Assembly: GCA_002438075.1 (NCBI GenBank)
Contig: DJSQ01000188.1
Span: 1-46,418, forward strand
Direction of reading: 5' to 3'
DNA from: Clostridiales bacterium UBA6330
Lineage (GTDB): Bacteria; Bacillota; Clostridia; Oscillospirales; CAG-272
DNA length: 46,418 bases
In this document: positions 1 to 46,418 of the stretch, one piece after another
Layout of the letters: each line of letters begins with the position of its first letter
Numbering within the stretch: the stretch's first letter is position 1
Translations under genes and position numbers: made by a program
Notes under the pieces: model-generated
Databases searched by the model: none
What the model was told of the DNA's origin: nothing
The model's input: only the letters and a program-made list of their open reading frames with translations

Positions 1-308
1 GCATTCCCGAACGCGCGGGAACCACAATCACCGTGACCACCTCTAACGGCACCTATGACCTTTCCAAAGAGGCAACCTGCGTATTTACCTCTCTGCTTGC
101 CGACGAAAGCGGCAAAATGACCGCGAAAACGTCTTATGCGCTCGGCGGTCGCTACCTCATGGCGCTGACCGTTGAAAATATTCCGACCTCGGAAGGCAGG
201 CTCACCTTCACCGTGACCCCGTGGGTCGAGGAGGACGGCGTGCGGTACACGGGCGCACCTGTGGAGGTAATCTTTGACGCGGGAATCCCGCAGACTGCCG
301 AAAACTGA
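1..308 (+). CDS. 3' end of a CDS that begins upstream of the window; C-terminus of a probable secreted protein, function unknown
   Basis: Frame 3 is open from base 3 to the TGA at 306-308. The track ORF 33..308 starts at an internal GTG. No start or RBS is visible, so the gene is truncated by the window edge. Confidence 0.5.
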   Translation, partial: IPERAGTTITVTTSNGTYDLSKEATCVFTSLLADESGKMTAKTSYALGGRYLMALTVENIPTSEGRLTFTVTPWVEEDGVRYTGAPVEVIFDAGIPQTAEN

Positions 309-322
309 TGGAGGAACCGAAT

Positions 323-460
323 ATGAAAAAGCAATATCTGACCCCCGAAATGCGACAGGTCCTGTTTGAGGCAACCGACATTCTGACAATCTCTCCTGCG
401 GATAACAGCCTCGGCGATGTCATTGACTGGAACAACAAAAACGAGATTGAAAAGCTTTAA
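323..460 (+). CDS. micro-ORF, 45 aa: MKKQYLTPEMRQVLFEATDILTISPADNSLGDVIDWNNKNEIEKL
   Basis: ATG 323 is preceded by GGAGG (310-314); TAA at 458-460. It is below the track size cutoff. A paralogue lies at 5600..5746(-) in the same position relative to a large secreted-protein gene. Confidence 0.4.
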   Translation: MKKQYLTPEMRQVLFEATDILTISPADNSLGDVIDWNNKNEIEKL

Positions 461-486
461 CAATACAAAATGAGGAGGAATTTATC

Positions 487-1998
487 ATGAAAGCAACCAT
501 TCGCATCGCGTCCCTGATTCTGACCCTTTGTATGCTCTTTGCGCTGTCCGCCATTCTCATCGGTGCCGAGGGAGAGGATGCTCCCGCCGCGCCCGAGGTC
601 TGGGACGGAACCGCCGACACCTCGTGGTATGACCCCAACAGCACCGATAAGACCGTAACCCTGATGAATGCCAAGCAGTTGGCAGGGCTTTCCGAGCTGA
701 GCAAGACCGTGAATTTCTTTGAGTGGACCATCAAGCTCGGCGCGGACATCGTTCTCAACAGCGGAGACGCGGCAGACTGGGCAGAGACTGCTCCCGCAAA
801 CAGCTGGACCCCCATCTCCGAGTTCTGGGGCACGTTTGACGGACAGGGCTACACCATCAGCGGGCTGTACTTCCGTGACGATACCGCATATGAGGTCGGA
901 CTCTTTGCCCGTCTCAACGGCGGAACCGTTCGGAACGTGTCGGTTGTGAACTCCTACCTGTGCGGCAAGTATCAGATCGGTGCCATTGCGGGTATCATCG
1001 TGACCGTTTTCGGAACCATTGAGAATGTCTACAGTGATGCAATTCTGTATGCGTATCCCGCAAGCGGAGACAGCGTGCATGACGGTGCGCAGGCAGGCGG
1101 CATTCTCGGAGCCAACACCGCGCAGTACAGCGTAATCAACGGTTGCTGGTTTGACGGCAAGGTGGTCGGTATTGCCGATCAGATGGAAGGAAAAGAGATT
1201 GATTATACCGACAACAAGGCAACGCAGGTCGGCGGCATCCTCGGCGTTGGCACCAACTCGACCACGCTGAAGAATTGCTTGGTTACGGGCGCTGTTGAAG
1301 GGCACAGCCAGACCGGTGGTATGATCGGACGACTGATTGCCTCAAATGAGCACGTTCTGGAGAACTGCCTGTTCCTCGGCTCTGTCCGCCTGACCAGATG
1401 GACCGGAAACCGGATGTTCGCGGGCGAATTCGTTGGCATCGCATTCAACGGTGTCGGTCTGACCATCAAGAACTGCTATGGTGTTGACACTTATGAAGCA
1501 TCCTACCTTGTCGAGGACGGCGACAAAACCGACGCAAAATCGGCGTACTCCAGCAACGGAAACGCAAATCTGACGGCGGACAGCGTGTTTGGACGCCTGC
1601 CGCTTGCAGACCTCACCTCCGAGGCGGCAAAGACCAAGCTGACGGGCTTTGATTTCGAGACGGTCTGGAAGCAGGAGGACGGCAAAACGCCTGTGCTTGC
1701 GTCCCTTGCGTATGTTGCGGAGCATAAGACCTCCGATCAGGACCGAAAGGACCCGAATGATAAGCCGGAGGCCCCCAAGCCTCCCGTGAGCACCACCGAG
1801 GCTCCCACCGAGCCGCCGACAACTCCGTCGGAGAAGCCGTCCAATACACCAACGGATACCGAACCGACGCCTGCCGGAACCACGGAGGAGCCGAAGAACG
1901 ACAAGGGCTGTGCATCGTCGCTGTCCGGTGTCGCCATTCTCTGCCTGCCCGTCCTCGGCGTGTTGGTTGGTGTCAGGCTGAAGAAGAAAGAGGATTGA
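487..1998 (+). CDS. cell-surface protein with GLUG-like beta-helix repeats, Pro/Thr-rich stalk and C-terminal membrane anchor
   Basis: RBS GAGGAGG 472-478. Signal peptide (ASLILTLCMLFALSAILIGAEG). Recurrent GGILG/GGMIG/GAIAG motifs. PT-rich linker (PEAPKPPVSTTEAPTEPPTTPSEKPSNTPTDTEPTP). Terminal hydrophobic helix followed by KKKED. Confidence 0.75.
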   Translation: MKATIRIASLILTLCMLFALSAILIGAEGEDAPAAPEVWDGTADTSWYDPNSTDKTVTLMNAKQLAGLSELSKTVNFFEWTIKLGADIVLNSGDAADWAETAPANSWTPISEFWGTFDGQGYTISGLYFRDDTAYEVGLFARLNGGTVRNVSVVNSYLCGKYQIGAIAGIIVTVFGTIENVYSDAILYAYPASGDSVHDGAQAGGILGANTAQYSVINGCWFDGKVVGIADQMEGKEIDYTDNKATQVGGILGVGTNSTTLKNCLVTGAVEGHSQTGGMIGRLIASNEHVLENCLFLGSVRLTRWTGNRMFAGEFVGIAFNGVGLTIKNCYGVDTYEASYLVEDGDKTDAKSAYSSNGNANLTADSVFGRLPLADLTSEAAKTKLTGFDFETVWKQEDGKTPVLASLAYVAEHKTSDQDRKDPNDKPEAPKPPVSTTEAPTEPPTTPSEKPSNTPTDTEPTPAGTTEEPKNDKGCASSLSGVAILCLPVLGVLVGVRLKKKED

Positions 1999-2059
1999 CG
2001 GATACCCCGTGCGGTGTGACCTCAACGGTGACGGTTCCGCTTGCGGGATGAATCAAAGC

Positions 2060-2110
2060 AAAAAACAGGTCGCGGGGAAGGTTGCGCATGGCAACCTTCC
2101 CCGCGACCTG
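2060..2110 (-). terminator. intrinsic terminator between convergent genes (perfect 20-bp stem)
   Basis: CAGGTCGCGGGGAAGGTTGC (2066-2085) / GCAACCTTCCCCGCGACCTG (2091-2110). The A6 run at 2060-2065 gives a U-tract only on the minus-strand RNA, so it mainly serves 2117..3121(-). Confidence 0.65.
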
Positions 2111-2116
2111 CTTCGG

Positions 2117-3121
2117 TCAACGTGCAAGATATGTCTTTTCGATGATCGGAGCCAGCTGACGGGCAAAATATGCCAGCCCCTCCACCGTGAGGTGAATGCC
2201 GTCCGGTTTGGTGTAGTCCGCGTTTTGCAGGAGCGCGTTCATGTCGAAGAAATCAACCGTCAGCCCCTTTGCCGCGAGGAACGCGGGAATCCCTTTCTGC
2301 GATTCGACAATCGCGCGAATGGCACCGCCGACCGCGCCGTCCCGTTCCTCGAAAATCTCGGGGGAGGAGAGGAACAGAATTTTCACGCTCGGATTCTTCC
2401 GCCGCAGGGCTTCGGCAATCGTTTGCGCCGAGGCTTTGAACATTCCGTCGGAATAGGCATCCCATTGGTCGTTGCGGATGTAGCGCGCATCGTTGGTTCC
2501 GAGCATGACCGTTACGACATCCAATCCCGACGCATCCTTCAGGCAGGCTTTCCAGACCTCGGACTTGGTGTAGGCATTGCCCGCATCGGTCCGCATCTCG
2601 CGTCCGCCCTCGCCGTAGTTCGTCACCACCGCGTCCCGCCAGAGGAGATAGCCCAGCTGCTTCGGGTAGGTCAGGTAGTCGTAATTGTAGTAGCTTTCGT
2701 TCCAGCCGACCGTGATGCTGTCCCCGATGCAGCCGATGCGCGTCAGGTGATAGGTCCCGTCCAGTCGGAAGTCCGCGCTGAGGTCGTAGGTTGCCTTGCC
2801 CTTTGCGAGCGCATCGCGCAGGTGCGCCTCCAGCGCATCCAGGGCGTGCCACGTGTTGCCGTAGGTCTCCCCGCAGATTGCAAGCGTGCTTTTTACCGTC
2901 ATGATGCGGTAGCCGTCGGTCGGAAGCCCGCTACAAACCGTGTAGGTCGCGCTCCGCGAGGTCATGCCAACGGTGATTTCGTGCGCGGCGCTGTCGGTGT
3001 CCATGTCGCAGACGAGCTCCAGCCTTACGCCGCTGACTGCTTCGAGGATATCGCGCAGTCGCTCGGCGCTCTGCCTGTCAAAATCGCACATCGGCAAAGA
3101 GAACCTCGCCGTTCTCGGCAA
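2117..3121 (-). CDS. SGNH/GDSL family hydrolase (esterase/lipase-like) with an extra N-terminal domain
   Basis: Block I GCIGDSITVGW, block III LGTNDA, block V DGIHLT. An alternative start (MCDFD, 3091) would shorten the overlap with the upstream gene. Confidence 0.85.
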   Translation of the reverse strand: MPRTARFSLPMCDFDRQSAERLRDILEAVSGVRLELVCDMDTDSAAHEITVGMTSRSATYTVCSGLPTDGYRIMTVKSTLAICGETYGNTWHALDALEAHLRDALAKGKATYDLSADFRLDGTYHLTRIGCIGDSITVGWNESYYNYDYLTYPKQLGYLLWRDAVVTNYGEGGREMRTDAGNAYTKSEVWKACLKDASGLDVVTVMLGTNDARYIRNDQWDAYSDGMFKASAQTIAEALRRKNPSVKILFLSSPEIFEERDGAVGGAIRAIVESQKGIPAFLAAKGLTVDFFDMNALLQNADYTKPDGIHLTVEGLAYFARQLAPIIEKTYLAR

Positions 3122-4070
3122 TGCCCTTGAGCAGCTTATCCAGCATATCCTGACAGAGCGCGTATTCGGTGCGCTCGGTAAAGACCGGCTTGAGTGATTG
3201 GTCCTCCTGCGTCAGGAGCGTTGATTTGCCCGAGCCGAGGTAGAGAATGTAGGGGAGGGGACTTTCGGTCAGCAGCCCCCACTTGCTGTCTTTTGTCAGC
3301 GCCTCGCCACTTCCGTTGTTCAGGTCGGAGCGGTCGCGGAACATCGCGCACATGGTCTCATAGGTCCATTTCCCGTCCTTCACCACCTCCAGCGGAGAGC
3401 CGTAGGTGTCGTAGTAGCCCCAAAGACCCCAGAGCGAGCCGTTTGCCAGAACGCCGTAGGTGCAGAGCTCGTCAAAGACCGTGAAGTCGCCCTCAAGCGT
3501 GAACAGCTTGCCGTTGATCTGGTAGCCGGACTGAATCCGTTGGTCCCAATAGGACGCGCCGAGGTTCAGCCCCTCCAGCTTGTTCAGGTCCGCCACGTAG
3601 CCGTTCGGAATTGCCGAGGGCATAACGTCCGCCGCAATGGCGAGCACGATGTCGGCGGTATCCGCGCCGGAATTCATCATCATGGTCAGCTCGGAATTCA
3701 TGCCGTACTTTTTCTCCAGCTTTCTCATGTGAATCTTGATGTTGAAGTACTCCTCAAGAAAGCTGTTGCGGTTGTAGAATGCCCAGCTCAGGGTGGGGAC
3801 CGATGAGGTATCGGAATCCTCGTCATTGATGTACCGGCTTGTGTCCTGACCGCCGTCTATCACCATCCAGTAGTCCGCGCCCTTAAAATCCCCGCACACG
3901 GGGCGCTTGTCAGCCTCGCCTCCGCCCGTGGTCACGTCACCCGTAGGCTCGCTCCCCGCATCGGTCGTGCCCGCAGGGGGCGTTCCGTTGTCCTTTTTAC
4001 AGCCCGTCACCCCAACGGACAGCACAAGCACCGTCAGGCAGGCGAGCAGAAATGCCAAAATTCGCTTCAT
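3078..4070 (-). CDS. lipoprotein resembling an extracellular solute-binding protein (family 1-like)
   Basis: Start moved to MKRILAFLLACLTVLVLSVGVTGC (lipobox VTGC), with RBS GTGAGGAA upstream. SBP-like composition (YWDQRIQSGYQINGKLFTLEGDF). Confidence 0.65.
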   Translation of the reverse strand: MKRILAFLLACLTVLVLSVGVTGCKKDNGTPPAGTTDAGSEPTGDVTTGGGEADKRPVCGDFKGADYWMVIDGGQDTSRYINDEDSDTSSVPTLSWAFYNRNSFLEEYFNIKIHMRKLEKKYGMNSELTMMMNSGADTADIVLAIAADVMPSAIPNGYVADLNKLEGLNLGASYWDQRIQSGYQINGKLFTLEGDFTVFDELCTYGVLANGSLWGLWGYYDTYGSPLEVVKDGKWTYETMCAMFRDRSDLNNGSGEALTKDSKWGLLTESPLPYILYLGSGKSTLLTQEDQSLKPVFTERTEYALCQDMLDKLLKGIAENGEVLFADVRF

Positions 4071-4077
4071 GAATTCC

Positions 4078-5271
4078 TCACTTTCTTTCGTATGCGTGGT
4101 ACGGGTCATCCGTCAGCAGGTCGCGGCAGTCCGCAATCACATCCTCGAAAACGTCGGTTCCGTTCGCGCTCTTTTGCGAGAGCATTGCAACGCCGCCCGC
4201 ATCCCGACGGAAGCCCGCACGGAATACGGTGACAATCGATGAAAAATCGCCGTCCGCCTGGAATGCCGTCAGCACATAGTCCTTCGTCATGCTCACACCC
4301 GCGCTGTTTGTTGCATTATACCAGAACACATAGCAGTTGTTGAAGAAGCTCACCGCGTTGTGCGCCAGACGGAAGCCGACGCGGAAATGGTCGCTGTAGC
4401 AGAAATCGAACCAGTTGGTGCCCCATTCGTCCCAGAAGCCGCAGCTGTCGGCATAGTCCGAATAATCCGAGTAGTAGAGCGGGTGAATGTTGGTCAGCTT
4501 GTTCGCCGCGCCGCGCAGGTGCACGCCGATGTGAACCTTGCCGATGCGGATGTTGGTAAAGGTGTTGTCGTAGCCCTCTACGAAAATGCCTTTGGAATCC
4601 TTTGTTCCCGTGCCGATGATATTGCAGGAGGAAATGTCCGCATCGGAGGAGCCGCCGTTGATGCCGAACTTGACGTGAATTCCAATCGGAGTGTGCTTGA
4701 TGGACACCCCGCTGATGACGACTTCTCTGCCGCCGTCAATCGAAATGCCGTTTGCCACGCCCGCGCCGTTGACAATACCGCCCTTGAAGAACCAGTTGCT
4801 CCCGTTGCGGTCGGTATTGTTGACCTTGGAATCCTGCGCGCCGAGGCGAATCATGGCTTCCTTGCTCGTCCAGTAGTTACGGTCCGCCAGAATGACCGCG
4901 TAATTGGAAAGCTGCATGGAAACGCTCTTGGTCGGGTCGGCGGAGGTCGTAATGGGCTTGCGGATGAGATAGGTCCCATCGGGGAAGAAGAGCGTCCGAT
5001 TCGGGTTTTCGTTGATGAGCGTTTGCAGGGCATCGGTCACATCGGTCGAGCCGTCCGCCTTGACGCCGTGCTCGGTGACAACAAGGTAACCGAGACGGCT
5101 TTCGTCCGTATCGGGAGTGCTTTTGGTTTCTGCCATGGTGGTAATCTCCGTTTCGCTTTGCCGCCCGCTGTCGGTGACGGCGGGATTTGACCCCGCCGTG
5201 TTACATCCGACCAGCAGTCCCATAACTGCCGAGGCGGTGAGAAGTATGCTGATTGTTTTTTTGAATTTCAT
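4078..5271 (-). CDS. lipoprotein, pectate-lyase-superfamily / right-handed beta-helix protein
   Basis: Lipobox LLVGC. The N-terminal motif LGYLVVTEHGVKADGSTDVTDALQTLINENPNRTLFFPDGTYLI is typical of Pectate_lyase_3-type beta-helix proteins. Repetitive G/N/I-rich coils. Confidence 0.7.
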   Translation of the reverse strand: MKFKKTISILLTASAVMGLLVGCNTAGSNPAVTDSGRQSETEITTMAETKSTPDTDESRLGYLVVTEHGVKADGSTDVTDALQTLINENPNRTLFFPDGTYLIRKPITTSADPTKSVSMQLSNYAVILADRNYWTSKEAMIRLGAQDSKVNNTDRNGSNWFFKGGIVNGAGVANGISIDGGREVVISGVSIKHTPIGIHVKFGINGGSSDADISSCNIIGTGTKDSKGIFVEGYDNTFTNIRIGKVHIGVHLRGAANKLTNIHPLYYSDYSDYADSCGFWDEWGTNWFDFCYSDHFRVGFRLAHNAVSFFNNCYVFWYNATNSAGVSMTKDYVLTAFQADGDFSSIVTVFRAGFRRDAGGVAMLSQKSANGTDVFEDVIADCRDLLTDDPYHAYERK

Positions 5272-5328
5272 ATCTGACCCTTTCGTGTTTCGGGTTCGTT
5301 ATCCGAGGCTGTCGGTTCCGTTGGTGGC

Positions 5329-5592
5329 TTATGCAAACGGACCCCAGTCGGGTCCGTCTGCGGGGTTCGGTGCGGCGGTTGTTGTGTCGCTTGTCGCGTC
5401 GGTCGCTCGGTCGGATTCCGTCTCGGACGGAGCCGAGGGGGAGGGGAACTCCGTTTCCGTCTCCGCCTCGGTCGCGTCCGTTTCGGTCCCGCTGTCCCGC
5501 GGGATGGGGTCGGAGGAACCGCCACCCGTGCAGGCAGGGAGACACAAGGCAAGCAACAGTGCCGCAAGAAATGCCGCAATGCGTTTTTTCAT
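5329..5592 (-). CDS. small acidic, low-complexity lipoprotein (87 aa)
   Basis: MKKRIAAFLAALLLALCLPAC lipobox followed by a D/E/T/S-rich tail; co-oriented inside the minus-strand gene string. Confidence 0.5.
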   Translation of the reverse strand: MKKRIAAFLAALLLALCLPACTGGGSSDPIPRDSGTETDATEAETETEFPSPSAPSETESDRATDATSDTTTAAPNPADGPDWGPFA

Positions 5593-5599
5593 TGCTTCG

Positions 5600-5746
5600 T
5601 TACGGCTTTTGGATGCCGAGCCAATCCTGATTTGCCGAAATGATGTTTTCTTTGGCGGTCTCGTCCCAGACCGCGGAGGTGCGAATCAGGTCGGTTTCCG
5701 AGAGATTCATGACAGCCGCAATGGGAGCCTGATAATTCCGTTTCAT
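5600..5746 (-). CDS. micro-ORF, 48 aa: MKRNYQAPIAAVMNLSETDLIRTSAVWDETAKENIISANQDWLGIQKP
   Basis: ATG (complement of 5744-5746) is preceded by AGGAGGAAACGAAT and lies 14 nt after the stop of 5760..7514. The N-terminus parallels the micro-ORF 323..460. Confidence 0.4.
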   Translation of the reverse strand: MKRNYQAPIAAVMNLSETDLIRTSAVWDETAKENIISANQDWLGIQKP

Positions 5747-5759
5747 ATTCGTTTCCTCC

Positions 5760-7514
5760 TTATCCGATCTCGGTCACGGTCAGGTTGCTGACCTTGTAGC
5801 CAACGCCCGCAGTGCCAAAGCAAAGCTGTGCCTCGGTCAGGGCGACTGTGGTTGTGACATTGATTGTCCGAGATTGCGAGCCGCTTGCATTCCGCACGGT
5901 AACAGCAATCGTGTTTGCATCGGTGATCTCAAATGTCACATGGAGATTTTTCTGACTCCAGCCAAGATCGGGGGCAGAAGTTACAGATTGGACATTGAAG
6001 GTAAAGGTTCCGCTTGCCGCGCCGACCGCACCCAACTCGCTTGTGCCGAAAAGATAGGTCTGGAGCGCCACCGGTACATTTTTGGATTTCGTCATGTCAG
6101 TCCCGACATTCGCCAGCCAGAAGAATGCCTTGCTGTGACTTTTGTCTGACTTGAACGCCGTCAGATTCAGATCGAATTCCAGTTTCTGACCAACCTTTAC
6201 CGTCTTGTTTGCGGTAATATAGGTGGTAGCATCCATCACGGATCCGTCTTTTGCGGTTACCGCATCGCCGTAGGTTACGGAATCCTTTTCAACGGTCACA
6301 TAGTCCGCACCGGTTCCGCTGATGTAATCAAAGGTTCCGACCTCTGTCGTAGTCAGGTTGCTGACCTGATAGGACAGCGCCGCAGTACCAAGGCAAAGCC
6401 GCGCGTCGGTAATCGGGGTGGTTGTGGTAATCGTTTCGGTATAATACCCCGTGTTGTTACGCTCAGAGATGGTGACAACGACCGTGTTTTCATCCTTAAT
6501 ATAGAAGGAAATGTGCTCCTTCGTCTGATTCCACCGGAGAGAACCCGCTGCGCTTGCAACCTCTTTTGTTTCCATGCTGTTCCATGCGCCCTCGCCTGCA
6601 ATGCCGACACGCCCGACCTGTAAACTGGCGGTTCCGTACTCATAGATTTGCATCTTGGCAAATGCGTTTTCGCCATCTGTCATGTCCTTGCTCGGGTCGC
6701 CCAGCCAGAAATATGCCTTTGTCGGCTTTCCGGAGGCAAGCAGGTCCAAATCGAATTCCACCTTCATCCCGGGCTTTAATTCGAGGTTCGCTTTCACCAT
6801 CGTCTCGGTGTTCATATGGTTCGAGTCAAGCGCCGTTACGCCTGCCCCGTAGGTCACGGAATCCTTTGTAACGGTCATATAATCCGCGCCCGCAGCATCG
6901 GACTTGATGTAGGAATACGCGGGAAGCGTTCCCACATCGAGAATCGACTCCACAATCTCGTTTTCCTCGTAGCCCTCTTTGTTCTTGTAGATGCCTGCAA
7001 CCTCATAGAGCGACCGATTGTTCCCGCTGTTGTACGGCGCGTACATCGTATTGCTCTCGCCGTTCGTGTCGGTCACAATTGCGTAGGCTCTCGCGGCAAA
7101 CTTCATGTTCACGCTTGCGTAGGTCTTGGGCAGGTCCACCAGCGCCACGCGGAATGCCTTGCTGCCGTCGGTGTTCTCAACCGACCAACCCTTGCTCTCC
7201 GCGTTCACATAGTCACCCGCCACCATGCCCTCCAGCGTGAAGTCGTCCCCGATGCGGTCCGCGGGCGCAATCAGCATTCCGTAAACGGCACCCTCGCCCC
7301 ATGTTTCGAGGAAATCCGCCGCCACCGTTGCTTCAAAGCGGATTCCGTAGTTCTCTGCGGTTCGGATGGACGCACCCACGGTCATTGTGATTTGGTCCGT
7401 TACCATCGCCGCGTCTGTCCCGTCCGCTGTTGCGGCAAACGGGAGCACCCCCGCAAAGAGCAGGACCCCCGCAAGAAGCAGACCGAACACTCTTGTACTG
7501 CGTGTTTGTTTCAT
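5760..7514 (-). CDS. secreted protein with two tandem copies of a ~190-aa beta-rich (lectin/CBM-like) domain
   Basis: Start moved to MKQTRSTRVFGLLLAGVLLFAGVLPFAATADG (RBS AAAGGAGAG). The internal repeat runs Y(S/I)..DAAGADY(M/V)TV.KDSVTYG ... VG.K.EFDL.L ... (Y/F)FWL ... LC(L/F)GTA...Y.VSNLT.TE(V/I)G. Confidence 0.8.
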   Translation of the reverse strand: MKQTRSTRVFGLLLAGVLLFAGVLPFAATADGTDAAMVTDQITMTVGASIRTAENYGIRFEATVAADFLETWGEGAVYGMLIAPADRIGDDFTLEGMVAGDYVNAESKGWSVENTDGSKAFRVALVDLPKTYASVNMKFAARAYAIVTDTNGESNTMYAPYNSGNNRSLYEVAGIYKNKEGYEENEIVESILDVGTLPAYSYIKSDAAGADYMTVTKDSVTYGAGVTALDSNHMNTETMVKANLELKPGMKVEFDLDLLASGKPTKAYFWLGDPSKDMTDGENAFAKMQIYEYGTASLQVGRVGIAGEGAWNSMETKEVASAAGSLRWNQTKEHISFYIKDENTVVVTISERNNTGYYTETITTTTPITDARLCLGTAALSYQVSNLTTTEVGTFDYISGTGADYVTVEKDSVTYGDAVTAKDGSVMDATTYITANKTVKVGQKLEFDLNLTAFKSDKSHSKAFFWLANVGTDMTKSKNVPVALQTYLFGTSELGAVGAASGTFTFNVQSVTSAPDLGWSQKNLHVTFEITDANTIAVTVRNASGSQSRTINVTTTVALTEAQLCFGTAGVGYKVSNLTVTEIG

Positions 7515-7657
7515 TGTGGTTCTCTCCTTTTCTTCTCTGTTGTTTTTCCGCCGTTCGGTTTGGATTATTTTGGAATCGGCTGTTTTCATTTTTGTCTTGC
7601 TTTTCTTGCTTTTTCGCCTCCGTTCGGAAAAAGATTGCCGATTTTCTCAAAAAGTTG

Positions 7658-7686
7658 TTGACAAACCGCTCCGTCGGTTGTATAAT
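7658..7686 (+). promoter_or_regulatory. sigma-70-type promoter for the AraC-family gene
   Basis: TTGACA (7658-7663), 17 nt, TATAAT (7681-7686). An extended -10 (TGTTATAAT) for the divergent 584-aa gene is on the opposite strand around 7688-7696. Confidence 0.55.
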
Positions 7687-7762
7687 CATTATAACACACC
7701 GCCAAACAACACTCCACACCGATAGTGGAAATAAATGAAACAATATTGTCATCGGAGGTCCC

Positions 7763-9235
7763 ATGAGCCGCGAAAAGGTTGTTTACAACGTTGACCGCGT
7801 ACCAATCCGCCTGACCCATGAGGATTCGGAGCGCGCTACTTTTAGTTTCTACTTCAAAACCGAATACACCCGCGCCGACAATGAGCATACCCGCGATTGC
7901 ATCGTGGAGGCGCTTTCCGATATCCGCGTGGGGCAGACCGTTGAATTCGACTACGTGTGGCTTGCCAGCCGCACCTCGCAGGACCGCTTCTCGCAGGTCT
8001 GGTTCTGGCTCTTTGACGGTGCCGCAACGGATAATAACTACCGCCGCAACACGGTCAGCACCATGACCTTTCTCTACTACGGCAACGAGGATGCGTCCCA
8101 TGCGGCTTTCGGGACCGATTGGAGCCCGTTATCCTTCCTGTTTATGGGACCCGAAGCGCCGACGGGGATGCACTACGATGTCAGAAGGTATCATATCGCC
8201 ATTTCCGTGCGCGCCGCCGCGCAGGGCGGGACCGATTTTCACTACACGGTCACCGAGGCGGACAGAGGCTATCACGACAGCTACCGCACAACCGTCCACA
8301 GCGACCGCCCCATTCCGAACGGCTTGCGGCTGGTGTTCTCCTCCAACCGCACCGCCTACGGCATTTCCAATCTTTCCGTGAACCACGAATCGGTCTCTCA
8401 GCCGCGCCTCGGCGCACCGACCGCCGCGGCACAGGATTTTGTGGTGTTCAACGATTCCGCCCGCCGCGCCGTGCATTTTCACGAGCAGATTGAGATTTTG
8501 CAGGTTCGGAGCGGCTGTATGTCCTGCACGGTCAACGGCACCGACCTGACGCTTTCCAAAGGGCAAACCCTGCTCATCAACAGCAACATCCCGCACCGCA
8601 TCAAGTCGCAGACCGAGAATTCCGAGGTCACGGTGCTCGATTTCGATATCTACGATTGGATTGCGCAGTCCGATATGGAGAATGCCAAATATCCGTATTC
8701 CTTCCTCAGCCGCCACACCACCGTCCCGTACCGCATCTGGGACAGCACCGATGCACAGGAGCTGATTTCGCACATCTACCGTATCGCGGAGGAGACCGAG
8801 GCAAAGCGCCCCGCCTATCGGATGTTCGTCAAAGCCTATATCACATGGATTGCCGCCTACCTGTGGCGGGAGAATTTCCTGACCGACATCGACCTCGGCA
8901 AAAAGCCAGAGCTGAACCGCATTCTGCCCGCAATCCGCTTTATCGACGAGCACTATCACCAGCCCCTGACGCTGGACCAAATCAGCCGCGCGGTCCTGCT
9001 GGACCGCTCCTATCTCTGTAAGCTCTTCAAGCGCGCGACCGACACAACCCTGACCGACTACATCAACTATGTCCGTGTCCGCCGCGCCGCGGAAATGCTC
9101 CGCACCACCGACCGCAATTCCATGGAGATTGCCTACGCCTGCGGCTTTGCCTCCCAGCAATACTTCAACCGCATTTTCAAGCGCGAGTTCGGTCAGACCC
9201 CCAAAGCCTACCGCACAAGCCAGCGGATTGACTGA
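7763..9235 (+). CDS. AraC family transcriptional regulator with cupin sensor domain and an additional ~215-aa N-terminal domain
   Basis: C-terminal double HTH (LTLDQISRAVLLDRSYLCKLFKR...YINYVRVRRAAEMLRTTDRNSMEIAYACGFASQQYFNRIFKREFGQTPKAYR). Cupin (ILQVRSGCMSCTVNGTDLTLSKGQTLLINSNIPHRI). Confidence 0.9.
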   Translation: MSREKVVYNVDRVPIRLTHEDSERATFSFYFKTEYTRADNEHTRDCIVEALSDIRVGQTVEFDYVWLASRTSQDRFSQVWFWLFDGAATDNNYRRNTVSTMTFLYYGNEDASHAAFGTDWSPLSFLFMGPEAPTGMHYDVRRYHIAISVRAAAQGGTDFHYTVTEADRGYHDSYRTTVHSDRPIPNGLRLVFSSNRTAYGISNLSVNHESVSQPRLGAPTAAAQDFVVFNDSARRAVHFHEQIEILQVRSGCMSCTVNGTDLTLSKGQTLLINSNIPHRIKSQTENSEVTVLDFDIYDWIAQSDMENAKYPYSFLSRHTTVPYRIWDSTDAQELISHIYRIAEETEAKRPAYRMFVKAYITWIAAYLWRENFLTDIDLGKKPELNRILPAIRFIDEHYHQPLTLDQISRAVLLDRSYLCKLFKRATDTTLTDYINYVRVRRAAEMLRTTDRNSMEIAYACGFASQQYFNRIFKREFGQTPKAYRTSQRID

Positions 9236-9278
9236 TTCCGACGGAGAACACCGAAATTTTACGATAAGGAGACCAACC

Positions 9279-9491
9279 ATGTTTGCCAAAAGAGAAAGGT
9301 CGGGATATACGGAGAGAAAGCCGGAGGAATTATCGGGCGTGAAGAAAAAATCCTTCATTCTTCCCTATGCGGGCGGAGAGATTTGGTTTGAGCATCTCGA
9401 TGGAATCTATCAATATACCGAGCTTGCCATCCGATTCTTTGACGGCATCGAGCCTGCAAAGGAGTGGATATTGGAGGAGCGGAATATTTGA
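9279..9491 (+). CDS. hypothetical protein, 70 aa
   Basis: ATG 9279 is preceded by AAGGAGA. It ends just before a strong terminator. The track ORF 9069..9491 overlaps the AraC gene, so the downstream start is preferred. Confidence 0.4.
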   Translation: MFAKRERSGYTERKPEELSGVKKKSFILPYAGGEIWFEHLDGIYQYTELAIRFFDGIEPAKEWILEERNI

Positions 9492-9497
9492 AAAAAA

Positions 9498-9540
9498 GGC
9501 CCGCCGCCGACGCATGAATGCGTCGGCGGCGGGCCTTTTT
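9498..9540. terminator. bidirectional intrinsic terminator
   Basis: GGCCCGCCGCCGACGCA / TGCGTCGGCGGCGGGCC 17-bp stem, flanked by A7 (9491-9497) and T5 (9536-9540). Confidence 0.85.
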
Positions 9541-9666
9541 AATCAAACGGATATTCGATTTTCGCGCCGTTGGATAGGGTGAGTGTATATGTATAATATT
9601 CCGTTCCCCATGCTGTGTTATTCGCCAATGAAGCCCGCAATTGCACCTCGGCTCCGTTGTAGCTTT

Positions 9667-10809
9667 TCAAAACATATCGGCATAATTCTCCTCCAGAAAC
9701 TGCTTCAATTCGCTTCTGGAACTCAGGGAAATGCTGTTTGCAAGGCGGCGGATGCGGTAGGAAACGGTATTGCGGGCAAGGTGCAGGTCCTCCGCAATTG
9801 CTTCGTATGGGGTGCCTTGCAGGATGTGACGGATGATTCCCAAATCGGTCTCGTCGCAGATGCTGATCATCTTTTCCAGCTTGGAAAAGGTCTGCACCTC
9901 GTCGTTGTGGTAGAAGCAGGGGTTCGGGAGGTCGGGCGGCGGCAGTGGAGCGGCGGCGGAGGAGGGAGCGGGCACGGTTGAAAGCGGTTGCTTGGTTGTC
10001 TCTCTCGGAATCAGCTGTCCCGCAATTTTGAGTGTCAGGCGGAGCGATGGGGAATCGGCGTTTGCCAGATACCGATACAGAGAGATGACCTGCGCCCCGA
10101 TTGCGGCATGGTCGACGGTAAAAACCGACAGCTTCGGGTGGGAATGCGCAATCAGGTCAATGCCCCCGATGGTAATCAATTGCAGCGTGTCGGGCACGGC
10201 GATTCCGTCCGACCGCAGATGCTTCAGCAGGGAGAGCGCAACAATGTCGTTTACGCAGATAACCGCCCGAAAGCGGCGGAGCTGTCGGGAAAATTCCCGA
10301 TAGCAGGCGCCCAGGTCGTTTTCGTTATAGAAGCAGTGCCCCTCGGGGTCCTCGATTCCGCGAAGGCGGCATTCCTGTAGGAACGCCGTTTTTTTGATAT
10401 CATCGGTTGTGGAATTGCGGAACAGACCGTACAGGGCGATATCCGAGCACCCCTGCGCCTCAAAATATCGGTAAATTTCCCGAATTCCGCCGCCGTAATC
10501 AATCGCGCACTGCGCCGCGACCAATTCGGAGGGCCACGGATAGCTGTCCGTCAGGATGACGCGGATATTGCGGTCCCGAAAAAAGCAAAGCGCGGGAAAA
10601 ATCCACGAGGGGGAGGTTGCAATCAGAATGATCAGCCGCGGGCTTTGCGCAAAGAGCCGCTCATACGGGTATTCCCGATAGGTATTTCCGTCAATCTGCG
10701 TGACGGTGTATTTTTTCTGCGCGAGCACGGCTTCTATGCCGAGCCGCTGTTTGTCGCACCAGACGGAATGCTCCAGATATGCAGGTTCATACAGGATGGG
10801 GATTGTCAT
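9667..10809 (-). CDS. transcriptional regulator: LacI-type sugar-binding (periplasmic-binding-fold) domain with a C-terminal LuxR/GerE-type HTH
   Basis: Start moved to MTIPILYEP (RBS GGAGA). The motif AVICVNDIVALSLLKHLRSDGIAVPDTLQLITIGGID resembles the LacI effector domain. C-terminal LGIIRHILQGTPYEAIAEDLHLARNTVSYRIRRL. Confidence 0.7.
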   Translation of the reverse strand: MTIPILYEPAYLEHSVWCDKQRLGIEAVLAQKKYTVTQIDGNTYREYPYERLFAQSPRLIILIATSPSWIFPALCFFRDRNIRVILTDSYPWPSELVAAQCAIDYGGGIREIYRYFEAQGCSDIALYGLFRNSTTDDIKKTAFLQECRLRGIEDPEGHCFYNENDLGACYREFSRQLRRFRAVICVNDIVALSLLKHLRSDGIAVPDTLQLITIGGIDLIAHSHPKLSVFTVDHAAIGAQVISLYRYLANADSPSLRLTLKIAGQLIPRETTKQPLSTVPAPSSAAAPLPPPDLPNPCFYHNDEVQTFSKLEKMISICDETDLGIIRHILQGTPYEAIAEDLHLARNTVSYRIRRLANSISLSSRSELKQFLEENYADMF

Positions 10810-10944
10810 AACAGGTCTCCTTTTTCGCAAGCGTGGAAACGTTCCCGCATAATCATAGCATAAAAACGGGGCGCTGTCAAGCCTTTTTGCGAATCGATTG
10901 CGCCGCCCGACCAACTATTTCCGAAATTTTCTTTTATTTTGGTA

Positions 10945-10973
10945 TTGAAACCGAGCGGCGCTTCGATTATAAT
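10945..10973 (+). promoter_or_regulatory. sigma-70-type promoter of the sugar operon
   Basis: TTGAAA (10945-10950), 17 nt, TATAAT (10968-10973), 44 nt upstream of the ATG at 11017. Confidence 0.55.
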
Positions 10974-11016
10974 GAAAATAAGGTAGGTATAAAAACGGTC
11001 CGAGGAGGCAAGGAGC

Positions 11017-12108
11017 ATGAAAAACGAGAAATGGACGTCCGAGCGCGCATGGGAATGGTATCGCGCGCAGGGATGGATTCGCGGGTACTGCGGGTATCCG
11101 TCCAACTGCGTGAATCGGATTGCGCTCTGGCAGGAATACGGTCACGAGGCGGTGTTTGAACAGCAGGAGCGCGAATTTGCGCTGGCGAAGGAAACGGGAC
11201 TGAACGCCGTTCGCGCGGTGATTCAGTTCGAGGTCTGGCAGAAACAGCATGACAGCTTCATGCGTCATCTGGAGGAATACTTCACGCTTGCCGACCGCTA
11301 CGGGCTGAAGGTCATGCTTGTGCTCGGAAATGACTGCACCGTGGCGAAATCGCGGTGGAAGCCTGCCGTTTTCGGCGAACAGCCCGTGGATTGGGGCTAC
11401 CACAGCGGCATCAAGGGCGGTCAGCACGCGGGGGATTACCGCGAGGCGGGCTATCAGCTGTTGGATGACCCGACCGTCGAGCCGCTGTACTACGACATGG
11501 TTGCGGAGCTGGCGGAAACATACGGGCAGGACGAGCGGTTGCAGATCTGGAACGTCTGGAATGAGATTGGCAACAGCAACCGAGATACCATGAGCATTCC
11601 TGCAATGGAGAAATTCTTTGCCATCCTGCGGGAAAAGCAGGTCATACAGCCCTTGACTGCTGATGTCTGGTCATATGACGGAAATATGGAGGTCAACACC
11701 GAGGCGGGGAAACGCGCGCTGGAGCTTTCGGATGTTATTTCCTTCCATTGGTACGGCTCGTTTGCAACCACCGTGCGCCTGATTGCAAACCTGAAGCAAT
11801 ACGGCAGACCGCTGATTTGCAGTGAATGGCTGAACCGTTTGGAGTACGGCAACGACATCGAGCACCTGCTCCCGCTGTTCTGGTTGGAGAATATCGGCTC
11901 TTACCATTGGGGGCTGATGCAGGGCTATTCGCAGACCTTTGAGCCGTGGGGCGGGTACTTCCTCCGTCAGGAGAAGGGGGAGGAGCTTGACCTGACCAAA
12001 TGGCAGCACGACCTTTACCGCTTCAACGGACTGCCCTACATCCCGCGCGAAATCAAGGTGTTCCGCGAGTTTGCGGCGCTGGCGGACAATCGGCATGACA
12101 AAACCTGA
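11017..12108 (+). CDS. glycoside hydrolase, clan GH-A (cellulase/GH5-like TIM barrel), intracellular
   Basis: No signal peptide. NVWNEIGN (Asn-Glu acid/base) and CSEWLN (candidate nucleophile Glu). RBS GAGGAGG upstream. Confidence 0.6.
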   Translation: MKNEKWTSERAWEWYRAQGWIRGYCGYPSNCVNRIALWQEYGHEAVFEQQEREFALAKETGLNAVRAVIQFEVWQKQHDSFMRHLEEYFTLADRYGLKVMLVLGNDCTVAKSRWKPAVFGEQPVDWGYHSGIKGGQHAGDYREAGYQLLDDPTVEPLYYDMVAELAETYGQDERLQIWNVWNEIGNSNRDTMSIPAMEKFFAILREKQVIQPLTADVWSYDGNMEVNTEAGKRALELSDVISFHWYGSFATTVRLIANLKQYGRPLICSEWLNRLEYGNDIEHLLPLFWLENIGSYHWGLMQGYSQTFEPWGGYFLRQEKGEELDLTKWQHDLYRFNGLPYIPREIKVFREFAALADNRHDKT

Positions 12109-13033
12109 AATCTTTGAACTTTGCGGCGGCGGGTATACCGCGCGCATCAATTTGTCGCGCGGGGCGAACTGCATCTCGCTCCGCCATTCCGCCACGGGTT
12201 CGCGCATCCTGCGGGAGCCGCCAGACCCGATGTGCTTGGATAACCCGTATCTTTACGGAATGCCGCTTCTTTTTCCCGTCAACCGCATTTCGGGCGGGCG
12301 GTTCGTATTTGAAGGGCGGGAGTACGTCTTTCCCGTCAACGAGCCGAACACGGGGTGCCACTTGCACGGGACGCTGCACGAAACGCCGTTTGCCGTGACC
12401 GCCCAAAGCGGGGACAGCCTGACGGCGGAATACACGGCGGACGTGGCGCACCCGTATCTGTCCTTCCCGCACGCGTTCACCCTGCGCCTGTCCTGCCGCT
12501 TGGAGGCGGACGGACTGCACTTGGAAACCGCTCTGACCAACCGCTCGGACACGGATATGCCGTATTTTCTCGGCTTCCATACGACCTTCAACCTTGCCAT
12601 GACGCCGAAAACGAACGCGGAAGCCGTGCTTGCAAAAGCGGAGCTGTCGCGCGAAATCGAGCGGGATATGACAACCTATCTTCCGACGGGCAGACTGCCG
12701 GAATTTGACGCGGTGTCGGCGGCACTGGCGGCGGGGACATGGCATCCCGCATCGGGCGCGGTCAGTCGGCATTACCGCGCGGGTAGCGGGGGACTTCTGA
12801 CCCTGACCGACCCCGAAAACGGCTTGCGGATGGTCTACCGCAACGATGCGGTGTTCGGCTACCGCCTGATTTACGGGGACGGGAAAACCTTTCTCTGCAT
12901 GGAGCCGCAGACCTGCATGGCGAACGCCGCGAATGCGCCGTTTGCGCGGGAGGAAACGGGATTCGCCTTTCTGCGCCCCAACGAAACAAAGCAGTTTCAT
13001 TCTCAAATCGGATTGGAGGAAATTGAAGTATGA
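12095..13033 (+). CDS. aldose 1-epimerase (mutarotase) family protein
   Basis: GANCISLRH...NPYLYGMPLLFPVNRISGGRFVFEGREYVFPVNEPNTGCHLHGTLHETPF. The ATG overlaps the upstream stop (ATGACAAAACCTGA). Confidence 0.8.
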   Translation: MTKPEIFELCGGGYTARINLSRGANCISLRHSATGSRILREPPDPMCLDNPYLYGMPLLFPVNRISGGRFVFEGREYVFPVNEPNTGCHLHGTLHETPFAVTAQSGDSLTAEYTADVAHPYLSFPHAFTLRLSCRLEADGLHLETALTNRSDTDMPYFLGFHTTFNLAMTPKTNAEAVLAKAELSREIERDMTTYLPTGRLPEFDAVSAALAAGTWHPASGAVSRHYRAGSGGLLTLTDPENGLRMVYRNDAVFGYRLIYGDGKTFLCMEPQTCMANAANAPFAREETGFAFLRPNETKQFHSQIGLEEIEV

Positions 13034-13716
13034 AAATCACGTGGCTTGGTCAGGCGGGACTGCTGTTTGAAACGGACGGCAAGGTGATTCTGCTCGACCC
13101 CTATCTTTCGGACAGCGTGGAGAAAATCGAGCCGCACAATCGGCGGCGCGTTCCCGTTGACCCGCGCTTCCTCTCGCTGAAGCCCGACCTGATTCTGCTC
13201 ACGCACAATCACCTCGACCACACCGACCCCGAAACGCTCTGCCACTATCTCGGCGCAGACACGGCGGTCACGGTGCTGGCTTCGGGCAACGCGTGGGAGA
13301 ACGTCCGCCGGCGGTTCGGCGGAATCAAAAACAATTACGTGCTGTTCAATCGCGGCACGGAGTGGACGGAGGGAAACCTGCATTTCCGCGCCGTCCGTGC
13401 CGTGCATTCGGACGACCGCCCAATCGGCGTTCTGTTGGAAGCCGAGGGGAAAACCTACTATATCACGGGTGACACGCTCTATGACGCGCGCATTTTCGAC
13501 GACCTGCCCAAGCACGTGGATGCGGTGTTCCTGCCCGTCAACGGGGTAGGGAACAACATGAACATGACCGACGGCGCGCGGTTCTGCGAGCGGATCGGCG
13601 CGGCGGCAGTTCCGCTTCACTGCGGGCTGTTCGACAGCCTTGACCTTGCCGCGTTCCCGTATCCGAACAAGGTCGTGCCGCAATTCTATCGGGAAATTTC
13701 TTTGGAGAAGATATAA
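13030..13716 (+). CDS. MBL-fold metallo-hydrolase (candidate lactonase in this context)
   Basis: LLTHNHLDHTD metal-binding motif; the start overlaps the upstream stop (ATGA). Confidence 0.8.
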   Translation: MKITWLGQAGLLFETDGKVILLDPYLSDSVEKIEPHNRRRVPVDPRFLSLKPDLILLTHNHLDHTDPETLCHYLGADTAVTVLASGNAWENVRRRFGGIKNNYVLFNRGTEWTEGNLHFRAVRAVHSDDRPIGVLLEAEGKTYYITGDTLYDARIFDDLPKHVDAVFLPVNGVGNNMNMTDGARFCERIGAAAVPLHCGLFDSLDLAAFPYPNKVVPQFYREISLEKI

Positions 13717-13720
13717 GAAT

Positions 13721-14872
13721 ATGAAAATTACAAAGCTGGAGCTTTTGAAGGTCAGACCCCGTTGGATGTTTCTGAAGATGTACACCGATACCGATTTGGT
13801 GGGACTCGGAGAGCCTGTTCTGGAGGGGCACTGCACCTCGGTTGAGGCGGTTGTCCGCGAATTTGAGGACTACCTCATCGGCAAAGATCCGATGCAGATA
13901 GAGCACCATGTGCAGGCGCTCTATCGCGGCGGCTTTTACCGCGGCGGACCCCTGATGCTCTCGGCAATCAGCGGCATTGAGCAGGCAATGTGGGACATCA
14001 AGGGGAAGTTCTACAACTGCCCCGTCTGGGAAATGCTCGGCGGCAAGGTGCGCGACAAAATTCGGATGTATACGCACATCAAACGGACCGCCGTTGCGGG
14101 TGATTTCTCGGTGGACGAGATGCTGAACATCGCCGATGAACGTCTGCGGGCGGGCTATACCGCGCTGAAATACTCCATCATTCCGCCCATCCGCGCAATC
14201 GATACGCCGCAGAACCTCATGGGGCATATCGCACGTTTTGCGGCGGAGCGCGAGAGAATCGGGGACAATGTGGACCTTGCCATTGATTTTCACGGGCGGG
14301 TCAGCCCTGCGATGGCTCTGCGCCTTGCCGAGGAATTGAAGCCCTACCGCCCGTTCTTCATTGAAGAGCCGTGTCTGCCCGAAAACGTGGACTGCATGGT
14401 AAACATTGCGCGGTCGACCTCCATTCCGATTGCGGCGGGCGAGCGGCTGTTCGGCAAATGGCAGTTCCGCGAGTTGTTGGAAAAGCAGGCGGTGGCGGTG
14501 GTTCAGCCCGACATCTGTCATTGCGGCGGTATTTTCGAGGGGCGGAAGATTGCCCTGATGTCGGAGCTGTACTTCGGCTCCATCGCGCCGCATAACCCGC
14601 TGGGTCCCATTTCGCTTGCCGCCTGCCTGCAGGTGGACGCGTGCAGTCCCAACTTCTTGGTGCAGGAGCACCCGGGCAACCCCGATGGCGGCGACCTCGG
14701 CGTTGGGTATCTGAAGGAGCCGTTTGTGATGAAGAACGGGTACATTGAGGTTCCCACCAAGCCGGGGCTTGGCGTGGAGCTGGATGAGGACGCGCTCAAG
14801 GAAAAATTGTATGACGGAAAATGGACAACGCCGCGGCAGTATTTCGAGGACGGAAGCAATGCCGATTGGTAA
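13721..14872 (+). CDS. dgoD: D-galactonate dehydratase (enolase superfamily)
   Basis: MKITKLELLKVRPRWMFLKMYTDTDLVGLGEPV...FYRGGPLMLSAISGIEQAMWDIKGK...DFHGRVSPAMA...YRPFFIEEP is collinear with E. coli DgoD ([33 protein letters not shown]...). The start is moved downstream from the track ORF. Confidence 0.9.
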   Translation: MKITKLELLKVRPRWMFLKMYTDTDLVGLGEPVLEGHCTSVEAVVREFEDYLIGKDPMQIEHHVQALYRGGFYRGGPLMLSAISGIEQAMWDIKGKFYNCPVWEMLGGKVRDKIRMYTHIKRTAVAGDFSVDEMLNIADERLRAGYTALKYSIIPPIRAIDTPQNLMGHIARFAAERERIGDNVDLAIDFHGRVSPAMALRLAEELKPYRPFFIEEPCLPENVDCMVNIARSTSIPIAAGERLFGKWQFRELLEKQAVAVVQPDICHCGGIFEGRKIALMSELYFGSIAPHNPLGPISLAACLQVDACSPNFLVQEHPGNPDGGDLGVGYLKEPFVMKNGYIEVPTKPGLGVELDEDALKEKLYDGKWTTPRQYFEDGSNADW

Positions 14873-14896
14873 GAAGCAAGAGGGGAGAAACAGAGC

Positions 14897-15676
14897 ATGG
14901 AACATACGGTTTTTGTAACCGGAGCGCATAACGGAACTGGATATGCCATTGCCGAGCGGTTTGCGCGCGAGGGCTGGTCGGTGCTGATCGGAAGCCGCAA
15001 CCAAGAGAGCGCCGACAATGCCGCCGAGAAGCTGAACCATACATACGGGGTCTACACGAAAGGGTATTCCCACCAGACCGCAACGCCCGATGCGGACGAG
15101 GTGCGGGCGATTTTCGAGGACATCCGCGCAAACGGACATTCGGTGGGGGCGCTGGTCCTCAACGCGGCAAACCTCGGCATGAATCAGGTGAGCATGGAGC
15201 TGGACATCCGCGATTTCATGGGGGTCTATAACACCAATATTTTCTGGAATTTCCTCATGGCGCGGGAGGCGGCAAAGCAGATGCGCGAGGCGGGCGGCGG
15301 GTCGATTGTGTTCATCGGCTCGAATTCGGCTCTGCGCGTGACCGAAAACCGATGCGCCTACTGCTCCTCCAAAAGTGCGATGATTGGGATGTCCAAGTCG
15401 CTCGCGGTGGACTGGGGCAAGTGGAACATCCGCTCCAACGTGGTTCTGCCGGGGATGATTAAGACCGAGCGGTGGGTAAACAACGTGAACAACACGAAAT
15501 ACTGCCTGCCGAACTATACCCCTCTGCACGACATTGCGGAATTCGAGGACATCGCAAACGCGGCGTGGTACTTCGGCAGTGAGCAGTCCCGCAACACAAC
15601 GGGAACCGAGCTGGTGGTGGACGGCGGGATGTTGGCACAGCTGACCCCGAACATCAACCGCACCCTGTGGGAGTGA
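14897..15676 (+). CDS. SDR family NAD(P)-dependent oxidoreductase (candidate sugar 1-dehydrogenase)
   Basis: VFVTGAHNGTGYAIA Rossmann motif and YCSSK catalytic Tyr-x3-Lys. Confidence 0.85.
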   Translation: MEHTVFVTGAHNGTGYAIAERFAREGWSVLIGSRNQESADNAAEKLNHTYGVYTKGYSHQTATPDADEVRAIFEDIRANGHSVGALVLNAANLGMNQVSMELDIRDFMGVYNTNIFWNFLMAREAAKQMREAGGGSIVFIGSNSALRVTENRCAYCSSKSAMIGMSKSLAVDWGKWNIRSNVVLPGMIKTERWVNNVNNTKYCLPNYTPLHDIAEFEDIANAAWYFGSEQSRNTTGTELVVDGGMLAQLTPNINRTLWE

Positions 15677-15680
15677 CGGC

Positions 15681-16643
15681 ATGACGGTTCTTTCCATTGA
15701 CGGCGGCACCACCAACACGCGGCTTGTATTGGTGCGGGACGGCAAAATTCTTGCTGCGGAGAAATGTGGGCTCGGCGCGCGGAATGCGGTGTTGGACGCA
15801 TCGCTTTCCTATGCGGAGGCTCTGACGGAAAAGCTCCGCGCGTTCCTTGCCAAAACGCAGATTACGCCGCAGGTTGCGGTTGCCTCGGGCATGATTTGCA
15901 GTGAAGCGGGGCTTGCCGTGACCCCGTATATCCAACCGCCCGCAAGCGCCGAGGCTTTGGCGGAGCACGCGACCAAATTTACGCTTCCCAAGCTGCCAGA
16001 GCTCCCCCTGTGGCTCGTTTCCGGACTGCGGACAGTGGGACGCACGGACGACCCAACGGAAACCGACATCATGCGCGGGGAGGAAATCGAGCTGTTGGGG
16101 CTTTGCGGTAAAGTCGGAGACGTGTCCCGAGCTGTGATTCTTCTGCCGGGGTCGCACCTCAAAACCGTGTTTCTGAATGCGGACGGCGTGGCGGAGGACT
16201 TCCGCACCTCCCTTTCGGGCGAACTGCTCCGCGCGGTTGCGGAGAATACCATTCTGCGCGAAAGGTTGATGGGAGTCTCCCCGAAGATGCCCGACCGTGA
16301 CCGCCTGCTTGCGGGCTGTACCTGCGCGGCGGAGCGCGGGGTGAACGAGGCGCTGTTCAAGGTGCGCATTCACCAAAAATTCTGCACGGACACATCGGAG
16401 CAGCTGTTCTCCTTCCTGCTCGGCGCGGTGCTGTGCGCCGATGTGGAGCGACTGCGGAAGGACGGCATGGGACGGAGGATTCTTGTCGGCGGCTCAGACC
16501 CGCTCCGCTTTGCCTATGCATTCCTGCTCCGCGAGCACGCGGGCTTGGAGGCGGAGGAAATTCCCGAGGCGATCTCGGAATACGCCGCGGCATACGGCGC
16601 GGAACGGATTGCGCTCGCATTGGAAAAGAGGAAAAACGGATGA
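15681..16643 (+). CDS. dgoK: 2-dehydro-3-deoxygalactonokinase
   Basis: IDGGTTNTR, DIMRGEEIELLG, LPGSHLKTV and SGELL parallel E. coli DgoK (IDWGSTNLR, NVMRGEETQLLG, MPGTHCKWV, TGELH). Confidence 0.8.
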   Translation: MTVLSIDGGTTNTRLVLVRDGKILAAEKCGLGARNAVLDASLSYAEALTEKLRAFLAKTQITPQVAVASGMICSEAGLAVTPYIQPPASAEALAEHATKFTLPKLPELPLWLVSGLRTVGRTDDPTETDIMRGEEIELLGLCGKVGDVSRAVILLPGSHLKTVFLNADGVAEDFRTSLSGELLRAVAENTILRERLMGVSPKMPDRDRLLAGCTCAAERGVNEALFKVRIHQKFCTDTSEQLFSFLLGAVLCADVERLRKDGMGRRILVGGSDPLRFAYAFLLREHAGLEAEEIPEAISEYAAAYGAERIALALEKRKNG

Positions 16644-17329
16644 AGAAAACCGAACTGATACAGGAAATCCGCGAGGCGGCAATCATCGCCATTATTCGCG
16701 GCGTGGAGCATGAAAAACTGCCGCCACTGCTGGACGCACTGGCGGCAGGCGGGATTCGGTTTGCGGAGATTACCTTTGACCAAACGGGAAGGACCTCCGA
16801 CGGGGAGACCGCGCAGAGCATCGCCGCGCTGAAAAAGCACATGGCGGGCAGGATGCACATCGGCGCGGGAACGGTGATGACGGTCGGACAGGCGGACCAA
16901 GCCATGACAGCGGGCGCAGAATTCCTGATTTCCCCGAACGTGAATCCCGAGGTCATCCGACATACCGTGGCGGCGGACTGCGTGTCCATCCCCGGGGCGA
17001 TGACCCCGACCGAGGCGGCGGTTGCCTACGAAAGCGGCGCGGATTTCGTCAAGATTTTTCCAGCGGATACATTGGGGCTGCCCTACATCAAAGCGCTGAT
17101 GGCACCGCTTTCACACATCCCGTTTCTTGCGGTCGGCGGGGTCAATGACCGTAACATCGGAGACTTCCTTGCCGCAGGGCTTGCCGGAGCCGGCGTCGGC
17201 TCGGCGCTCACCCCAAAGGACCGAATCGCGGCGGGAGCTTTTGAAGCAATCTCCGACATGGCAAAGCGCTATACGGATGCAGTTTTCACCGCGCGGAATG
17301 TTCGGAGCGCGTCCCCTCGGATAGGCTGA
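16640..17329 (+). CDS. dgoA: KDPG/KDPGal-type (Eda/DgoA family) class I aldolase
   Basis: MKKTELIQEIREAAIIAIIRGV...FAEITF...IGAGTV...FLISP...IPG..TPTE...G.DFVKIFPA. The start overlaps the dgoK stop (ATGA). The symbol is assigned from context; it could equally be called eda. Confidence 0.8.
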   Translation: MKKTELIQEIREAAIIAIIRGVEHEKLPPLLDALAAGGIRFAEITFDQTGRTSDGETAQSIAALKKHMAGRMHIGAGTVMTVGQADQAMTAGAEFLISPNVNPEVIRHTVAADCVSIPGAMTPTEAAVAYESGADFVKIFPADTLGLPYIKALMAPLSHIPFLAVGGVNDRNIGDFLAAGLAGAGVGSALTPKDRIAAGAFEAISDMAKRYTDAVFTARNVRSASPRIG

Positions 17330-17364
17330 AATGTTTTCCCGACCGCGCAAAGCATCCTACTTTT

Positions 17365-17393
17365 GCAGTCTCCCCGTGGGGGACTGCTTTTTT
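17365..17393 (+). terminator. intrinsic terminator of the sugar operon
   Basis: GCAGTCTCC..GGGGACTGC stem followed by T6 (17388-17393). Confidence 0.7.
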
Positions 17394-17408
17394 GCGATTC
17401 GTGCCGTC

Positions 17409-18494
17409 TCATTGCGTTTCCAAGTCGAGAAATTCCCTGTCGTTTCTTAAAAAATCAAATGCCTTGTTTGCCCGCAGCGCCTTTTTCAGCCCCTCCGTGA
17501 GTGTATCGGGGCTGTTGGTTGAAATGGTTGCGCGGTTGGAAACGGCACATCGGATTGGGTTGCTTGTGTAATGCCGTGTGCCCTCGGGCTGACCGTCAAA
17601 TTCCTTTGCGTGGCGGAATGCCTGTTGCAGTGCCGCAATGGTCTCCTCCCGCCGTTGCTCTGCCGCATAGAGCTCTGCCAGAATCAGGTAAATGCTTTGC
17701 AGGCGGACGTGGTAGAAAAGGAAATTGCCGTCGTAAATCAGGGTGTTCCAAAGAGAGACCGCAATCAGACAAGCCCTGATTCGGTCCTCTGCGGTATCGT
17801 AGGTATCGCCGCACAGGACCGATGTCAGCAGGTCCATGTAGGTCAGGAGATTCTGGTGCTTGACCGCCAGCTGCTTTTCCCGACTTTCCTTTGTATAATA
17901 GACGTGCTCCAACAGGACATTGCGGCAGGTGTAGATACTGCCCGACTGCTGTGCATACCTCGCGGCTTCGTCCTCGCTTGCAAACGGGAGCTGCGGCATG
18001 GAATAGAGGAGCACCAGCTTTTGAATTGCGCTGTTTCGGAGGTCCTGCTCCGTGCAGTCCCGCAGAATGCGTTTGCAGATGGCGATACATTCCGACGCGT
18101 CCCTCTCCGCCTCCTGCCCGCTTCCGCTGACCGATATCTGAAACAGGTTGTGGGCAAGGGCGGAGAGGCAGGAGAAGTCCATCGGGTATTTTTGCGTTGC
18201 TTCGCGCCACAGTGCGAGGTCCTTTTCCGTCTCTCCCTTACTCCGATATGCTTGTGACCGTGCACGATAGGCTTCGATTTCCGAATCCTTTTTTTCATAG
18301 GTCCGATCAAACAGGTTGTCGAGTGAGATGTCGAAAAAGTCCGCAAGGACGGGAAGCGTGGAAATATCGGGAGCGGTTCTTCCCGTTTCCCATTGGGAAA
18401 TTGCCGAAACGGACACGTTCAGATATTCGGCAAGCTGCTCCTGCGTCATGCTTCTTTCCTGCCGCAACCGCTTGATGGTTTCTCCGAGGTTCAT
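17409..18494 (-). CDS. XRE (Cro/C1) family HTH regulator with long helical/TPR-like C-terminal domain
   Basis: LGETIKRLRQERSMTQEQLAEYLNVSVSAISQWETGRTAPDISTLPVLADFFDISLDNLF. Confidence 0.8.
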   Translation of the reverse strand: MNLGETIKRLRQERSMTQEQLAEYLNVSVSAISQWETGRTAPDISTLPVLADFFDISLDNLFDRTYEKKDSEIEAYRARSQAYRSKGETEKDLALWREATQKYPMDFSCLSALAHNLFQISVSGSGQEAERDASECIAICKRILRDCTEQDLRNSAIQKLVLLYSMPQLPFASEDEAARYAQQSGSIYTCRNVLLEHVYYTKESREKQLAVKHQNLLTYMDLLTSVLCGDTYDTAEDRIRACLIAVSLWNTLIYDGNFLFYHVRLQSIYLILAELYAAEQRREETIAALQQAFRHAKEFDGQPEGTRHYTSNPIRCAVSNRATISTNSPDTLTEGLKKALRANKAFDFLRNDREFLDLETQ

Positions 18495-18981
18495 TTTTTA
18501 TGCCTCCTGAATGCGATATTCGTTTGCCTGTGCTTTTATTATACCATGCTTTTCCGCACATTGCAAGACAGCATTTGCGGAAATCGGTTCCGGAAATACT
18601 AAATTTTATTAGAACGAGAACAAGAATTTATATAAAAAAGAATGTCGGGAAACAATTTGGGGAAGAGAAAGGCAGAAATTGAACCACTTAATCCTGCTTT
18701 TTGAGCCTTTATCTCCTGATTCGACCCTATTTTTCAAAAAAGTAGGTGAAACTCGCTTTTATGGAAAGAAATCCTTTTTCTTCCAAAACCATGACATATT
18801 TTGTCAGGGTTTTGTGTTACAATATTTGTATCATATGAGACTGTGAACGGAATGATGTCGGAAGCAGTCATTGAAAAAAGAAAAGAAAGGAAGACCAACA
18901 TGAAGAAACCGAACGATGCTTTTTGTCCGATGCGAAACGGCTTGCGCACGGCAAAACGGAAGGTGAAGGAGGTGACGAACG

Positions 18982-20022
18982 ATGACCGGCGCGATTCAGC
19001 TTCCGTATAAGACCCCGTGGTTCACCTTTTCGCTCGAGAGTGCCGCCGCTTGCCTTGCCATGCGCGGGCATCCGACGGCTTATCATGCGGTCCTGAACCA
19101 ATGCGTCACGCTCTCGTGCGCAAAGCGGTTTCTGGACGGCTGTGCGGGAACGCACACGGGAATTCCGCACGCCCGCATCGGGGATTTTTCCTGTCTGGAG
19201 CAATACACCGTTTCCTTTCGCTTCGGGCTCCCGTACTGTCGGGAAATCATTCGGGAGCTGCTGCACAAGGGCTTCTATATTTACTGCAACGGCGTGGACG
19301 GCTACGACCTGCCCGGCATGAGCGGCTATGGGCTCCGTCACGGGCACAACGACGGCATTTTGTGCGGGTATGACGATAACGACGGGACCTACAGCATTGC
19401 CGCCTATGACAGCACGCGGTGCTTCCGCCAAATCTGGCTCCCGCAGGAATGCTTTGAAGAGGGGCTTCGGTCCTGCCTTGCGCACGGAGCCTACAGCACG
19501 ATGACCGCTTGCCGTATGCGCGACCTGCGGGTACGGCTGAACGAGGGGCAGATGCTGCGGTATCTGAGCCTGTATCTCGAGGCGGACACGGACGTTTTCT
19601 CCCCGTTGCAGTCGGAGCGCAGTACGGTGGAGGGCATTGCGGTGCAGGAGCTTCTGGCGCTCTATTTCGGGCGGCTCGCCTGCGGAGAAATCCCGCTTTC
19701 GCGCGCGGACCGACAGGCACTTCGCGCGGTCTGGGAGCACAGGAAATGTATGCTGGACCGTTTGGAGCTGTTGGAGCGGCGACACGGCTGGGGATCCGCA
19801 TTCAGCTCGCGCTACCGTCCGCTTGTGGATGCGGCATATCGGGATCGGATGCTGTACGCGGTCAGCTGTCGGAGCCGCCGCCCCGACCTGCTTGAGGTGC
19901 TTCAGGGGGCACTGCGCGCGGAAAAGGCGGCGGAGCGCACGATTCTGTCCGACCTCCTCTGCACCGTGGAAAAGGATGAGCGGGACCTCGGACGTTGCCG
20001 AAATCCGCAAGGGGCTTCCTGA
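18982..20022 (+). CDS. hypothetical protein (possible papain-fold/BtrH-like N-domain plus helical C-domain)
   Basis: Strong RBS GAAGGAGGTG 6 nt upstream. ESAAACLAM and HGHNDGILCGYDD could be a Cys/His pair, but this is only a guess. Confidence 0.55.
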   Translation: MTGAIQLPYKTPWFTFSLESAAACLAMRGHPTAYHAVLNQCVTLSCAKRFLDGCAGTHTGIPHARIGDFSCLEQYTVSFRFGLPYCREIIRELLHKGFYIYCNGVDGYDLPGMSGYGLRHGHNDGILCGYDDNDGTYSIAAYDSTRCFRQIWLPQECFEEGLRSCLAHGAYSTMTACRMRDLRVRLNEGQMLRYLSLYLEADTDVFSPLQSERSTVEGIAVQELLALYFGRLACGEIPLSRADRQALRAVWEHRKCMLDRLELLERRHGWGSAFSSRYRPLVDAAYRDRMLYAVSCRSRRPDLLEVLQGALRAEKAAERTILSDLLCTVEKDERDLGRCRNPQGAS

Positions 20023-20084
20023 AGGTCCCCATGACCGCAAGCACGGCACTTTCCGTGCGCTTGCGACAGGGCGTGGATGCGTTA

Positions 20085-20453
20085 TCAGGGCTTTCCGTAG
20101 TAGGCAACGATTTCGCGGAGGGCTTGCAGCTCTGCCGAGGTCGGCGGCGCGAGCTCTCCGCCGTGATGCAAATCGTTTGTATTGGTGTCAAAAAACGCAA
20201 TGGTGCGCTTCAGCGCCGCAGTTTCCTGCGCGGTCAGCGTGGGGCGGGTGAGGCACCCGCGGTCGAGCAGATAAACGCCGCCGCGCCTGCCCGTGTCCAC
20301 GCAAATCGGCTTGGTGAGGCTGAGGTCGGTGATATCCCGCATCACGGTCCGTTCCGCCACGCCGAGCTCCTGCGCCAGCTCCCGCATGGTCCATTTCTCC
20401 CGAAGCGTCAGCAATCGGAGTATCCGTTCTTTGCGTTCCTGTGTATTTCTCAT
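20085..20453 (-). CDS. small HTH DNA-binding protein (DeoR/HTH_11-like N-terminus)
   Basis: Start moved to MRNTQERKERILRLLTLREKWTMRELAQELGVAERTVMRDITDL (RBS GGGAGGAA). Confidence 0.65.
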   Translation of the reverse strand: MRNTQERKERILRLLTLREKWTMRELAQELGVAERTVMRDITDLSLTKPICVDTGRRGGVYLLDRGCLTRPTLTAQETAALKRTIAFFDTNTNDLHHGGELAPPTSAELQALREIVAYYGKP

Positions 20454-20490
20454 GTGTTTCCTCCCTTCGCTCAAGGCTTTTCCGCCGAGC

Positions 20491-20529
20491 AAAAAAAACA
20501 GCTGACCCGCATGGCTTTCCATACGGGTC
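20491..20529 (-). terminator. terminator-like hairpin inside the 5' leader of 20085..20453(-)
   Basis: On the minus-strand RNA, GACCCGUAUGG-aaag-CCAUGCGGGUC (one G.U pair) is followed by AGCUG and U8. On the plus strand the same position is a C.A mismatch. Confidence 0.45.
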
Positions 20530-20661
20530 GGTTTCTTTTTTTGTTTGTCCGATAATAAGTTGACCGAGCGCCGAAAAAGTAACGGGAGAAAACCGAAAAC
20601 GGTAAAATTCCTTCCTTTTTTCTTTTTTCTGACAATTTTCGACACGAAATATAACATCGGA

Positions 20662-20702
20662 GGTAATCGGATGGACTGTTGGTGGATTTACATCCGATTA
20701 CC
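20662..20702. promoter_or_regulatory. 12-bp perfect inverted repeat, candidate operator or 5'-UTR hairpin upstream of the XRE-sigma gene pair
   Basis: GGTAATCGGATG (20662-20673) / CATCCGATTACC (20691-20702), 44 nt upstream of the ATG at 20746. Confidence 0.35.
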
Positions 20703-20745
20703 TTTCGTGTAAAATAATAACATCAAGGAACGGGAGGCTTCGCAA

Positions 20746-21114
20746 ATGACAGAGAGAAACTTCAACCGAAATACGGACCCGGAAATGCGCCGCCGTCTGG
20801 GGCGCTTTTTTCAGTCGGGGAGGGTCAGAAAGAAGATGACGCAGGAGCAGCTGGCGGAGGCGCTGGGGATGACCAAGAAGTCCGTCAGCTTTATCGAGAA
20901 CGGAAAGACCTATCCGAGCCCCGAGAACATTTTTCGCATGACCAAGCTGTTGGACCTGTCATTGGATGAATTCGTGTTCGGCTGTACGCGAACGGGGCAG
21001 AATTCGGTCCTGCCCGAGCTGAACGACGCAATCGGAAAGCTGAATCCGGCAGAGCAGGAATGCCTTGTTCGGGTGATGTTCGAGATTTGCCGCATGGTGG
21101 AGGTCGAGGCGTAA
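20746..21114 (+). CDS. XRE family HTH regulator
   Basis: MTQEQLAEALGMTKKSVSFIENGKTYPSPENIFRMTKLLDLSLDEFVF. Confidence 0.8.
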   Translation: MTERNFNRNTDPEMRRRLGRFFQSGRVRKKMTQEQLAEALGMTKKSVSFIENGKTYPSPENIFRMTKLLDLSLDEFVFGCTRTGQNSVLPELNDAIGKLNPAEQECLVRVMFEICRMVEVEA

Positions 21115-21117
21115 AAA

Positions 21118-21720
21118 ATGGTTGGCGTGACGTATGAGGAAGCGTTCCGCGCCTTCCATCGGGAGATCGTTCGTTACTGCCTGTCCGAATTTCCGAACGA
21201 CTGCTATTGCGCGGAGGACCTTGCAAGCGAATGCTTCATGCTGCTCTATCGGAAATGGGACACCCTGCAAAGCCACGCACCGACCACGGTGCGGGTCTGG
21301 CTCTTCCGCACCGCGCGCAACAAGGTGCTGGACTGCAAAAAGAAGAAGCGTCTGCAAACGGTCTCCCTTGACGACGAGAGCGGGCGCGCCCGACTGGAGC
21401 GTGAGGCGGCGCACCTGCTCCACCACCTCGACGAGCGGGAGGAGACCGAGCGGTATCGGCATTACCTGACCGAGATACGGAACGCGCTGACCGAGCTCGA
21501 ATGGCGGCTGTTTGATCTGGTTGTGAATCAGGAGCAACCGTTTCGGCAGGTCTCCGAGCGCTTGGGGACCACGGAAGCGGCGGCGAAAATGCGCTGGCAC
21601 CGTCTGCGGGCAAAGCTGAAGGACTTCCTGTCGGGGCTGTTCGCGCAAATGGGCTTCCTGACGGACGGACATCGGAAGTCGCCTGCGGAAAAGCGGCAGA
21701 CCTCGTCGGGGCACAGCTGA
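21118..21720 (+). CDS. sigma-70 family RNA polymerase sigma factor (ECF-like, regions 2 and 4)
   Basis: Region 2: AEDLASECFMLLYRKW...VWLFRTARNKVLDCKKKK. Region 4: WRLFDLVVNQEQPFRQVSERLGTTEAAAKMRWHRLRAKLK. Confidence 0.8.
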   Translation: MVGVTYEEAFRAFHREIVRYCLSEFPNDCYCAEDLASECFMLLYRKWDTLQSHAPTTVRVWLFRTARNKVLDCKKKKRLQTVSLDDESGRARLEREAAHLLHHLDEREETERYRHYLTEIRNALTELEWRLFDLVVNQEQPFRQVSERLGTTEAAAKMRWHRLRAKLKDFLSGLFAQMGFLTDGHRKSPAEKRQTSSGHS

Positions 21721-21760
21721 AAGCCTGCACGACAATCCCTCCGTCGCGCTTCGCGTGTCA

Positions 21761-21788
21761 CCTCCCTTTATACAAGGGAGGCTTTTTT
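21761..21788 (+). terminator. intrinsic terminator
   Basis: CCTCCCTT-tatac-AAGGGAGG followed by CTTTTTT. Confidence 0.7.
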
Positions 21789-21930
21789 GCGTGGAAAAAA
21801 ACACCAATTGTAAAAAAATCCGTTTATTTGGCGCGCACCGTTGAAAAAGCGGAAAAAATGTGTTATAATGAATGCAGTATACAGAGTACAGAATGCAGAA
21901 TGCAGATTGGAGACGGAACGGAGGATGCCG

Positions 21931-22620
21931 ATGCGCAGTGCAATTTTATATGTTCACGGAAAAGGCGGAAGTCCCGAGGAAGCCGCACGGTTTGGTCAGC
22001 TTTTCCCGAGTCGGGCGGTGATGGGGCTGGATTATCGGTCCGAAACACCATGGGAAACGAGAGAGGAAATCCGCGTGGCGGTCGGTGCGCTGGCGCGGGA
22101 ATGCGACAGGGTGTCCCTGATTGCAAACAGCATCGGCGCGTATTATGCGATGAACGCGGGAATTGACGATAAGCTGGACCGCGCGTATCTGATTTCGCCC
22201 ATTCTGGATATGGAGCGCCTGATACTCGATATGATGCGTCGGGCAGGCGTGGACGAGGAAACCCTGCGCGAGAAGGGGACGGTCCCAACCGATTTCGGCG
22301 AGGTGCTCTCGTGGGAGTATCTGACCTATGTGCGGGAGCATCCCATAGAGTGGAACGTGCGGACCGACATCCTGATCGGCGGCGCGGATGCCATGCTCCC
22401 GCGCGAGGTGGCGGAGCAGTTTGCCGCAACCCATTCCGCCACGCTGACCGTGATGGAAAACGGGGAGCATTGGTTCCACACGCAGGAGCAATTGCGGTTT
22501 CTGGACCGCTGGCTTGCACGGTGTAAAAAGGCAACCGTCAGGTCAAAAACCTCCTCTTCAAGGTCCGAAATCAAGAACGAGAATAAGAACGATTCCGAAA
22601 ACAAAGGAGAAATACAATGA
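21931..22620 (+). CDS. alpha/beta hydrolase fold protein
   Basis: ILYVHGKGG ... LIANSIGAYYAM (G-x-S-x-G-type nucleophile elbow NSIGA). The start is chosen 6 nt after GGAGG; 21925 or 21841 are alternatives. Confidence 0.7.
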   Translation: MRSAILYVHGKGGSPEEAARFGQLFPSRAVMGLDYRSETPWETREEIRVAVGALARECDRVSLIANSIGAYYAMNAGIDDKLDRAYLISPILDMERLILDMMRRAGVDEETLREKGTVPTDFGEVLSWEYLTYVREHPIEWNVRTDILIGGADAMLPREVAEQFAATHSATLTVMENGEHWFHTQEQLRFLDRWLARCKKATVRSKTSSSRSEIKNENKNDSENKGEIQ

Positions 22621-22913
22621 TTCGGCACATTGTTTGCTTCAAGCTGAAGGACTGCACCCCGCAAAAGGCGCGGGAAGCGCGGGATTTGCTTCTGACGATG
22701 AAGGGGAGGGTCCCCGAGGTCATAGACCTGTTTGCGGGTGTGGATTTTCTGCACAGCGAGCGGAGCTATGACGTGATTCTGGAGGTTACGGTCAAGGACC
22801 GCGACGCGCTGGAGCGCTATCAGAAGGACCCGTACCATTGCGGAACCGTCAAAGCCCATATGCACGCCGTGCGGGAAGCCAGCGTTGCCGTGGACGTGGA
22901 AATCCCAGACTGA
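22617..22913 (+). CDS. Dabb (stress-responsive A/B barrel) family protein
   Basis: MIRHIVCFKLKD...VDFLHSERSYDVILEVTVKDRDALERYQKDPYH; the start overlaps the upstream stop. Confidence 0.85.
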   Translation: MIRHIVCFKLKDCTPQKAREARDLLLTMKGRVPEVIDLFAGVDFLHSERSYDVILEVTVKDRDALERYQKDPYHCGTVKAHMHAVREASVAVDVEIPD

Positions 22914-22986
22914 ATAAGTCTGCCCCCGAAGGCGGCTACGCAACCGCCGTTTTGTGAATTTACAGAAAAAGGAAGTATCAGCCTCT

Positions 22987-23874
22987 ATGTCTTTCATTCG
23001 GAAGCTCGGGAACACGCGCGTGTCCCGCTACCTTGCGATTGCATTGTTTGCGGTCGCCTTCGCAATGGTGTACGAAATTTTCGTGTTCCCCAACAGCTTT
23101 GCGCCTGCGGGAATCAACGGTATCGTCACCATGATTCAGTACCTCTTCCGCTTCAAGGTGGGGTATCTGTCGCTGATTGTCAATATCCCGATGCTGATTG
23201 TGGCGTGCTTTGTCCTCAACCGCTCCTATGCCCTTCGGACGCTGACCTTTATCCTCGTCTTTTCCGCCTCGCTCCTCATCAGCGAACGGCTTGGGATTGC
23301 CGAATCGGGAATCGTGTTCCAAGCGGAGGACGTTGGCGGCAGACTGCTCGCGGCAATTGCGGCGGGATTCTTCAACGGGTTCCTCTACAGTATGTCGGTC
23401 CGTATGGGCGGCTCCACGGGCGGGAGCGACGTGGTGGGCGAATTCATTCACCGCGCACATCCCGAATACAATACGGTGTGGATTATCTTCACCATCAACG
23501 CGGTTGTGGCGGTGGCATCATTCTTCGTGTATAACTTCCGCTACGAGCCGGTAATCCTCTGCGTGGTCTACATTTTCGTCAACGGCAGAACCTCGGATGC
23601 CATCTTCAAGGGTAACCGCGCGGCGGCAAAATTCGAGGTCATCACCACCCAGCCCGAGCAGCTCTCGCGTGAGCTGATTACCACCCTGCACCACGGCTGT
23701 ACCGTCCTGCGCGCGGAGGGAATGTATACCCACTCCAACCGCGCCATGCTGGTCTGCGTCATCAACCGCCGTCAGGTGGTGGATTTCGAGCGTATCATCC
23801 GTAAATATGACAATACGTTCGCCTATATTTCCACCGTGAACGGCATTGTGGGAAACTTCAAAAAGATTAAATGA
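22987..23874 (+). CDS. YitT family (DUF2179) membrane protein
   Basis: FVFPNSFAPAGINGIVTMIQY, multiple TM helices, C-terminal DUF2179-like TVLRAEGMYT...MLVCVINRRQVVDFERIIRKYD. Confidence 0.85.
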   Translation: MSFIRKLGNTRVSRYLAIALFAVAFAMVYEIFVFPNSFAPAGINGIVTMIQYLFRFKVGYLSLIVNIPMLIVACFVLNRSYALRTLTFILVFSASLLISERLGIAESGIVFQAEDVGGRLLAAIAAGFFNGFLYSMSVRMGGSTGGSDVVGEFIHRAHPEYNTVWIIFTINAVVAVASFFVYNFRYEPVILCVVYIFVNGRTSDAIFKGNRAAAKFEVITTQPEQLSRELITTLHHGCTVLRAEGMYTHSNRAMLVCVINRRQVVDFERIIRKYDNTFAYISTVNGIVGNFKKIK

Positions 23875-23940
23875 CCTCCGCCCTCGCGCGCACGATGCGC
23901 ACGTTGCGCGTGTATAAATGTAAATTTTGAAAAAAAGCTA

Positions 23941-23969
23941 TTGACAAATGCGGGAATCTGTGCTATAAT
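23941..23969 (+). promoter_or_regulatory. consensus sigma-70 promoter of the SipW/TasA-type locus
   Basis: TTGACA (23941-23946), 17 nt, TATAAT (23964-23969), with a TGc extended -10. Confidence 0.65.
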
Positions 23970-24029
23970 ACAAATGTTGTAATAGTAGGGAAAAATCGTT
24001 GGATAGATTCGCCAAAGGAGGCAGGACCC

Positions 24030-24140
24030 ATGCGTTGCTTCGGTAACGATTTGTCAAAACAGCCTGTACGGATTTGCGCACACCCCGTGTACGGGGCTTT
24101 TGGCTGTGCCTGCGAGGAGCGGACCGACACGCCTGCATAA
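24030..24140 (+). CDS. possible leader micro-ORF, 36 aa, Cys-rich: MRCFGNDLSKQPVRICAHPVYGAFGCACEERTDTPA
   Basis: AAAGGAGG lies 8 nt upstream of the ATG. The ORF sits in the ~275-nt leader between the promoter and the first gene. It may instead be non-coding structured RNA. Confidence 0.25.
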   Translation: MRCFGNDLSKQPVRICAHPVYGAFGCACEERTDTPA

Positions 24141-24244
24141 GGAAAACGCGCTTTGCGCCGTGCGAAAAAGCATGGCGCGGGGCGCGTGTTTGCGTACTTT
24201 GAACGGGAAAAGCGGCTTTTGCTTTTCCGAAAGGAGTTGACGGG

Positions 24245-24913
24245 ATGGAAAAAGAGATACATACGGGTGCGGGACGCGGCTTTCTGCGATTCCTCACGGG
24301 CATCCTGTGGTTTGTAATTGCGGTGCTGATGATCAGCAGTGTGCTCCTGATTGCGGAGTCCCTGCTGTTCGGCGACAGGATTCCCGGGAACATCAACTGG
24401 AAGCCTGCGGCGGCAAAGACGGGCGTCATGGAGCCGACCGTGAAAAAGGGCGATCTGGTGATTCTGCGCCCCGTGGGAGAGGAGGACCTGACCGTTGGAA
24501 CGGTGGTCTCCTATCATACCGACGGCGGCTATGTGCTGGGGCGGATTACCGAGCGGCACGGCGCGGTTTCGCTGGTCAAGGGAGATGCGGAAACCGAGAG
24601 CGTGGCGGTGGAGAACACCGACATTCGCGGGGTCTGGCGCGGCACGAGAATTCCGATGGTCGGCTACTTCGTCGCGGGTGTGCAGAGCGCCCCGGGGGTT
24701 GTGCTGATGGTTGTGGCGGTGGTCCTGCTGTACATGATTGTGATGGCAATCATTCGCAGAAGCTACGCGGACGAGGCGGTTGTGTATTTCGGCTCCGCAG
24801 AGGCGGAGGGATTGGCGTTTGTGCTTTGCAGTCTGTCGCTGTTCGGCGGAGGTCTGTATCTCAGACATATTATCCGCAAGGGCGGCGAGACGGAAAGGAG
24901 CGGTAGACGGTGA
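24245..24913 (+). CDS. SipW/ER-type signal peptidase I homologue lacking the catalytic Ser and His (pseudo-peptidase)
   Basis: AKTGVMEPTVKKGDLVILRP compared with the consensus SGSMEP..GD; GGYVLGRITER compared with the consensus VTHRI; TM helices at both ends. Confidence 0.75.
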   Translation: MEKEIHTGAGRGFLRFLTGILWFVIAVLMISSVLLIAESLLFGDRIPGNINWKPAAAKTGVMEPTVKKGDLVILRPVGEEDLTVGTVVSYHTDGGYVLGRITERHGAVSLVKGDAETESVAVENTDIRGVWRGTRIPMVGYFVAGVQSAPGVVLMVVAVVLLYMIVMAIIRRSYADEAVVYFGSAEAEGLAFVLCSLSLFGGGLYLRHIIRKGGETERSGRR

Positions 24914-25452
24914 CACTTCTCAAAAAATATAAAATCATCATTGCGGTGCTGGCGGCACTGCTGTCGGTGTCGTTGGTCCTGCTTGCCGTGCAGACGGTCA
25001 AACGGCTGCGCGCGGCATCGGGCGAGGTGACGGTGCGCAACAACAGCATCGGAGCCGTTGAGGAAAACTGGGAATTCGGCGGCGCGGGTCTGCTCCCCGG
25101 GGACAGCGAGAGCAAGACCTACACGGTGCGGCTCTCCCATAAGGAGGACCTGATGCTGGCGTTCTCGGTGCAGGTCTCGGACGATGCAAAGGGACTGGCG
25201 GACGCACTCATCATCAAGGTTGAGGATGCGGAAAACGGGCAGGTTCTTTGCGAGGAAAAGCTGAGCCGTGCGGCGGAAACCGTGTATTCGGAAAAGATTC
25301 TGTTCAACGGAAGCAAGGAACGGAAAATCCCGTATAAAATTACGGTAACGGTGGATGAAGCGGCGGATGGCGCGGCGCAGGATGCTTCACTGAAGCTGAG
25401 CTTCCGCTGGTCGGTCCTCTCCGCCGAATCAAAGGAGGGTGACGCAAAATGA
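24910..25452 (+). CDS. membrane-anchored/secreted beta-rich protein, weak TasA/TapA-like resemblance
   Basis: The GTG start overlaps the upstream TGA. N-terminal hydrophobic helix IIIAVLAALLSVSLVLLAV. Ends ...ASLKLSFRWSV. Confidence 0.5.
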   Translation: MTLLKKYKIIIAVLAALLSVSLVLLAVQTVKRLRAASGEVTVRNNSIGAVEENWEFGGAGLLPGDSESKTYTVRLSHKEDLMLAFSVQVSDDAKGLADALIIKVEDAENGQVLCEEKLSRAAETVYSEKILFNGSKERKIPYKITVTVDEAADGAAQDASLKLSFRWSVLSAESKEGDAK

Positions 25453-26003
25453 CCGAACAAGCGGCAAAGGGCGTAATCAGACGGCTGACGGTCAGCATCG
25501 TTGCAATCGTTCTGCTGACGGCGGCGCTTACCGTGACCACCTTCATTCTGGTTGTTTCCACGGTGTCAACCGACGGGCATCTGTTCTCCACGGGCAGTGT
25601 CCGCCTGAACCTGAATGACGGAAAGCCGATCGTCTCGGCGGGCGAATGCGTGTTTGCACCCGGGCAGAGCATGGAAAAGAGCTTTACGGTGGAGAATCTG
25701 GGCACCTGCGCGGTGTGGTATAAGATTTACTTCAGCAACGTCAGCGGCGCAATGGCGAACGCAGTGGAGGTGGAAATCCGCGACGGGGACAAGGTACTTG
25801 CAAGCGGGAAGCTGAACGACCTGAACGAGGAGAACACGGAGGCGTTTGCGGACGCGCTGGAAATCGGCGGCGAAAAAACGCTGACGGTTTGGTTTCACTT
25901 TGACGAGGACGCGGGTGACGAATTGCAGAATGCCCTGCTGAGCTTTGATTTCAGCGCGCGTGCAACGCAGGTCCCGAATAACCCCGACAAAAAGTTTCAT
26001 TAA
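25449..26003 (+). CDS. TasA/CalY (camelysin, peptidase M73-like) family protein
   Basis: N-terminal helix, then TDGHLFSTGSVRLNLNDG, FAPGQSMEKSFTVENLGT and C-terminal LLSFDFSARATQ. Confidence 0.6.
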   Translation: MTEQAAKGVIRRLTVSIVAIVLLTAALTVTTFILVVSTVSTDGHLFSTGSVRLNLNDGKPIVSAGECVFAPGQSMEKSFTVENLGTCAVWYKIYFSNVSGAMANAVEVEIRDGDKVLASGKLNDLNEENTEAFADALEIGGEKTLTVWFHFDEDAGDELQNALLSFDFSARATQVPNNPDKKFH

Positions 26004-26012
26004 GGTGGAGAA

Positions 26013-26879
26013 TTGAGCATGGATGAAGAAGTAAAAACGCAAACGGTTCCGAAGCGGGAAAAGGCCCTGAATCTGATGAAGAATATTGTGACATGGGTCG
26101 TGGTCGCCGTGGCGGTTTTCATGATGATCTTTACCATCATTTCCGCAACCACGCTGAATCGGAACGACCGCAGTCTGTTCGGGCTGAAGATGTATAAGGT
26201 CCTGTCCGACTCCATGAAGGCAACCGATTTTGCGGCGGGCGACTTGGTGTTTGTCAAGGCGGTGGACCCCGCAACGCTGAAGGAGGGGGACATCGTTTCC
26301 TACATCTCACAGAATACCGAGAACTTCGGCGAGACCGTGACGCATAAAATCCGCAGACTGACCACCGATGCGGAGGGTAACGCGGGCTTTGTGACCTACG
26401 GTACCACGACCGATACCGACGACGAAAAGGTGGTTACCTACCCGTTTGTGGTGGGAAAATACCAATTCCACATCCCGAAGCTTGGCTATTTCTTCGACTT
26501 CCTCAAAACCACCCCCGGCTATATCGTCTGTATCCTAGTCCCGTTCCTGCTCCTGATTCTTTCGCAGGGACTGACGAGCGTGCGGCTGTTCAAGCAGTAT
26601 AAGTCCGAGCAGAACGCGGCGCTGGAGGAGGAAAAAGCCAAGCTCGCCGCCGAAAAAGAGGAAACGCAGAAGATGATGGCGGAGCTGATGGCGATGAAGG
26701 CGCAAATGGAAGCGCAGAACGCACAGACGGCACAACCTGCTCAGCCTGCACAACCCGCACAGACGGCGGAGCCCGCAGAAGCGGAGCAGCCGACCACCGA
26801 GCCCGCAGAGGTGGCATCGGAAGAGCCGACAGCGCCTGCGGAGCCCGCAGAGACGGCAGAGACGCAACGGGCGGAGTAA
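26013..26879 (+). CDS. sipW: signal peptidase I, SipW (ER/archaeal) type, with ~100-aa coiled-coil/PAQ-PAE C-terminal tail
   Basis: KVLSDSMKATDFAAGDLVFV (Ser box), GETVTHKIRRL (His box), TM helices N- and C-terminal to the catalytic domain. Confidence 0.85.
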   Translation: MSMDEEVKTQTVPKREKALNLMKNIVTWVVVAVAVFMMIFTIISATTLNRNDRSLFGLKMYKVLSDSMKATDFAAGDLVFVKAVDPATLKEGDIVSYISQNTENFGETVTHKIRRLTTDAEGNAGFVTYGTTTDTDDEKVVTYPFVVGKYQFHIPKLGYFFDFLKTTPGYIVCILVPFLLLILSQGLTSVRLFKQYKSEQNAALEEEKAKLAAEKEETQKMMAELMAMKAQMEAQNAQTAQPAQPAQPAQTAEPAEAEQPTTEPAEVASEEPTAPAEPAETAETQRAE

Positions 26880-26918
26880 ACAGTAACAATAATAACAATA
26901 AGAAAGAAAAAACAAGCC

Positions 26919-26979
26919 CTCCACGAAACGTGGAGCGGCTACCGTAGAGCGAAAGCGGCGCTTGCGTCCTACGGTAGCC
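26919..26979 (+). other. intercistronic double stem-loop, copy 1
   Basis: CTCCACG-aaa-CGTGGAG, then GGCTACCGTAG...CTACGGTAGCC. No U-tract follows. Confidence 0.55.
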
Positions 26980-27009
26980 GAGAGGCATAGACAGAAGGGA
27001 GAACGGTTT

Positions 27010-27066
27010 ATGAGAATTGCACAAATCGGCAAATTATACCATGGGGGGGGGCATCGTCTCTTTTAG
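27010..27066 (+). CDS. leader micro-ORF containing the G9 tract: MRIAQIGKLYHGGGHRLF
   Basis: RBS AAGGGAGA is 6 nt upstream; the Q.IG.LY.GGG core is shared with the micro-ORF at 28986..29072. Confidence 0.3.
   Translation: MRIAQIGKLYHGGGHRLF
27043..27051. repeat. homopolymeric G9 tract
   Basis: Counted directly: ccat-ggggggggg-catc. Confidence 0.95.
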
Positions 27067-27191
27067 ATTGGTAAAAACAACTAATTGTGACGGTAAAGAT
27101 AAGACCAAATAGCGGAAGGTCTCCGATGTGTCGACGCGGGAAGCCTTCCTGACCGTGCGTCGGCAAATTCTCAAAAAGGAGATCGAAAAAA

Positions 27192-28895
27192 ATGAAAACC
27201 ATCAACACCAAAAAGGCGTTGATCGCAAGCCTGCTTTCGCTGGTGCTTTGCGTATCAATGCTCGTCGGCTCCACCTTCGCGTGGTTCACCGACACCGCAA
27301 CAACTTCGGTGAATACGATTCAAGCGGGTAAATTGCAGGTTGATATTGTGGATGGAGCGGGAGCTTCTCTGAAGGGCAAGTCCATGAGCTTTGTCGATAA
27401 GGACGGCTCTGCGGACATTCTTTGGGAGCCGGGTGCGACCTTCCGCACAATCGGCTTCAAGGTTAAGAACATTGGCAACCTTTCCTTCAAGTATAAGATG
27501 GTGCTCAACGGCGTGGACGGAAACAATGAGCTGCTGGATGTCATCACCTTCAAGGTCGTGAAGGCGGACGGCACGACGGTTGATCTCTCCACCTTTGAAG
27601 GACATCTCAAAAAGGACGATGTGTCCGACCTGCTCTACATCGAAGGACATATGGACGAGACCGCAGGCAACAAATATCAGGATATGAAGCTGGAGGGCAT
27701 CGGAATCACCGTTTACGCAACGCAGGATACGGTGGAGAACGACAGCAACGGCAATACATATGACGATGGCGCGGCGTATACCGAGGTGATTGACGCAGGT
27801 AAGACGTTTACAGGAAAGCAGACGCTGGATGTCGGCGTCACCGCTACCGATGCGAATGCAATTGCAGTGAAGGCAATTGGCGCGGATGCAGATGTTACCA
27901 TCACGGATGGTATTTATGATGGCGGCAATGGCGGAAACAATATCTGCGTTGCGGCGGCTAACGGAGCAAAGGTAACCATCAAGGGCGGAACCTTTACCGT
28001 TGGCGGTGATGCAGACGGCTACGGAAACTCGGTTGTCTATTCAGAGAACGGTAATATCGTAATTGAGGGTGGGTTCTTCTATACGAATTACAGCTACGGC
28101 GGCAGATACTATGTGCTGAATCAGAGCAACAGCAAGCCCGGAACGATTACGGTTAAAGGCGGTACGTTTGTAAACTATGACCCTTCCAAGGGCGATGATA
28201 ATCTGGGCGGCAATTTTGTGGCAGAGGGCTATATGGTTGTTGCGCAGAAGCAGGCAAACGGTGATATTTGGTATACCGTTGTAGAATCTTCAAAATTGCA
28301 AGAAGTGCTTAAAGAAGGCGGTGTTGTTACGGTTTTTACCGATATTGAAACGGGGAACAGTGCCGACACTTCGGACGCTCGCGTTATTATCAAGAATCCG
28401 ACTACACTGAATCTGAACGCAAAAATCATTTCCCCTGATGATATGGGGAACAATAGCACAAACTTTGTTGCGCTGATTGTAGATGCTGACACTACCATCA
28501 ATGCAGACGAAAACGGCGGAATCAATACGGGCACAAATGGCGGCTATGCTCTCAATGTGAGAAATGGTGCAACCCTGACCATCAATGGCGGTTCTTACTA
28601 CGGCGGTGGTACAACGGTTCAGGTTCAGAAGGGAACGCTGATTATCAACGGCGGAACCTTTGCTTGCGAGCCGTTTGGCGCTCCTTATTATACAAACTTC
28701 CTGCTGAACTGCGTCGATGCTGCTTACAAGAATGGCACGGCTAAGATTATTGTTAAGGGTGGCACATTTGTCAACTTTGACCCGTCCAACAATTCGGCAG
28801 AGGGCGCAGGAACCAACTTTGTGGCAGACGGCTACAAGGTGACCTCTGAAACGAAAGATAACGGTGAAGTTTGGTATACCGTTGTTCCGGAATAA
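27192..28895 (+). CDS. TasA-family N-terminal domain with SipW-type signal peptide, fused to two ~150-aa beta-helix-like repeats (567 aa)
   Basis: LVGSTFAWFTDTATT; ...AGNKYQDMKLEGIGITVYATQ; the repeats end KGGTFVNYDPS..NFVAEGYMV..NGDIWYTVV and KGGTFVNFDPS..NFVADGYKV..NGEVWYTVV. Confidence 0.85.
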   Translation: MKTINTKKALIASLLSLVLCVSMLVGSTFAWFTDTATTSVNTIQAGKLQVDIVDGAGASLKGKSMSFVDKDGSADILWEPGATFRTIGFKVKNIGNLSFKYKMVLNGVDGNNELLDVITFKVVKADGTTVDLSTFEGHLKKDDVSDLLYIEGHMDETAGNKYQDMKLEGIGITVYATQDTVENDSNGNTYDDGAAYTEVIDAGKTFTGKQTLDVGVTATDANAIAVKAIGADADVTITDGIYDGGNGGNNICVAAANGAKVTIKGGTFTVGGDADGYGNSVVYSENGNIVIEGGFFYTNYSYGGRYYVLNQSNSKPGTITVKGGTFVNYDPSKGDDNLGGNFVAEGYMVVAQKQANGDIWYTVVESSKLQEVLKEGGVVTVFTDIETGNSADTSDARVIIKNPTTLNLNAKIISPDDMGNNSTNFVALIVDADTTINADENGGINTGTNGGYALNVRNGATLTINGGSYYGGGTTVQVQKGTLIINGGTFACEPFGAPYYTNFLLNCVDAAYKNGTAKIIVKGGTFVNFDPSNNSAEGAGTNFVADGYKVTSETKDNGEVWYTVVPE

Positions 28896-28908
28896 AATCA
28901 ATCAGTCT

Positions 28909-28972
28909 CTCCATCCATCGGGTGGAGGGGCTACCGAAGCGGATAAGCGTTGGTTTATCCGTTTCGGTAGCC
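28909..28972 (+). other. intercistronic double stem-loop, copy 2
   Basis: CTCCATCC-atc-GGGTGGAG, then GGCTACCGAAGCGGATAAGC-gttg-GTTTATCCGTTTCGGTAGCC (G.U pairs only on the plus-strand RNA). Confidence 0.6.
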
Positions 28973-28985
28973 GAATGGCAAAATC

Positions 28986-29072
28986 ATGAGAGGAGGAGAA
29001 GTCTTTTATGAAAAACAGACAATCGGCAATCTGTATAACGGGGGGGGGGGTATCATCTTTCTGAATTGGTGA
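28986..29072 (+). CDS. leader micro-ORF containing the G11 tract: MRGGEVFYEKQTIGNLYNGGGGIIFLNW
   Basis: This frame preserves IG(N/K)LY(N/H)GGG relative to copy 1, with synonymous TTA/CTG and TAC/TAT changes. An alternative ATG at 29008 (with GAGGAGGAG upstream) gives MKNRQSAICITGGGVSSF. Confidence 0.3.
   Translation: MRGGEVFYEKQTIGNLYNGGGGIIFLNW
29040..29050. repeat. homopolymeric G11 tract
   Basis: Counted directly: tataac-ggggggggggg-tatc. Confidence 0.95.
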
Positions 29073-29182
29073 TATCAACCAATCAAGACGGGAAAAAGAC
29101 GAAATAGCGGAAGGTCTCCTTGCGTCGGCGCGGGATGCCTTTCTGACCGTGCGTCGACAATTACAGAAAAGGAGACGAAACG

Positions 29183-31138
29183 ATGAAAACCAACAACACC
29201 AAAAAAGCGTTGATTGCAAGCCTGCTTTCGCTGGTCCTCTGCGTATCAATGCTCGTCGGCTCCACCTTCGCGTGGTTTACCGACACCGCAACAACGGCAG
29301 TGAATACCATTCAGGCGGGCAATCTGAAAATTGACATTGTAAACGAAGCAGGCGTTTCTTTGAAGGGCTCCGACATGAGCTTTGTCAACAAGGATGGCTC
29401 CGCTGATATCCTCTGGGAGCCGGGCGCGACCTTCAGAACCCCGGGCTTCAAGGTCAAGAACATTGGCAACCTTGCGCTCAAGTACAAAATGCTCCTGAAC
29501 GGCGTAACGGGTGACAACGAATTGCTGAAGGTAATCAAATTCTCGGTCGTGGACGAAAACGGCGCGGTTGTGAATTTGGATAGCTATGAGGCGGTCCTCA
29601 AAAAGGATGAAACGAGCGGCGTTCTCTACATCGAAGGTCATATGGCAGAGGATGCGGGCAATACCTATCAGGGCTTAAAGCTGAACGGTCTCGGAATCAC
29701 GGTTTATGCAACGCAGTATGCTGATGAATCCGATAGCAACGGCAGTGATTATGACAAGGATGCAACCTACCCGATTGTTGCGGTTGCAACGGTGACGGTG
29801 GACGAATCCGGAAAAACAACCGAGAAAAGCGAGTTGACCTCCACGGACAGCTCGACAAAGGTTACGGTTCCCGCAGGCGCGAAGGTCGACGATACGAAGC
29901 TGGTCCTGACCATCCATGAAGCCGCAGACCCCGAAAACTTTACGGTAAAAGCAACCGATGTAAGCCAAACTCTGGAAGTAAAGATGGTAGGTCTTGCAGA
30001 GGACAACACGGAGTTGATTCGCGTTGTAATGAATGTTGGCAAGAGTTTGAATGGATTCGCGCTCTATCATAACGGCACCGCAATGACAAAGAAGGATACT
30101 GTGGCAGACCTTACCGCAGATCAGGACTATTATTATGACAGTGCCAAGGGTGAGGTAACGATGTTGACCTCGCATTTCTCTCCGTTTACCTATACCTATG
30201 CAAAGGGAGATTGGAACGATCAGCTCACGGACGATGCCGATTTTGAAACGCCCGTTGATACGGAAAAGAAGGTTGTGACAATTGCTTCCGCCTCGGAACT
30301 GGCTCTGTTTGCAAAGCAGATTACCGATAAGGGAAAGAACTACTCCGGCTATACCGTGAACATCGTTGCCGATATTGATTTGAGTGCCGGACTTTGGAAG
30401 CCGATCAATGGTTGGGGTAAAATGGATCACATTGTGATTAACGGTAACGGGCATACCATCAAAAATATGATTGTTCGGGATTGTATCAATCCGAATAGCG
30501 GTGGATACGGTGCAGGCTTTATTGGTCAGACGAGCGGCTCAATTACTATTGAGAATCTCACTTTTGATTCTGCGAATGTTGCATTTCCCCATGCTGAATG
30601 GTATAATGGCTATGTTGGAAATGTCGGTGGCGTTGTGATGGGCTATACCTACGGAACGACGCTCTTTGAGAATGTCAGTGTGGTTAATAGCACCATTCAG
30701 GGCTACGGTAAAATCGGATGTCTGTTGGGCATGGGTGCAGACCCCGGCGTAAAGGTTACATTCAGGGATTGCGTATCGAAGAATAATACCATTCACGCCG
30801 TTTATAACATGGGTGGACTTGCAGGCAATATTCAACGTGGAAACGGTGTTGACAATACAACGGTGGAAAACTGCACAGTTGAAAATATTGTAGTCGAATA
30901 TGATGCGAATGAAAAATATGCAGATTTGGTTAACGTGAAGGTGACCTACAGCACCAATGATGTAACTGAGGATTCCACCGTGGAAAAAATTGTAAGCGGA
31001 AAATATTGGATTTGTCAAGGTTACTATTGGGGCGGTTATGCGGATTACTATGTTTCTTACGGTGACAGTGCATATGATGCACCTGCGGAAGGGCATAGTA
31101 TGAAACTTGCCAATGGCGAGTATGATGTAAATAAATAA
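29183..31138 (+). CDS. TasA-family N-terminal domain with SipW-type signal peptide, fused to an Ig-like middle region and a GLUG-like beta-helix module (651 aa)
   Basis: LVGSTFAWFTDTATT; ...AGNTYQGLKLNGLGITVYATQ. The C-terminal ASASELALFAKQI...YTVNIVADIDLSAGLWKPI...GNGHTIKNM...GAGFIG...GGVVMG...GGLAG resembles ORF 487..1998. Confidence 0.85.
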   Translation: MKTNNTKKALIASLLSLVLCVSMLVGSTFAWFTDTATTAVNTIQAGNLKIDIVNEAGVSLKGSDMSFVNKDGSADILWEPGATFRTPGFKVKNIGNLALKYKMLLNGVTGDNELLKVIKFSVVDENGAVVNLDSYEAVLKKDETSGVLYIEGHMAEDAGNTYQGLKLNGLGITVYATQYADESDSNGSDYDKDATYPIVAVATVTVDESGKTTEKSELTSTDSSTKVTVPAGAKVDDTKLVLTIHEAADPENFTVKATDVSQTLEVKMVGLAEDNTELIRVVMNVGKSLNGFALYHNGTAMTKKDTVADLTADQDYYYDSAKGEVTMLTSHFSPFTYTYAKGDWNDQLTDDADFETPVDTEKKVVTIASASELALFAKQITDKGKNYSGYTVNIVADIDLSAGLWKPINGWGKMDHIVINGNGHTIKNMIVRDCINPNSGGYGAGFIGQTSGSITIENLTFDSANVAFPHAEWYNGYVGNVGGVVMGYTYGTTLFENVSVVNSTIQGYGKIGCLLGMGADPGVKVTFRDCVSKNNTIHAVYNMGGLAGNIQRGNGVDNTTVENCTVENIVVEYDANEKYADLVNVKVTYSTNDVTEDSTVEKIVSGKYWICQGYYWGGYADYYVSYGDSAYDAPAEGHSMKLANGEYDVNK

Positions 31139-31149
31139 AAAATTTGTCT

Positions 31150-31213
31150 CTCCACCCATCGGGTGGAGGGGCTACCGAAGCGGATAAGCGACGGTTTATC
31201 CGTTTCGGTAGCC
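31150..31213 (+). other. intercistronic double stem-loop, copy 3
   Basis: CTCCACCC-atc-GGGTGGAG, then GGCTACCGAAGCGGATAAGC-gacg-GTTTATCCGTTTCGGTAGCC. Confidence 0.6.
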
Positions 31214-31242
31214 GATTCGCATAACGAAAGGAGTATTTTGTT

Positions 31243-31734
31243 ATGAATTTTATGATGCAAGCAAAGGCAGAGGGTAATTTGACCAAAATTCTGCTTCCGT
31301 CCGTGCTGTCTATCCTGCTCTGTCTGGTGTTGCTGTGCGGCATGACATGGGCGTGGTTTACCTCCACGCAATCCGCCCCCGCAGCTACCATTATGTCTGC
31401 TACCTACAACATTGATATTGTTGCGAAAAACGGGGAGACCGAGTTAAGCGGGCAGAACGGCACATATACCTTGATGGCAGGCGTTGAGTATACTGTCACG
31501 CTCACTGCCTCGGGGACTGCCAAAACGGGATATTGCAAGATGACGCTCCCGAACGGCACTTCTCTTTTTACTGACCAAATAGGGATAGGCGAAGAGAATG
31601 CTTTTTCCTTTAAGCTGATGTTGGAGGCGGGCGGTGAAGTGCGCTTTTCTCCGCAATGGGGAACCTGTACACAAGATGATATAGCGGATATTAAGCGTGA
31701 CAATACAATTGTAAACGGTTCAATTCAAAAATAA
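31243..31734 (+). CDS. small TasA/camelysin-like protein with SipW-type signal peptide (163 aa)
   Basis: LLCGMTWAWFTSTQSAP; beta-rich ~120-aa mature part; RBS AAAGGAG upstream. Confidence 0.7.
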   Translation: MNFMMQAKAEGNLTKILLPSVLSILLCLVLLCGMTWAWFTSTQSAPAATIMSATYNIDIVAKNGETELSGQNGTYTLMAGVEYTVTLTASGTAKTGYCKMTLPNGTSLFTDQIGIGEENAFSFKLMLEAGGEVRFSPQWGTCTQDDIADIKRDNTIVNGSIQK

Positions 31735-31775
31735 ACGGAACGCATGACCTTTTCGGTCATGCGTTCCGTTTATTT
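31733..31775. terminator. bidirectional intrinsic terminator closing the locus
   Basis: AAACGGAACGCATGACC-ttttc-GGTCATGCGTTCCGTTT, a perfect 17-bp stem flanked by A/T runs. It overlaps the 3' end of 31770..32057(-). Confidence 0.85.
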
Positions 31776-32057
31776 CTCGTTCCGTTTGTCGCGGAGCTGT
31801 TTTTCCAGATTCGCAATCTGCTCGCGCATCAGCGTAATGGCTTTGATATACTCCGCCAGCGCCTCTGCGCCGTCCTCGTCCTCGGACGTAAAGCTGAGGT
31901 AGGCAATCTCCCCGAATTCCTCATACGCCGAGCGCAGACGCATTTTTTCGGTCCGAAGCTGTAGCCGCAAAACCGCAAGATCGGTCGCGTTTCCGAGCTT
32001 CTCCGCCGCCGCATCGGTAATCTGCCGCGTTTGTTCCTGAAATTCCTTCCATGTCAT
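31770..32057 (-). CDS. hypothetical coiled-coil protein, 95 aa
   Basis: RBS CAGGAGGAA; charged heptad-like sequence (LRLQLRTEKMRLRSAYEEF...REQIANLEKQLRDKRNEK). Confidence 0.6.
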   Translation of the reverse strand: MTWKEFQEQTRQITDAAAEKLGNATDLAVLRLQLRTEKMRLRSAYEEFGEIAYLSFTSEDEDGAEALAEYIKAITLMREQIANLEKQLRDKRNEK

Positions 32058-32089
32058 GCGCGTTTCCTCCTGTTTGGTCCTCTCACTCT

Positions 32090-32118
32090 ATTATATACCG
32101 AACAGGCGCGAAAATCAA
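32090..32118 (-). promoter_or_regulatory. sigma-70-type promoter for 31770..32057(-)
   Basis: On the minus strand: TTGATT, 17 nt, TATAAT. Confidence 0.5.
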
Positions 32119-32199
32119 GCATTTTTCGGAAATTTTCCTCCTTCACGCATGAAAGTCGGCGCGCGGGGACAAACTGACGGAAAAAAAGGGGGGATTTCC

Positions 32200-32658
32200 A
32201 TGAATCATCAGTCAATGGACCGCGAAACCTACCGCCGCTTTGCCGACGCACACGCCCCGCACTCGCCGATGCTCAAAAATTGCTTCCGCGCCTTCTGGGT
32301 CGGCGGGATGATTTGCGTTCTCGGGCAGCTGCTCCGCACCTTTTGGAGCGAATGCGTCCACCTGAACGCCGCCGACAGCGCGACCATGACCTCCGTAACG
32401 CTGATTTTCATTGCCGCGCTGCTCAGCGGAATTGGTGTATTCGACAAAATTGCAAAATATGCGGGCGCAGGGACGCTGGTCCCCATCACGGGCTTTGCAA
32501 ACGCCGTGGTCTCTCCCGCCATCGACAGCCACGCTGAGGGCTTGGTGCTCGGAGTGGGCGCAAAGATTTTTACCGTTGCGGGTCCCGTCCTGCTTTACGG
32601 CACGCTTGCGGGCGGAATCTGGGGCGTGATTTTGTTTGTTGTCAGGATGTCCATTTAA
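32200..32658 (+). CDS. spoVAC: stage V sporulation protein AC
   Basis: KNCFRAFWVGGMICVLGQ...LIFIAALLSGIGVFDKIAKYAGAGTLVPITGFANAVVSPAID..AEGLVLGVG is collinear with B. subtilis SpoVAC (WNCVKAFLVGGLICAIGQ...AGSAVPVTGFANSV...SEGLVLGV). Confidence 0.85.
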   Translation: MNHQSMDRETYRRFADAHAPHSPMLKNCFRAFWVGGMICVLGQLLRTFWSECVHLNAADSATMTSVTLIFIAALLSGIGVFDKIAKYAGAGTLVPITGFANAVVSPAIDSHAEGLVLGVGAKIFTVAGPVLLYGTLAGGIWGVILFVVRMSI

Positions 32659-32757
32659 TTGTTAAAACATTGTTAACCTTTTGTCGTATCGGTAGAAATA
32701 ACGCGCAATGTGTGCTATACTATATAGGGATTTTGAAAAGAAGGAGCGCTTTTCCGC

Positions 32758-33594
32758 GTGGCAGTATATTTCGATTTGCACTCCCACCTGCTGTTCGGTG
32801 TGGATGATGGGGCAAAAACCAAAGAAGAAATGTTTGCCATGCTGGATATGGCATACGCGGACGGAACCAGAGCCATTTGCCTGACCCCGCACTTTTCTCC
32901 CTATCTGTTCGGCGATACATACGATAGCTCGCAGGCGGCGTTTGAGGTCCTGCGGGAGTACGCGGAAAAGACCTATCCCAAGCTGGCGCTGTTCCTCGGT
33001 CACGAGCTGGGCTACTACGGCGGCTGTATCGAGGCGCTTGGAAGGGGCAGGTGCCGCACCGTTGCGGGAAGCCGCTATGTGCTGGTGGATTTCCCCGAGG
33101 ATGTAGAATTTTTTCAGATTGAAAGCGCCGTAAAGCACCTGCGCAGTGCGGGCTACCGCCCGATACTGGCGCACGCCGAGCGGTACCGTTGCCTTGCCTC
33201 CCACATGACGTGGATTGAGGACTTTCACGATAGCGGCGGGGTGGTTCAGGTGAACGCCGCCGACGCGGTTGGATGCTGGGGCAGATCGGCAAAGGCGCTG
33301 TGGAAAAGGCTTGTCAAAAGCCGATTGGTGGATATCGTTTCCTCGGACGGTCATAATCTGACCTCCAGACAGCCGAAAATTTCGGTTTGTATCGATTTGC
33401 TTTCCCGTTATTGCGATGCGGAGACCGTGCGCGCGCTGACATGGGAGAATGCTTGGCGGGTGGTTCGGGACGAGCCGCTCGGCACTGTGACAAAGGACGA
33501 CACTCCGGAGCGGATTCCGGTAGCTACATCAGAAAGGATATGGGGTCATGGAAGAAACGAGAAGCATGGAAGAAACGAAAAACAGGGAAATTGA
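32758..33594 (+). CDS. CpsB/YwqE-type PHP-family protein-tyrosine phosphatase
   Basis: VYFDLHSHLLFGVDDGAKT, TPHF, ILAHAERY, VQVNA, SSDGHNL metal-ligand motifs. GTG start. Confidence 0.85.
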   Translation: MAVYFDLHSHLLFGVDDGAKTKEEMFAMLDMAYADGTRAICLTPHFSPYLFGDTYDSSQAAFEVLREYAEKTYPKLALFLGHELGYYGGCIEALGRGRCRTVAGSRYVLVDFPEDVEFFQIESAVKHLRSAGYRPILAHAERYRCLASHMTWIEDFHDSGGVVQVNAADAVGCWGRSAKALWKRLVKSRLVDIVSSDGHNLTSRQPKISVCIDLLSRYCDAETVRALTWENAWRVVRDEPLGTVTKDDTPERIPVATSERIWGHGRNEKHGRNEKQGN

Positions 33595-34306
33595 AATTCG
33601 GTTCGGCGACTTTGTAAAGGTCTTTTGCCGATGCTGGTGGGTGCTGCTGTTGGTTGGCGCACTGGTTTGCGGCGGCGTGTTCGGCGTGCTGAAGCTGACG
33701 CACGTTCCGCTTTATACCGCCACGGCAAAGGTTTACATCATTCGGACCTCAGGGTCCATGCAGGCGGCGCAGGTCTCCATTTCCAACGCACTTGTAAGCG
33801 ATTTTATAGAGTCGGTCACCATGGGCAACGTTCTGACCCAGACCCGCGAGGAGCTGGGCATGAATTCGCTCTCCAATAAGGAGCTGTCGAGTATGGTGAA
33901 GGTCAGCAACACCGAGGGCTCGCGTCTGATTACGCTGTCGGTGACGGCAAGAAGCGCGAAGGATGCGGTGGATTTGGTTGATTCGCTGGCGCGGAACAGC
34001 GTGGAATACTTCAACGATAATCTGGTGAAGGAAGAGTATTCGCAGTATGTCGATAAGCTCGACACGGAACATCCCGAGAGCTGTGTGGTGGTTTCCAACC
34101 CGATTTCCAAATCGAAGATTCTGCTTGTCGGAATTGCGGCAGTCCTGCTGGCGTATCTGGTATTCTTCATCATTTATGTGACGGATGACAAGATCAACAC
34201 CGCGGAGGATTTGGACCAATATCTCGGCATCAATCTGCTGGGGCAGATTCCTTACCGTCATACACCCCGTGAAAAGACCGCGGCGGCGAAAGGAGACAAG
34301 GCATGA
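33548..34306 (+). CDS. Wzz/CpsC/YwqC-type chain-length determinant / tyrosine-kinase transmembrane modulator
   Basis: Two TM helices (WWVLLLVGALVCGGVFGVL; ILLVGIAAVLLAYLVFFIIYV) flank a ~150-aa extracytoplasmic loop. The start is ambiguous (33548 or 33566). Confidence 0.8.
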   Translation: MEETRSMEETKNREIEIRFGDFVKVFCRCWWVLLLVGALVCGGVFGVLKLTHVPLYTATAKVYIIRTSGSMQAAQVSISNALVSDFIESVTMGNVLTQTREELGMNSLSNKELSSMVKVSNTEGSRLITLSVTARSAKDAVDLVDSLARNSVEYFNDNLVKEEYSQYVDKLDTEHPESCVVVSNPISKSKILLVGIAAVLLAYLVFFIIYVTDDKINTAEDLDQYLGINLLGQIPYRHTPREKTAAAKGDKA

Positions 34307-34992
34307 GGACCATTGAGCTGATTCTGGAGGATAACAAGGATTACGGCACGCGCGAGGCGTTCAACACCCTGCGGACCAATATTCTGTTCAGCGGACGGGA
34401 TGTCAAAACCATCCTGATTACCAGTAGTGTTGCGGGCGAGGGAAAGAGCACGATCGCATTTGAAACGGCGGTCGGTCTTGCACGCACCGGCAAAAAGGTC
34501 CTGCTGATTGACGCGGACCTGCGCAAATCCGCATATGCAAGTCGTTATACAAAGGAAACGGGACTGACGGGCTTGAGCCAGTACCTCTCGGGTCAGCTGG
34601 AGCTGGACGGGGTGCTGTTTGCCACGCAGATTCCCACGCTGAACGTCATCTTCTCGGGACCCTTCCCGCCGAACCCGACCGAATTGGTTGGCTCCTCCGC
34701 CTTCGGAGAGCTACTGAACGCTGAGCGGGAGCACTATGACTACATCCTGATTGATACCCCGCCGCTCGGGTTGGTGATTGACGCGGCAGTGATGGCAACG
34801 GCGTGCGACGGCGCAGTGCTTGTGGTCGGCGCGGGAACGGTCAGCTATCACACGGCACAGCGTGTAACCGAACAGCTGAAAAAGAGCGGCTGCCGCATCC
34901 TCGGCGCGGTCCTGAACCGCAACCGCAGAGGGAAGCACAGCAAGAGCAAGTATTACACATCCTACTACGGAAAATACGCGGAAAACCAATAA
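34303..34992 (+). CDS. CpsD/CapB/YwqD-type BY-kinase (protein-tyrosine kinase)
   Basis: Walker A SSVAGEGKST, LLIDADLRK, Walker B YILIDTPP, C-terminal Tyr cluster KYYTSYYGKY. Confidence 0.9.
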   Translation: MRTIELILEDNKDYGTREAFNTLRTNILFSGRDVKTILITSSVAGEGKSTIAFETAVGLARTGKKVLLIDADLRKSAYASRYTKETGLTGLSQYLSGQLELDGVLFATQIPTLNVIFSGPFPPNPTELVGSSAFGELLNAEREHYDYILIDTPPLGLVIDAAVMATACDGAVLVVGAGTVSYHTAQRVTEQLKKSGCRILGAVLNRNRRGKHSKSKYYTSYYGKYAENQ

Positions 34993-35066
34993 CAATCATG
35001 GGGCTGTAAAACAACTTTTACAGCCCTTTGCCAATCCCGAACGGTTGGCGGAAAGGAGCACATCAT

Positions 35067-35606
35067 ATGAACATTTGGCATGATATGGACCCCGCACAGA
35101 TCAATGCCGCGGATTTTACGGCGGTGATCGAGATTCCGAAGGGGAGCAAATGCAAGTACGAGCTGGACAAATACACGGGGCTGTTGCGGCTGGACCGCAT
35201 TCTGTATACCTCCACGCACTATCCCGCGAACTACGGCTTCATCCCGCGCACCTTCGCGGATGACGGCGACCCGCTGGACGTTCTGGTGCTCTGCTCCGAG
35301 CCGATTTACCCGATGACGCTGATTCGCGTTTACCCCATCGGCGTGATGCGGATGCTGGACAGCGGCAAGATGGATGATAAGATTATCGCCGTGCCGTTTT
35401 CCGACCCGACCTATCTGAACATCCACTCCATCGATGACCTGCCCCCGCATATCTTTGACGAAATTCTGCACTTCTTCTCGGTTTACAAGCAGCTGGAAAA
35501 CAAGCAGACCGATGTCAAGAGCCTGTTCGGTCCCCGCGAGGCGGAAGAGATTGTAAAGCAGGCGATTGCGGATTACGATAAGCGCTTCTGCCAACATCAG
35601 AACTGA
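35067..35606 (+). CDS. ppa: family I inorganic pyrophosphatase
   Basis: VIEIPKGSKCKYELDK..G.L.LDRILYTSTHYPANYGFIP.T...DGDPLDVLVL...DDKIIAVP. Confidence 0.9.
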   Translation: MNIWHDMDPAQINAADFTAVIEIPKGSKCKYELDKYTGLLRLDRILYTSTHYPANYGFIPRTFADDGDPLDVLVLCSEPIYPMTLIRVYPIGVMRMLDSGKMDDKIIAVPFSDPTYLNIHSIDDLPPHIFDEILHFFSVYKQLENKQTDVKSLFGPREAEEIVKQAIADYDKRFCQHQN

Positions 35607-35637
35607 CGCTTTTTTGGGCGAAATAAGTAAAAACCGC

Positions 35638-35666
35638 TTGGCAAATCCTGTCAAGCGGTGTATAAT
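35638..35666 (+). promoter_or_regulatory. sigma-70-type promoter for the small hydrophobic-peptide mRNA
   Basis: TTGGCA (35638-35643), 17 nt, TATAAT (35661-35666). It predicts a ~125-nt structured 5' UTR. Confidence 0.5.
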
Positions 35667-35796
35667 AGAAAACGCGAAAGTGCGAAAGCACGGAAGCCGG
35701 GATGCAATGGCGGTTGATCGGTTCCCTCCGAGCAGGAGAGAGCAGATACGACTTTTGGTTGAACTCTCTTCTGCATAGCAGAGGGGAGGTGATAGC

Positions 35797-35904
35797 ATGA
35801 ACATATTCTCTATAGGAGAACTGATGCAGCTTTACAGCCTGTTTCTTTCGGTTGTTGGGTTGGTATTTGAAATTCTCAGCTATTACGACAACAAAAAGAA
35901 ATAA
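35797..35904 (+). CDS. 35-aa hydrophobic peptide with Lys tail, candidate type I toxin (holin-like toxin resemblance): MNIFSIGELMQLYSLFLSVVGLVFEILSYYDNKKK
   Basis: RBS GGGGAGGTG is 7 nt upstream. One predicted TM helix plus KKK. An own promoter and a convergent antisense promoter are nearby. Confidence 0.45.
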   Translation: MNIFSIGELMQLYSLFLSVVGLVFEILSYYDNKKK

Positions 35905-35989
35905 CCGCCCTCATAATCCTCTGAACAAGCTTTAGGGGGCGGTTATTCTTAACCGGGAGGGCGCTGACCAACCGCCAACGCATCCTTGT
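35892..35989 (-). ncRNA. candidate ~100-nt antisense sRNA (putative antitoxin) overlapping the 3' end and 3' UTR of the peptide mRNA
   Basis: The limits are predicted from the minus-strand promoter at 35996-36023 and from the minus-strand hairpin AATAACCGCCC...GGGCGGTTATT followed by TCTTTTTGTTG. Confidence 0.35.
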
Positions 35990-35995
35990 ACTTAT

Positions 35996-36023
35996 AGTAT
36001 ACCACATTTTCCGAAAATGTCAA
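35996..36023 (-). promoter_or_regulatory. sigma-70-type promoter firing toward the small peptide gene (antisense)
   Basis: On the minus strand: TTGACA, 16 nt, TATACT, with a TGg extended -10. No minus-strand CDS lies downstream of it. Confidence 0.5.
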
Positions 36024-36062
36024 GTCTTTTTGCGCATTTTCTTTTTTTATGCCGTTTTTTTG

Positions 36063-36989
36063 TTATGCGAACGGCAAGAGCATCAGCGGCAGGGTGATGA
36101 GACTGCACAGCGTGGTCAGAAGCACCACGTTGGCGCTCAGCTTCTGCTCACAGCCGTGGAGCTCCGCGAGGGAGAGAATGATGGCACCCGAGGGCGCGGC
36201 GCTGAGAACATAAAGGCTGATTTTGAAGGTCTCGTCAAAGAACGGGAGAAAGCATACGCAAAGGTAGGCAAACCACGGGTATACAATCAGCTTCAGCGCG
36301 CAGACAACGTAAGCAAACGGTTGCGTGAAAACGGCTTTGAGGTGCATGGATGCAAGCCGCTTGCCGAGAATGACCATGCACAGCGGCGTGGACATCTTCC
36401 CAAGCAGGGACACCGTGTCCGCCATCGGGGTCGGAAAACGGACCTGCAACAGGTAGAGCGGGATTGCAACCGCGACCGACAGCGTGGTCGGGTTCAGAAT
36501 TGCCGCCTTCAGGGAGATGTACTGCTTCTTTTGCGTGATGAGGAATACCCCGAGCGTAAAGACCAGAAAATTCATGCTCGTGATGTACATTGTGGAGTAG
36601 CAGGCAACAATGGGCTGGTCGGGGAACAGTCCCGTCACCAGCGGAAGCCCGAAGAAGCCGACATTCCCGAGCACCGCGCCAACCGTGAGGATGCGGTACT
36701 TTGATACTCCGTATTTGCGATGGAGAATCAGGTAGAGAAGCCCGAGAAAGAGCAGCTGCGTTGCAAGGCTGACCCCGAAGAACTGCGCCGCCTTTGCAAA
36801 GTCGGGGAGCGAATACTCCATCGACTGAAACGCCGAGAGGATCAGGCAGGGGGAGCAGACGTAGAGCAGAAGCCCCGAAAACGAGCGCGCATGGTCGGGG
36901 CTGGCTTTTTTGGTCTTGACCAGCACGAACCCGCACGCCATGTAGAACAGCATAATCAGAACATTGATAAAAACAGTTTGAACACCCAT
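36063..36989 (-). CDS. AEC (auxin efflux carrier) family transporter
   Basis: About 10 TM helices; N-terminal VFINVLIMLFYMACGFVLVK...FSGLLLYVCSPCLILSAF is typical of this family. Confidence 0.8.
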   Translation of the reverse strand: MGVQTVFINVLIMLFYMACGFVLVKTKKASPDHARSFSGLLLYVCSPCLILSAFQSMEYSLPDFAKAAQFFGVSLATQLLFLGLLYLILHRKYGVSKYRILTVGAVLGNVGFFGLPLVTGLFPDQPIVACYSTMYITSMNFLVFTLGVFLITQKKQYISLKAAILNPTTLSVAVAIPLYLLQVRFPTPMADTVSLLGKMSTPLCMVILGKRLASMHLKAVFTQPFAYVVCALKLIVYPWFAYLCVCFLPFFDETFKISLYVLSAAPSGAIILSLAELHGCEQKLSANVVLLTTLCSLITLPLMLLPFA

Positions 36990-37024
36990 GGTAGCTTGAC
37001 TCCGATTTCTGAAAAACTATCGGT

Positions 37025-37053
37025 AGTATACCACAAAAAGGAGAAAATGTCAA
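37025..37053 (-). promoter_or_regulatory. sigma-70-type promoter of the AEC transporter gene
   Basis: On the minus strand: TTGACA, 17 nt, TATACT. Confidence 0.55.
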
Positions 37054-37070
37054 GGCTTTTCGGAATTCGG

Positions 37071-38399
37071 TTACTTCCAGACATACAGATTGAGAAATTC
37101 CTGTATTTTTTCGGCGGGAATCGCATAGCCGAGTTGCGCGGATTCCGATCCTGCATAGTGAACTCCTATGACGGTCAATTCTGCGTTCAGTACAGCGCCG
37201 CCGCTTGATCCGCTGGCGGTATAGGCGGTGTGTTCCATGACGGGAAACGTGACATCACTGGAAGAAGAGGGGGTATTGCTGAGCGTAACGGTGGCATATC
37301 TCCGGATTTCACCGTAGGAAATGGTATTGGACTGCCCTTTCGGAGCGCCGACAGAGATGATCTGTTCTCCCTTTTCGGGGTTTTGCGAGGCGATAGGGAA
37401 TACCTTTATCTTGGAAGAATCCGCTTCAAAATAGAGACAGGCAAGATCATAATCCGGGGAAATGGAATGGAGATATGCACGGTAGGTTTGTCCTCTGTAA
37501 TCTTCCACCGTAATCTCCTGCTTGTCATAGGAGCGATTTGCTTTGGCAACATGACAATTGGTCAGAATATAGCAGGCATTGTTTTTGGCATAAAAGCAGA
37601 AGCCCGAGCCTTGCGAGGTAAGCGATGAGGTTTCGATTCCCAAAAAGGTGTTGTAGTTCTTGTTGTGTATTTTGAAAATTCCTCTGATTGCATCCTGCGA
37701 GATCTGATTCGTCAGGGAGGCGGCATCCAATTCAAATTTCGCATACAGGTTCAGATTTTTTGTGATCGGCTTGGAAAAATCGTATTTTGTATTGTATTGT
37801 GCGTCCGAATACCAACCGACAAAAATATAGTTCGTTTTTCGAGGGTCTTGCGGTGCGGAAACGGTTTTCCCTTCGGAAACGGTTTCCGTTTTGATTGTGC
37901 GGTTGTCGGAATGAAAGCTGACCGAATAGGTGCGCGTTGCTTCGGCGGTTGAACGGTGCTTGTTATTTTTAACCGCACTCCCTGTTTTCTGATTGGATTT
38001 TCCGCTTAACAGGACGTCAAAAGAATCAGCCTTGTCATAGAGTTCTTTACCAATAGAAATTTGAAAGGAAATTTCGGAATTAGCGAGCAGACCCAGTTTA
38101 TGCTCGCTTTTCAGCGTTTTCAGCAGGGAGCCGTCCTTTGAGTATACAAAAACGGTGGCGCTGTATTCGGTCAGCGAGCGCTTGCAGTATGCGCTACAGG
38201 TAATATTGTAGTTGGTGGTTGTGGAACCGTTCTGAACATTCAGAGCGGTGGAGGTGGTCCGCTTTGCGGTTACATTGTAGAATTCGTTGTCGGTGACGGT
38301 ATATTCCTTTTCGCTTTGACATCCGACCAAACCGAGTAGCAATGCGACAAGTAATAATAGGGACAGCGCACGAAAAGCGGCATGAAAATGTTTGTTCAT
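37071..38399 (-). CDS. lipoprotein with Listeria-Bacteroides (Flg_new) repeat and C-terminal trypsin-like serine peptidase domain
   Basis: Lipobox LVGC. YSVSFHSDNRTIKTETVSEGKTVSAPQDPRKTNYIFVGWYSDAQYNTKYDFSKPITKNLNLYAKF. Catalytic motifs TNCHVA and GSSGGAVLN. Confidence 0.8.
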   Translation of the reverse strand: MNKHFHAAFRALSLLLLVALLLGLVGCQSEKEYTVTDNEFYNVTAKRTTSTALNVQNGSTTTNYNITCSAYCKRSLTEYSATVFVYSKDGSLLKTLKSEHKLGLLANSEISFQISIGKELYDKADSFDVLLSGKSNQKTGSAVKNNKHRSTAEATRTYSVSFHSDNRTIKTETVSEGKTVSAPQDPRKTNYIFVGWYSDAQYNTKYDFSKPITKNLNLYAKFELDAASLTNQISQDAIRGIFKIHNKNYNTFLGIETSSLTSQGSGFCFYAKNNACYILTNCHVAKANRSYDKQEITVEDYRGQTYRAYLHSISPDYDLACLYFEADSSKIKVFPIASQNPEKGEQIISVGAPKGQSNTISYGEIRRYATVTLSNTPSSSSDVTFPVMEHTAYTASGSSGGAVLNAELTVIGVHYAGSESAQLGYAIPAEKIQEFLNLYVWK

Positions 38400-38433
38400 T
38401 ATGATTCTCCCTTATGTCAGTTTCTATAGAAGA

Positions 38434-38462
38434 AGTATATCATAAAAGGGGAAAGATGTCAA
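38434..38462 (-). promoter_or_regulatory. sigma-70-type promoter of the protease gene
   Basis: On the minus strand: TTGACA, 17 nt, TATACT, with a TGa extended -10. Confidence 0.55.
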
Positions 38463-38490
38463 TTCTTTTTCACTGAAAGAAAATACAGTA

Positions 38491-39822
38491 TCATTTTCTT
38501 TTTCGCTTTCCGAACACCTTTTCGGTCTCGGTGCGGATTTCCTTGCGGCAGGCGAGGAGGACGAAAAGGTTGATGGCAGTCATGGAGGCGATGGCGAAGT
38601 CGGCAACCGTCCAGGTTGCCGCGGGAGCGAGAAGTGCGCCGAGCGGGATGCAGGCGGCGAATGCGGCGAGGTAGAGAAGCAGGGGGAGCTTGCGCCGCGT
38701 CAGGGTGCGGACGGCTTCCCTGCCGTAGCCTGCCCAGCAGATGACCGTTGCATAGCCAAAGCAGAGCACCGCCGCGCAGAAGAACCACTTTGCCCAGGGT
38801 CCCAGCACGCCCGTGTAGGCGGAGATGGTCATCATCACCGCGTTGTCACCCCAGCACCTCACCGAGGGGAAGCTGACGAGGATGACCAGCGCGGTTACGG
38901 TGCAGAGCAGGATGGTGTCGGCGAACACCTCAAAAATGCCCCAGACCCCCTGCGAGGCGGGGGAATCGGTCGCGGCGCAGGCGTGCGCGGTGGGCGCGGT
39001 CCCACAGCCCGCCTCGTTGGAGAGTAGCCCGCGCATGGTTCCTACCCGCAGGGCACGGCAGGTCAGGAAGCCGAGAAAGCCCCCTGCGGCGCTTTGCGGG
39101 TGAAAGGCTTCCCGAAAGACCGAGGCAAGCGCTGGTCCCACCGCCTCCCGCCGCAGGACGAGGACCGCCAGCGAGAGGACCAGATAGCCCAGCGACATGA
39201 TGGGAACGAGGTATTCGGTCAGCGCGGACACCGCGCGCGGCGGGCGCAGGATGACGGGGACCGCCAGCACAAAAAGCAGTGCGCCCGCCGCAGGGAGCGG
39301 AAGCCCGAGCGTTCCGTGCAGGGCGGAGGAGACGGCGTTGACCTGAATCACGCATCCCATGCTCAACGCATCAAGGACGGTAAGCCCGCCGAACACGGCG
39401 GCAAGCACCGCCCCCGCGCGCGAGGGGAAACGGTCGCGGATGTAGCGGACGGCACTGCCCGAATGCGTGCCGTCCGGCGCGGTTCGGCGGTGCGAAACGG
39501 CAAGCAGAATTTCCGCATACTTGAGGACCATTGCCAACAGCGCCGAGACCCACATCCAGAACAGCGCGCCTGCGCCGCCGAGCCAAAGCGCGTTTGCCAC
39601 ACCGACGATGTTTCCCACGCCGAGCGTCCCCGCAAGCGCGAGCGTGACCGCACGGAAGGGGGACACGCCATCGGGACTGCTTTTGCGGGTCATGGCGCGG
39701 AGCATCCGCCGCGGGAAGCGCAGGGGCGCGCCGTGCAGATACAAGAGGAAGAAGCCGCCGACAAGGAGCAGAAGCGGCGGAATCGCGCCGCCCGTGAGAA
39801 GTCGGATAACCGTTTGTTTCAT
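38491..39822 (-). CDS. alanine/glycine:cation symporter (AGCS) family transporter
   Basis: SPFRAVTLALAGTLGVGNIVGVANALWLGGAGALFWMW is the signature region of AGCS/AlsT-type carriers; multiple TM helices. Confidence 0.88.
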   Translation of the reverse strand: MKQTVIRLLTGGAIPPLLLLVGGFFLLYLHGAPLRFPRRMLRAMTRKSSPDGVSPFRAVTLALAGTLGVGNIVGVANALWLGGAGALFWMWVSALLAMVLKYAEILLAVSHRRTAPDGTHSGSAVRYIRDRFPSRAGAVLAAVFGGLTVLDALSMGCVIQVNAVSSALHGTLGLPLPAAGALLFVLAVPVILRPPRAVSALTEYLVPIMSLGYLVLSLAVLVLRREAVGPALASVFREAFHPQSAAGGFLGFLTCRALRVGTMRGLLSNEAGCGTAPTAHACAATDSPASQGVWGIFEVFADTILLCTVTALVILVSFPSVRCWGDNAVMMTISAYTGVLGPWAKWFFCAAVLCFGYATVICWAGYGREAVRTLTRRKLPLLLYLAAFAACIPLGALLAPAATWTVADFAIASMTAINLFVLLACRKEIRTETEKVFGKRKRK

Positions 39823-39978
39823 TCTATCAACCGCCTTTTCGCCCCGTTTCGGGGTCCCTTTCAGTGTATGAAGCCCCGCGCGGTCTTATTCCGACGCGGA
39901 GACTGTCGATTTTAGCACTCCTACAGCCTGTAAAATTGCTTATTTTGTTAATAATATGTGAATATTGGCAAAAACCAC

Positions 39979-40006
39979 TTGATTTTTTTGGAAAAGAGGG
40001 TAAAAT
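39979..40006 (+). promoter_or_regulatory. groESL promoter
   Basis: TTGATT (39979-39984), 16 nt, TAAAAT (40001-40006), immediately upstream of CIRCE. Confidence 0.55.
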
Positions 40007-40018
40007 ATAAGCATAAGA

Positions 40019-40045
40019 TTGGCACTCGGAAGTTTTGAGTGCTAA
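40019..40045. promoter_or_regulatory. CIRCE operator (HrcA binding site)
   Basis: TTGGCACTC-N9-GAGTGCTAA compared with the consensus TTAGCACTC-N9-GAGTGCTAA. Confidence 0.88.
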
Positions 40046-40095
40046 TTCGGCCGAGTGAAAACGAAGTTAAATCAAGAGTCAAGGAGGAATATAAA

Positions 40096-40383
40096 ATGAA
40101 CATCAAACCGTTGGAGGACCGTGTGGTAGTCAAGGCGGTCGAAGCTGAAGAAAAAACGAAGGCAGGCATTTTCCTGACGGCATCCGCACAGGAGAAGCCG
40201 CAGGTCGCGGTTGTGGTCGCGGTTGGTCCCGGGGCGCACAGCGATGATGGCAAGCTGTTGCCGATGAACGTCAAGGTTGGCGACAGAGTCATCACGTCCA
40301 AGTACACAGGAACCGAAATCAAGATGGACGGTGTGGAATACAACATCGTCAAGCAGAGCGACATTCTCGCAATCGTGGAATAA
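40096..40383 (+). CDS. groES: co-chaperonin GroES
   Basis: MNIKPLEDRVVVKAVEAEEKTKAGIFL...; RBS AAGGAGGAA upstream. Confidence 0.95.
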   Translation: MNIKPLEDRVVVKAVEAEEKTKAGIFLTASAQEKPQVAVVVAVGPGAHSDDGKLLPMNVKVGDRVITSKYTGTEIKMDGVEYNIVKQSDILAIVE

Positions 40384-42033
<1,650 letters not shown>

Positions 42034-42106
42034 AAAATAAGGTCGCGGGGCTTTGCCCCGCACCCCACTTAGGGACTTCTTGAAAGAAGTCCCTAAGAAC
42101 CTCAAG

Positions 42107-42172
42107 AACTTCCCCCGAAGGGCAGGATTTCGCTTTGCGGAATCCAGCCCTTCGGGGGAAGTTTGGGTTTTT
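42107..42172 (+). terminator. groESL terminator (long compound hairpin plus U-tract)
   Basis: AACTTCCCCCGAAGGGC (42107-42123) / GCCCTTCGGGGGAAGTT (42147-42163), with the inner hairpin GGATTTCGC-ttt-GCGGAATCC, followed by TGGGTTTTT. Confidence 0.75.
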
Positions 42173-42265
42173 AAGGGATTTTCGAGAGGTTCCCGAATTG
42201 GGTCGCGGGGCAAAGCCTGCGGCTTTTTCTTTGGTACTTTTTTCTTGGGAAAATCAGCGCAGGTG

Positions 42266-42294
42266 TTGACAATTTCGGGGCGGTATGCTATACT
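42266..42294 (+). promoter_or_regulatory. sigma-70-type promoter of the Cys-rich lipoprotein gene
   Basis: TTGACA (42266-42271), 17 nt, TATACT (42289-42294), with a TGc extended -10. Confidence 0.6.
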
Positions 42295-42401
42295 ATAATA
42301 AAGTGCTAAAGTATGGAGAGGGGTGACAGAAGACGATGTAGCAAGATTGTCCGGCGAAAAACAGGAGAAGAACCGAACAACCGAAAAACAGGAGGGAAGC
42401 C

Positions 42402-45400
42402 ATGAAAAACAGGAGAAGATGTTTGGTCGGTATTTTGTGTGCGGTGGCGGCATTGCTTTGCGTGCTGGGGCTGTCCGCGTGCAAAAAGAAAGGACACGTG
42501 CACGAGTGGGGCGAATGGGAGGTTATAAAGGAACCGACCTGCTCCGAGGAAGGCAAGCGGATGCGCACCTGCTCGGGCTGTACCGAGGCAGAGACGGAAG
42601 CGATTGAGAAAATCGCGCACACCTACGATGTGGAGCGCATTTCGGACGAGGCGCTGAAAAGCGCGGCAACCTGCACGGGTGCGGCGGTCTATTATAAGTC
42701 CTGCGCCTGCGGTGCGGTCAGCACGAGCGAGGACGACACGTTTACATACGGTGAGGCTCTTGCGCACACCTACGACAAAGAAGTTGTATCTGATAAAACG
42801 CTGAAAACAGTGGCAATCTGCACGGGTGCGGCGGTCTATTATAAGTCCTGCGCCTGCGGTGCGGTCAGCACGAGTGAGGATGACACGTTTACATACGGTG
42901 AGCGTGCGATGCACCAATTCGACAAAGGGGTCTGCACGGTTTGCGGTCATGTTGGGTGCGACCACAAGACCTTGCACACCAAGACGCTGGACCTGCACGA
43001 GCTGGGGCTGTGTGCGTCGGTGTTTACCTACAGAATCTGCGACTGCGGGACCGTTGTGGAAACGGACGATGACTTCCTTGACAATCTGAACTGCTCCATC
43101 GACAATGAAGCTTGGAATGCGGCATTCCCCGAAAGCGAAGCCGAAAAAGGCGAGGTCCACGGCACGGTAACCTGTGAGAAATGCGGGCTGAATGTTGAAA
43201 TCACCATGCAGTTCACCGAGGATGGATGCCTGTTCCGCTCGCGCTATGTCATCACGCTGAAAAAGGACGACAAGGTTTTGCTTGACCATGCCGTGTCAAT
43301 CTACGAGAACCACGACCACTTTGAGGTGCGCGCGGAAATTCCGCTTCCCTCTGCGGACGGTTTTTGCGGCGGAACGCTGGCGGTGCTGAAATGCAAGTAC
43401 TGCGGAGAGATTACAAAGAAGCTCGCGCTCAAGCCGACCTGCAAGTTTGATTTCGTGCACGGATTGACCAATACCGAGGAGACCGATGCAAACGGCGTGA
43501 AGCACACGATTGCCCGCGGCGTTTGCCCCGATTGCGGACTGACCAAGGAGTTTGACGCTTGGGTCGAAAAGGACGGTTGCGATGAGGTTTCCTTCACGGC
43601 GGAAAGAATCTACCGTGGGGACAAGATGCTTCTGTCAATGATAGACGAAGATTTGCAGAAGTCTCATAACTTTGTCCCGACCTACGAGGCACTCGGTGAA
43701 GGCAGCTGCTATGAGGACGGCATGAAGACAACCTATCGGTGCACGACCTGCAACCTGTCGGTATATTCCTATGAGTATCAACATGCCTCGGTGACCGAAG
43801 TTATCAAGATCAAAGAGCTCGGCGGTTGCGATACACAGATATCTGTGTGGCATTGCATGGCGTGTGGGGAGGTTATTTCTTTCAGTCCGGAATGGGACGT
43901 GCGGCAGAACAATTGCCAAATGGAGGAGACCTCTCAGACCTACACCAAGGACGGTGTGGAGCACACGGTCACAACCAACACCTGCTCGGAGTGCGGGCTA
44001 CAGATTATTGTGGACGCATGGGAGATTCTGCACGGCAAAAACGGCGGATGCGGCTATACGGATTATGAATCGTACCGTGTCATTTACGGTGAGCAGACGC
44101 TGATTTCGTATCAGGGTACGGTTGATGACGGAATCAGGCATGATTGGGACGAGGAGAACGCCATTTACGAATGCGACCCCGACATGGCGTGCGAGGACGG
44201 TTACTACAACGTAGTGCTGACCTGCAAACGGTGCGGTGAAAAGCAAACAATGATGCTGTATGGGCATGACAAGGACGATTTTGGAATCGAACTGGACGAT
44301 TACGGATGCGGCGGATATGTTGGCGGATGGCTTTGCAGGAGATGCGGCGATCTTTATTCCGACATTTGGAATTTTGATTGTGAGAAAAACGGGACGCTTG
44401 TCTGGAGCGAAACGCCTGTGGAAACAACCGACAAGAACGGGCTTGTTCACAAGACGTGGACCGGAACCTGTAGTGCGTGCGGCTTGCAGTTCATTCGGGA
44501 AGAGTGGGCAGAGAAAGAGGACGCATTCGGATGCAGAACGAAATACTATGTGGCTTATCAAATCCTCAAGGATGACGAGGTGATTCTCAAATTCCACTCG
44601 GATGAGGTGGTGGATAAGCACAACGATGATGAGCACATGAAGACCGTGTATGACCGCGAGGGCGCTTGCGAGGACGGCTATTACAAAACCTCCTATTGCC
44701 CGACGTGCGGACTTGCAAGTGCCGATCATATGGAAGGACATAAGGAGGCGTATCGGTCGATTGACGCAAAGGAGCTGGGCTTCTGTCATGGCTCTTTCAA
44801 CGAGAGGTATTGTGTTGTCTGCGGAGAAATCCAATATCAACAAGATCAATTGGAGTGCGACTTTGTCGAAGACGAAGGCTCGGACGGCAAGTCCAAAACC
44901 TGCTCGGTGTGCGGCGCGAAGGTTCTGTACGTTGACAAGGACGAGGAGATCGACCCCTGCCATTTGATCGTGATTTCCGAGGATCACTATATCAATAAAA
45001 ACGGTGAAGATGTCTATGTCATTGAGTATCAAAGCCGCTTCACAACGCACAAGGAGGAGTATGATTTTGAGTTTTATGGAACCTCCTGCTCCGAAGGCTA
45101 TCGGGTGCGTAAGGTTTGCAGTGTGTGCGGTGAGACGACCAAAGATTGGGTGGAGAAGCCTGACCACCGTCTGTTCGACCACGAAGCGTATGAAGATTTG
45201 TTCGTTTGGGACAATGTAGAGGGCGTATGCGAGAGCCATGTCGGGGCAGTCAAAATTAAAGGATGCGCTTGTGGCTTCTTGTTCTATTTCGAGCAGGGTG
45301 ACTTGGTATATGACCAAGCTACCAAGACCTACGGTTGCTCGGAATGCGCGCTGAAGCTCGTGCAAACGGTGACCGAAGACACGGACGGATGCAAGAAGAC

Positions 45401-46319
45401 CACCACAAAAAGAATTGTAATCACCTTTGGTGATAAGGTGCTGTTCAGCGGTGAGGAAACCGCCGTAACGCCGCAGCATTCCTTCGGCTCGTTTGAGTTA
45501 ATCGAAGCGGAAAACGGTTTGACCCTCCGCACAACCTGCGAGCATTGCAGGACGAATGCGGATACCGAAATCGTGCGGGCAACCCATCCCGAGGGGCGCA
45601 CCGATTGGAGCTTTGAATTTACGCCTGCGGTGAACGGTATCTATACCTTCCAGCTGTTGGTCGGTAAAACGCTTAAAATTTCCGAGAAGGACGGCGACCA
45701 TTTCGTTCAGAAGGACTACGACCCGAACGGAAGAATTCGATGGTTCATGAAGGCAGGGCAGACCTATAAGCTGTCGTGGGCTGAATCCGAAACAACCGAG
45801 AAATGGGAGGCGTATATCGCCATCCTTCCGAGCCACGCGAATTGTGGGGGTTATATCAACAATAATGGCTACGGCGTTCTGCTCCCCGGCTCCGAGACCT
45901 GCGAGGATGGAATGTTGCGCTGGAGCTATTGCTCGTCTTGCGGGGCGATTGGGGATAACGATTCTTTGAAGCTCTACTATGAGCACAAGACACGGCATTG
46001 GTATCTGCCGGGGCATGAGATTGGCATCTGTGATGGCGGACAGTTCATCCTTGACGAGTGCCCCTGCGGAGGCGCTTATGACATCGGGCGCGGAGCCTTC
46101 TGCAAGGGCGTGGACGAAGTGACGGTTGACAGCGAGTTCTATGGCGGATGCAAGTTGGAGACCTACACCTGCACGAAATGCGGACTGTACTATGAGGTCT
46201 ACTATAAGGAAACGACAGACGAGGAAACAGGAGCAGTGACGGTTGATTATTTGTATGTTGTAATCACGGTTCACGATGAGGTCGTGTATTCGTGGGGGAC
46301 CCCGCCTACAGCTGCGTAA
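42402..46319 (+). CDS. 1305-aa Cys-rich modular lipoprotein, function unknown
   Basis: RBS AGGAGGGA. Lipobox LGLSAC. 19 CxxC plus 5 CxC motifs arranged in repeated ~150-aa units. Confidence 0.85.
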   Translation: MKNRRRCLVGILCAVAALLCVLGLSACKKKGHVHEWGEWEVIKEPTCSEEGKRMRTCSGCTEAETEAIEKIAHTYDVERISDEALKSAATCTGAAVYYKSCACGAVSTSEDDTFTYGEALAHTYDKEVVSDKTLKTVAICTGAAVYYKSCACGAVSTSEDDTFTYGERAMHQFDKGVCTVCGHVGCDHKTLHTKTLDLHELGLCASVFTYRICDCGTVVETDDDFLDNLNCSIDNEAWNAAFPESEAEKGEVHGTVTCEKCGLNVEITMQFTEDGCLFRSRYVITLKKDDKVLLDHAVSIYENHDHFEVRAEIPLPSADGFCGGTLAVLKCKYCGEITKKLALKPTCKFDFVHGLTNTEETDANGVKHTIARGVCPDCGLTKEFDAWVEKDGCDEVSFTAERIYRGDKMLLSMIDEDLQKSHNFVPTYEALGEGSCYEDGMKTTYRCTTCNLSVYSYEYQHASVTEVIKIKELGGCDTQISVWHCMACGEVISFSPEWDVRQNNCQMEETSQTYTKDGVEHTVTTNTCSECGLQIIVDAWEILHGKNGGCGYTDYESYRVIYGEQTLISYQGTVDDGIRHDWDEENAIYECDPDMACEDGYYNVVLTCKRCGEKQTMMLYGHDKDDFGIELDDYGCGGYVGGWLCRRCGDLYSDIWNFDCEKNGTLVWSETPVETTDKNGLVHKTWTGTCSACGLQFIREEWAEKEDAFGCRTKYYVAYQILKDDEVILKFHSDEVVDKHNDDEHMKTVYDREGACEDGYYKTSYCPTCGLASADHMEGHKEAYRSIDAKELGFCHGSFNERYCVVCGEIQYQQDQLECDFVEDEGSDGKSKTCSVCGAKVLYVDKDEEIDPCHLIVISEDHYINKNGEDVYVIEYQSRFTTHKEEYDFEFYGTSCSEGYRVRKVCSVCGETTKDWVEKPDHRLFDHEAYEDLFVWDNVEGVCESHVGAVKIKGCACGFLFYFEQGDLVYDQATKTYGCSECALKLVQTVTEDTDGCKKTTTKRIVITFGDKVLFSGEETAVTPQHSFGSFELIEAENGLTLRTTCEHCRTNADTEIVRATHPEGRTDWSFEFTPAVNGIYTFQLLVGKTLKISEKDGDHFVQKDYDPNGRIRWFMKAGQTYKLSWAESETTEKWEAYIAILPSHANCGGYINNNGYGVLLPGSETCEDGMLRWSYCSSCGAIGDNDSLKLYYEHKTRHWYLPGHEIGICDGGQFILDECPCGGAYDIGRGAFCKGVDEVTVDSEFYGGCKLETYTCTKCGLYYEVYYKETTDEETGAVTVDYLYVVITVHDEVVYSWGTPPTAA
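42614..42907 (+). repeat. tandem 147-bp (49-aa) duplication inside the Cys-rich gene
   Basis: AHTYD..(I/V)SD..LK....CTGAAVYYKSCACGAVSTSEDDTFTYGE occurs twice. 42671-42756 and 42818-42903 differ at only 2 positions. Confidence 0.9.
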
Positions 46320-46332
46320 AATGTTCTATGAG

Positions 46333-46368
46333 AAAGCCGACACCGAAAGGTGTCGGCTTTTGATTTTT
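46333..46368 (+). terminator. intrinsic terminator
   Basis: AAAGCCGACACC-gaaa-GGTGTCGGCTTT followed by TGATTTTT. Confidence 0.85.
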
Positions 46369-46418
46369 CTACACGGGTGCCGATCGGGTTATGATAGAAT
46401 GCCTTACACGGGTGCCGA

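Follow-up and report, generated by a model that had tools for sequence, protein, structure and literature searches.

A signal peptidase homologue that has lost its catalytic triad heads a SipW/TasA-type fibre locus of gut Clostridia and probably acts by binding

Why would an operon that encodes a canonical SipW signal peptidase open with a second member of the same enzyme family in which the catalytic residues are replaced? The question is raised by ORF1, the first gene of a locus on contig DJSQ01000188.1 of Clostridiales bacterium UBA6330 (assembly GCA_002438075.1), within a stretch of 46,418 nucleotides that is called the window here. The initial annotation, made from the letters of the window, described ORF1 as a dead SipW paralogue kept as first cistron, with its serine and histidine replaced and with a possible role as substrate-holding chaperone, assembly platform or regulator. 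All the motifs that it had quoted from ORF1 and from the second copy, ORF4, are present where it placed them; ORF1 displays, in this order, AAKTGVMEPTVKKGDLVILRP, GTVVSY, YVLGRI and VKGD, while ORF4 displays KVLSDSMKATDFAAGDLVFV and ETVTHKI. The features of the locus are collected in Table 1.

Table 1. Features of the ORF1 locus, with positions in the window
Feature	Position	Strand	Remarks
Promoter-like site, TTGACA-17-TATAAT, TG upstream	23941..23969	+	12/12 consensus matches; sigma-70-like, predicted
ORF1, pseudo-SipW, 222 aa, first cistron	24245..24913	+	S26B fold without Ser, His and triad Asp
N-terminal TM helix of ORF1, ~aa 14-41	24284..24367	+	AF2 helix 9-41, hydropathy, clade alignment
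Val61 of ORF1, codon GTC, nucleophile-Ser column (SGSMEP to TGVMEP)	24425..24427	+	Alignments
Gly99 of ORF1, codon GGG, general-base His column (THR to LGR)	24539..24541	+	Alignments
Asp114 of ORF1, codon GAT, retained KGD box, SEC11A D116 equivalent	24584..24586	+	Clade-invariant
Second TM helix of ORF1, ~aa 141-172	24665..24760	+	AF2 helix 149-175, hydropathy
ORF2, 180 aa, hydrophobic N-terminus, ORF3 homologue	24910..25452	+	GTG start overlaps ORF1 stop (GTGA)
ORF3, 184 aa, TasA/camelysin-like	25449..26003	+	ATG overlaps ORF2 stop (ATGA)
ORF4, canonical SipW, Ser67/His111/Asp137	26013..26879	+	Numbered from TTG 26013
ORF5, 567 aa, SipW-dependent-type signal peptide GSTFAWFTD	27192..28895	+	TIGR04088 E 1.7e-7; PF12389
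ORF6, 651 aa, ORF5 paralogue, SipW-type signal peptide	29183..31138	+	TIGR04088 E 2e-6; PF12389
ORF7, 163 aa, small TasA-like, weaker SipW-type signal peptide	31243..31734	+	
Terminator-like hairpin, 20-bp stem, directly 3' of ORF7	31730..31774	.	Reported on minus strand

ORF1 is a true S26B/SipW homologue by sequence and fold across its catalytic domain. Its nearest sequence relatives are of SipW type and its best families are S26B. When the ORF1 clade was aligned as a profile to 44 canonical SipWs, hhalign returned a probability of 99.9% with an E-value of 1.3e-35. Against curated models, ORF1 alone matches the NCBIfam SipW model NF046067 over residues 17-171 with an E-value of 7.6e-10 and 38.7 bits, for a cutoff of 190, and TIGR02228 with an E-value of 6.4e-9 and 35.9 bits, under the curated cutoff of 51.85 that ORF4 passes with 71 bits. 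Direct search of ORF1 against PDB sequences found SEC11 at E-values of 0.12-0.33; given that these are marginal, this search was used for the column register only and homology rests on hhalign. The AF2 model of ORF1 (pLDDT of 82) has SEC11C, S. pyogenes SipA (rank 2) and SEC11A as its top PDB matches in Foldseek.

Furthermore, the SipW-like topology that had been read from the letters is supported by AF2 helices and by hydropathy, in which two strong hydrophobic segments (19-residue window centres 19-35 and 147-166) are followed by a weaker one. The predicted arrangement is thus that of SipW, with N- and C-terminal TM helices around an extracytoplasmic domain. On the C-terminal side of the second TM helix, the weaker hydrophobic helix (~aa 185-206) precedes a basic tail. 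A motif conserved in the ORF1 clade, LIAES...GDR(I/M)PG, spans from the outer end of the first TM helix to the start of the ectodomain. ORF1 retains the S26 beta-barrel ectodomain together with the groove-shaping motifs, namely xxMxP, GD, the R100-D114 pair and the IP..G box.

The assignment of the catalytic columns agrees in four methods, which are phmmer against SEC11A, MAFFT with 157 sequences, hhalign and hmmalign. On phmmer, TGVMEP of ORF1 pairs with SGSMEP of SEC11A and the GD and KGD boxes align as well, and the profile alignment with hhalign places Val and Gly in the Ser and His columns, as had been proposed. However, the count of two replaced residues was too low: Ser and His are lost, but so is the third residue of the triad, the equivalent of SEC11A D122 situated 26 residues after the His. 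In this column, canonical sequences have Asp whereas the ORF1 clade has a gap in hhalign and hmmalign and variable residues in MAFFT. The structural GD aspartate D114 and the HR-box arginine R100 are invariant across the clade. The replacement of the nucleophile holds for ORF1 itself, with Val61, but cannot be extended to the column, which is variable. Indeed, eight residues (V/A/S/T/N/L/D/M) are found there across the clade, the six close orthologues reading V, V, A, S, S and A, and Ser is present in P0003, P0004, P0012 and the copy of locus L008.

These serines, as well as the clade-wide invariance of D70 and D114, could be taken to mean that ORF1 is still a peptidase, either by means of unconventional residues or with Ser where the orthologues have it. 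However, canonical enzymes conserve D70 and D114 just as strongly and use neither as the nucleophile, the nucleophile column accepts residues such as Val, Leu, Met and Asp, and the His column displays Gly in 16 of 17 representatives and Ala in the other one, to which the absence of the triad Asp is to be added. An active site at another place in ORF1 was rejected, since no invariant Ser, Thr, Cys, His or Lys was found when these were sought across the clade alignment. The residues that are invariant in the clade are P47, G48, P54, M62, P64, G69, D70, R100, D114, G133 and G140, and from the alignment none of these 11 would be able to serve as nucleophile or general base. A surviving peptidase activity of ORF1 is therefore regarded as very improbable.

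The clade in which these columns were compared comprises ~ 12 clusters at 50% identity, from uncultured gut Clostridia. A word-indexed protein search with ORF1 returned just the six close orthologues and the wider clade was reached by exhaustive profile search. At 90% identity, clusters of ORF1 proteins contain 303 and 136 member sequences from metagenomes. No source gives ORF1-type proteins a name.

The dN/dS of ORF1 is 0.21-0.23 compared to 0.11-0.13 for ORF4 and 0.07-0.19 overall for the neighbours of ORF1. ORF1 thus evolves about twice as fast as ORF4, which indicates a weaker constraint. In the most distant loci the identity of ORF1 is ~ 30-45%, and in L006-L008 it is only 36-45% while that of ORF4, where compared, is 68-76%. 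Both the higher dN/dS and the lower identity are what a decaying, functionless duplicate carried along by the operon could display. Nevertheless, the dN/dS (~ 0.22) is well under 1, the reading frame is intact in 13 of 13 loci, and length and topology are conserved across the clade. Moreover, 11 invariant and 9 nearly invariant residues are found in 14 sequences down to 25% identity, and ORF1 has its own Shine-Dalgarno and keeps the first position. The substitution pattern indicates that ORF1 is under purifying selection and not decaying, and the idea of a functionless passenger deserves hardly any credence.

Surveyed across homologous loci, the degenerate copy is conserved even at ~ 30-45% identity. 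The order pseudo-SipW, ORF2, ORF3, SipW, in which ORF2 and ORF3 are small TasA-like proteins that begin with a hydrophobic stretch, is identical in 10 of 10 loci of the ORF1 clade, in a sample of 13 loci that comes from a search biased toward ORF1-like sequences. The retention of a dead SipW paralogue in first place, as put forward initially, agrees with these observations: the triad is lost, selection is maintained and, in all the loci read, the gene opens a four-gene core that is itself conserved. Its position as first cistron in the window is further supported by the promoter-like site, by an AGGAG Shine-Dalgarno located 8 nt 5' of the ATG and by the end of the upstream neighbour, a YitT-family gene, at 23874. 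The leader between the promoter-like site and ORF1 is ~ 275 nt long; an Rfam scan of the whole window and of this 5' leader gave no match and, for this reason, no riboswitch is claimed. In addition, three degenerate SipWs outside the ORF1 clade and unrelated to it are each found first, ahead of a canonical SipW and of proteins with SipW signal peptides.

In each locus the S26B genes number exactly two: a degenerate copy and, 1-3 genes away with the same orientation, a canonical one. In the core clade the canonical partner is always of the SDSMKA/THK/YGT type, without the structural R-D pair that is retained in ORF1. ORF4 itself had been described as the intact paralogue, and it does keep Ser, His and the triad Asp, but it is a variant enzyme with HK...YGT instead of HR...KGD, the GD Asp being replaced by Thr131. 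Based on Shine-Dalgarno spacing, the ATG at 26019 would be the likelier start of ORF4, whose cytoplasmic tail is coiled-coil and Pro/Ala/Gln-rich. The constant pairing, the R-D pair present in ORF1 and absent from its partner, and the translational coupling of the genes would fit ORF1 as an obligate non-catalytic partner of ORF4, with the two S26B paralogues joined as a heterodimer and ORF1 serving to stabilise ORF4, to position it or to adjust its specificity. Likenesses exist in pairs of enzyme and pseudo-enzyme and in Imp1 and Imp2 of mitochondria, which are paired S26A subunits. However, SipWs of the HK..G(T/I/V) type are also found among database representatives, the partner in L012-L014 is an ordinary HR...GD enzyme and the S26B enzymes of bacteria and archaea are not known to need a partner. 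The heterodimer is considered a possible arrangement, though not one on which we would rely, and it is compatible with our main explanation of ORF1 as a binding accessory.

What ORF1 could bind is suggested by its neighbours. With a canonical SipW and TasA/camelysin-like neighbours bearing SipW-type signals, the locus qualifies as a SipW/TasA-type matrix-fibre operon. ORF5 consists of a TasA-like N-terminal domain and a large C-terminal one, and ORF6 weakly matches a pectate-lyase-like adhesive domain. The hairpin that follows ORF7 is perfect and could act as a terminator on the plus strand too. Of those window genes that were compared with Pfam or NCBIfam models, none was recognised as a sortase gene. 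Between ORF1 and ORF2 and between ORF2 and ORF3, start and stop overlap by 4 nt each, an arrangement of translational coupling.

Homology between ORF2 and ORF3 is supported by hhalign (95.8%). No TasA-type cleavage motif was found in ORF2, and that of ORF3 is degenerate, with TF-I-LV compared to TFA|WF in ORF5; in the ORF3 family, the Ala at position -1 of TasA-type substrates is I, V or T. Furthermore, the TM segment of ORF3 is more conserved than its ectodomain (0.71 vs 0.61), a modest excess that, judging by sequence conservation, would be unusual for a cleaved signal peptide. Cleavage of ORF3 could also still occur a few residues further downstream, for example after STVS. The AF2 model of ORF3, made from a window-only alignment, has a pLDDT of 60 and matches mostly generic jelly-roll/CUB folds in Foldseek, with TasA 5of1 at rank 2, which gives weak support to a modelled TasA fold; the ORF3-family profile found no meaningful match among PDB sequences.

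Given that the triad is lost, ORF1 most likely binds or holds fibre subunits and does not cut them. It is probable, in our view, that ORF1 is a functional non-catalytic accessory of fibre biogenesis which acts by binding. ORF1, ORF2, ORF3 and the live SipW ORF4 would form a co-translated four-protein membrane module, in which ORF1 would bind signal peptides or signal anchors of fibre subunits and leave them uncut. Most plausibly, ORF1 would keep ORF3 and/or ORF2 at the membrane by their N-terminal anchors, which are degenerate and seem to be uncleavable, and the proteins so retained may constitute the base or nucleus for donor-strand polymerisation. Meanwhile, ORF4 would cleave the canonical SipW-type signal peptides off the large subunits ORF5-ORF7. 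In the model proposed for C. perfringens BsaA, subunits polymerise while still held by the membrane, before SipW cleavage (PMC11580942). We infer binding without cleavage, the identity of the clients and the anchoring role, and the specific proposal that ORF1 clamps the ORF3/ORF2 anchor is made tentatively, as one that may well prove wrong. More speculative still, and on balance unlikely, is the generalisation that the pairing of a dead with a live SipW is a recurrent, independently evolved design in TasA-superfamily loci of Firmicutes, in which the dead copy clamps a TasA-like base subunit dedicated to this purpose (ORF3 and/or ORF2) by its uncleavable signal anchor, makes a sortase-independent membrane anchor and nucleation site for donor-strand-exchange fibres and sets the balance between attached and released fibres.

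Among chaperone, platform and regulator, none is singled out by the sequence data, which point rather to a membrane module where ORF1 would bind or act as a scaffold. As to the regulator, B. subtilis SipW, whose C-terminus serves surface biofilm formation apart from the peptidase, offers an analogy: the main task of ORF1 could be regulation or signal transduction, the ectodomain sensing the load of subunits or fibre and the C-terminal helices and basic tail signalling to the cytoplasm. Indeed, matrix genes are activated by the C-terminal 20 residues of SipW irrespective of its peptidase activity (PMC8767453), and the extra hydrophobic C-terminal helix and the basic tail LYLRHIIRKGGETER are conserved within the close ORF1 orthologues. 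Across the clade, however, conservation is lowest in the C-terminal region (mean pairwise identity of 0.23 vs 0.45 for the ectodomain), and this region is absent from the members P0014, P0015 and P0017. Moreover, no regulator is consistently linked to the locus, given that a pair of HTH and sigma-factor genes which the window shares with L002 is absent from L001. A mainly regulatory ORF1 is considered improbable.

A binding accessory of this kind would bear on a wider question. Fibres of the TasA superfamily are by now known throughout Bacteria and Archaea. Their nucleation, timing and retention on the cell are unsettled, and TapA, CapP and DUF5305 are recent or tentative answers. For the assembly or anchoring factor that is missing in the abundant, uncultured Clostridia of the gut, the conserved S26B pseudo-enzyme that heads these operons is a concrete candidate. 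So far the idea of a dead signal peptidase as a fibre chaperone has been based on the streptococcal SipA/LepA, of the S26A lineage and with sortase pili, and ORF1 would extend it to another peptidase lineage and polymerisation chemistry. No description of a pseudo-SipW was found in the searchable literature, a search that most subscription journals fall outside. For annotation, ORF1-type proteins, unnamed and below the TIGR02228 cutoff, should not be labelled as active signal peptidases.

Among known systems, the closest precedent for ORF1, by analogy, would be SipA/LepA of S. pyogenes (PDB 4n31). SipA is a signal-peptidase homologue in which Ser and Lys are missing but the cleft for peptide binding is retained. 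Pili are not assembled without it, and its proposed action is to bind a component and thereby keep it in a conformation favourable to assembly (PMC4049620). Common to both proteins are a membrane-anchored S26 fold, replaced catalytic residues and a place in a gene cluster for Gram-positive surface fibres. Their lineages differ, SipA being a P-type S26A protein, with a Ser-Lys dyad in that family, whereas ORF1 belongs to the ER/archaeal S26B type with Ser-His-Asp. The assembly differs as well, given that SipA serves covalent pili built by sortase and ORF1 lies in a TasA-like locus, so that the analogy crosses from sortase to donor strand. Furthermore, unlike SipA, ORF1 has SipW-like N- and C-terminal TM helices, and its operon invariably encodes a live SipW paralogue as well.

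In terms of family, topology and kind of operon, ORF1 resembles SipW of B. subtilis (tapA-sipW-tasA) and of C. perfringens (sipW-bsaA-bsaB-bsaC). However, these operons as described contain a single S26B gene compared to two in the ORF1 locus, and the two enzymes are active and triad-dependent whereas ORF1 is without the triad and below the TIGR02228 cutoff. For B. subtilis SipW, a review confirms what had been stated at the outset, namely that Ser and His are essential, as part of the triad Ser47/His87/Asp106, and that the C-terminus has a role independent of the peptidase (PMC8767453). The best fold matches of ORF1, SEC11A and SEC11C (PDB 7p2p, 7p2q), provide the catalytic activity of the eukaryotic signal peptidase complex, and SEC11 retains S56, H96, D116 and D122, residues described as essential (PMC6850559). 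Within the membrane, SEC11 belongs to a complex of several subunits, some of them non-catalytic. These accessory subunits are not known to be S26 paralogues.

Finally, TapA of B. subtilis, CapP/BC1280 of B. cereus and the DUF5305 proteins of archaeal AbpX and Tafi loci are accessories of TasA-superfamily fibres. Like ORF1, they are non-pilin proteins whose genes adjoin those of TasA-like subunits and of a dedicated signal peptidase, and they have been proposed to anchor, to chaperone or to aid processing. No DUF5305 match was found in ORF1 with Pfam. None of these accessories is an S26 homologue, whereas in the case of ORF1 the peptidase itself would have given rise to the accessory.

Read-out of the open reading frames and family matches upheld the locus description and every motif quoted in the initial annotation. 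ORF1, the pseudo-SipW, is separated by a gap of 370 nt from an upstream YitT-family gene and is followed by the two small TasA-like genes ORF2 and ORF3, the canonical SipW ORF4 and the TasA-like subunits ORF5, ORF6 and ORF7, the latter three set apart by spacers of ~ 100-300 nt. ORF4 scores above the TIGR02228 signal-peptidase cutoff (71 bits vs 51.85). ORF5 and ORF6 match TIGR04088, the SipW-dependent-type signal peptide (E 1.7e-7 and 2e-6, respectively), as well as Pfam Peptidase_M73 (camelysin/TasA family), while ORF3 gives weak matches to PF12389, TasA and TafE. The ORF1 leader has no Rfam match; judged by its sequence features, it could serve the fibre operon as an attenuator or regulatory leader of uncharacterised type.

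Features of the fibre operon and its surroundings
Feature	Coordinates	Strand	Description
XRE-type HTH gene and sigma-70 (ECF-like) gene	20746-21720		Immediately adjacent to each other; ~ 2.5 kb upstream of operon
Promoter-like site	23941-23969	+	Perfect sigma-70-type TTGACA-17-TATAAT, upstream TG (extended -10)
Leader of ORF1	within 23941-24244		~ 275 nt between promoter-like site and ORF1
Leader hairpin	24083-24105		GC-rich hairpin and U-run
ORF1	24245-24913	+	222 aa; ATG start; AGGAG Shine-Dalgarno 8 nt upstream
ORF2	24910-25452	+	180 aa; GTG start overlaps ORF1 stop codon
ORF2 N-terminal hydrophobic segment	24910-25040		
ORF3	25449-26003	+	184 aa; ATG overlaps ORF2 stop
ORF3 N-terminal hydrophobic segment	25449-25620		
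ORF4	26013-26879	+	Begins 9-15 nt past ORF3; ATG at 26019 is the more probable start
ORF4 H111-K112 ... G130-T131	26343-26405		HK in place of HR, G-T in place of GD
ORF4 C-terminus	26600-26879		~ 100-aa cytoplasmic extension; predicted coiled-coil, then low-complexity Pro/Ala/Gln/Glu-rich tail
ORF5	27192-28895	+	
ORF6	29183-31138	+	
ORF7	31243-31734	+	
Hairpin	31730-31774		20-bp stem
SpoVAC	32056-32658		Directly downstream of fibre operon
CpsB phosphatase, Wzz-like, CpsD-like tyrosine-kinase trio	32758-34992		Exopolysaccharide regulators, downstream
1305-aa ORF	42402-46319		No Pfam match at E <= 0.001

The downstream exopolysaccharide genes are consistent with an extracellular-matrix neighbourhood, and the same SpoVAC and CpsB/Wzz/CpsD arrangement is found in L002, one of the loci fetched for their ORF1 relatives. 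The HTH/sigma pair is present in L002 and absent from the related locus L001, which leaves any connection with the fibre locus uncertain.

Residues 17-171 of ORF1 match positions 4-166 of the 189-position SipW equivalog model NF046067 (E 7.6e-10); ORF1 also matches, under the curated cutoff, TIGR02228 (E 6.4e-9). With phmmer against PDB sequences, KTGVMEP of ORF1 lies opposite LSGSMEP of human SEC11A and SEC11C, and ORF4 places VLSDSMKA on VLSGSMEP, VTHKI on IVHRV and YGTTTDTDD on KGDNNAVDD. A profile search run exhaustively over 1.84 billion representatives gave 2220 relatives, the best 150 of which were aligned with MAFFT, and hhalign of a 14-sequence ORF1-clade alignment against a 44-sequence canonical SipW alignment gave 99.9% probability (E 1.3e-35, 172 columns). 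The register agrees across all alignment methods: V61 occupies the nucleophile Ser column (ORF4 S67), G99 the general-base His column (ORF4 H111) and D114 the GD-box Asp column (SEC11A D116 equivalent). At the second Asp, which comes six positions later (SEC11A D122 equivalent, ORF4 D137), ORF1 has a gap in hhalign and hmmalign and is variable in MAFFT. Residues cited as essential are S56, H96, D116 and D122 for eukaryotic SPC18/21 (PMC6850559) and Ser47, His87 and Asp106 for B. subtilis SipW (PMC8767453). Of the claim that both catalytic residues are replaced, Val for Ser and Gly for His, the two substitutions were confirmed by hhalign, hmmalign and MAFFT, but the count has to be raised to three, the triad Asp being lost too. 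To become Ser and His codons, GTC of V61 and GGG of G99 would each need two or more nucleotide changes, which rules out a sequencing slip.

No Ser/His pair appears elsewhere in the alignment. Indeed, the clade-invariant residues are P47, G48, P54, M62, P64, G69, D70, R100, D114, G133 and G140 and the nearly invariant ones G85, V87, Y90, G99, G129, W131, R135, I136 and P137; in the 14-sequence alignment neither set includes a Ser, Thr, Cys, His or Lys. As judged from these comparisons, ORF1 is a SipW homologue that neither has the catalytic features defining the family nor reaches the curated cutoff. The AF2 model of ORF1 (81-sequence alignment; mean pLDDT 82, ectodomain ~ 87-95) begins with a helix at the N-terminus (9-41), continues with a beta-rich domain spanning 52-136 and ends in C-terminal helices at 149-175 and 185-221, and hydropathy gives two strong transmembrane segments (19-residue window centres 19-35 and 147-166). 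Its three best Foldseek matches in the PDB are SEC11C (7p2q), S. pyogenes SipA (4n31) and SEC11A (7p2p), followed by LexA, UmuD and bacterial SPase I.

A census of the catalytic Ser and His positions covered 156 aligned sequences longer than 120 aa (database matches and two window proteins). Both residues are present in 125, neither in 18, Ser without His in nine, and His with Thr in the Ser column in four. Residual catalysis by ORF1 is unlikely in view of this census and of the residues the clade conserves. Since the nearest neighbours of degenerate non-clade sequences are canonical enzymes, the census suggests that catalytic residues were lost several times independently, as read from short alignments and a match list biased toward ORF1-like sequences. 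The Thr-bearing homologues (P0050, P0065, P0140 and P0151) keep the His and, except for P0140, the triad Asp; they may be signal peptidases with a Thr nucleophile or represent another inactivation route.

In the profile-search ranking, canonical S...H...D sequences start at P0018. The preceding matches P0007-P0017 (E 1e-54 to ~ 1e-17) all share xxMxP, with (L/I)GR(I/V) where THR stands and a retained (K/R)GD box, the exceptions being P0016 (LAR) and P0014 and P0017 (KAD). Close ORF1 orthologues (70-94% identity) occur in gut metagenomes and MAGs, the nearest named genome being 'Eubacterium sp. CAG:180' (L003); the six closest show V, V, A, S, S and A in the Ser column and an unchanged Gly in the His column throughout. 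The 90%-identity clusters count 303 and 136 member sequences, none named in any source. Pairwise Nei-Gojobori dN/dS of the window genes against four orthologous loci is 0.21-0.23 for ORF1, 0.11-0.13 for ORF4 and 0.07-0.19 for ORF2 and ORF3. Thus, purifying selection acts on ORF1 at about half the tightness seen for the live ORF4, and together with the conserved clade residues these values make a decaying pseudogene unlikely.

Thirteen further loci were read: L001-L004 and L006-L011 of the clade (L010 and L011 being duplicates), the truncated L005, and L012-L014 with non-clade degenerate SipWs. The degenerate copy, initially annotated as a retained first gene, is kept at the head of the same four-gene order in every clade locus: pseudo-SipW (~ 220 aa), ORF2-like (~ 180 aa), ORF3-like (184 aa) and SipW (265-335 aa), with one or more large TasA-like genes, up to several, behind them. 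In L006-L008 identity to the window is 36-45% for ORF1, ~ 40% for ORF2, 54-63% for ORF3 and 68-76% for ORF4, and the ORF1 relatives of L010 (P0010) and L009 (P0014) are at ~ 29%. L008 (CAVKJG010000070.1, 5.1 kb) is labelled Sphaerochaetaceae bacterium and carries a Clostridia-type cassette (ORF3 and ORF4 at 62-76% identity); the label probably reflects MAG mis-binning, or possibly horizontal transfer.

Each locus holds exactly two S26B genes, the first degenerate and the second with Ser, His and triad Asp. The clade partner is always of the SDSMKA / THK / YGT type, without the HR-box Arg and the GD-box Asp, its length among orthologues varying from 265 to 335 aa. Both residues also vanish together in seven further database SipWs (P0033, P0066, P0077, P0079, P0102, P0126 and P0146; HK/HQ ... 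G-T/I/V), a subclade that includes ORF4. This joint loss fits a structural pair lost as a unit and suggests that the pair is dispensable. Core-clade pseudo-SipWs keep the R-D pair, and each is partnered with the SipW subtype that lost it. In L012, L013 and L014 a degenerate SipW is again the first gene (Ser/His columns V/G in P0056, E/G in P0148 and S/E in P0036), a SipW of the ordinary SGSM...THR...GD kind follows one or two genes downstream, and proteins with ...GGTFAKYTS or ...GTMAKYTS N-termini adjoin it. The pairing of a dead with a live SipW therefore extends beyond the ORF1 clade.

The ORF2 and ORF3 families are homologous (hhalign 95.8%, E 6.7e-9) and can be aligned to the TasA-like domains at the N-termini of ORF5-7. 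Where ORF5 and ORF6 have the TasA-type cleavage site GSTFA|WFTD, ORF3 and its orthologues read TTF(I/V/T)LV, with Ile, Val or Thr at the -1 Ala position and a lengthened hydrophobic stretch, and in the alignment with ORF3 and ORF5-7 the motif is absent from ORF2. In both families the transmembrane segment is better conserved than the ectodomain (mean pairwise identity 0.71 vs 0.61 for ORF3, 0.61 vs 0.52 for ORF2), which, at the level of sequence, is unusual for removed signal peptides; both N-termini have the look of signal anchors that stay in place, not of signal peptides that are cut off. Past the anchor, ORF3 has an invariant stretch (F46, T48, V51, N54, L55, N56 and G58) that, by analogy with published TasA and BsaA models, would be the N-terminal donor strand of TasA-type subunits. 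In the AF2 model of ORF3, which is of low confidence (pLDDT 60), a long N-terminal helix precedes an all-beta sandwich; its rank-2 PDB match, TasA (5of1), has the best coverage among the top matches and lends weak support to a TasA-like fold. ORF5, ORF6 and their counterparts in L001-L010 join a TasA-like N-terminal domain to big variable C-terminal domains that are probably beta-helical or adhesive, with a weak match to Pectate_lyase_5 in the case of ORF6, and both the number of large subunits and their C-terminal domains vary between otherwise syntenic loci.

ORF1 is thus a selected, membrane-anchored S26B-fold protein without catalytic triad, and stands first in a translationally coupled four-gene core with a live SipW and two TasA-like proteins of unusual, conserved hydrophobic N-termini. 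The retained groove of ORF1 would bind signal peptides or signal anchors uncut. The most economical model has three parts: ORF1 would hold the anchors of ORF3 and/or ORF2, or transiently pre-subunits, at the membrane; this would give a base or nucleus for donor-strand polymerisation; and ORF4 would process ORF5-7. This fits S. pyogenes SipA, a dead SPase that has kept its cleft and without which pili are not assembled (PMC4049620), and the C. perfringens model in which BsaA subunits polymerise while membrane-tethered, before SipW cleavage (PMC11580942). An alternative, compatible with this model, is that ORF1 and ORF4 form a heterodimer. There is less support for a regulatory role, as the C-terminal region is the least conserved part of ORF1 and absent in some members.

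A full-text literature search, with most subscription journals outside its reach, returned no description of a non-catalytic SipW paralogue. The observation on ORF1 is, from its sequence, solid, general and directly testable; its function is what we infer from it. TapA, CapP/BC1280 and DUF5305, the known accessory factors of TasA-superfamily fibres, are none of them peptidase-derived. The concept of a pseudo-signal-peptidase as fibre-assembly accessory has a streptococcal precedent: ORF1 would work like SipA/LepA, yet it lies outside that lineage, SipA/LepA belonging to S26A and ORF1 to S26B. The window genes scanned against Pfam or NCBIfam include no sortase gene. To SipW, ORF1 is homologous, but it misses the catalytic features and scores below cutoff; unlike SipA/LepA, it is paired with a live paralogue.

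Follow-up and report, generated by a model that had tools for sequence, protein, structure and literature searches.

Poly-G tracts in the structured leaders of TasA-like fibre genes from gut Clostridia: a candidate phase-variable translational switch

Known switches and leader-based control

SSR contingency loci with poly-G or poly-C tracts are described from Campylobacter, Neisseria, Haemophilus, Bordetella and Mycobacterium, and SSR-based switching is usually seen as a hallmark of mucosal pathogens that are Gram-negative. In commensal Firmicutes of the gut, invertible promoters account for most of the phase variation known. The locus described here resembles SSR contingency loci in that pure runs of 8-12 G accompany genes for surface structures, paralogues and close relatives differ in tract length, and a change in length shifts a reading frame. 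It differs in that the tract lies in a regulatory uORF of 18-34 codons rather than in a structural gene or a promoter, in that the proposed output of this candidate switch is the unmasking of an SD, and in that the host belongs to a gut commensal Clostridia lineage.

A poly-G run upstream of an adhesin or surface-protein gene, as found here, also occurs at Moraxella catarrhalis uspA1 and Treponema pallidum tpr, where the length of the run correlates with expression. The uspA1 and tpr tracts act on transcription, whereas the uORF that holds the tract here looks translated and, in the leaders with a recognisable promoter (L104 and L107), lies well downstream of it. In the attenuation of Bacillus subtilis pyrG by reiterative transcription, poly-G pairs with a pyrimidine-rich strand and remodels the leader hairpin; however, at low CTP RNA polymerase adds the extra G residues of pyrG to the 5' end, whereas the run here is genomic, internal and within an ORF. 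Within Clostridia, phase-variable control in the 5' leader of surface-protein genes is described for cwpV, flgB and cmrRST of Clostridioides difficile. Those switches operate by site-specific DNA inversion, through termination or promoter orientation, whereas neither inverted repeats nor a recombinase take part here.

Leader-ORF control, as in ermC, cat, secM-secA, mifM-yidC2 and the MS2 coat-replicase pair, combines an SD-preceded leader ORF with a main SD paired to an upstream segment, and both features are present here. In those systems, the position of the ribosome on the leader decides whether the SD is free, as we propose for this locus; however, that position is set there by drug- or force-dependent stalling, whereas here it would be set genetically, via a frame chosen by the homopolymer. 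No arrest peptide is evident in the leaders described here, and their peptide is not conserved. A literature search for TasA-like genes with a poly-G leader, or for translational coupling as a route to phase variation, found no such report.

Poly-G tracts upstream of TasA-like genes

The window (the whole stretch of DNA that was analysed, 46,418 bases) contains two paralogous large genes, each with a poly-G tract upstream:

27043-27051, + strand: tract A, a run of nine G (sequence)
27192-28895, + strand: gene A, 567 aa, with a SipW-type signal peptide, a TasA-like N-domain and beta-rich C-terminal repeats (TIGR04088, PF12389, AF2 model)
29040-29050, + strand: tract B, a run of eleven G (sequence)
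29183-31138, + strand: gene B, a 651-aa paralogue that shares the N-domain of gene A but differs in its C-terminal region (TIGR04088, profile matches)

As in tapA-sipW-tasA of B. subtilis and sipW-bsaA of C. perfringens, genes for SipW-type peptidases adjoin genes with SipW-dependent signal peptides: NF046067/TIGR02228 matched at 24245-24913 and 26013-26879, and TIGR04088 matched in both large proteins. Expression of bsaA is reported to be heterogeneous (PMC7395162). Both known loci are under transcription-factor control, without a described poly-G leader or uORF; the proteins in the window, unlike theirs, are large fusions with weak sequence and fold likeness to TasA. The Pfam PF12389 match covers residues 7-55 only, and a profile search of PDB sequences did not find TasA. 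The AF2 model of gene A has a pLDDT of 79, and its Foldseek matches were weak (E ~0.003-0.01) and fell on donor-strand pilins, AbpA (7ueg) and the 0406 filament (7pnb) among them.

A sequence-only reading of this DNA had placed G9 and G11 runs ~140 nt upstream of the two genes and had described them as unique in the window. Both positions were correct; the two tracts are the sole G or C runs of at least 7 in the window, and the distance from tract end to ATG is 140 nt for gene A and 132 nt for gene B. By chance, base composition predicts 0.54 runs of at least nine G and 0.047 runs of at least eleven G. The leaders of the two genes share 81% identity across an alignment of ~300 nt. Slippage takes an uninterrupted homopolymer of ~7-8 nt or more, a length reached by G9 and G11; runs in the wider family extend from G6 to G12.

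That family comprises ~35 homologous leaders from at least 12 gut Clostridia lineages (mostly Oscillospiraceae-type MAGs), with a pure run of 6-12 G at the same place and a mode of 9. Other genomes contributed 77 loci with a total of 16 G/C runs of at least 8, and 14 of these runs occurred at this position upstream of TasA-like genes, always with G on the sense strand. The presence of a G tract at this leader position is far beyond chance. Sequencing or assembly artefacts, in the form of poly-G miscalls or homopolymer errors, might be suspected, since homopolymer lengths are error-prone, and one contig (L114) ends exactly at the tract. However, the tracts are internal, with conserved sequence on both sides, and dozens of independent assemblies, produced in different studies with different assemblers, show a tract at this same position. 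This recurrence effectively refutes the idea, raised in the earlier reading, that the tracts exist only as assembly errors, and we find an artefact hardly credible; the exact lengths are to be read as consensus values only.

The earlier reading had also proposed counting tract lengths in related strains, and the lengths do differ, both between close orthologues with flanks 93-98% identical (8 vs 9, 7 vs 8, 11 vs 10, 9 vs 6 and 11 vs 9) and among paralogues in one genome (8, 8, 9 and 11 in L025). Identical leaders keep their consensus length, with G7 in five of five samples and G9 in three of three others. Distant relatives retain the uORF but carry GGGGAGGG or GUGGAAGGG in place of the homopolymer. 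Among contigs of the same species, 6-8 carry identical proteins, and one extra contig ends before the tract. P0216 (36 contigs) was set aside, as its leader is a different one that lacks a tract.

Structure of the leader RNA

Each leader in the window contains a series of predicted RNA elements around the tract:

26919-26979, + strand: 5' hairpins of leader A, Ha (26919-26935) and Hb (26938-26979) (sequence, fold)
27057-27064, + strand: pyrimidine stretch A, UCUCUUUU, partner of the G tract (RNAalifold helix)
27067-27085, + strand: hairpin H2 of leader A, AUUGGU...ACUAAU, which holds the stop codons of both short frames (covariation, frame analysis)
27110-27112, + strand: anchor stop A, which ends the long frame (anchor-stop phase comparison)
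27118-27124, + strand: anti-SD A, GGUCUCC (MFE fold)
27130-27164, + strand: stem P and loop of leader A, 27130-27137 with 27157-27164 (covariation)
27178-27194, + strand: SD2, GGAGAUC, and start codon of gene A (sequence, MFE fold)
28907-28972, + strand: 5' hairpins Ha and Hb of leader B (sequence, fold)
29056-29083, + strand: pyrimidine stretch (29056-29062) and hairpin H2 (29065-29083) of leader B (covariation)
29105-29119, + strand: anchor stop UAG (29105-29107) and anti-SD GGUCUCC (29113-29119) of leader B (MFE fold, stop comparison)
29124-29158, + strand: stem P of leader B, 29124-29131 with 29151-29158 (covariation)
29171-29185, + strand: SD2, GGAGAC, and start codon of gene B (sequence, MFE fold)

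The family shares a common layout, consisting of the SD and ATG of a micro-ORF, 32-33 nt, the G run, a pairing pyrimidine stretch, H2, a stop 3-14 nt before the anti-SD, stem P, and a main SD masked by the anti-SD; the structured leader RNA measures roughly 280 nt. The Ha/Hb hairpin pair that opens leader A also precedes leader B and follows gene B. Rfam 15 gave no match at gathering score over the window, and a permissive search of 26850-29250 gave chance-level matches only (E>1).

The two leaders have far more stable folds than their shuffles (z = -4.2 and -6.4). H2 shows covariation in 4 of 5 pairs, and both sides have changed in 6 of 7 pairs of stem P; overall, 91% of cells are paired, against 79% for shuffles and 38-58% for slid controls, and both sides have changed in 12 of 18 pairs. 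In 16 of 16 leaders, the MFE fold pairs SD2 with the anti-SD, and a leader's own anti-SD/SD duplex is stabler than cross-leader duplexes (-12.4 vs -10.0 kcal/mol, permutation p=0.002). The conserved blocks that had been quoted from downstream of the tract, namely AAATAGCGGAAGGTCTCC and an 8-bp stem (GTCGACGC/GCGTCGGC vs GTCGGCGC/GCGTCGAC), are present in the A/B alignment and look like functional RNA elements: AAATAGCGGAAGGTCTCC contains the conserved stop codon and the anti-SD, and the 8-bp stem is the covarying stem P.

RNAalifold also pairs the G run with the pyrimidine stretch, in a helix with 93% of cells paired across 39 leaders and with exchange between GC and GU. Since the stretch that pairs with the G run is conserved, a role in RNA structure could by itself account for conservation of the run, and this is the main rival to a frame-setting role. 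The G run would then be the 5' arm of a conserved hairpin in the SD-like/anti-SD-like pairing network of a riboregulatory leader; the frame of the micro-ORF would be irrelevant, and tract length would drift neutrally, because poly-G pairs with any C/U register. The strong folds, the interrupted sequences GGGGAGGG and GUGGAAGGG at the tract site of relatives, and the stable tract length of identical leaders are all consistent with this account. However, the partner stretch spans just 5-8 nt, yet runs reach 11-12 pure G, and runs of at least 8 show no G-to-A interruption though many of the partners are U. We regard a purely structural role as rather unlikely. The G-run hairpin was separately considered as an intrinsic terminator and rejected, as the sequences, read by hand, showed weak, G.U-rich stems and, in most lineages, no separate U tail.

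The run might also modulate transcription from within a promoter spacer or an early transcribed region. A weak promoter-like sequence, TAGACA-18-GAGAAT (26988-27017), overlaps the start of micro-ORF A, and a TAnnnT-like hexamer directly follows the tract in many leaders; however, other lineages do not share the weak match of copy A. We sought -35/-10 pairs around the tract, reading the sequences by hand, and rejected the promoter-spacer idea: in no lineage is the tract flanked by a pair spaced at 16-18 nt, the candidate spacers being 13-14 or 20-24 nt. In L104 and L107, a perfect promoter (TTGACA-17-TATAAT) lies ~165 nt upstream, and the tract and the Ha/Hb hairpins are therefore inside the 5' UTR there. 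A transcription-level effect appears very unlikely.

Micro-ORF reading frames and a possible switch

In both leaders, the tract lies inside a short ORF with its own SD:

26997-27001, + strand: SD1 of micro-ORF A, GGGAG, 8 nt 5' of the ATG (sequence)
27010-27066, + strand: micro-ORF A as assembled, 18 codons, short frame, MRIAQIGKLYHGGGHRLF followed by a stop (sequence)
28992-28998, + strand: SD1 of micro-ORF B, GGAGGAG, 9 nt 5' of the ATG (sequence)
29008-29064, + strand: micro-ORF B as assembled, 18 codons, short frame, MKNRQSAICITGGGVSSF followed by a stop; homologue of micro-ORF A (A/B alignment)

All lineages have an SD 7-9 nt 5' of the micro-ORF ATG, and in all of them SD1 and the ATG stand at a fixed 32/33 nt before the tract (22 nt in L025) despite sequence divergence. 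The sequence-only reading had described two SD-preceded micro-ORFs holding the tracts. This holds for micro-ORF A; for micro-ORF B, the start it gave (28986) opens a frame without an SD, whereas the homologous SD-preceded start is at 29008. In a hairpin, the 28986 ATG forms the CAU arm opposite the genuine AUG.

The end point of the uORF changes with each G gained or lost, among 27066, 27075 and 27112 in copy A and among 29064, 29072 and 29107 in copy B, which supports the earlier claim that tract length sets the frame. With G8 or G11, micro-ORF A reads to 27112 (33-34 codons), and with G7, G10 or G13, micro-ORF B reads to 29107; both copies in the window are one G off this long frame. The same reading had proposed a conserved peptide core, IG(K/N)LY(H/N)GGG, but that alignment compares different frames, in which the nucleotides are conserved and the peptide is not. 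The nucleotides CAATCGGCAAT.TG.AC read as ..QSAICT.. in most leaders and, through a 1-nt indel, as ..IGNLYH.. in others; with one stretch of sequence translated in two different frames depending on lineage, peptide conservation of the micro-ORF was rejected. An LVxLTN motif in the long frame was likewise discarded as a peptide signal, since it coincides with H2, and L101, in sequences read by hand, keeps the helix and sacrifices the peptide.

After the tract, two frames stop within ~5-35 nt, in or before H2, and the third stays open for ~55-65 nt up to a conserved stop. Dinucleotide shuffles indicated that one open frame of at least 53 nt after the tract is expected by chance (P ~0.8), so the existence of a long open frame was rejected as stand-alone evidence; the pattern of one long and two short frames has P ~0.27 per leader, and the leaders are homologous rather than independent. 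We therefore used the phase of the anchor stop and the coupling geometry of L086 and L090. In 23 of 24 leaders examined, the nearest stop codon on the 5' side of the anti-SD, spelled UAG, UAA or UGA according to lineage, is 3-14 nt away from it; L086 is the one without. Traced back from this stop to the G tract, the frame in phase with it has 0 stops in 22 of the 23, compared with ~2 stops in each of the other two phases. In L086, the long frame runs for 44 codons and ends 5 nt before the main ATG, and the homologous uORF of L090 ends 4 nt before it; these predicted ends are in classic coupling geometry. The uORF end is beside the masking helix or the main start in one of the three frames only.

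Only about a third of the leaders have their start codon in the long frame, a proportion that matches random phase and fits a structural role for the run. In a diverged clade with four fully analysed members (L097, L101, L104 and L107), the start is in the long frame in all, with n=9 each; a fifth member, L112, whose 5' end is cut, has n=9 too. The design is therefore conserved, whereas the phase is not. A structural role leaves unexplained the SD1-AUG, the anti-SD-adjacent stop in three spellings, the stop-free frame and the L086/L090 geometry.

The reading that we favour, with confidence a little under an even chance, is that the G tract acts as a slippage-prone frame-setter in a translational-coupling uORF, i.e., as a phase-variable translational switch built into the structured leader before a TasA-like fibre/adhesin gene. 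A ribosome in the long frame would melt H2 and terminate atop the anti-SD; the main SD would then be free and the fibre gene translated (ON). A ribosome in either short frame would leave ~45 nt earlier, with the SD still masked (OFF or low). The predicted ON lengths are G8 or G11 for copy A and G7, G10 or G13 for copy B. G/C homopolymers of at least 8 would be expected to gain and lose bases by slipped-strand mispairing, and as this would occur in each tract, each paralogue would switch independently and heritably.

The masked SD, the anchor stop and the L086/L090 geometry would equally serve slippage of RNA polymerase or ribosomal frameshifting on the G run, which would place a fixed fraction of ribosomes in the long frame whatever the genomic length and would act as a rheostat rather than a heritable switch. 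Bacterial homopolymer runs of at least 9 cause transcriptional slippage, genomic tract length is stable in identical lineages, and most leaders are genomically out of frame with the design still conserved. However, most documented cases of productive transcriptional slippage involve A/T runs, heptamers rich in G support -1 frameshifting poorly, and genomic tract length varies between close lineages; we consider such a rheostat improbable.

More broadly, and with confidence somewhat further below an even chance, these leaders may represent an undescribed class of contingency switch in gut Oscillospiraceae-type Clostridia, in which a hypermutable poly-G tract in a coupling uORF gates translation of individual TasA-like fibre/adhesin paralogues by frame-dependent SD unmasking, with neither gene nor promoter disrupted. 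Because gating would proceed paralogue by paralogue, a cell lineage would show a stochastic, heritable and combinatorial subset of fibre tips. If the tracts do switch, abundant uncultured Clostridia of the human gut would vary their surface fibres or adhesins per paralogue, through a new regulatory logic in which a ribosome-binding site is unmasked by a leader ORF whose frame a homopolymer selects, and the leaders would form a new, easily recognised cis-regulatory RNA family. Metagenomic reads would allow a direct test of such a family, as each sample would be expected to contain several tract lengths. As a practical warning, the state of these genes would not be readable from the structural ORF, because that ORF stays intact. 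GGAGGAGGG is an example of a tract variant in the same frame, with pairing preserved and the run interrupted.

Poly-G tracts upstream of TasA-like genes

The sequence-only reading had placed a G9 and a G11 run ahead of two large paralogous genes, and both runs are present where it put them; every other G or C run in the window is shorter than 7. Based on base composition, 0.54 runs of at least nine G and 0.047 runs of at least eleven G are expected by chance in the window.

Features of the two copies (A and B) and their surroundings
21118-21720: ECF-type sigma-70 factor gene (TIGR02937)
24245-24913 and 26013-26879: SipW paralogues of the cluster
26919-26979, 28907-28972 and 31147-31213: three copies of a hairpin pair, Ha (CUCUCCAC..GUGGAGAG) and Hb (long)
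27010-27066: micro-ORF A, a short leader ORF (uORF) spanning the tract, in a short frame
27043-27051: G9 tract (copy A), ending 140 nt before the gene A start codon
27192-28895: gene A, 567 aa, paralogue of gene B
29008-29064: micro-ORF B, homologue of micro-ORF A, with SD GGAGGAG 9 nt upstream
29040-29050: G11 tract (copy B), ending 132 nt before the gene B start codon
29183-31138: gene B, 651 aa, paralogue of gene A

In both proteins, A and B, TIGR04088 identifies a SipW-dependent signal peptide and Pfam PF12389 matches at the N-terminus; upstream of their genes lie two small TasA-like genes and two that encode SipW-like signal peptidases. The label "TasA" for genes A and B rests mainly on the signal peptide and gene context. 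TasA was absent from the matches in a profile search of PDB sequences, and Foldseek analysis with an AlphaFold model (pLDDT 79) identified weak matches only, to donor-strand pilins including 7ueg, a TasA-related archaeal bundling pilus. Proteins A and B have only the N-domain in common, and their leaders are 81% identical across ~300 nt. Protein A contains a beta-rich module in two internal copies, ending ...KGGTFVN(Y/F)DPS...G.NFVA.GY...W(Y)TVV, and its AF2 model is beta-strand nearly throughout. The window sequence corresponds to contig k119_60942 of ENA assembly ERZ27300198; its nearest genome relative is Eubacterium sp. CAG:180 (85% N-domain identity). At 20746-21720, some kb ahead of the SipW/TasA-like cluster, a gene for an HTH protein accompanies the sigma factor gene, and either product may regulate the cluster.

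We used a TasA N-domain profile to scan one genome per species; this analysis identified 77 loci, mostly in gut Oscillospiraceae/Clostridia MAGs. Of 16 G/C runs of at least 8 in these loci, 14 are located 95-160 nt upstream of TasA-like genes, all 14 with G on the sense strand. Further leaders were gathered by a pattern scan of metagenome contigs, and a covariance model built from 17 leaders gave 36 strong matches among 95 sources. Recurrence in many independent assemblies secures the existence of the tracts, and we consider an artefact exceedingly improbable. Tract lengths across the family are 6, 7, 8, 9, 10, 11 and 12, of which 9 is the commonest. The element is present at ~1/6 of the TasA-like genes in the surveyed loci; gene A's nearest homologue (L013, 82% identity) is without it.

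Leader anatomy and predicted RNA structure

The order of elements is common to all leaders. Ha and Hb come first, followed by an SD located 7-9 nt from the micro-ORF ATG, which is separated from the G tract by 32 or 33 nt (22 in L025). A loop of 3-9 nt leads from the tract to a pyrimidine stretch, after which come hairpin H2, a spacer with little conservation and a stop codon. Last are a CUCC-type anti-SD (the segment pairing with the main SD), stem P, a linker rich in A, and the main SD with its start codon.

RNAalifold predicts a helix between the G run and the pyrimidines, as well as H2 and P. In 39 distinct leaders, standard pairs fill 91% of pair cells vs 79% in shuffles and 38-58% with slid partners, and 12 of 18 pairs have changes on both sides (6 of 7 in P, 4 of 5 in H2); because the 39-leader alignment was fitted to the model, these counts lean toward it. 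Variation in the G-run helix of these leaders is limited to exchange between GC and GU. MFE folding of the last 100 nt pairs the anti-SD with the main SD in each of the 16 leaders folded, and each leader's own duplex is more stable than mismatched ones (-12.4 vs -10.0 kcal/mol, permutation p=0.002). Compared with shuffles, both window leaders in full length fold much more stably (z = -4.2 and -6.4), and Rfam returned no match for the leaders.

These structures could mean that the leader is a structural RNA only, with the G run as one arm of a conserved hairpin. Such a role accounts for the run's pairing partner and for GGGGAGGG in relatives; however, it leaves unexplained the purity of the runs, their extending well beyond the partner, and the geometry of uORF, stop codon and anti-SD, and we regard it as possible but rather unlikely. 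An effect on transcription, through promoter spacing or otherwise, appears distinctly improbable, as a search for a workable promoter gave none. In L104/L107, a perfect TTGACA-17-TATAAT promoter is present ~165 nt ahead of the micro-ORF, so that Ha, Hb and the tract fall within the 5' UTR in these two; the window has no recognisable promoter of this kind.

The three Ha/Hb copies follow the stop codons of a SipW gene, gene A and gene B, respectively, and the third, lacking both micro-ORF and G tract, runs directly into the SD of a small TasA-like gene (31243-31734). Because the pair lies downstream of the consensus promoter in L104/L107 and Hb resembles an intrinsic terminator in several lineages, it may serve in attenuation or in mRNA processing or stabilisation.

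Reading frames, the anchor stop and a proposed coupling model

Two of the frames after the tract close within 4-36 nt, mostly at stops in or just before H2; the third (the long frame) stays open for 53-74 nt. Because dinucleotide shuffles readily yield this pattern (open frame of at least 53 nt, P ~0.8; one long and two short, P ~0.27 per leader), it is weak evidence alone. The stronger point is the phase of the anchor, defined independently of reading frame as the stop codon closest to the anti-SD core on its 5' side. This stop (UAG, UAA or UGA by lineage) is 3-14 nt from the core, and in 22 of 23 leaders its frame contains no stop between tract and anchor, whereas the other two phases contain ~2 stops each. 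In L086, without an anchor stop, the long frame spans 44 codons and stops 5 nt short of the main ATG; in L090, a distant relative with no homopolymer, the homologous uORF spans 37 codons and stops 4 nt short of it. Both geometries lend support to coupling.

The reading we favour, tentatively, is that the tract works as a contingency switch by way of translational coupling. Its length would set whether uORF ribosomes get to the anti-SD; given established ribosome footprint dimensions, a ribosome terminating at the anchor stop would cover or unwind the anti-SD, and its displacement would unmask the main SD. The micro-ORF would reach 27112 in copy A with G8 or G11, and 29107 in copy B with G7, G10 or G13; therefore, one deletion separates each window copy from the long frame.

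Two details of the earlier reading had to be revised. Its start for micro-ORF B, 28986, has no SD; the homologous, SD-preceded start is 29008. The ATG at 28986 lies within CAUGAGAGGA, which pairs with UCUUUUAUG in the MFE fold (28985-29010), a hairpin predicted to sequester the true AUG; copy A has an analogous hairpin, CAUAGAC...GUUUAUG. The claimed conserved peptide core did not hold up either: the nucleotides CAATCGGCAAT.TG.AC are conserved, but an indel of 1 nt around codons 2-5 changes their reading, which gives ..QSAICT.. in the majority of leaders and ..IGNLYH.. in window leader A, L015_A and the L048 group. In a single lineage (L095, L100, L119, L120, L123-L126), a 10-nt insertion (ATGCAAAGCT) located ~45 nt upstream of the tract introduces a new ATG close to the SD; this start and the ancestral ATG are in different frames, so that different tract lengths would give the long frame.

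Tract-length variation and related systems

Tract length appears variable between close orthologues, based on sequence comparison.

Tract lengths in compared leaders, with identity of downstream bases
L084/L121 vs L099: 8 vs 9; 113/120
L017 vs L109: 11 vs 10; 118/120
L020 vs L002: 9 vs 6; 112/120
Window leader B vs L015_B: 11 vs 9; 98/119, not close
L119-L125 vs L126: 7 vs 8; flanks near-identical

Within one genome, the L025 paralogues have tracts of 8, 8, 9 and 11. Identical leaders have identical consensus lengths (G7 in five samples; G9 in L097/L101/L104). Stable genomic lengths would suit slippage in RNA or at the ribosome instead of in DNA, which we judge improbable.

The ATG is in the long frame in ~1/3 of leaders, and in each of the four members of the diverged L097/L101/L104/L107 clade that were analysed in full (n=9; a fifth member, L112, with its 5' end cut, also has n=9); thus, the phase is not conserved and the design is. 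This combination is as a slippery frame-setter predicts and is hard to explain for a fixed-frame regulatory uORF; it is not decisive, because a non-functional frame predicts the same.

By analogy, the design would work like an SSR contingency locus combined with control of a masked SD by a leader ORF. The homopolymer tract and its placement match the former; on length polymorphism the observations point both ways (differences among orthologues, equal lengths where leaders are identical), and switching is putative here. The uORF, masked SD and stop placement match the latter (ermC/secM/mifM type), with uORF translation predicted here. Literature searches identified no paper on a poly-G leader of TasA-like genes or on phase variation through a coupling uORF.

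Leaders homologous to these but without the homopolymer occur in Anaerovoracaceae and Lachnospiraceae MAGs (L090, 2261-2376; L053, 1-99), where the micro-ORF (MGTTQL..) has GTGGAAGGG or GGGGAGGG at the position of the tract; this suggests that the homopolymer arose from, or decays into, a G-rich SD-like segment. The contigs with Clostridia-type TasA-like genes at L021, L031, L070, L071 and L085 and for protein P0021 are assigned to Tannerellaceae, Bacteroidaceae, Alloprevotella, Sphaerochaetaceae, Bacteroides or "Escherichia coli" MAGs, most likely through binning contamination. The L114 contig ends (1978) exactly at its G10 tract, and L108 (1-118) ends ~47 nt after a similar tract; both ends could reflect repeat- or homopolymer-induced assembly breaks. 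In Candidatus Neochristensenella gallicola (L080, 2914-2955), a G12 run begins 30 nt past an ATG (ATGAAATTTGACAAAATACGGCAATTTTTC-G12), with no detected TasA-like gene downstream and long open frames beyond the run, and it may mark another tract-controlled gene.

Follow-up and report, generated by a model that had tools for sequence, protein, structure and literature searches.

A gut Clostridia lipoprotein of tandem His/Cys modules as a candidate metal-clamped surface stalk

The gene and the predicted export of its product

The window analysed here is the whole stretch of 46,418 nt from contig DJSQ01000188.1 of Clostridiales bacterium UBA6330, an uncultured gut Clostridia bacterium. ORF calling and composition identified on its forward strand, to which all positions below refer, a coding sequence for a Cys-rich lipoprotein of 1305 aa (42402..46319). 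An earlier note on this DNA had given the gene its own consensus promoter and terminator, and we located both. The promoter is of the sigma-70 type (TTGACA-17-TATACT with a TG upstream; 42266..42294), agrees with the consensus at 11 of 12 positions and is kept in three orthologous loci (L001-L003). The RBS AGGAGGG, read directly from the sequence (42390..42396), is followed 5 nt downstream by the ATG, and the gene is followed by a strong intrinsic terminator consisting of a 13-bp stem with seven GC pairs, a 4-nt loop and a T-run (46332..46371; stem and T-run also placed at 46332-46361). The gene is monocistronic, and no conserved partner genes were found in three other family loci.

The first 27 residues (42402..42482) form a Sec-type lipoprotein signal peptide, judged from the sequence and from the relatives. 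It reads MKNRRRCLVGILCAVAALLCVLG-LSAC, in which the positively charged n-region MKNRRR is followed by the hydrophobic h-region CLVGILCAVAALLCVLG, and at the end of the latter the lipobox L24-S25-A26-C27 (42471-42482) fits the pattern [LVI][ASTVI][GAS]C. By inspection, a lipobox-like motif is present in all 12 full-length relatives that were fetched, and scoring assigned a lipobox to 72 of the 159 family members. A further form of N-terminus, a signal peptide with an N-terminal dockerin recognised by its dockerin-like duplicated calcium loop, was found in 39 of the 159 (Dockerin_1 score of 34.3 bits in the best relative), and an LPXTG-like motif in one. The conserved Tat motif S/T-R-R-x-F-L-K was not found, with RRR in the window protein and no RR pair in P0002, P0005, P0009, P0014 and P0016; because the twin-arginine pair varies among relatives, Sec is favoured over Tat. 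Pfam detected neither dockerin nor cohesin in the window protein, and no glycoside hydrolase or CBM at threshold. We conclude from these sequence features that the window protein is probably a Sec-exported lipoprotein, with predicted lipidation at Cys27. This agrees with the earlier description of an extracytoplasmic lipoprotein of a probable anaerobe, as do the relatives, which come from MAGs of gut and rumen Clostridia.

Repeat anatomy and motif statistics

The protein contains 83 Cys residues (6.4%), and our recount returned exactly the 19 CxxC and 5 CxC motifs that had been reported. Compared with 5,000 shuffles, CxxC was enriched (19 versus 4.8 +/- 2.1, maximum 14), and the triplet C-x8-11-C-x1-2-C occurred in 15 copies versus 1.8 (maximum 6). 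CxC alone showed no enrichment (5 versus 4.9 in the shuffles), and four of the five CxC motifs lie at triplet positions. A His residue stands 11-22 residues before the triplet in 15 of 15 cases. That this His belongs to every triplet module had been missed by the earlier reader.

The chain is laid out as four short N-terminal His/Cys modules, seven super-repeats of ~110-155 aa and one Cys-free β domain. Module A (aa 32-60; 42495..42581) has H32/H34, C47, C57 and C60 and is predicted by AF2 with a pLDDT above 95. The two 49-aa AHTYD units already described proved to be a 147-bp tandem duplication with 83% amino acid identity; B1 covers aa 72-120 (42615..42761; H73, C91, C101, C103) and its duplicate B2 covers aa 121-169 (42762..42908; H122, C140, C150, C152). 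Module C is a compact knuckle of aa 172-188 (42915..42965; H172, C178, C181, H183, C186, H188), read from the sequence, with low AF2 confidence from about aa 178; by inspection, its pattern H-x5-6-C-x2-C-x4-7-C-x-H also occurs in relatives.

A complete super-repeat consists of X (H…C-x8-C-x2-C), M (C…CxxC…C on long β-hairpins) and Z (H…C-x9-10-C-x2-C), and in the window protein these landmarks follow one another in this order within about 140 aa, in tandem. Six to seven super-repeats had been proposed, and HMM iteration gave seven, of which four are complete and three partial. Super-repeat 1 (aa 196-305; 42987..43316) comprises X and M without Z. It is followed by the four complete units, namely super-repeats 2 (aa 320-461; 43359..43784), 3 (aa 468-622; 43803..44267; the unit that was modelled with AF2), 4 (aa 629-780; 44286..44741) and 5 (aa 787-917; 44760..45152). 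Super-repeat 6 (aa 941-1055; 45222..45566) is degenerate, with X, a three-Cys M and a lone CxxC (C1046/C1049). After it come the Cys-free beta domain (aa 1056-1147; 45567..45842), an isolated Z-type module (aa 1148-1180; 45843..45941) with C1167, C1177 and C1180 plus H1145 or C1148, and the C-terminal super-repeat 7 (aa 1205-1297; 46014..46292), again X and M without Z. The tally of predicted sites is 15 of His+Cys3 type (H-x11-22-C-x8-11-C-x1-2-C), one His/Cys knuckle and seven of Cys4 type (C...CxxC...C), or about 23.

Conservation, predicted fold and relatives

To see how far the ligands are conserved, we compared 1,059 super-repeats from 160 proteins. Conservation is 92-100% at the ten Cys positions and 99% at the His of the Z module (His104), and a His lies 15-17 residues upstream of the X triplet in 87%, against a His background of 3%. 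In the 49-aa unit, the H-C-C-C set is retained in 739 of 771 copies. The substitutions at ligand positions include Cys to His, His to Cys, and Cys or His to Asp or Glu. Where Cys4 sites have lost ligands, a single Cys was missing 96 times and a pair only three times. Metal sites are therefore favoured over disulfides, given the invariant His beside the three-Cys sets, and losses that are single and not paired and are often exchanges between Cys and His. The earlier note had left open zinc-ribbon-like or disulfide-knotted modules; the first description is the one that these observations favour, as metal-binding modules, and the second is not. In each module, the His and Cys side chains would, as we infer from their conservation, converge on one site.

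AF2 models were obtained for aa 420-650 (pLDDT 91.2, pTM 0.75) and aa 28-200 (pLDDT 91.7). Both are all-β, and the triplet module is predicted as a three-stranded sheet with CxxC at the hairpin turn. In model numbering, DSSP assigned strands E5-11, E22-28 and E34-39 around C17 and C28/C31, and E44-50, E60-66 and E72-75 around C57 and C66/C69, while the M part of the aa 420-650 model has five strands of 10-14 residues. The modelled modules thus have the three-stranded antiparallel beta sheet of a zinc ribbon, with knuckles at hairpin turns. However, they lack the two CxxC knuckles (four Cys ligands) of the classical form, and in each of them a lone knuckle, CxxC or CxC, is accompanied by one further Cys and by a His some distance away.

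The earlier note knew of no assigned function for the units, and Pfam (zinc-ribbon families included), NCBIfam and PDB gave no family match for the modules. HMM comparison with PDB yielded bL33 (E = 0.15) and RPA12 (E = 0.25), neither significant, and Foldseek aligned 29 residues of RPA12 (rmsd 2.3 A, E = 1.6), with NrdR and ribosomal ribbons as weak local likenesses. In other words, zinc ribbons were the only likenesses found in sequence or structure, all of them insignificant (E >= 0.15).

The earlier note called it unusual for a protein to consist of little else than such units, but the window protein is not unique. Its family was counted as 652 clusters at 50% identity, and elsewhere as at least 356, and its members are unnamed or labelled only hypothetical in the sources. 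Many are far larger than the window protein, with members of 2,000-7,500 aa; the largest has 7,583 aa and up to 25 matched stretches occur in one giant relative, so that the window protein is a small member. The 49-aa unit occurs in hundreds of surface proteins. The short H..Y...PTC..G....C..CG repeat, which the earlier note recognised from other large Clostridial surface proteins, is indeed common there in the form H..(W/Y)..C..G..C..C, in proteins with recorded PF00963, PF00404 and PF00395, which we take to be cohesin, dockerin and SLH, and PF13306, PF09479/PF18998 and PF02415, presumably BspA-type LRR (LRR_5), Flg_new and Chlam_PMP, respectively. A second check, in single proteins, again gave cohesin, Dockerin_1, SLH and Flg_new.

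The Cys-free insert that had been noticed before the last unit is present as a stretch of 98 aa between C1049 and C1148, and our analysis adds that it represents a diverged form of a domain found repeatedly in the family (106 copies in 60 proteins). The window insert had no Pfam match at E <= 10 or E <= 0.1, and did not reach the gathering score for PA14, GLEYA or PPC. Among the copies of relatives, sub-threshold Pfam matches were obtained to GLEYA (7 of 25), PA14 (5 of 25) and PPC (3 of 25), the lowest E value being 3e-4, and the recurrent insert also weakly matched the C-terminal part of the beta-glucuronidase AbsR1. Because the window copy is without the family motifs DTYV and NDDGG and without a Pfam match, a binding role for it is speculative.

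A proposed metal-clamped stalk and its alternatives

We propose that the protein is a lipid-tethered surface stalk of about 23 metal-clamped modules, probably an adhesin-like scaffold, and give this reading an even chance. We infer that metal is bound and which metal it is, that the molecule is rod-shaped and that it functions in adhesion. The chain would be exported by Sec, lipidated at Cys27 and tethered to the outside of the membrane in a Gram-positive gut anaerobe. Once mature, it would consist of small all-beta modules in a row. A single tetrahedral metal site, most probably for structural Zn2+, would cross-link each module, with the Cys4-type sites clamping the ends of long beta-hairpins. 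Such clamps may stand in for the disulfides or isopeptide bonds of other surface fibres, and they would suit a reducing, anoxic habitat because disulfides are unstable there. The result may be an elongated stalk or scaffold that bears a single, diverged beta-sandwich domain close to its tip, most plausibly in an adhesin-like or spacer role. Points against the proposal are the insignificant scores of all zinc-ribbon likenesses and the assumption that metal is loaded after Sec export; moreover, structural zinc sites are not known to be common in proteins that fold extracellularly. The scaffold or adhesin part of the proposal is drawn from the short units beside cohesin, dockerin, SLH and other domains, the weak GLEYA, PA14, PPC and AbsR1 matches of the insert, and the monocistronic gene.

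If the sites do bind metal, they might serve not as structural elements but as a surface sponge, whose thiolates would sequester Zn, or thiophilic toxic metals (Cu, Cd, Hg), or buffer their levels. About 23 predicted sites in a mature chain of 1,278 aa, the repetition in giant relatives and the predicted surface location would fit such a role. However, the ligands appear to lie in the core of beta modules that are predicted with confidence, which is where structural sites would be placed, the surroundings of four loci contain no genes for metal transport or resistance, and within the family the repeats are joined to dockerins and lectin-like domains typical of scaffolds or adhesins; we consider a sponge unlikely. 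Slightly less probable still are disulfide-knotted mini-domains without metal, comparable to eukaryotic Cys-rich extracellular repeats. The protein is extracellular and Cys-rich, and the four Cys of the M part, an even number, could pair as two disulfides. But modules X, Z, A and B have three conserved Cys and an equally conserved His, and this weakens the disulfide reading because an odd number of Cys leaves a free thiol and the His is unexplained. The exchanges between Cys and His, the excess of single over paired losses, the reducing conditions of the gut and rumen hosts and the zinc ribbon as the only local fold likeness also argue against it.

The anaerobic hosts and the many, regularly spaced metal sites could also be taken to indicate redox-active iron, as rubredoxin-like Fe or small Fe-S centres, with the chain of sites carrying electrons along the cell surface, and CxxCG knuckles are common to rubredoxins and zinc ribbons. 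Neither Pfam nor NCBIfam gave a rubredoxin or Fe-S match, and in place of the paired CxxCG ... CPxCG of rubredoxin the ligand sets are H+C3 or C...CxxC...C; we know of no Fe-S motif with His+Cys3 at these spacings. Export that looks Sec-type, without a conserved twin-arginine, would rule out cofactor insertion in the cytoplasm, and no redox partner genes lie nearby in the window locus or three other family loci. We therefore regard iron centres as very improbable, and give equally little credence to the idea that family proteins of up to 7,583 aa, with dozens of sites, conduct electrons without haem on the surface of gut and rumen Clostridia and so parallel multi-haem cytochrome wires by means of thiolate-bound metal. 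By far the most known zinc ribbons work in the cytoplasm and bind nucleic acid, and the weak likenesses found here are to nucleic-acid-binding zinc-ribbon proteins, so that a cytoplasmic poly-zinc-finger protein binding nucleic acid, with an N-terminus that is not a functional signal peptide, was also considered. This is the least probable reading, and hardly credible, in view of the canonical lipobox shared with the relatives, its replacement by a signal peptide and dockerin in others, the short units beside SLH, cohesin and dockerin, and the strongly acidic chain (E+D 17%, K+R 9%).

The metal-clamped stalk that we prefer can be compared with several known systems. The zinc ribbons of RPA12/TFIIS (C-terminal), bL33 and NrdR (N-terminal) are likewise small modules in which three antiparallel beta strands carry a CxxC(G) knuckle where a hairpin turns, and the RPA12 knuckle aligns with the module stretch 'DG.t...tC..CG'. 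Here, however, a remote His, together with one Cys that lies in a C-x-[DE]-G turn, takes the place of the first CxxC knuckle, the second may be CxC, and the modules are predicted to be extracellular, are arranged by the dozen in tandem and are joined to M units with long beta-hairpins. To the possibility that these proteins form a class of extracellular poly-zinc-ribbon fibres not described before we give slightly less than an even chance, which makes it much likelier than the iron reading. If the sites bind zinc, gut and rumen Clostridia would hold a large unannotated extracellular family built on tandem metal-clamped mini-domains, which would show how strict anaerobes make stable surface fibres without disulfides. 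Hundreds of hypothetical or unnamed proteins, dockerin-bearing ones among them, would gain names and domain models, and two or three domains could be newly defined, from the 49-aa H-C-C-C unit, the X-M-Z super-repeat and the insert.

Gram-positive adhesin stalks, such as isopeptide-bonded Ig-like domains and the Zn-dependent G5-E repeats of SasG/Aap, are similar in that long tandems of small beta domains extend from the cell surface, with cross-links for mechanical stability, a terminal anchor and a binding domain. Their fold is unrelated, the predicted cross-link here is an intramodule tetrahedral His/Cys metal site instead of an isopeptide bond or an intermolecular Zn bridge, and the anchor is a lipid or dockerin, not LPXTG. 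If poly-zinc-ribbon fibres are indeed formed, such sites would join disulfides and isopeptide bonds as a third means of stabilising bacterial surface stalks. The variant-specific surface proteins of Giardia, a zinc-binding coat, are also CXXC-rich and displayed on the surface of a gut-dwelling organism. These are eukaryotic proteins with a transmembrane anchor and the motifs CxxCHxxCxxC and GGCY, whereas the window protein has regular H+C3 and C4 ligand sets in defined beta modules; homology was neither detected nor expected. The window protein, lipid-anchored and without dockerin or cohesin, also differs from the cellulosomal dockerin proteins of Clostridia and Ruminococcus. The calcium loop of the latter is nevertheless shared by the 39 dockerin-bearing family members, which are thus presumably cellulosome-associated, and the 49-aa unit itself occurs in cohesin and dockerin proteins.

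Repeat architecture of the lipoprotein

The ORF at 42402-46319 on the forward strand is real and encodes 1305 aa. Its N-terminus, MKNRRR-CLVGILCAVAALLCVLG-LSAC27-KKKG, is by its sequence a canonical lipoprotein signal, and the lipobox proposed in the earlier note was found as LSAC, ending at C27; the mature protein is predicted to be lipidated and surface-exposed. The protein contains 83 Cys (6.4%) and 44 His; the neighbouring GroEL has 3 Cys in 543 aa. There are exactly 19 CxxC and five CxC motifs, as had been counted from the sequence, and that first description was accurate in all checkable particulars. When the residues of the mature chain were shuffled 5,000 times to give a chance baseline, CxxC proved strongly enriched (19 vs 4.8 ± 2.1, maximum 14), and the triplet C-x8-11-C-x1-2-C was enriched too (15 vs 1.8, maximum 6). 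CxC alone was not enriched (5 vs 4.9), and four of its five occurrences are the knuckle of a triplet.

Iterative HMM searches placed seven super-repeats, where six to seven had been claimed, at aa 196-305, 320-461, 468-622, 629-780, 787-917, 941-1055 and 1205-1297. A complete super-repeat consists of three elements in order: an X module (H-x14-16-C-x8-C-x2-C, with the consensus ...IDL.E.G.CGG.....C..CG), an M unit (a lone Cys, about 23 residues, CxxC, about 15 residues and another lone Cys) and a Z module (H.Y.Y.YEL.G..C.DGY....TC..CG). When 52 repeat windows of the query and its relatives were aligned, the invariant or near-invariant columns were exactly the His and Cys positions. The short N-terminal modules follow the same plan of one His and three Cys (H+C3) and are matched by the Z end of the super-repeat model. 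Each of the 79 Cys in the mature chain was assigned: 15 H+C3 triplets take up 45, a compact H/C knuckle at aa 172-188 takes three, and 27 belong to the seven M sets (four Cys in six of them, three in the other); a lone CxxC (C1046/C1049) and two stray residues (C591 and C1148) complete the count.

The two 49-aa AHTYD units (aa 72-120 and 121-169) are present as described earlier and constitute a 147-bp tandem duplication with identities of 87% at the nucleotide and 83% at the amino acid level. At the corresponding position of this duplication (42652-42927), the orthologue P0003 has one unit only, and in the close relative P0002 another kind of Cys module replaces the first unit. The duplication thus appears lineage-specific, suggesting that unit number shifts fast via tandem duplication.

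Probable metal sites and predicted fold

The earlier note had left open whether the modules are zinc-ribbon-like or disulfide-knotted. We examined this in 1,059 full-length super-repeats from 160 proteins, mostly representatives of 50%-identity clusters. The ten Cys of the super-repeat are kept at 92-100%, and the His ahead of the Z triplet is 99% conserved (1,050/1,059). A His also occurs 15-17 residues ahead of the first X Cys in 87% of super-repeats, against a His background of 3%. Similarly, 739 of the 771 copies of the 49-aa unit (96%) have the full H-C-C-C set, the knuckle being CxC in 380 and CxxC in 297. Rare replacements include Cys to His at the first (10) and second (4) M Cys, His to Cys (3), and His or Cys to Asp or Glu, which look like substitutions of the kind seen at metal ligands. 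Incomplete four-Cys M sets lack a single Cys in 96 cases and two Cys in only 3. Joint loss would be expected of disulfide partners, so this pattern argues against disulfide pairing. Taken with the invariant His, the odd Cys numbers and the exchange between Cys and His, it favours tetrahedral metal sites. In other words, the metal alternative of the earlier proposal is favoured by the pattern of conservation and loss, and a disulfide-knotted protein is less consistent with it. For a Sec-exported protein, which would have to load its metal outside the cell, the most likely metal is Zn2+.

We modelled aa 420-650, a segment with super-repeat 3 between the Z module before it and the X module after it, with AlphaFold2 from the 52-row alignment. 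The model reached a mean pLDDT of 91.2 and a pTM of 0.75, with no segment below 50. The triplet module is predicted as a three-stranded antiparallel sheet, with the single Cys in a short turn and the CxxC at the following hairpin turn, and the M unit as five long strands of 10-14 residues with its four Cys at the strand ends. A second model of aa 28-200 gave a pLDDT of 91.7; only the last ~20 residues, from the compact knuckle onward, were poorly defined. In Foldseek searches of 350,542 PDB chains, neither model had a match at E <= 0.001 (the lowest E values were 0.028 and 0.7), and the super-repeat model had none against BFVD at the same threshold. Compact local superpositions involved only zinc ribbons, namely RNA polymerase I subunit RPA12 (29 residues, rmsd 2.3 A), the N-terminal ribbon of NrdR and ribosomal ribbon proteins, all non-significant. 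Profile searches of PDB sequences with the super-repeat, the N-terminal units and the Cys-free insert likewise gave nothing significant; the matches of the super-repeat were again only to zinc ribbons (bL33, E = 0.15; RPA12, E = 0.25), and the bL33 and RPA12 alignments fall on 'DG.t...tC..CG'. The earlier remark that no function is assigned to such units fits these searches, which returned no characterised family. Since the zinc-ribbon matches are all non-significant, they indicate resemblance and not membership. The modules would work like zinc ribbons but lack the defining two-knuckle C4 feature and any significant similarity, and we therefore call them zinc-ribbon-like.

The data best support an elongated, probably rod-like surface protein that is anchored by lipid and made of ~23 small beta modules, each of which would be clamped by a structural metal ion, most probably Zn. 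Metal clamps would make sense for strict anaerobes, which cannot rely on disulfides in a reducing habitat. Three other readings also assume metal binding and are less consistent with the data. That of a cytoplasmic zinc-finger protein shares the His/Cys ligand sets, and the canonical lipoprotein signal speaks against it. Redox-active iron at the His/Cys sites would use the same ligands; the twin-arginine pair in the signal peptide was considered as a sign of Tat export, and it is not a conserved feature among relatives. This speaks against a cofactor protein that folds before it leaves by the Tat route. The last is a surface metal sponge, which agrees with the predicted location; against it, the ligand positions are those of small, confidently predicted beta modules.

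Neither Pfam-A (2025), NCBIfam 20 nor the PDB covers the X-M-Z super-repeat, the 49-aa H-C-C-C unit or the insert domain, and neither the repeat nor the family turned up in searches of the literature. We regard the domain family and its architecture as novel and the structural principle beneath them as familiar.

Family, anchoring and the insert domain

A word-indexed search for relatives identified the full-length proteins P0002-P0004, with 66-73% identity, and ten distant relatives with 26-31% identity (P0005, P0009, P0012-14, P0016, P0027, P0033, P0054 and P0077). By inspection, a lipobox-like motif was present in all fetched full-length relatives, close and distant. Apparent matches of relatives to PF16459 (Phage_TAC_13), HNH_5 and the CSL zinc finger were rejected as summed weak matches with no single passing stretch. 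The whole window protein gave nothing below E = 0.07 against Pfam, NCBIfam and PDB sequences. Hundreds of further proteins match only ~10% of the query, which corresponds to the 49-aa unit, in line with the earlier statement that this short unit occurs in other large Clostridial surface proteins. Their recorded Pfam accessions are PF00963, PF00404, PF00395, PF13306, PF09479/PF18998, PF02415, PF07523 and PF02368, which we take to be cohesin, dockerin, SLH, BspA-type LRR, Flg_new, Chlam_PMP, Big_3 and Big_2, respectively. Using hmmscan, we re-confirmed Cohesin, Dockerin_1, SLH and Flg_new beside the unit in single proteins.

A full HMMER scan of the super-repeat profile against 1.84 billion cluster representatives detected 652 proteins at E <= 0.001, 356 of them at E <= 1e-30. 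A protein made almost entirely of such units, which had been called unusual, is thus not unique. Many members have lengths of 2,000-7,583 aa, and the number of matched stretches reaches 25; three giant relatives examined contained no Pfam domain, and 'hypothetical protein' was the sole name given in eight clusters looked up. Anchoring was compared in the 159 proteins that carry two or more full super-repeats. A lipobox is present in 72, and in 39 a dockerin-like duplicated calcium loop comes after a signal peptide (Dockerin_1 reaches 34.3 bits in the best protein and is marginal in others); LPXTG is almost absent. These anchors suggest a consistently extracytoplasmic location for the family, with attachment through lipid or, apparently, through cohesin-dockerin docking. 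The closest host genomes are uncultured Clostridia MAGs of the human gut (UMGS1014 and a Hadza 'Eubacteriales' MAG; 67% identity), and gut MAGs of sheep, goat, rabbit and chicken gave more distant matches.

The Cys-free, beta-looking insert noted before is present at aa 1056-1147. It is not a one-off: an HMM seeded from the window copy found 106 copies in 60 family proteins, with the consensus YYYD..FTPE.SG.YTI.S....DTYV.LY....G.L..I..NDDGG.N.NF.L...LEAG.TYVYRIR.Y. The window copy is a divergent member that has lost the DTYV and NDDGG motifs, and it matched no Pfam model. Of 25 copies, seven gave sub-threshold matches to GLEYA, five to PA14 and three to PPC (best E = 3e-4), and one copy aligned with the C-terminal part of the beta-glucuronidase AbsR1 (E = 5.6e-6), although it falls far short of the cut-off set for the whole protein. 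Given that these are all beta-sandwich accessory or binding domains, ligand binding by the insert is plausible but unproven.

The most likely function is that of a stalk, scaffold or adhesin, because rigid tandem modules are combined with surface anchors and interspersed lectin-like beta-sandwiches, the units co-occur with adhesin and cellulosome domains, and the genes are monocistronic without an enzymatic partner. Gram-positive adhesins have stalk repeats stabilised by cross-links, and these are the second functional analogue of the window protein. The closest is the variant surface proteins of Giardia, which are CXXC-rich and zinc-binding (PMC2996952); neither analogue is homologous.

Gene signals and neighbouring loci

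The gene lies directly downstream of groES (40039-40383) and groEL (40402-42033), an order retained in the P0003 contig. As the earlier note stated, it has its own promoter and terminator: TTGACA-17 nt-TATACT with an upstream TG at 42266-42294 (11/12 matches), kept in three orthologous loci, and a 13-bp stem with a T-run at 46332-46361. The ribosome-binding site AGGAGGG is located 5 nt ahead of the ATG. No partner gene is shared near four family loci, where the neighbours are only unrelated housekeeping genes, so that the loci give no operon-based functional clue. At the locus of the distant relative P0054 (L014, 1049-6829), two large ORFs of 814 and 1033 aa, neither with a Pfam match, lie directly upstream on the same strand and may be paralogues or partners.

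The spacer between groEL and the lipoprotein gene contains nested inverted repeats (42044-42220): 27-nt arms at 42049-42075/42191-42217, a perfect 14-bp hairpin at 42068-42097, and 27-nt arms at 42107-42163. These hairpins are preserved in three orthologous loci with compensatory base changes. Rfam gave no match anywhere in the window, including this spacer, which could be a structured groESL 3' UTR, a cluster of terminators or an RNA element of an unknown kind. The sequence GAAAAACAGGAG(A/G)(A/G)GA occurs as three direct copies at 42356, 42383 and 42404 (stretch 42356-42419), the second overlapping the ribosome-binding site and the third covering codons 1-6. They are largely kept in orthologous loci and may reflect translation control or a duplication trace. 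Immediately past the terminator, two copies of TACACGGGTGCCGA (46370-46383 and 46405-46418) flank a weak promoter-like site at the window edge. Because the orthologous contig has a minus-strand gene of the HTH_3 family downstream, the repeat may be an operator.

Elsewhere in the window, a stretch at 27192-31138 has a GC content of 0.47-0.49, against 0.55-0.60 in the remainder, and holds two large ORFs: one of 567 aa (27192-28895) without a Pfam match and one of 651 aa (29183-31138) with only a weak N-terminal match to Peptidase_M73 (camelysin). This stretch may be a surface or fibre locus that was acquired horizontally. Upstream of groES, on the minus strand, a trypsin-like serine protease fused to a Listeria-Bacteroides (Flg_new) repeat (37071-38399) is probably a further secreted or surface protein. 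It adjoins a sodium:alanine symporter gene (38491-39822, minus strand), and the order of these two genes is repeated in the P0003 contig.
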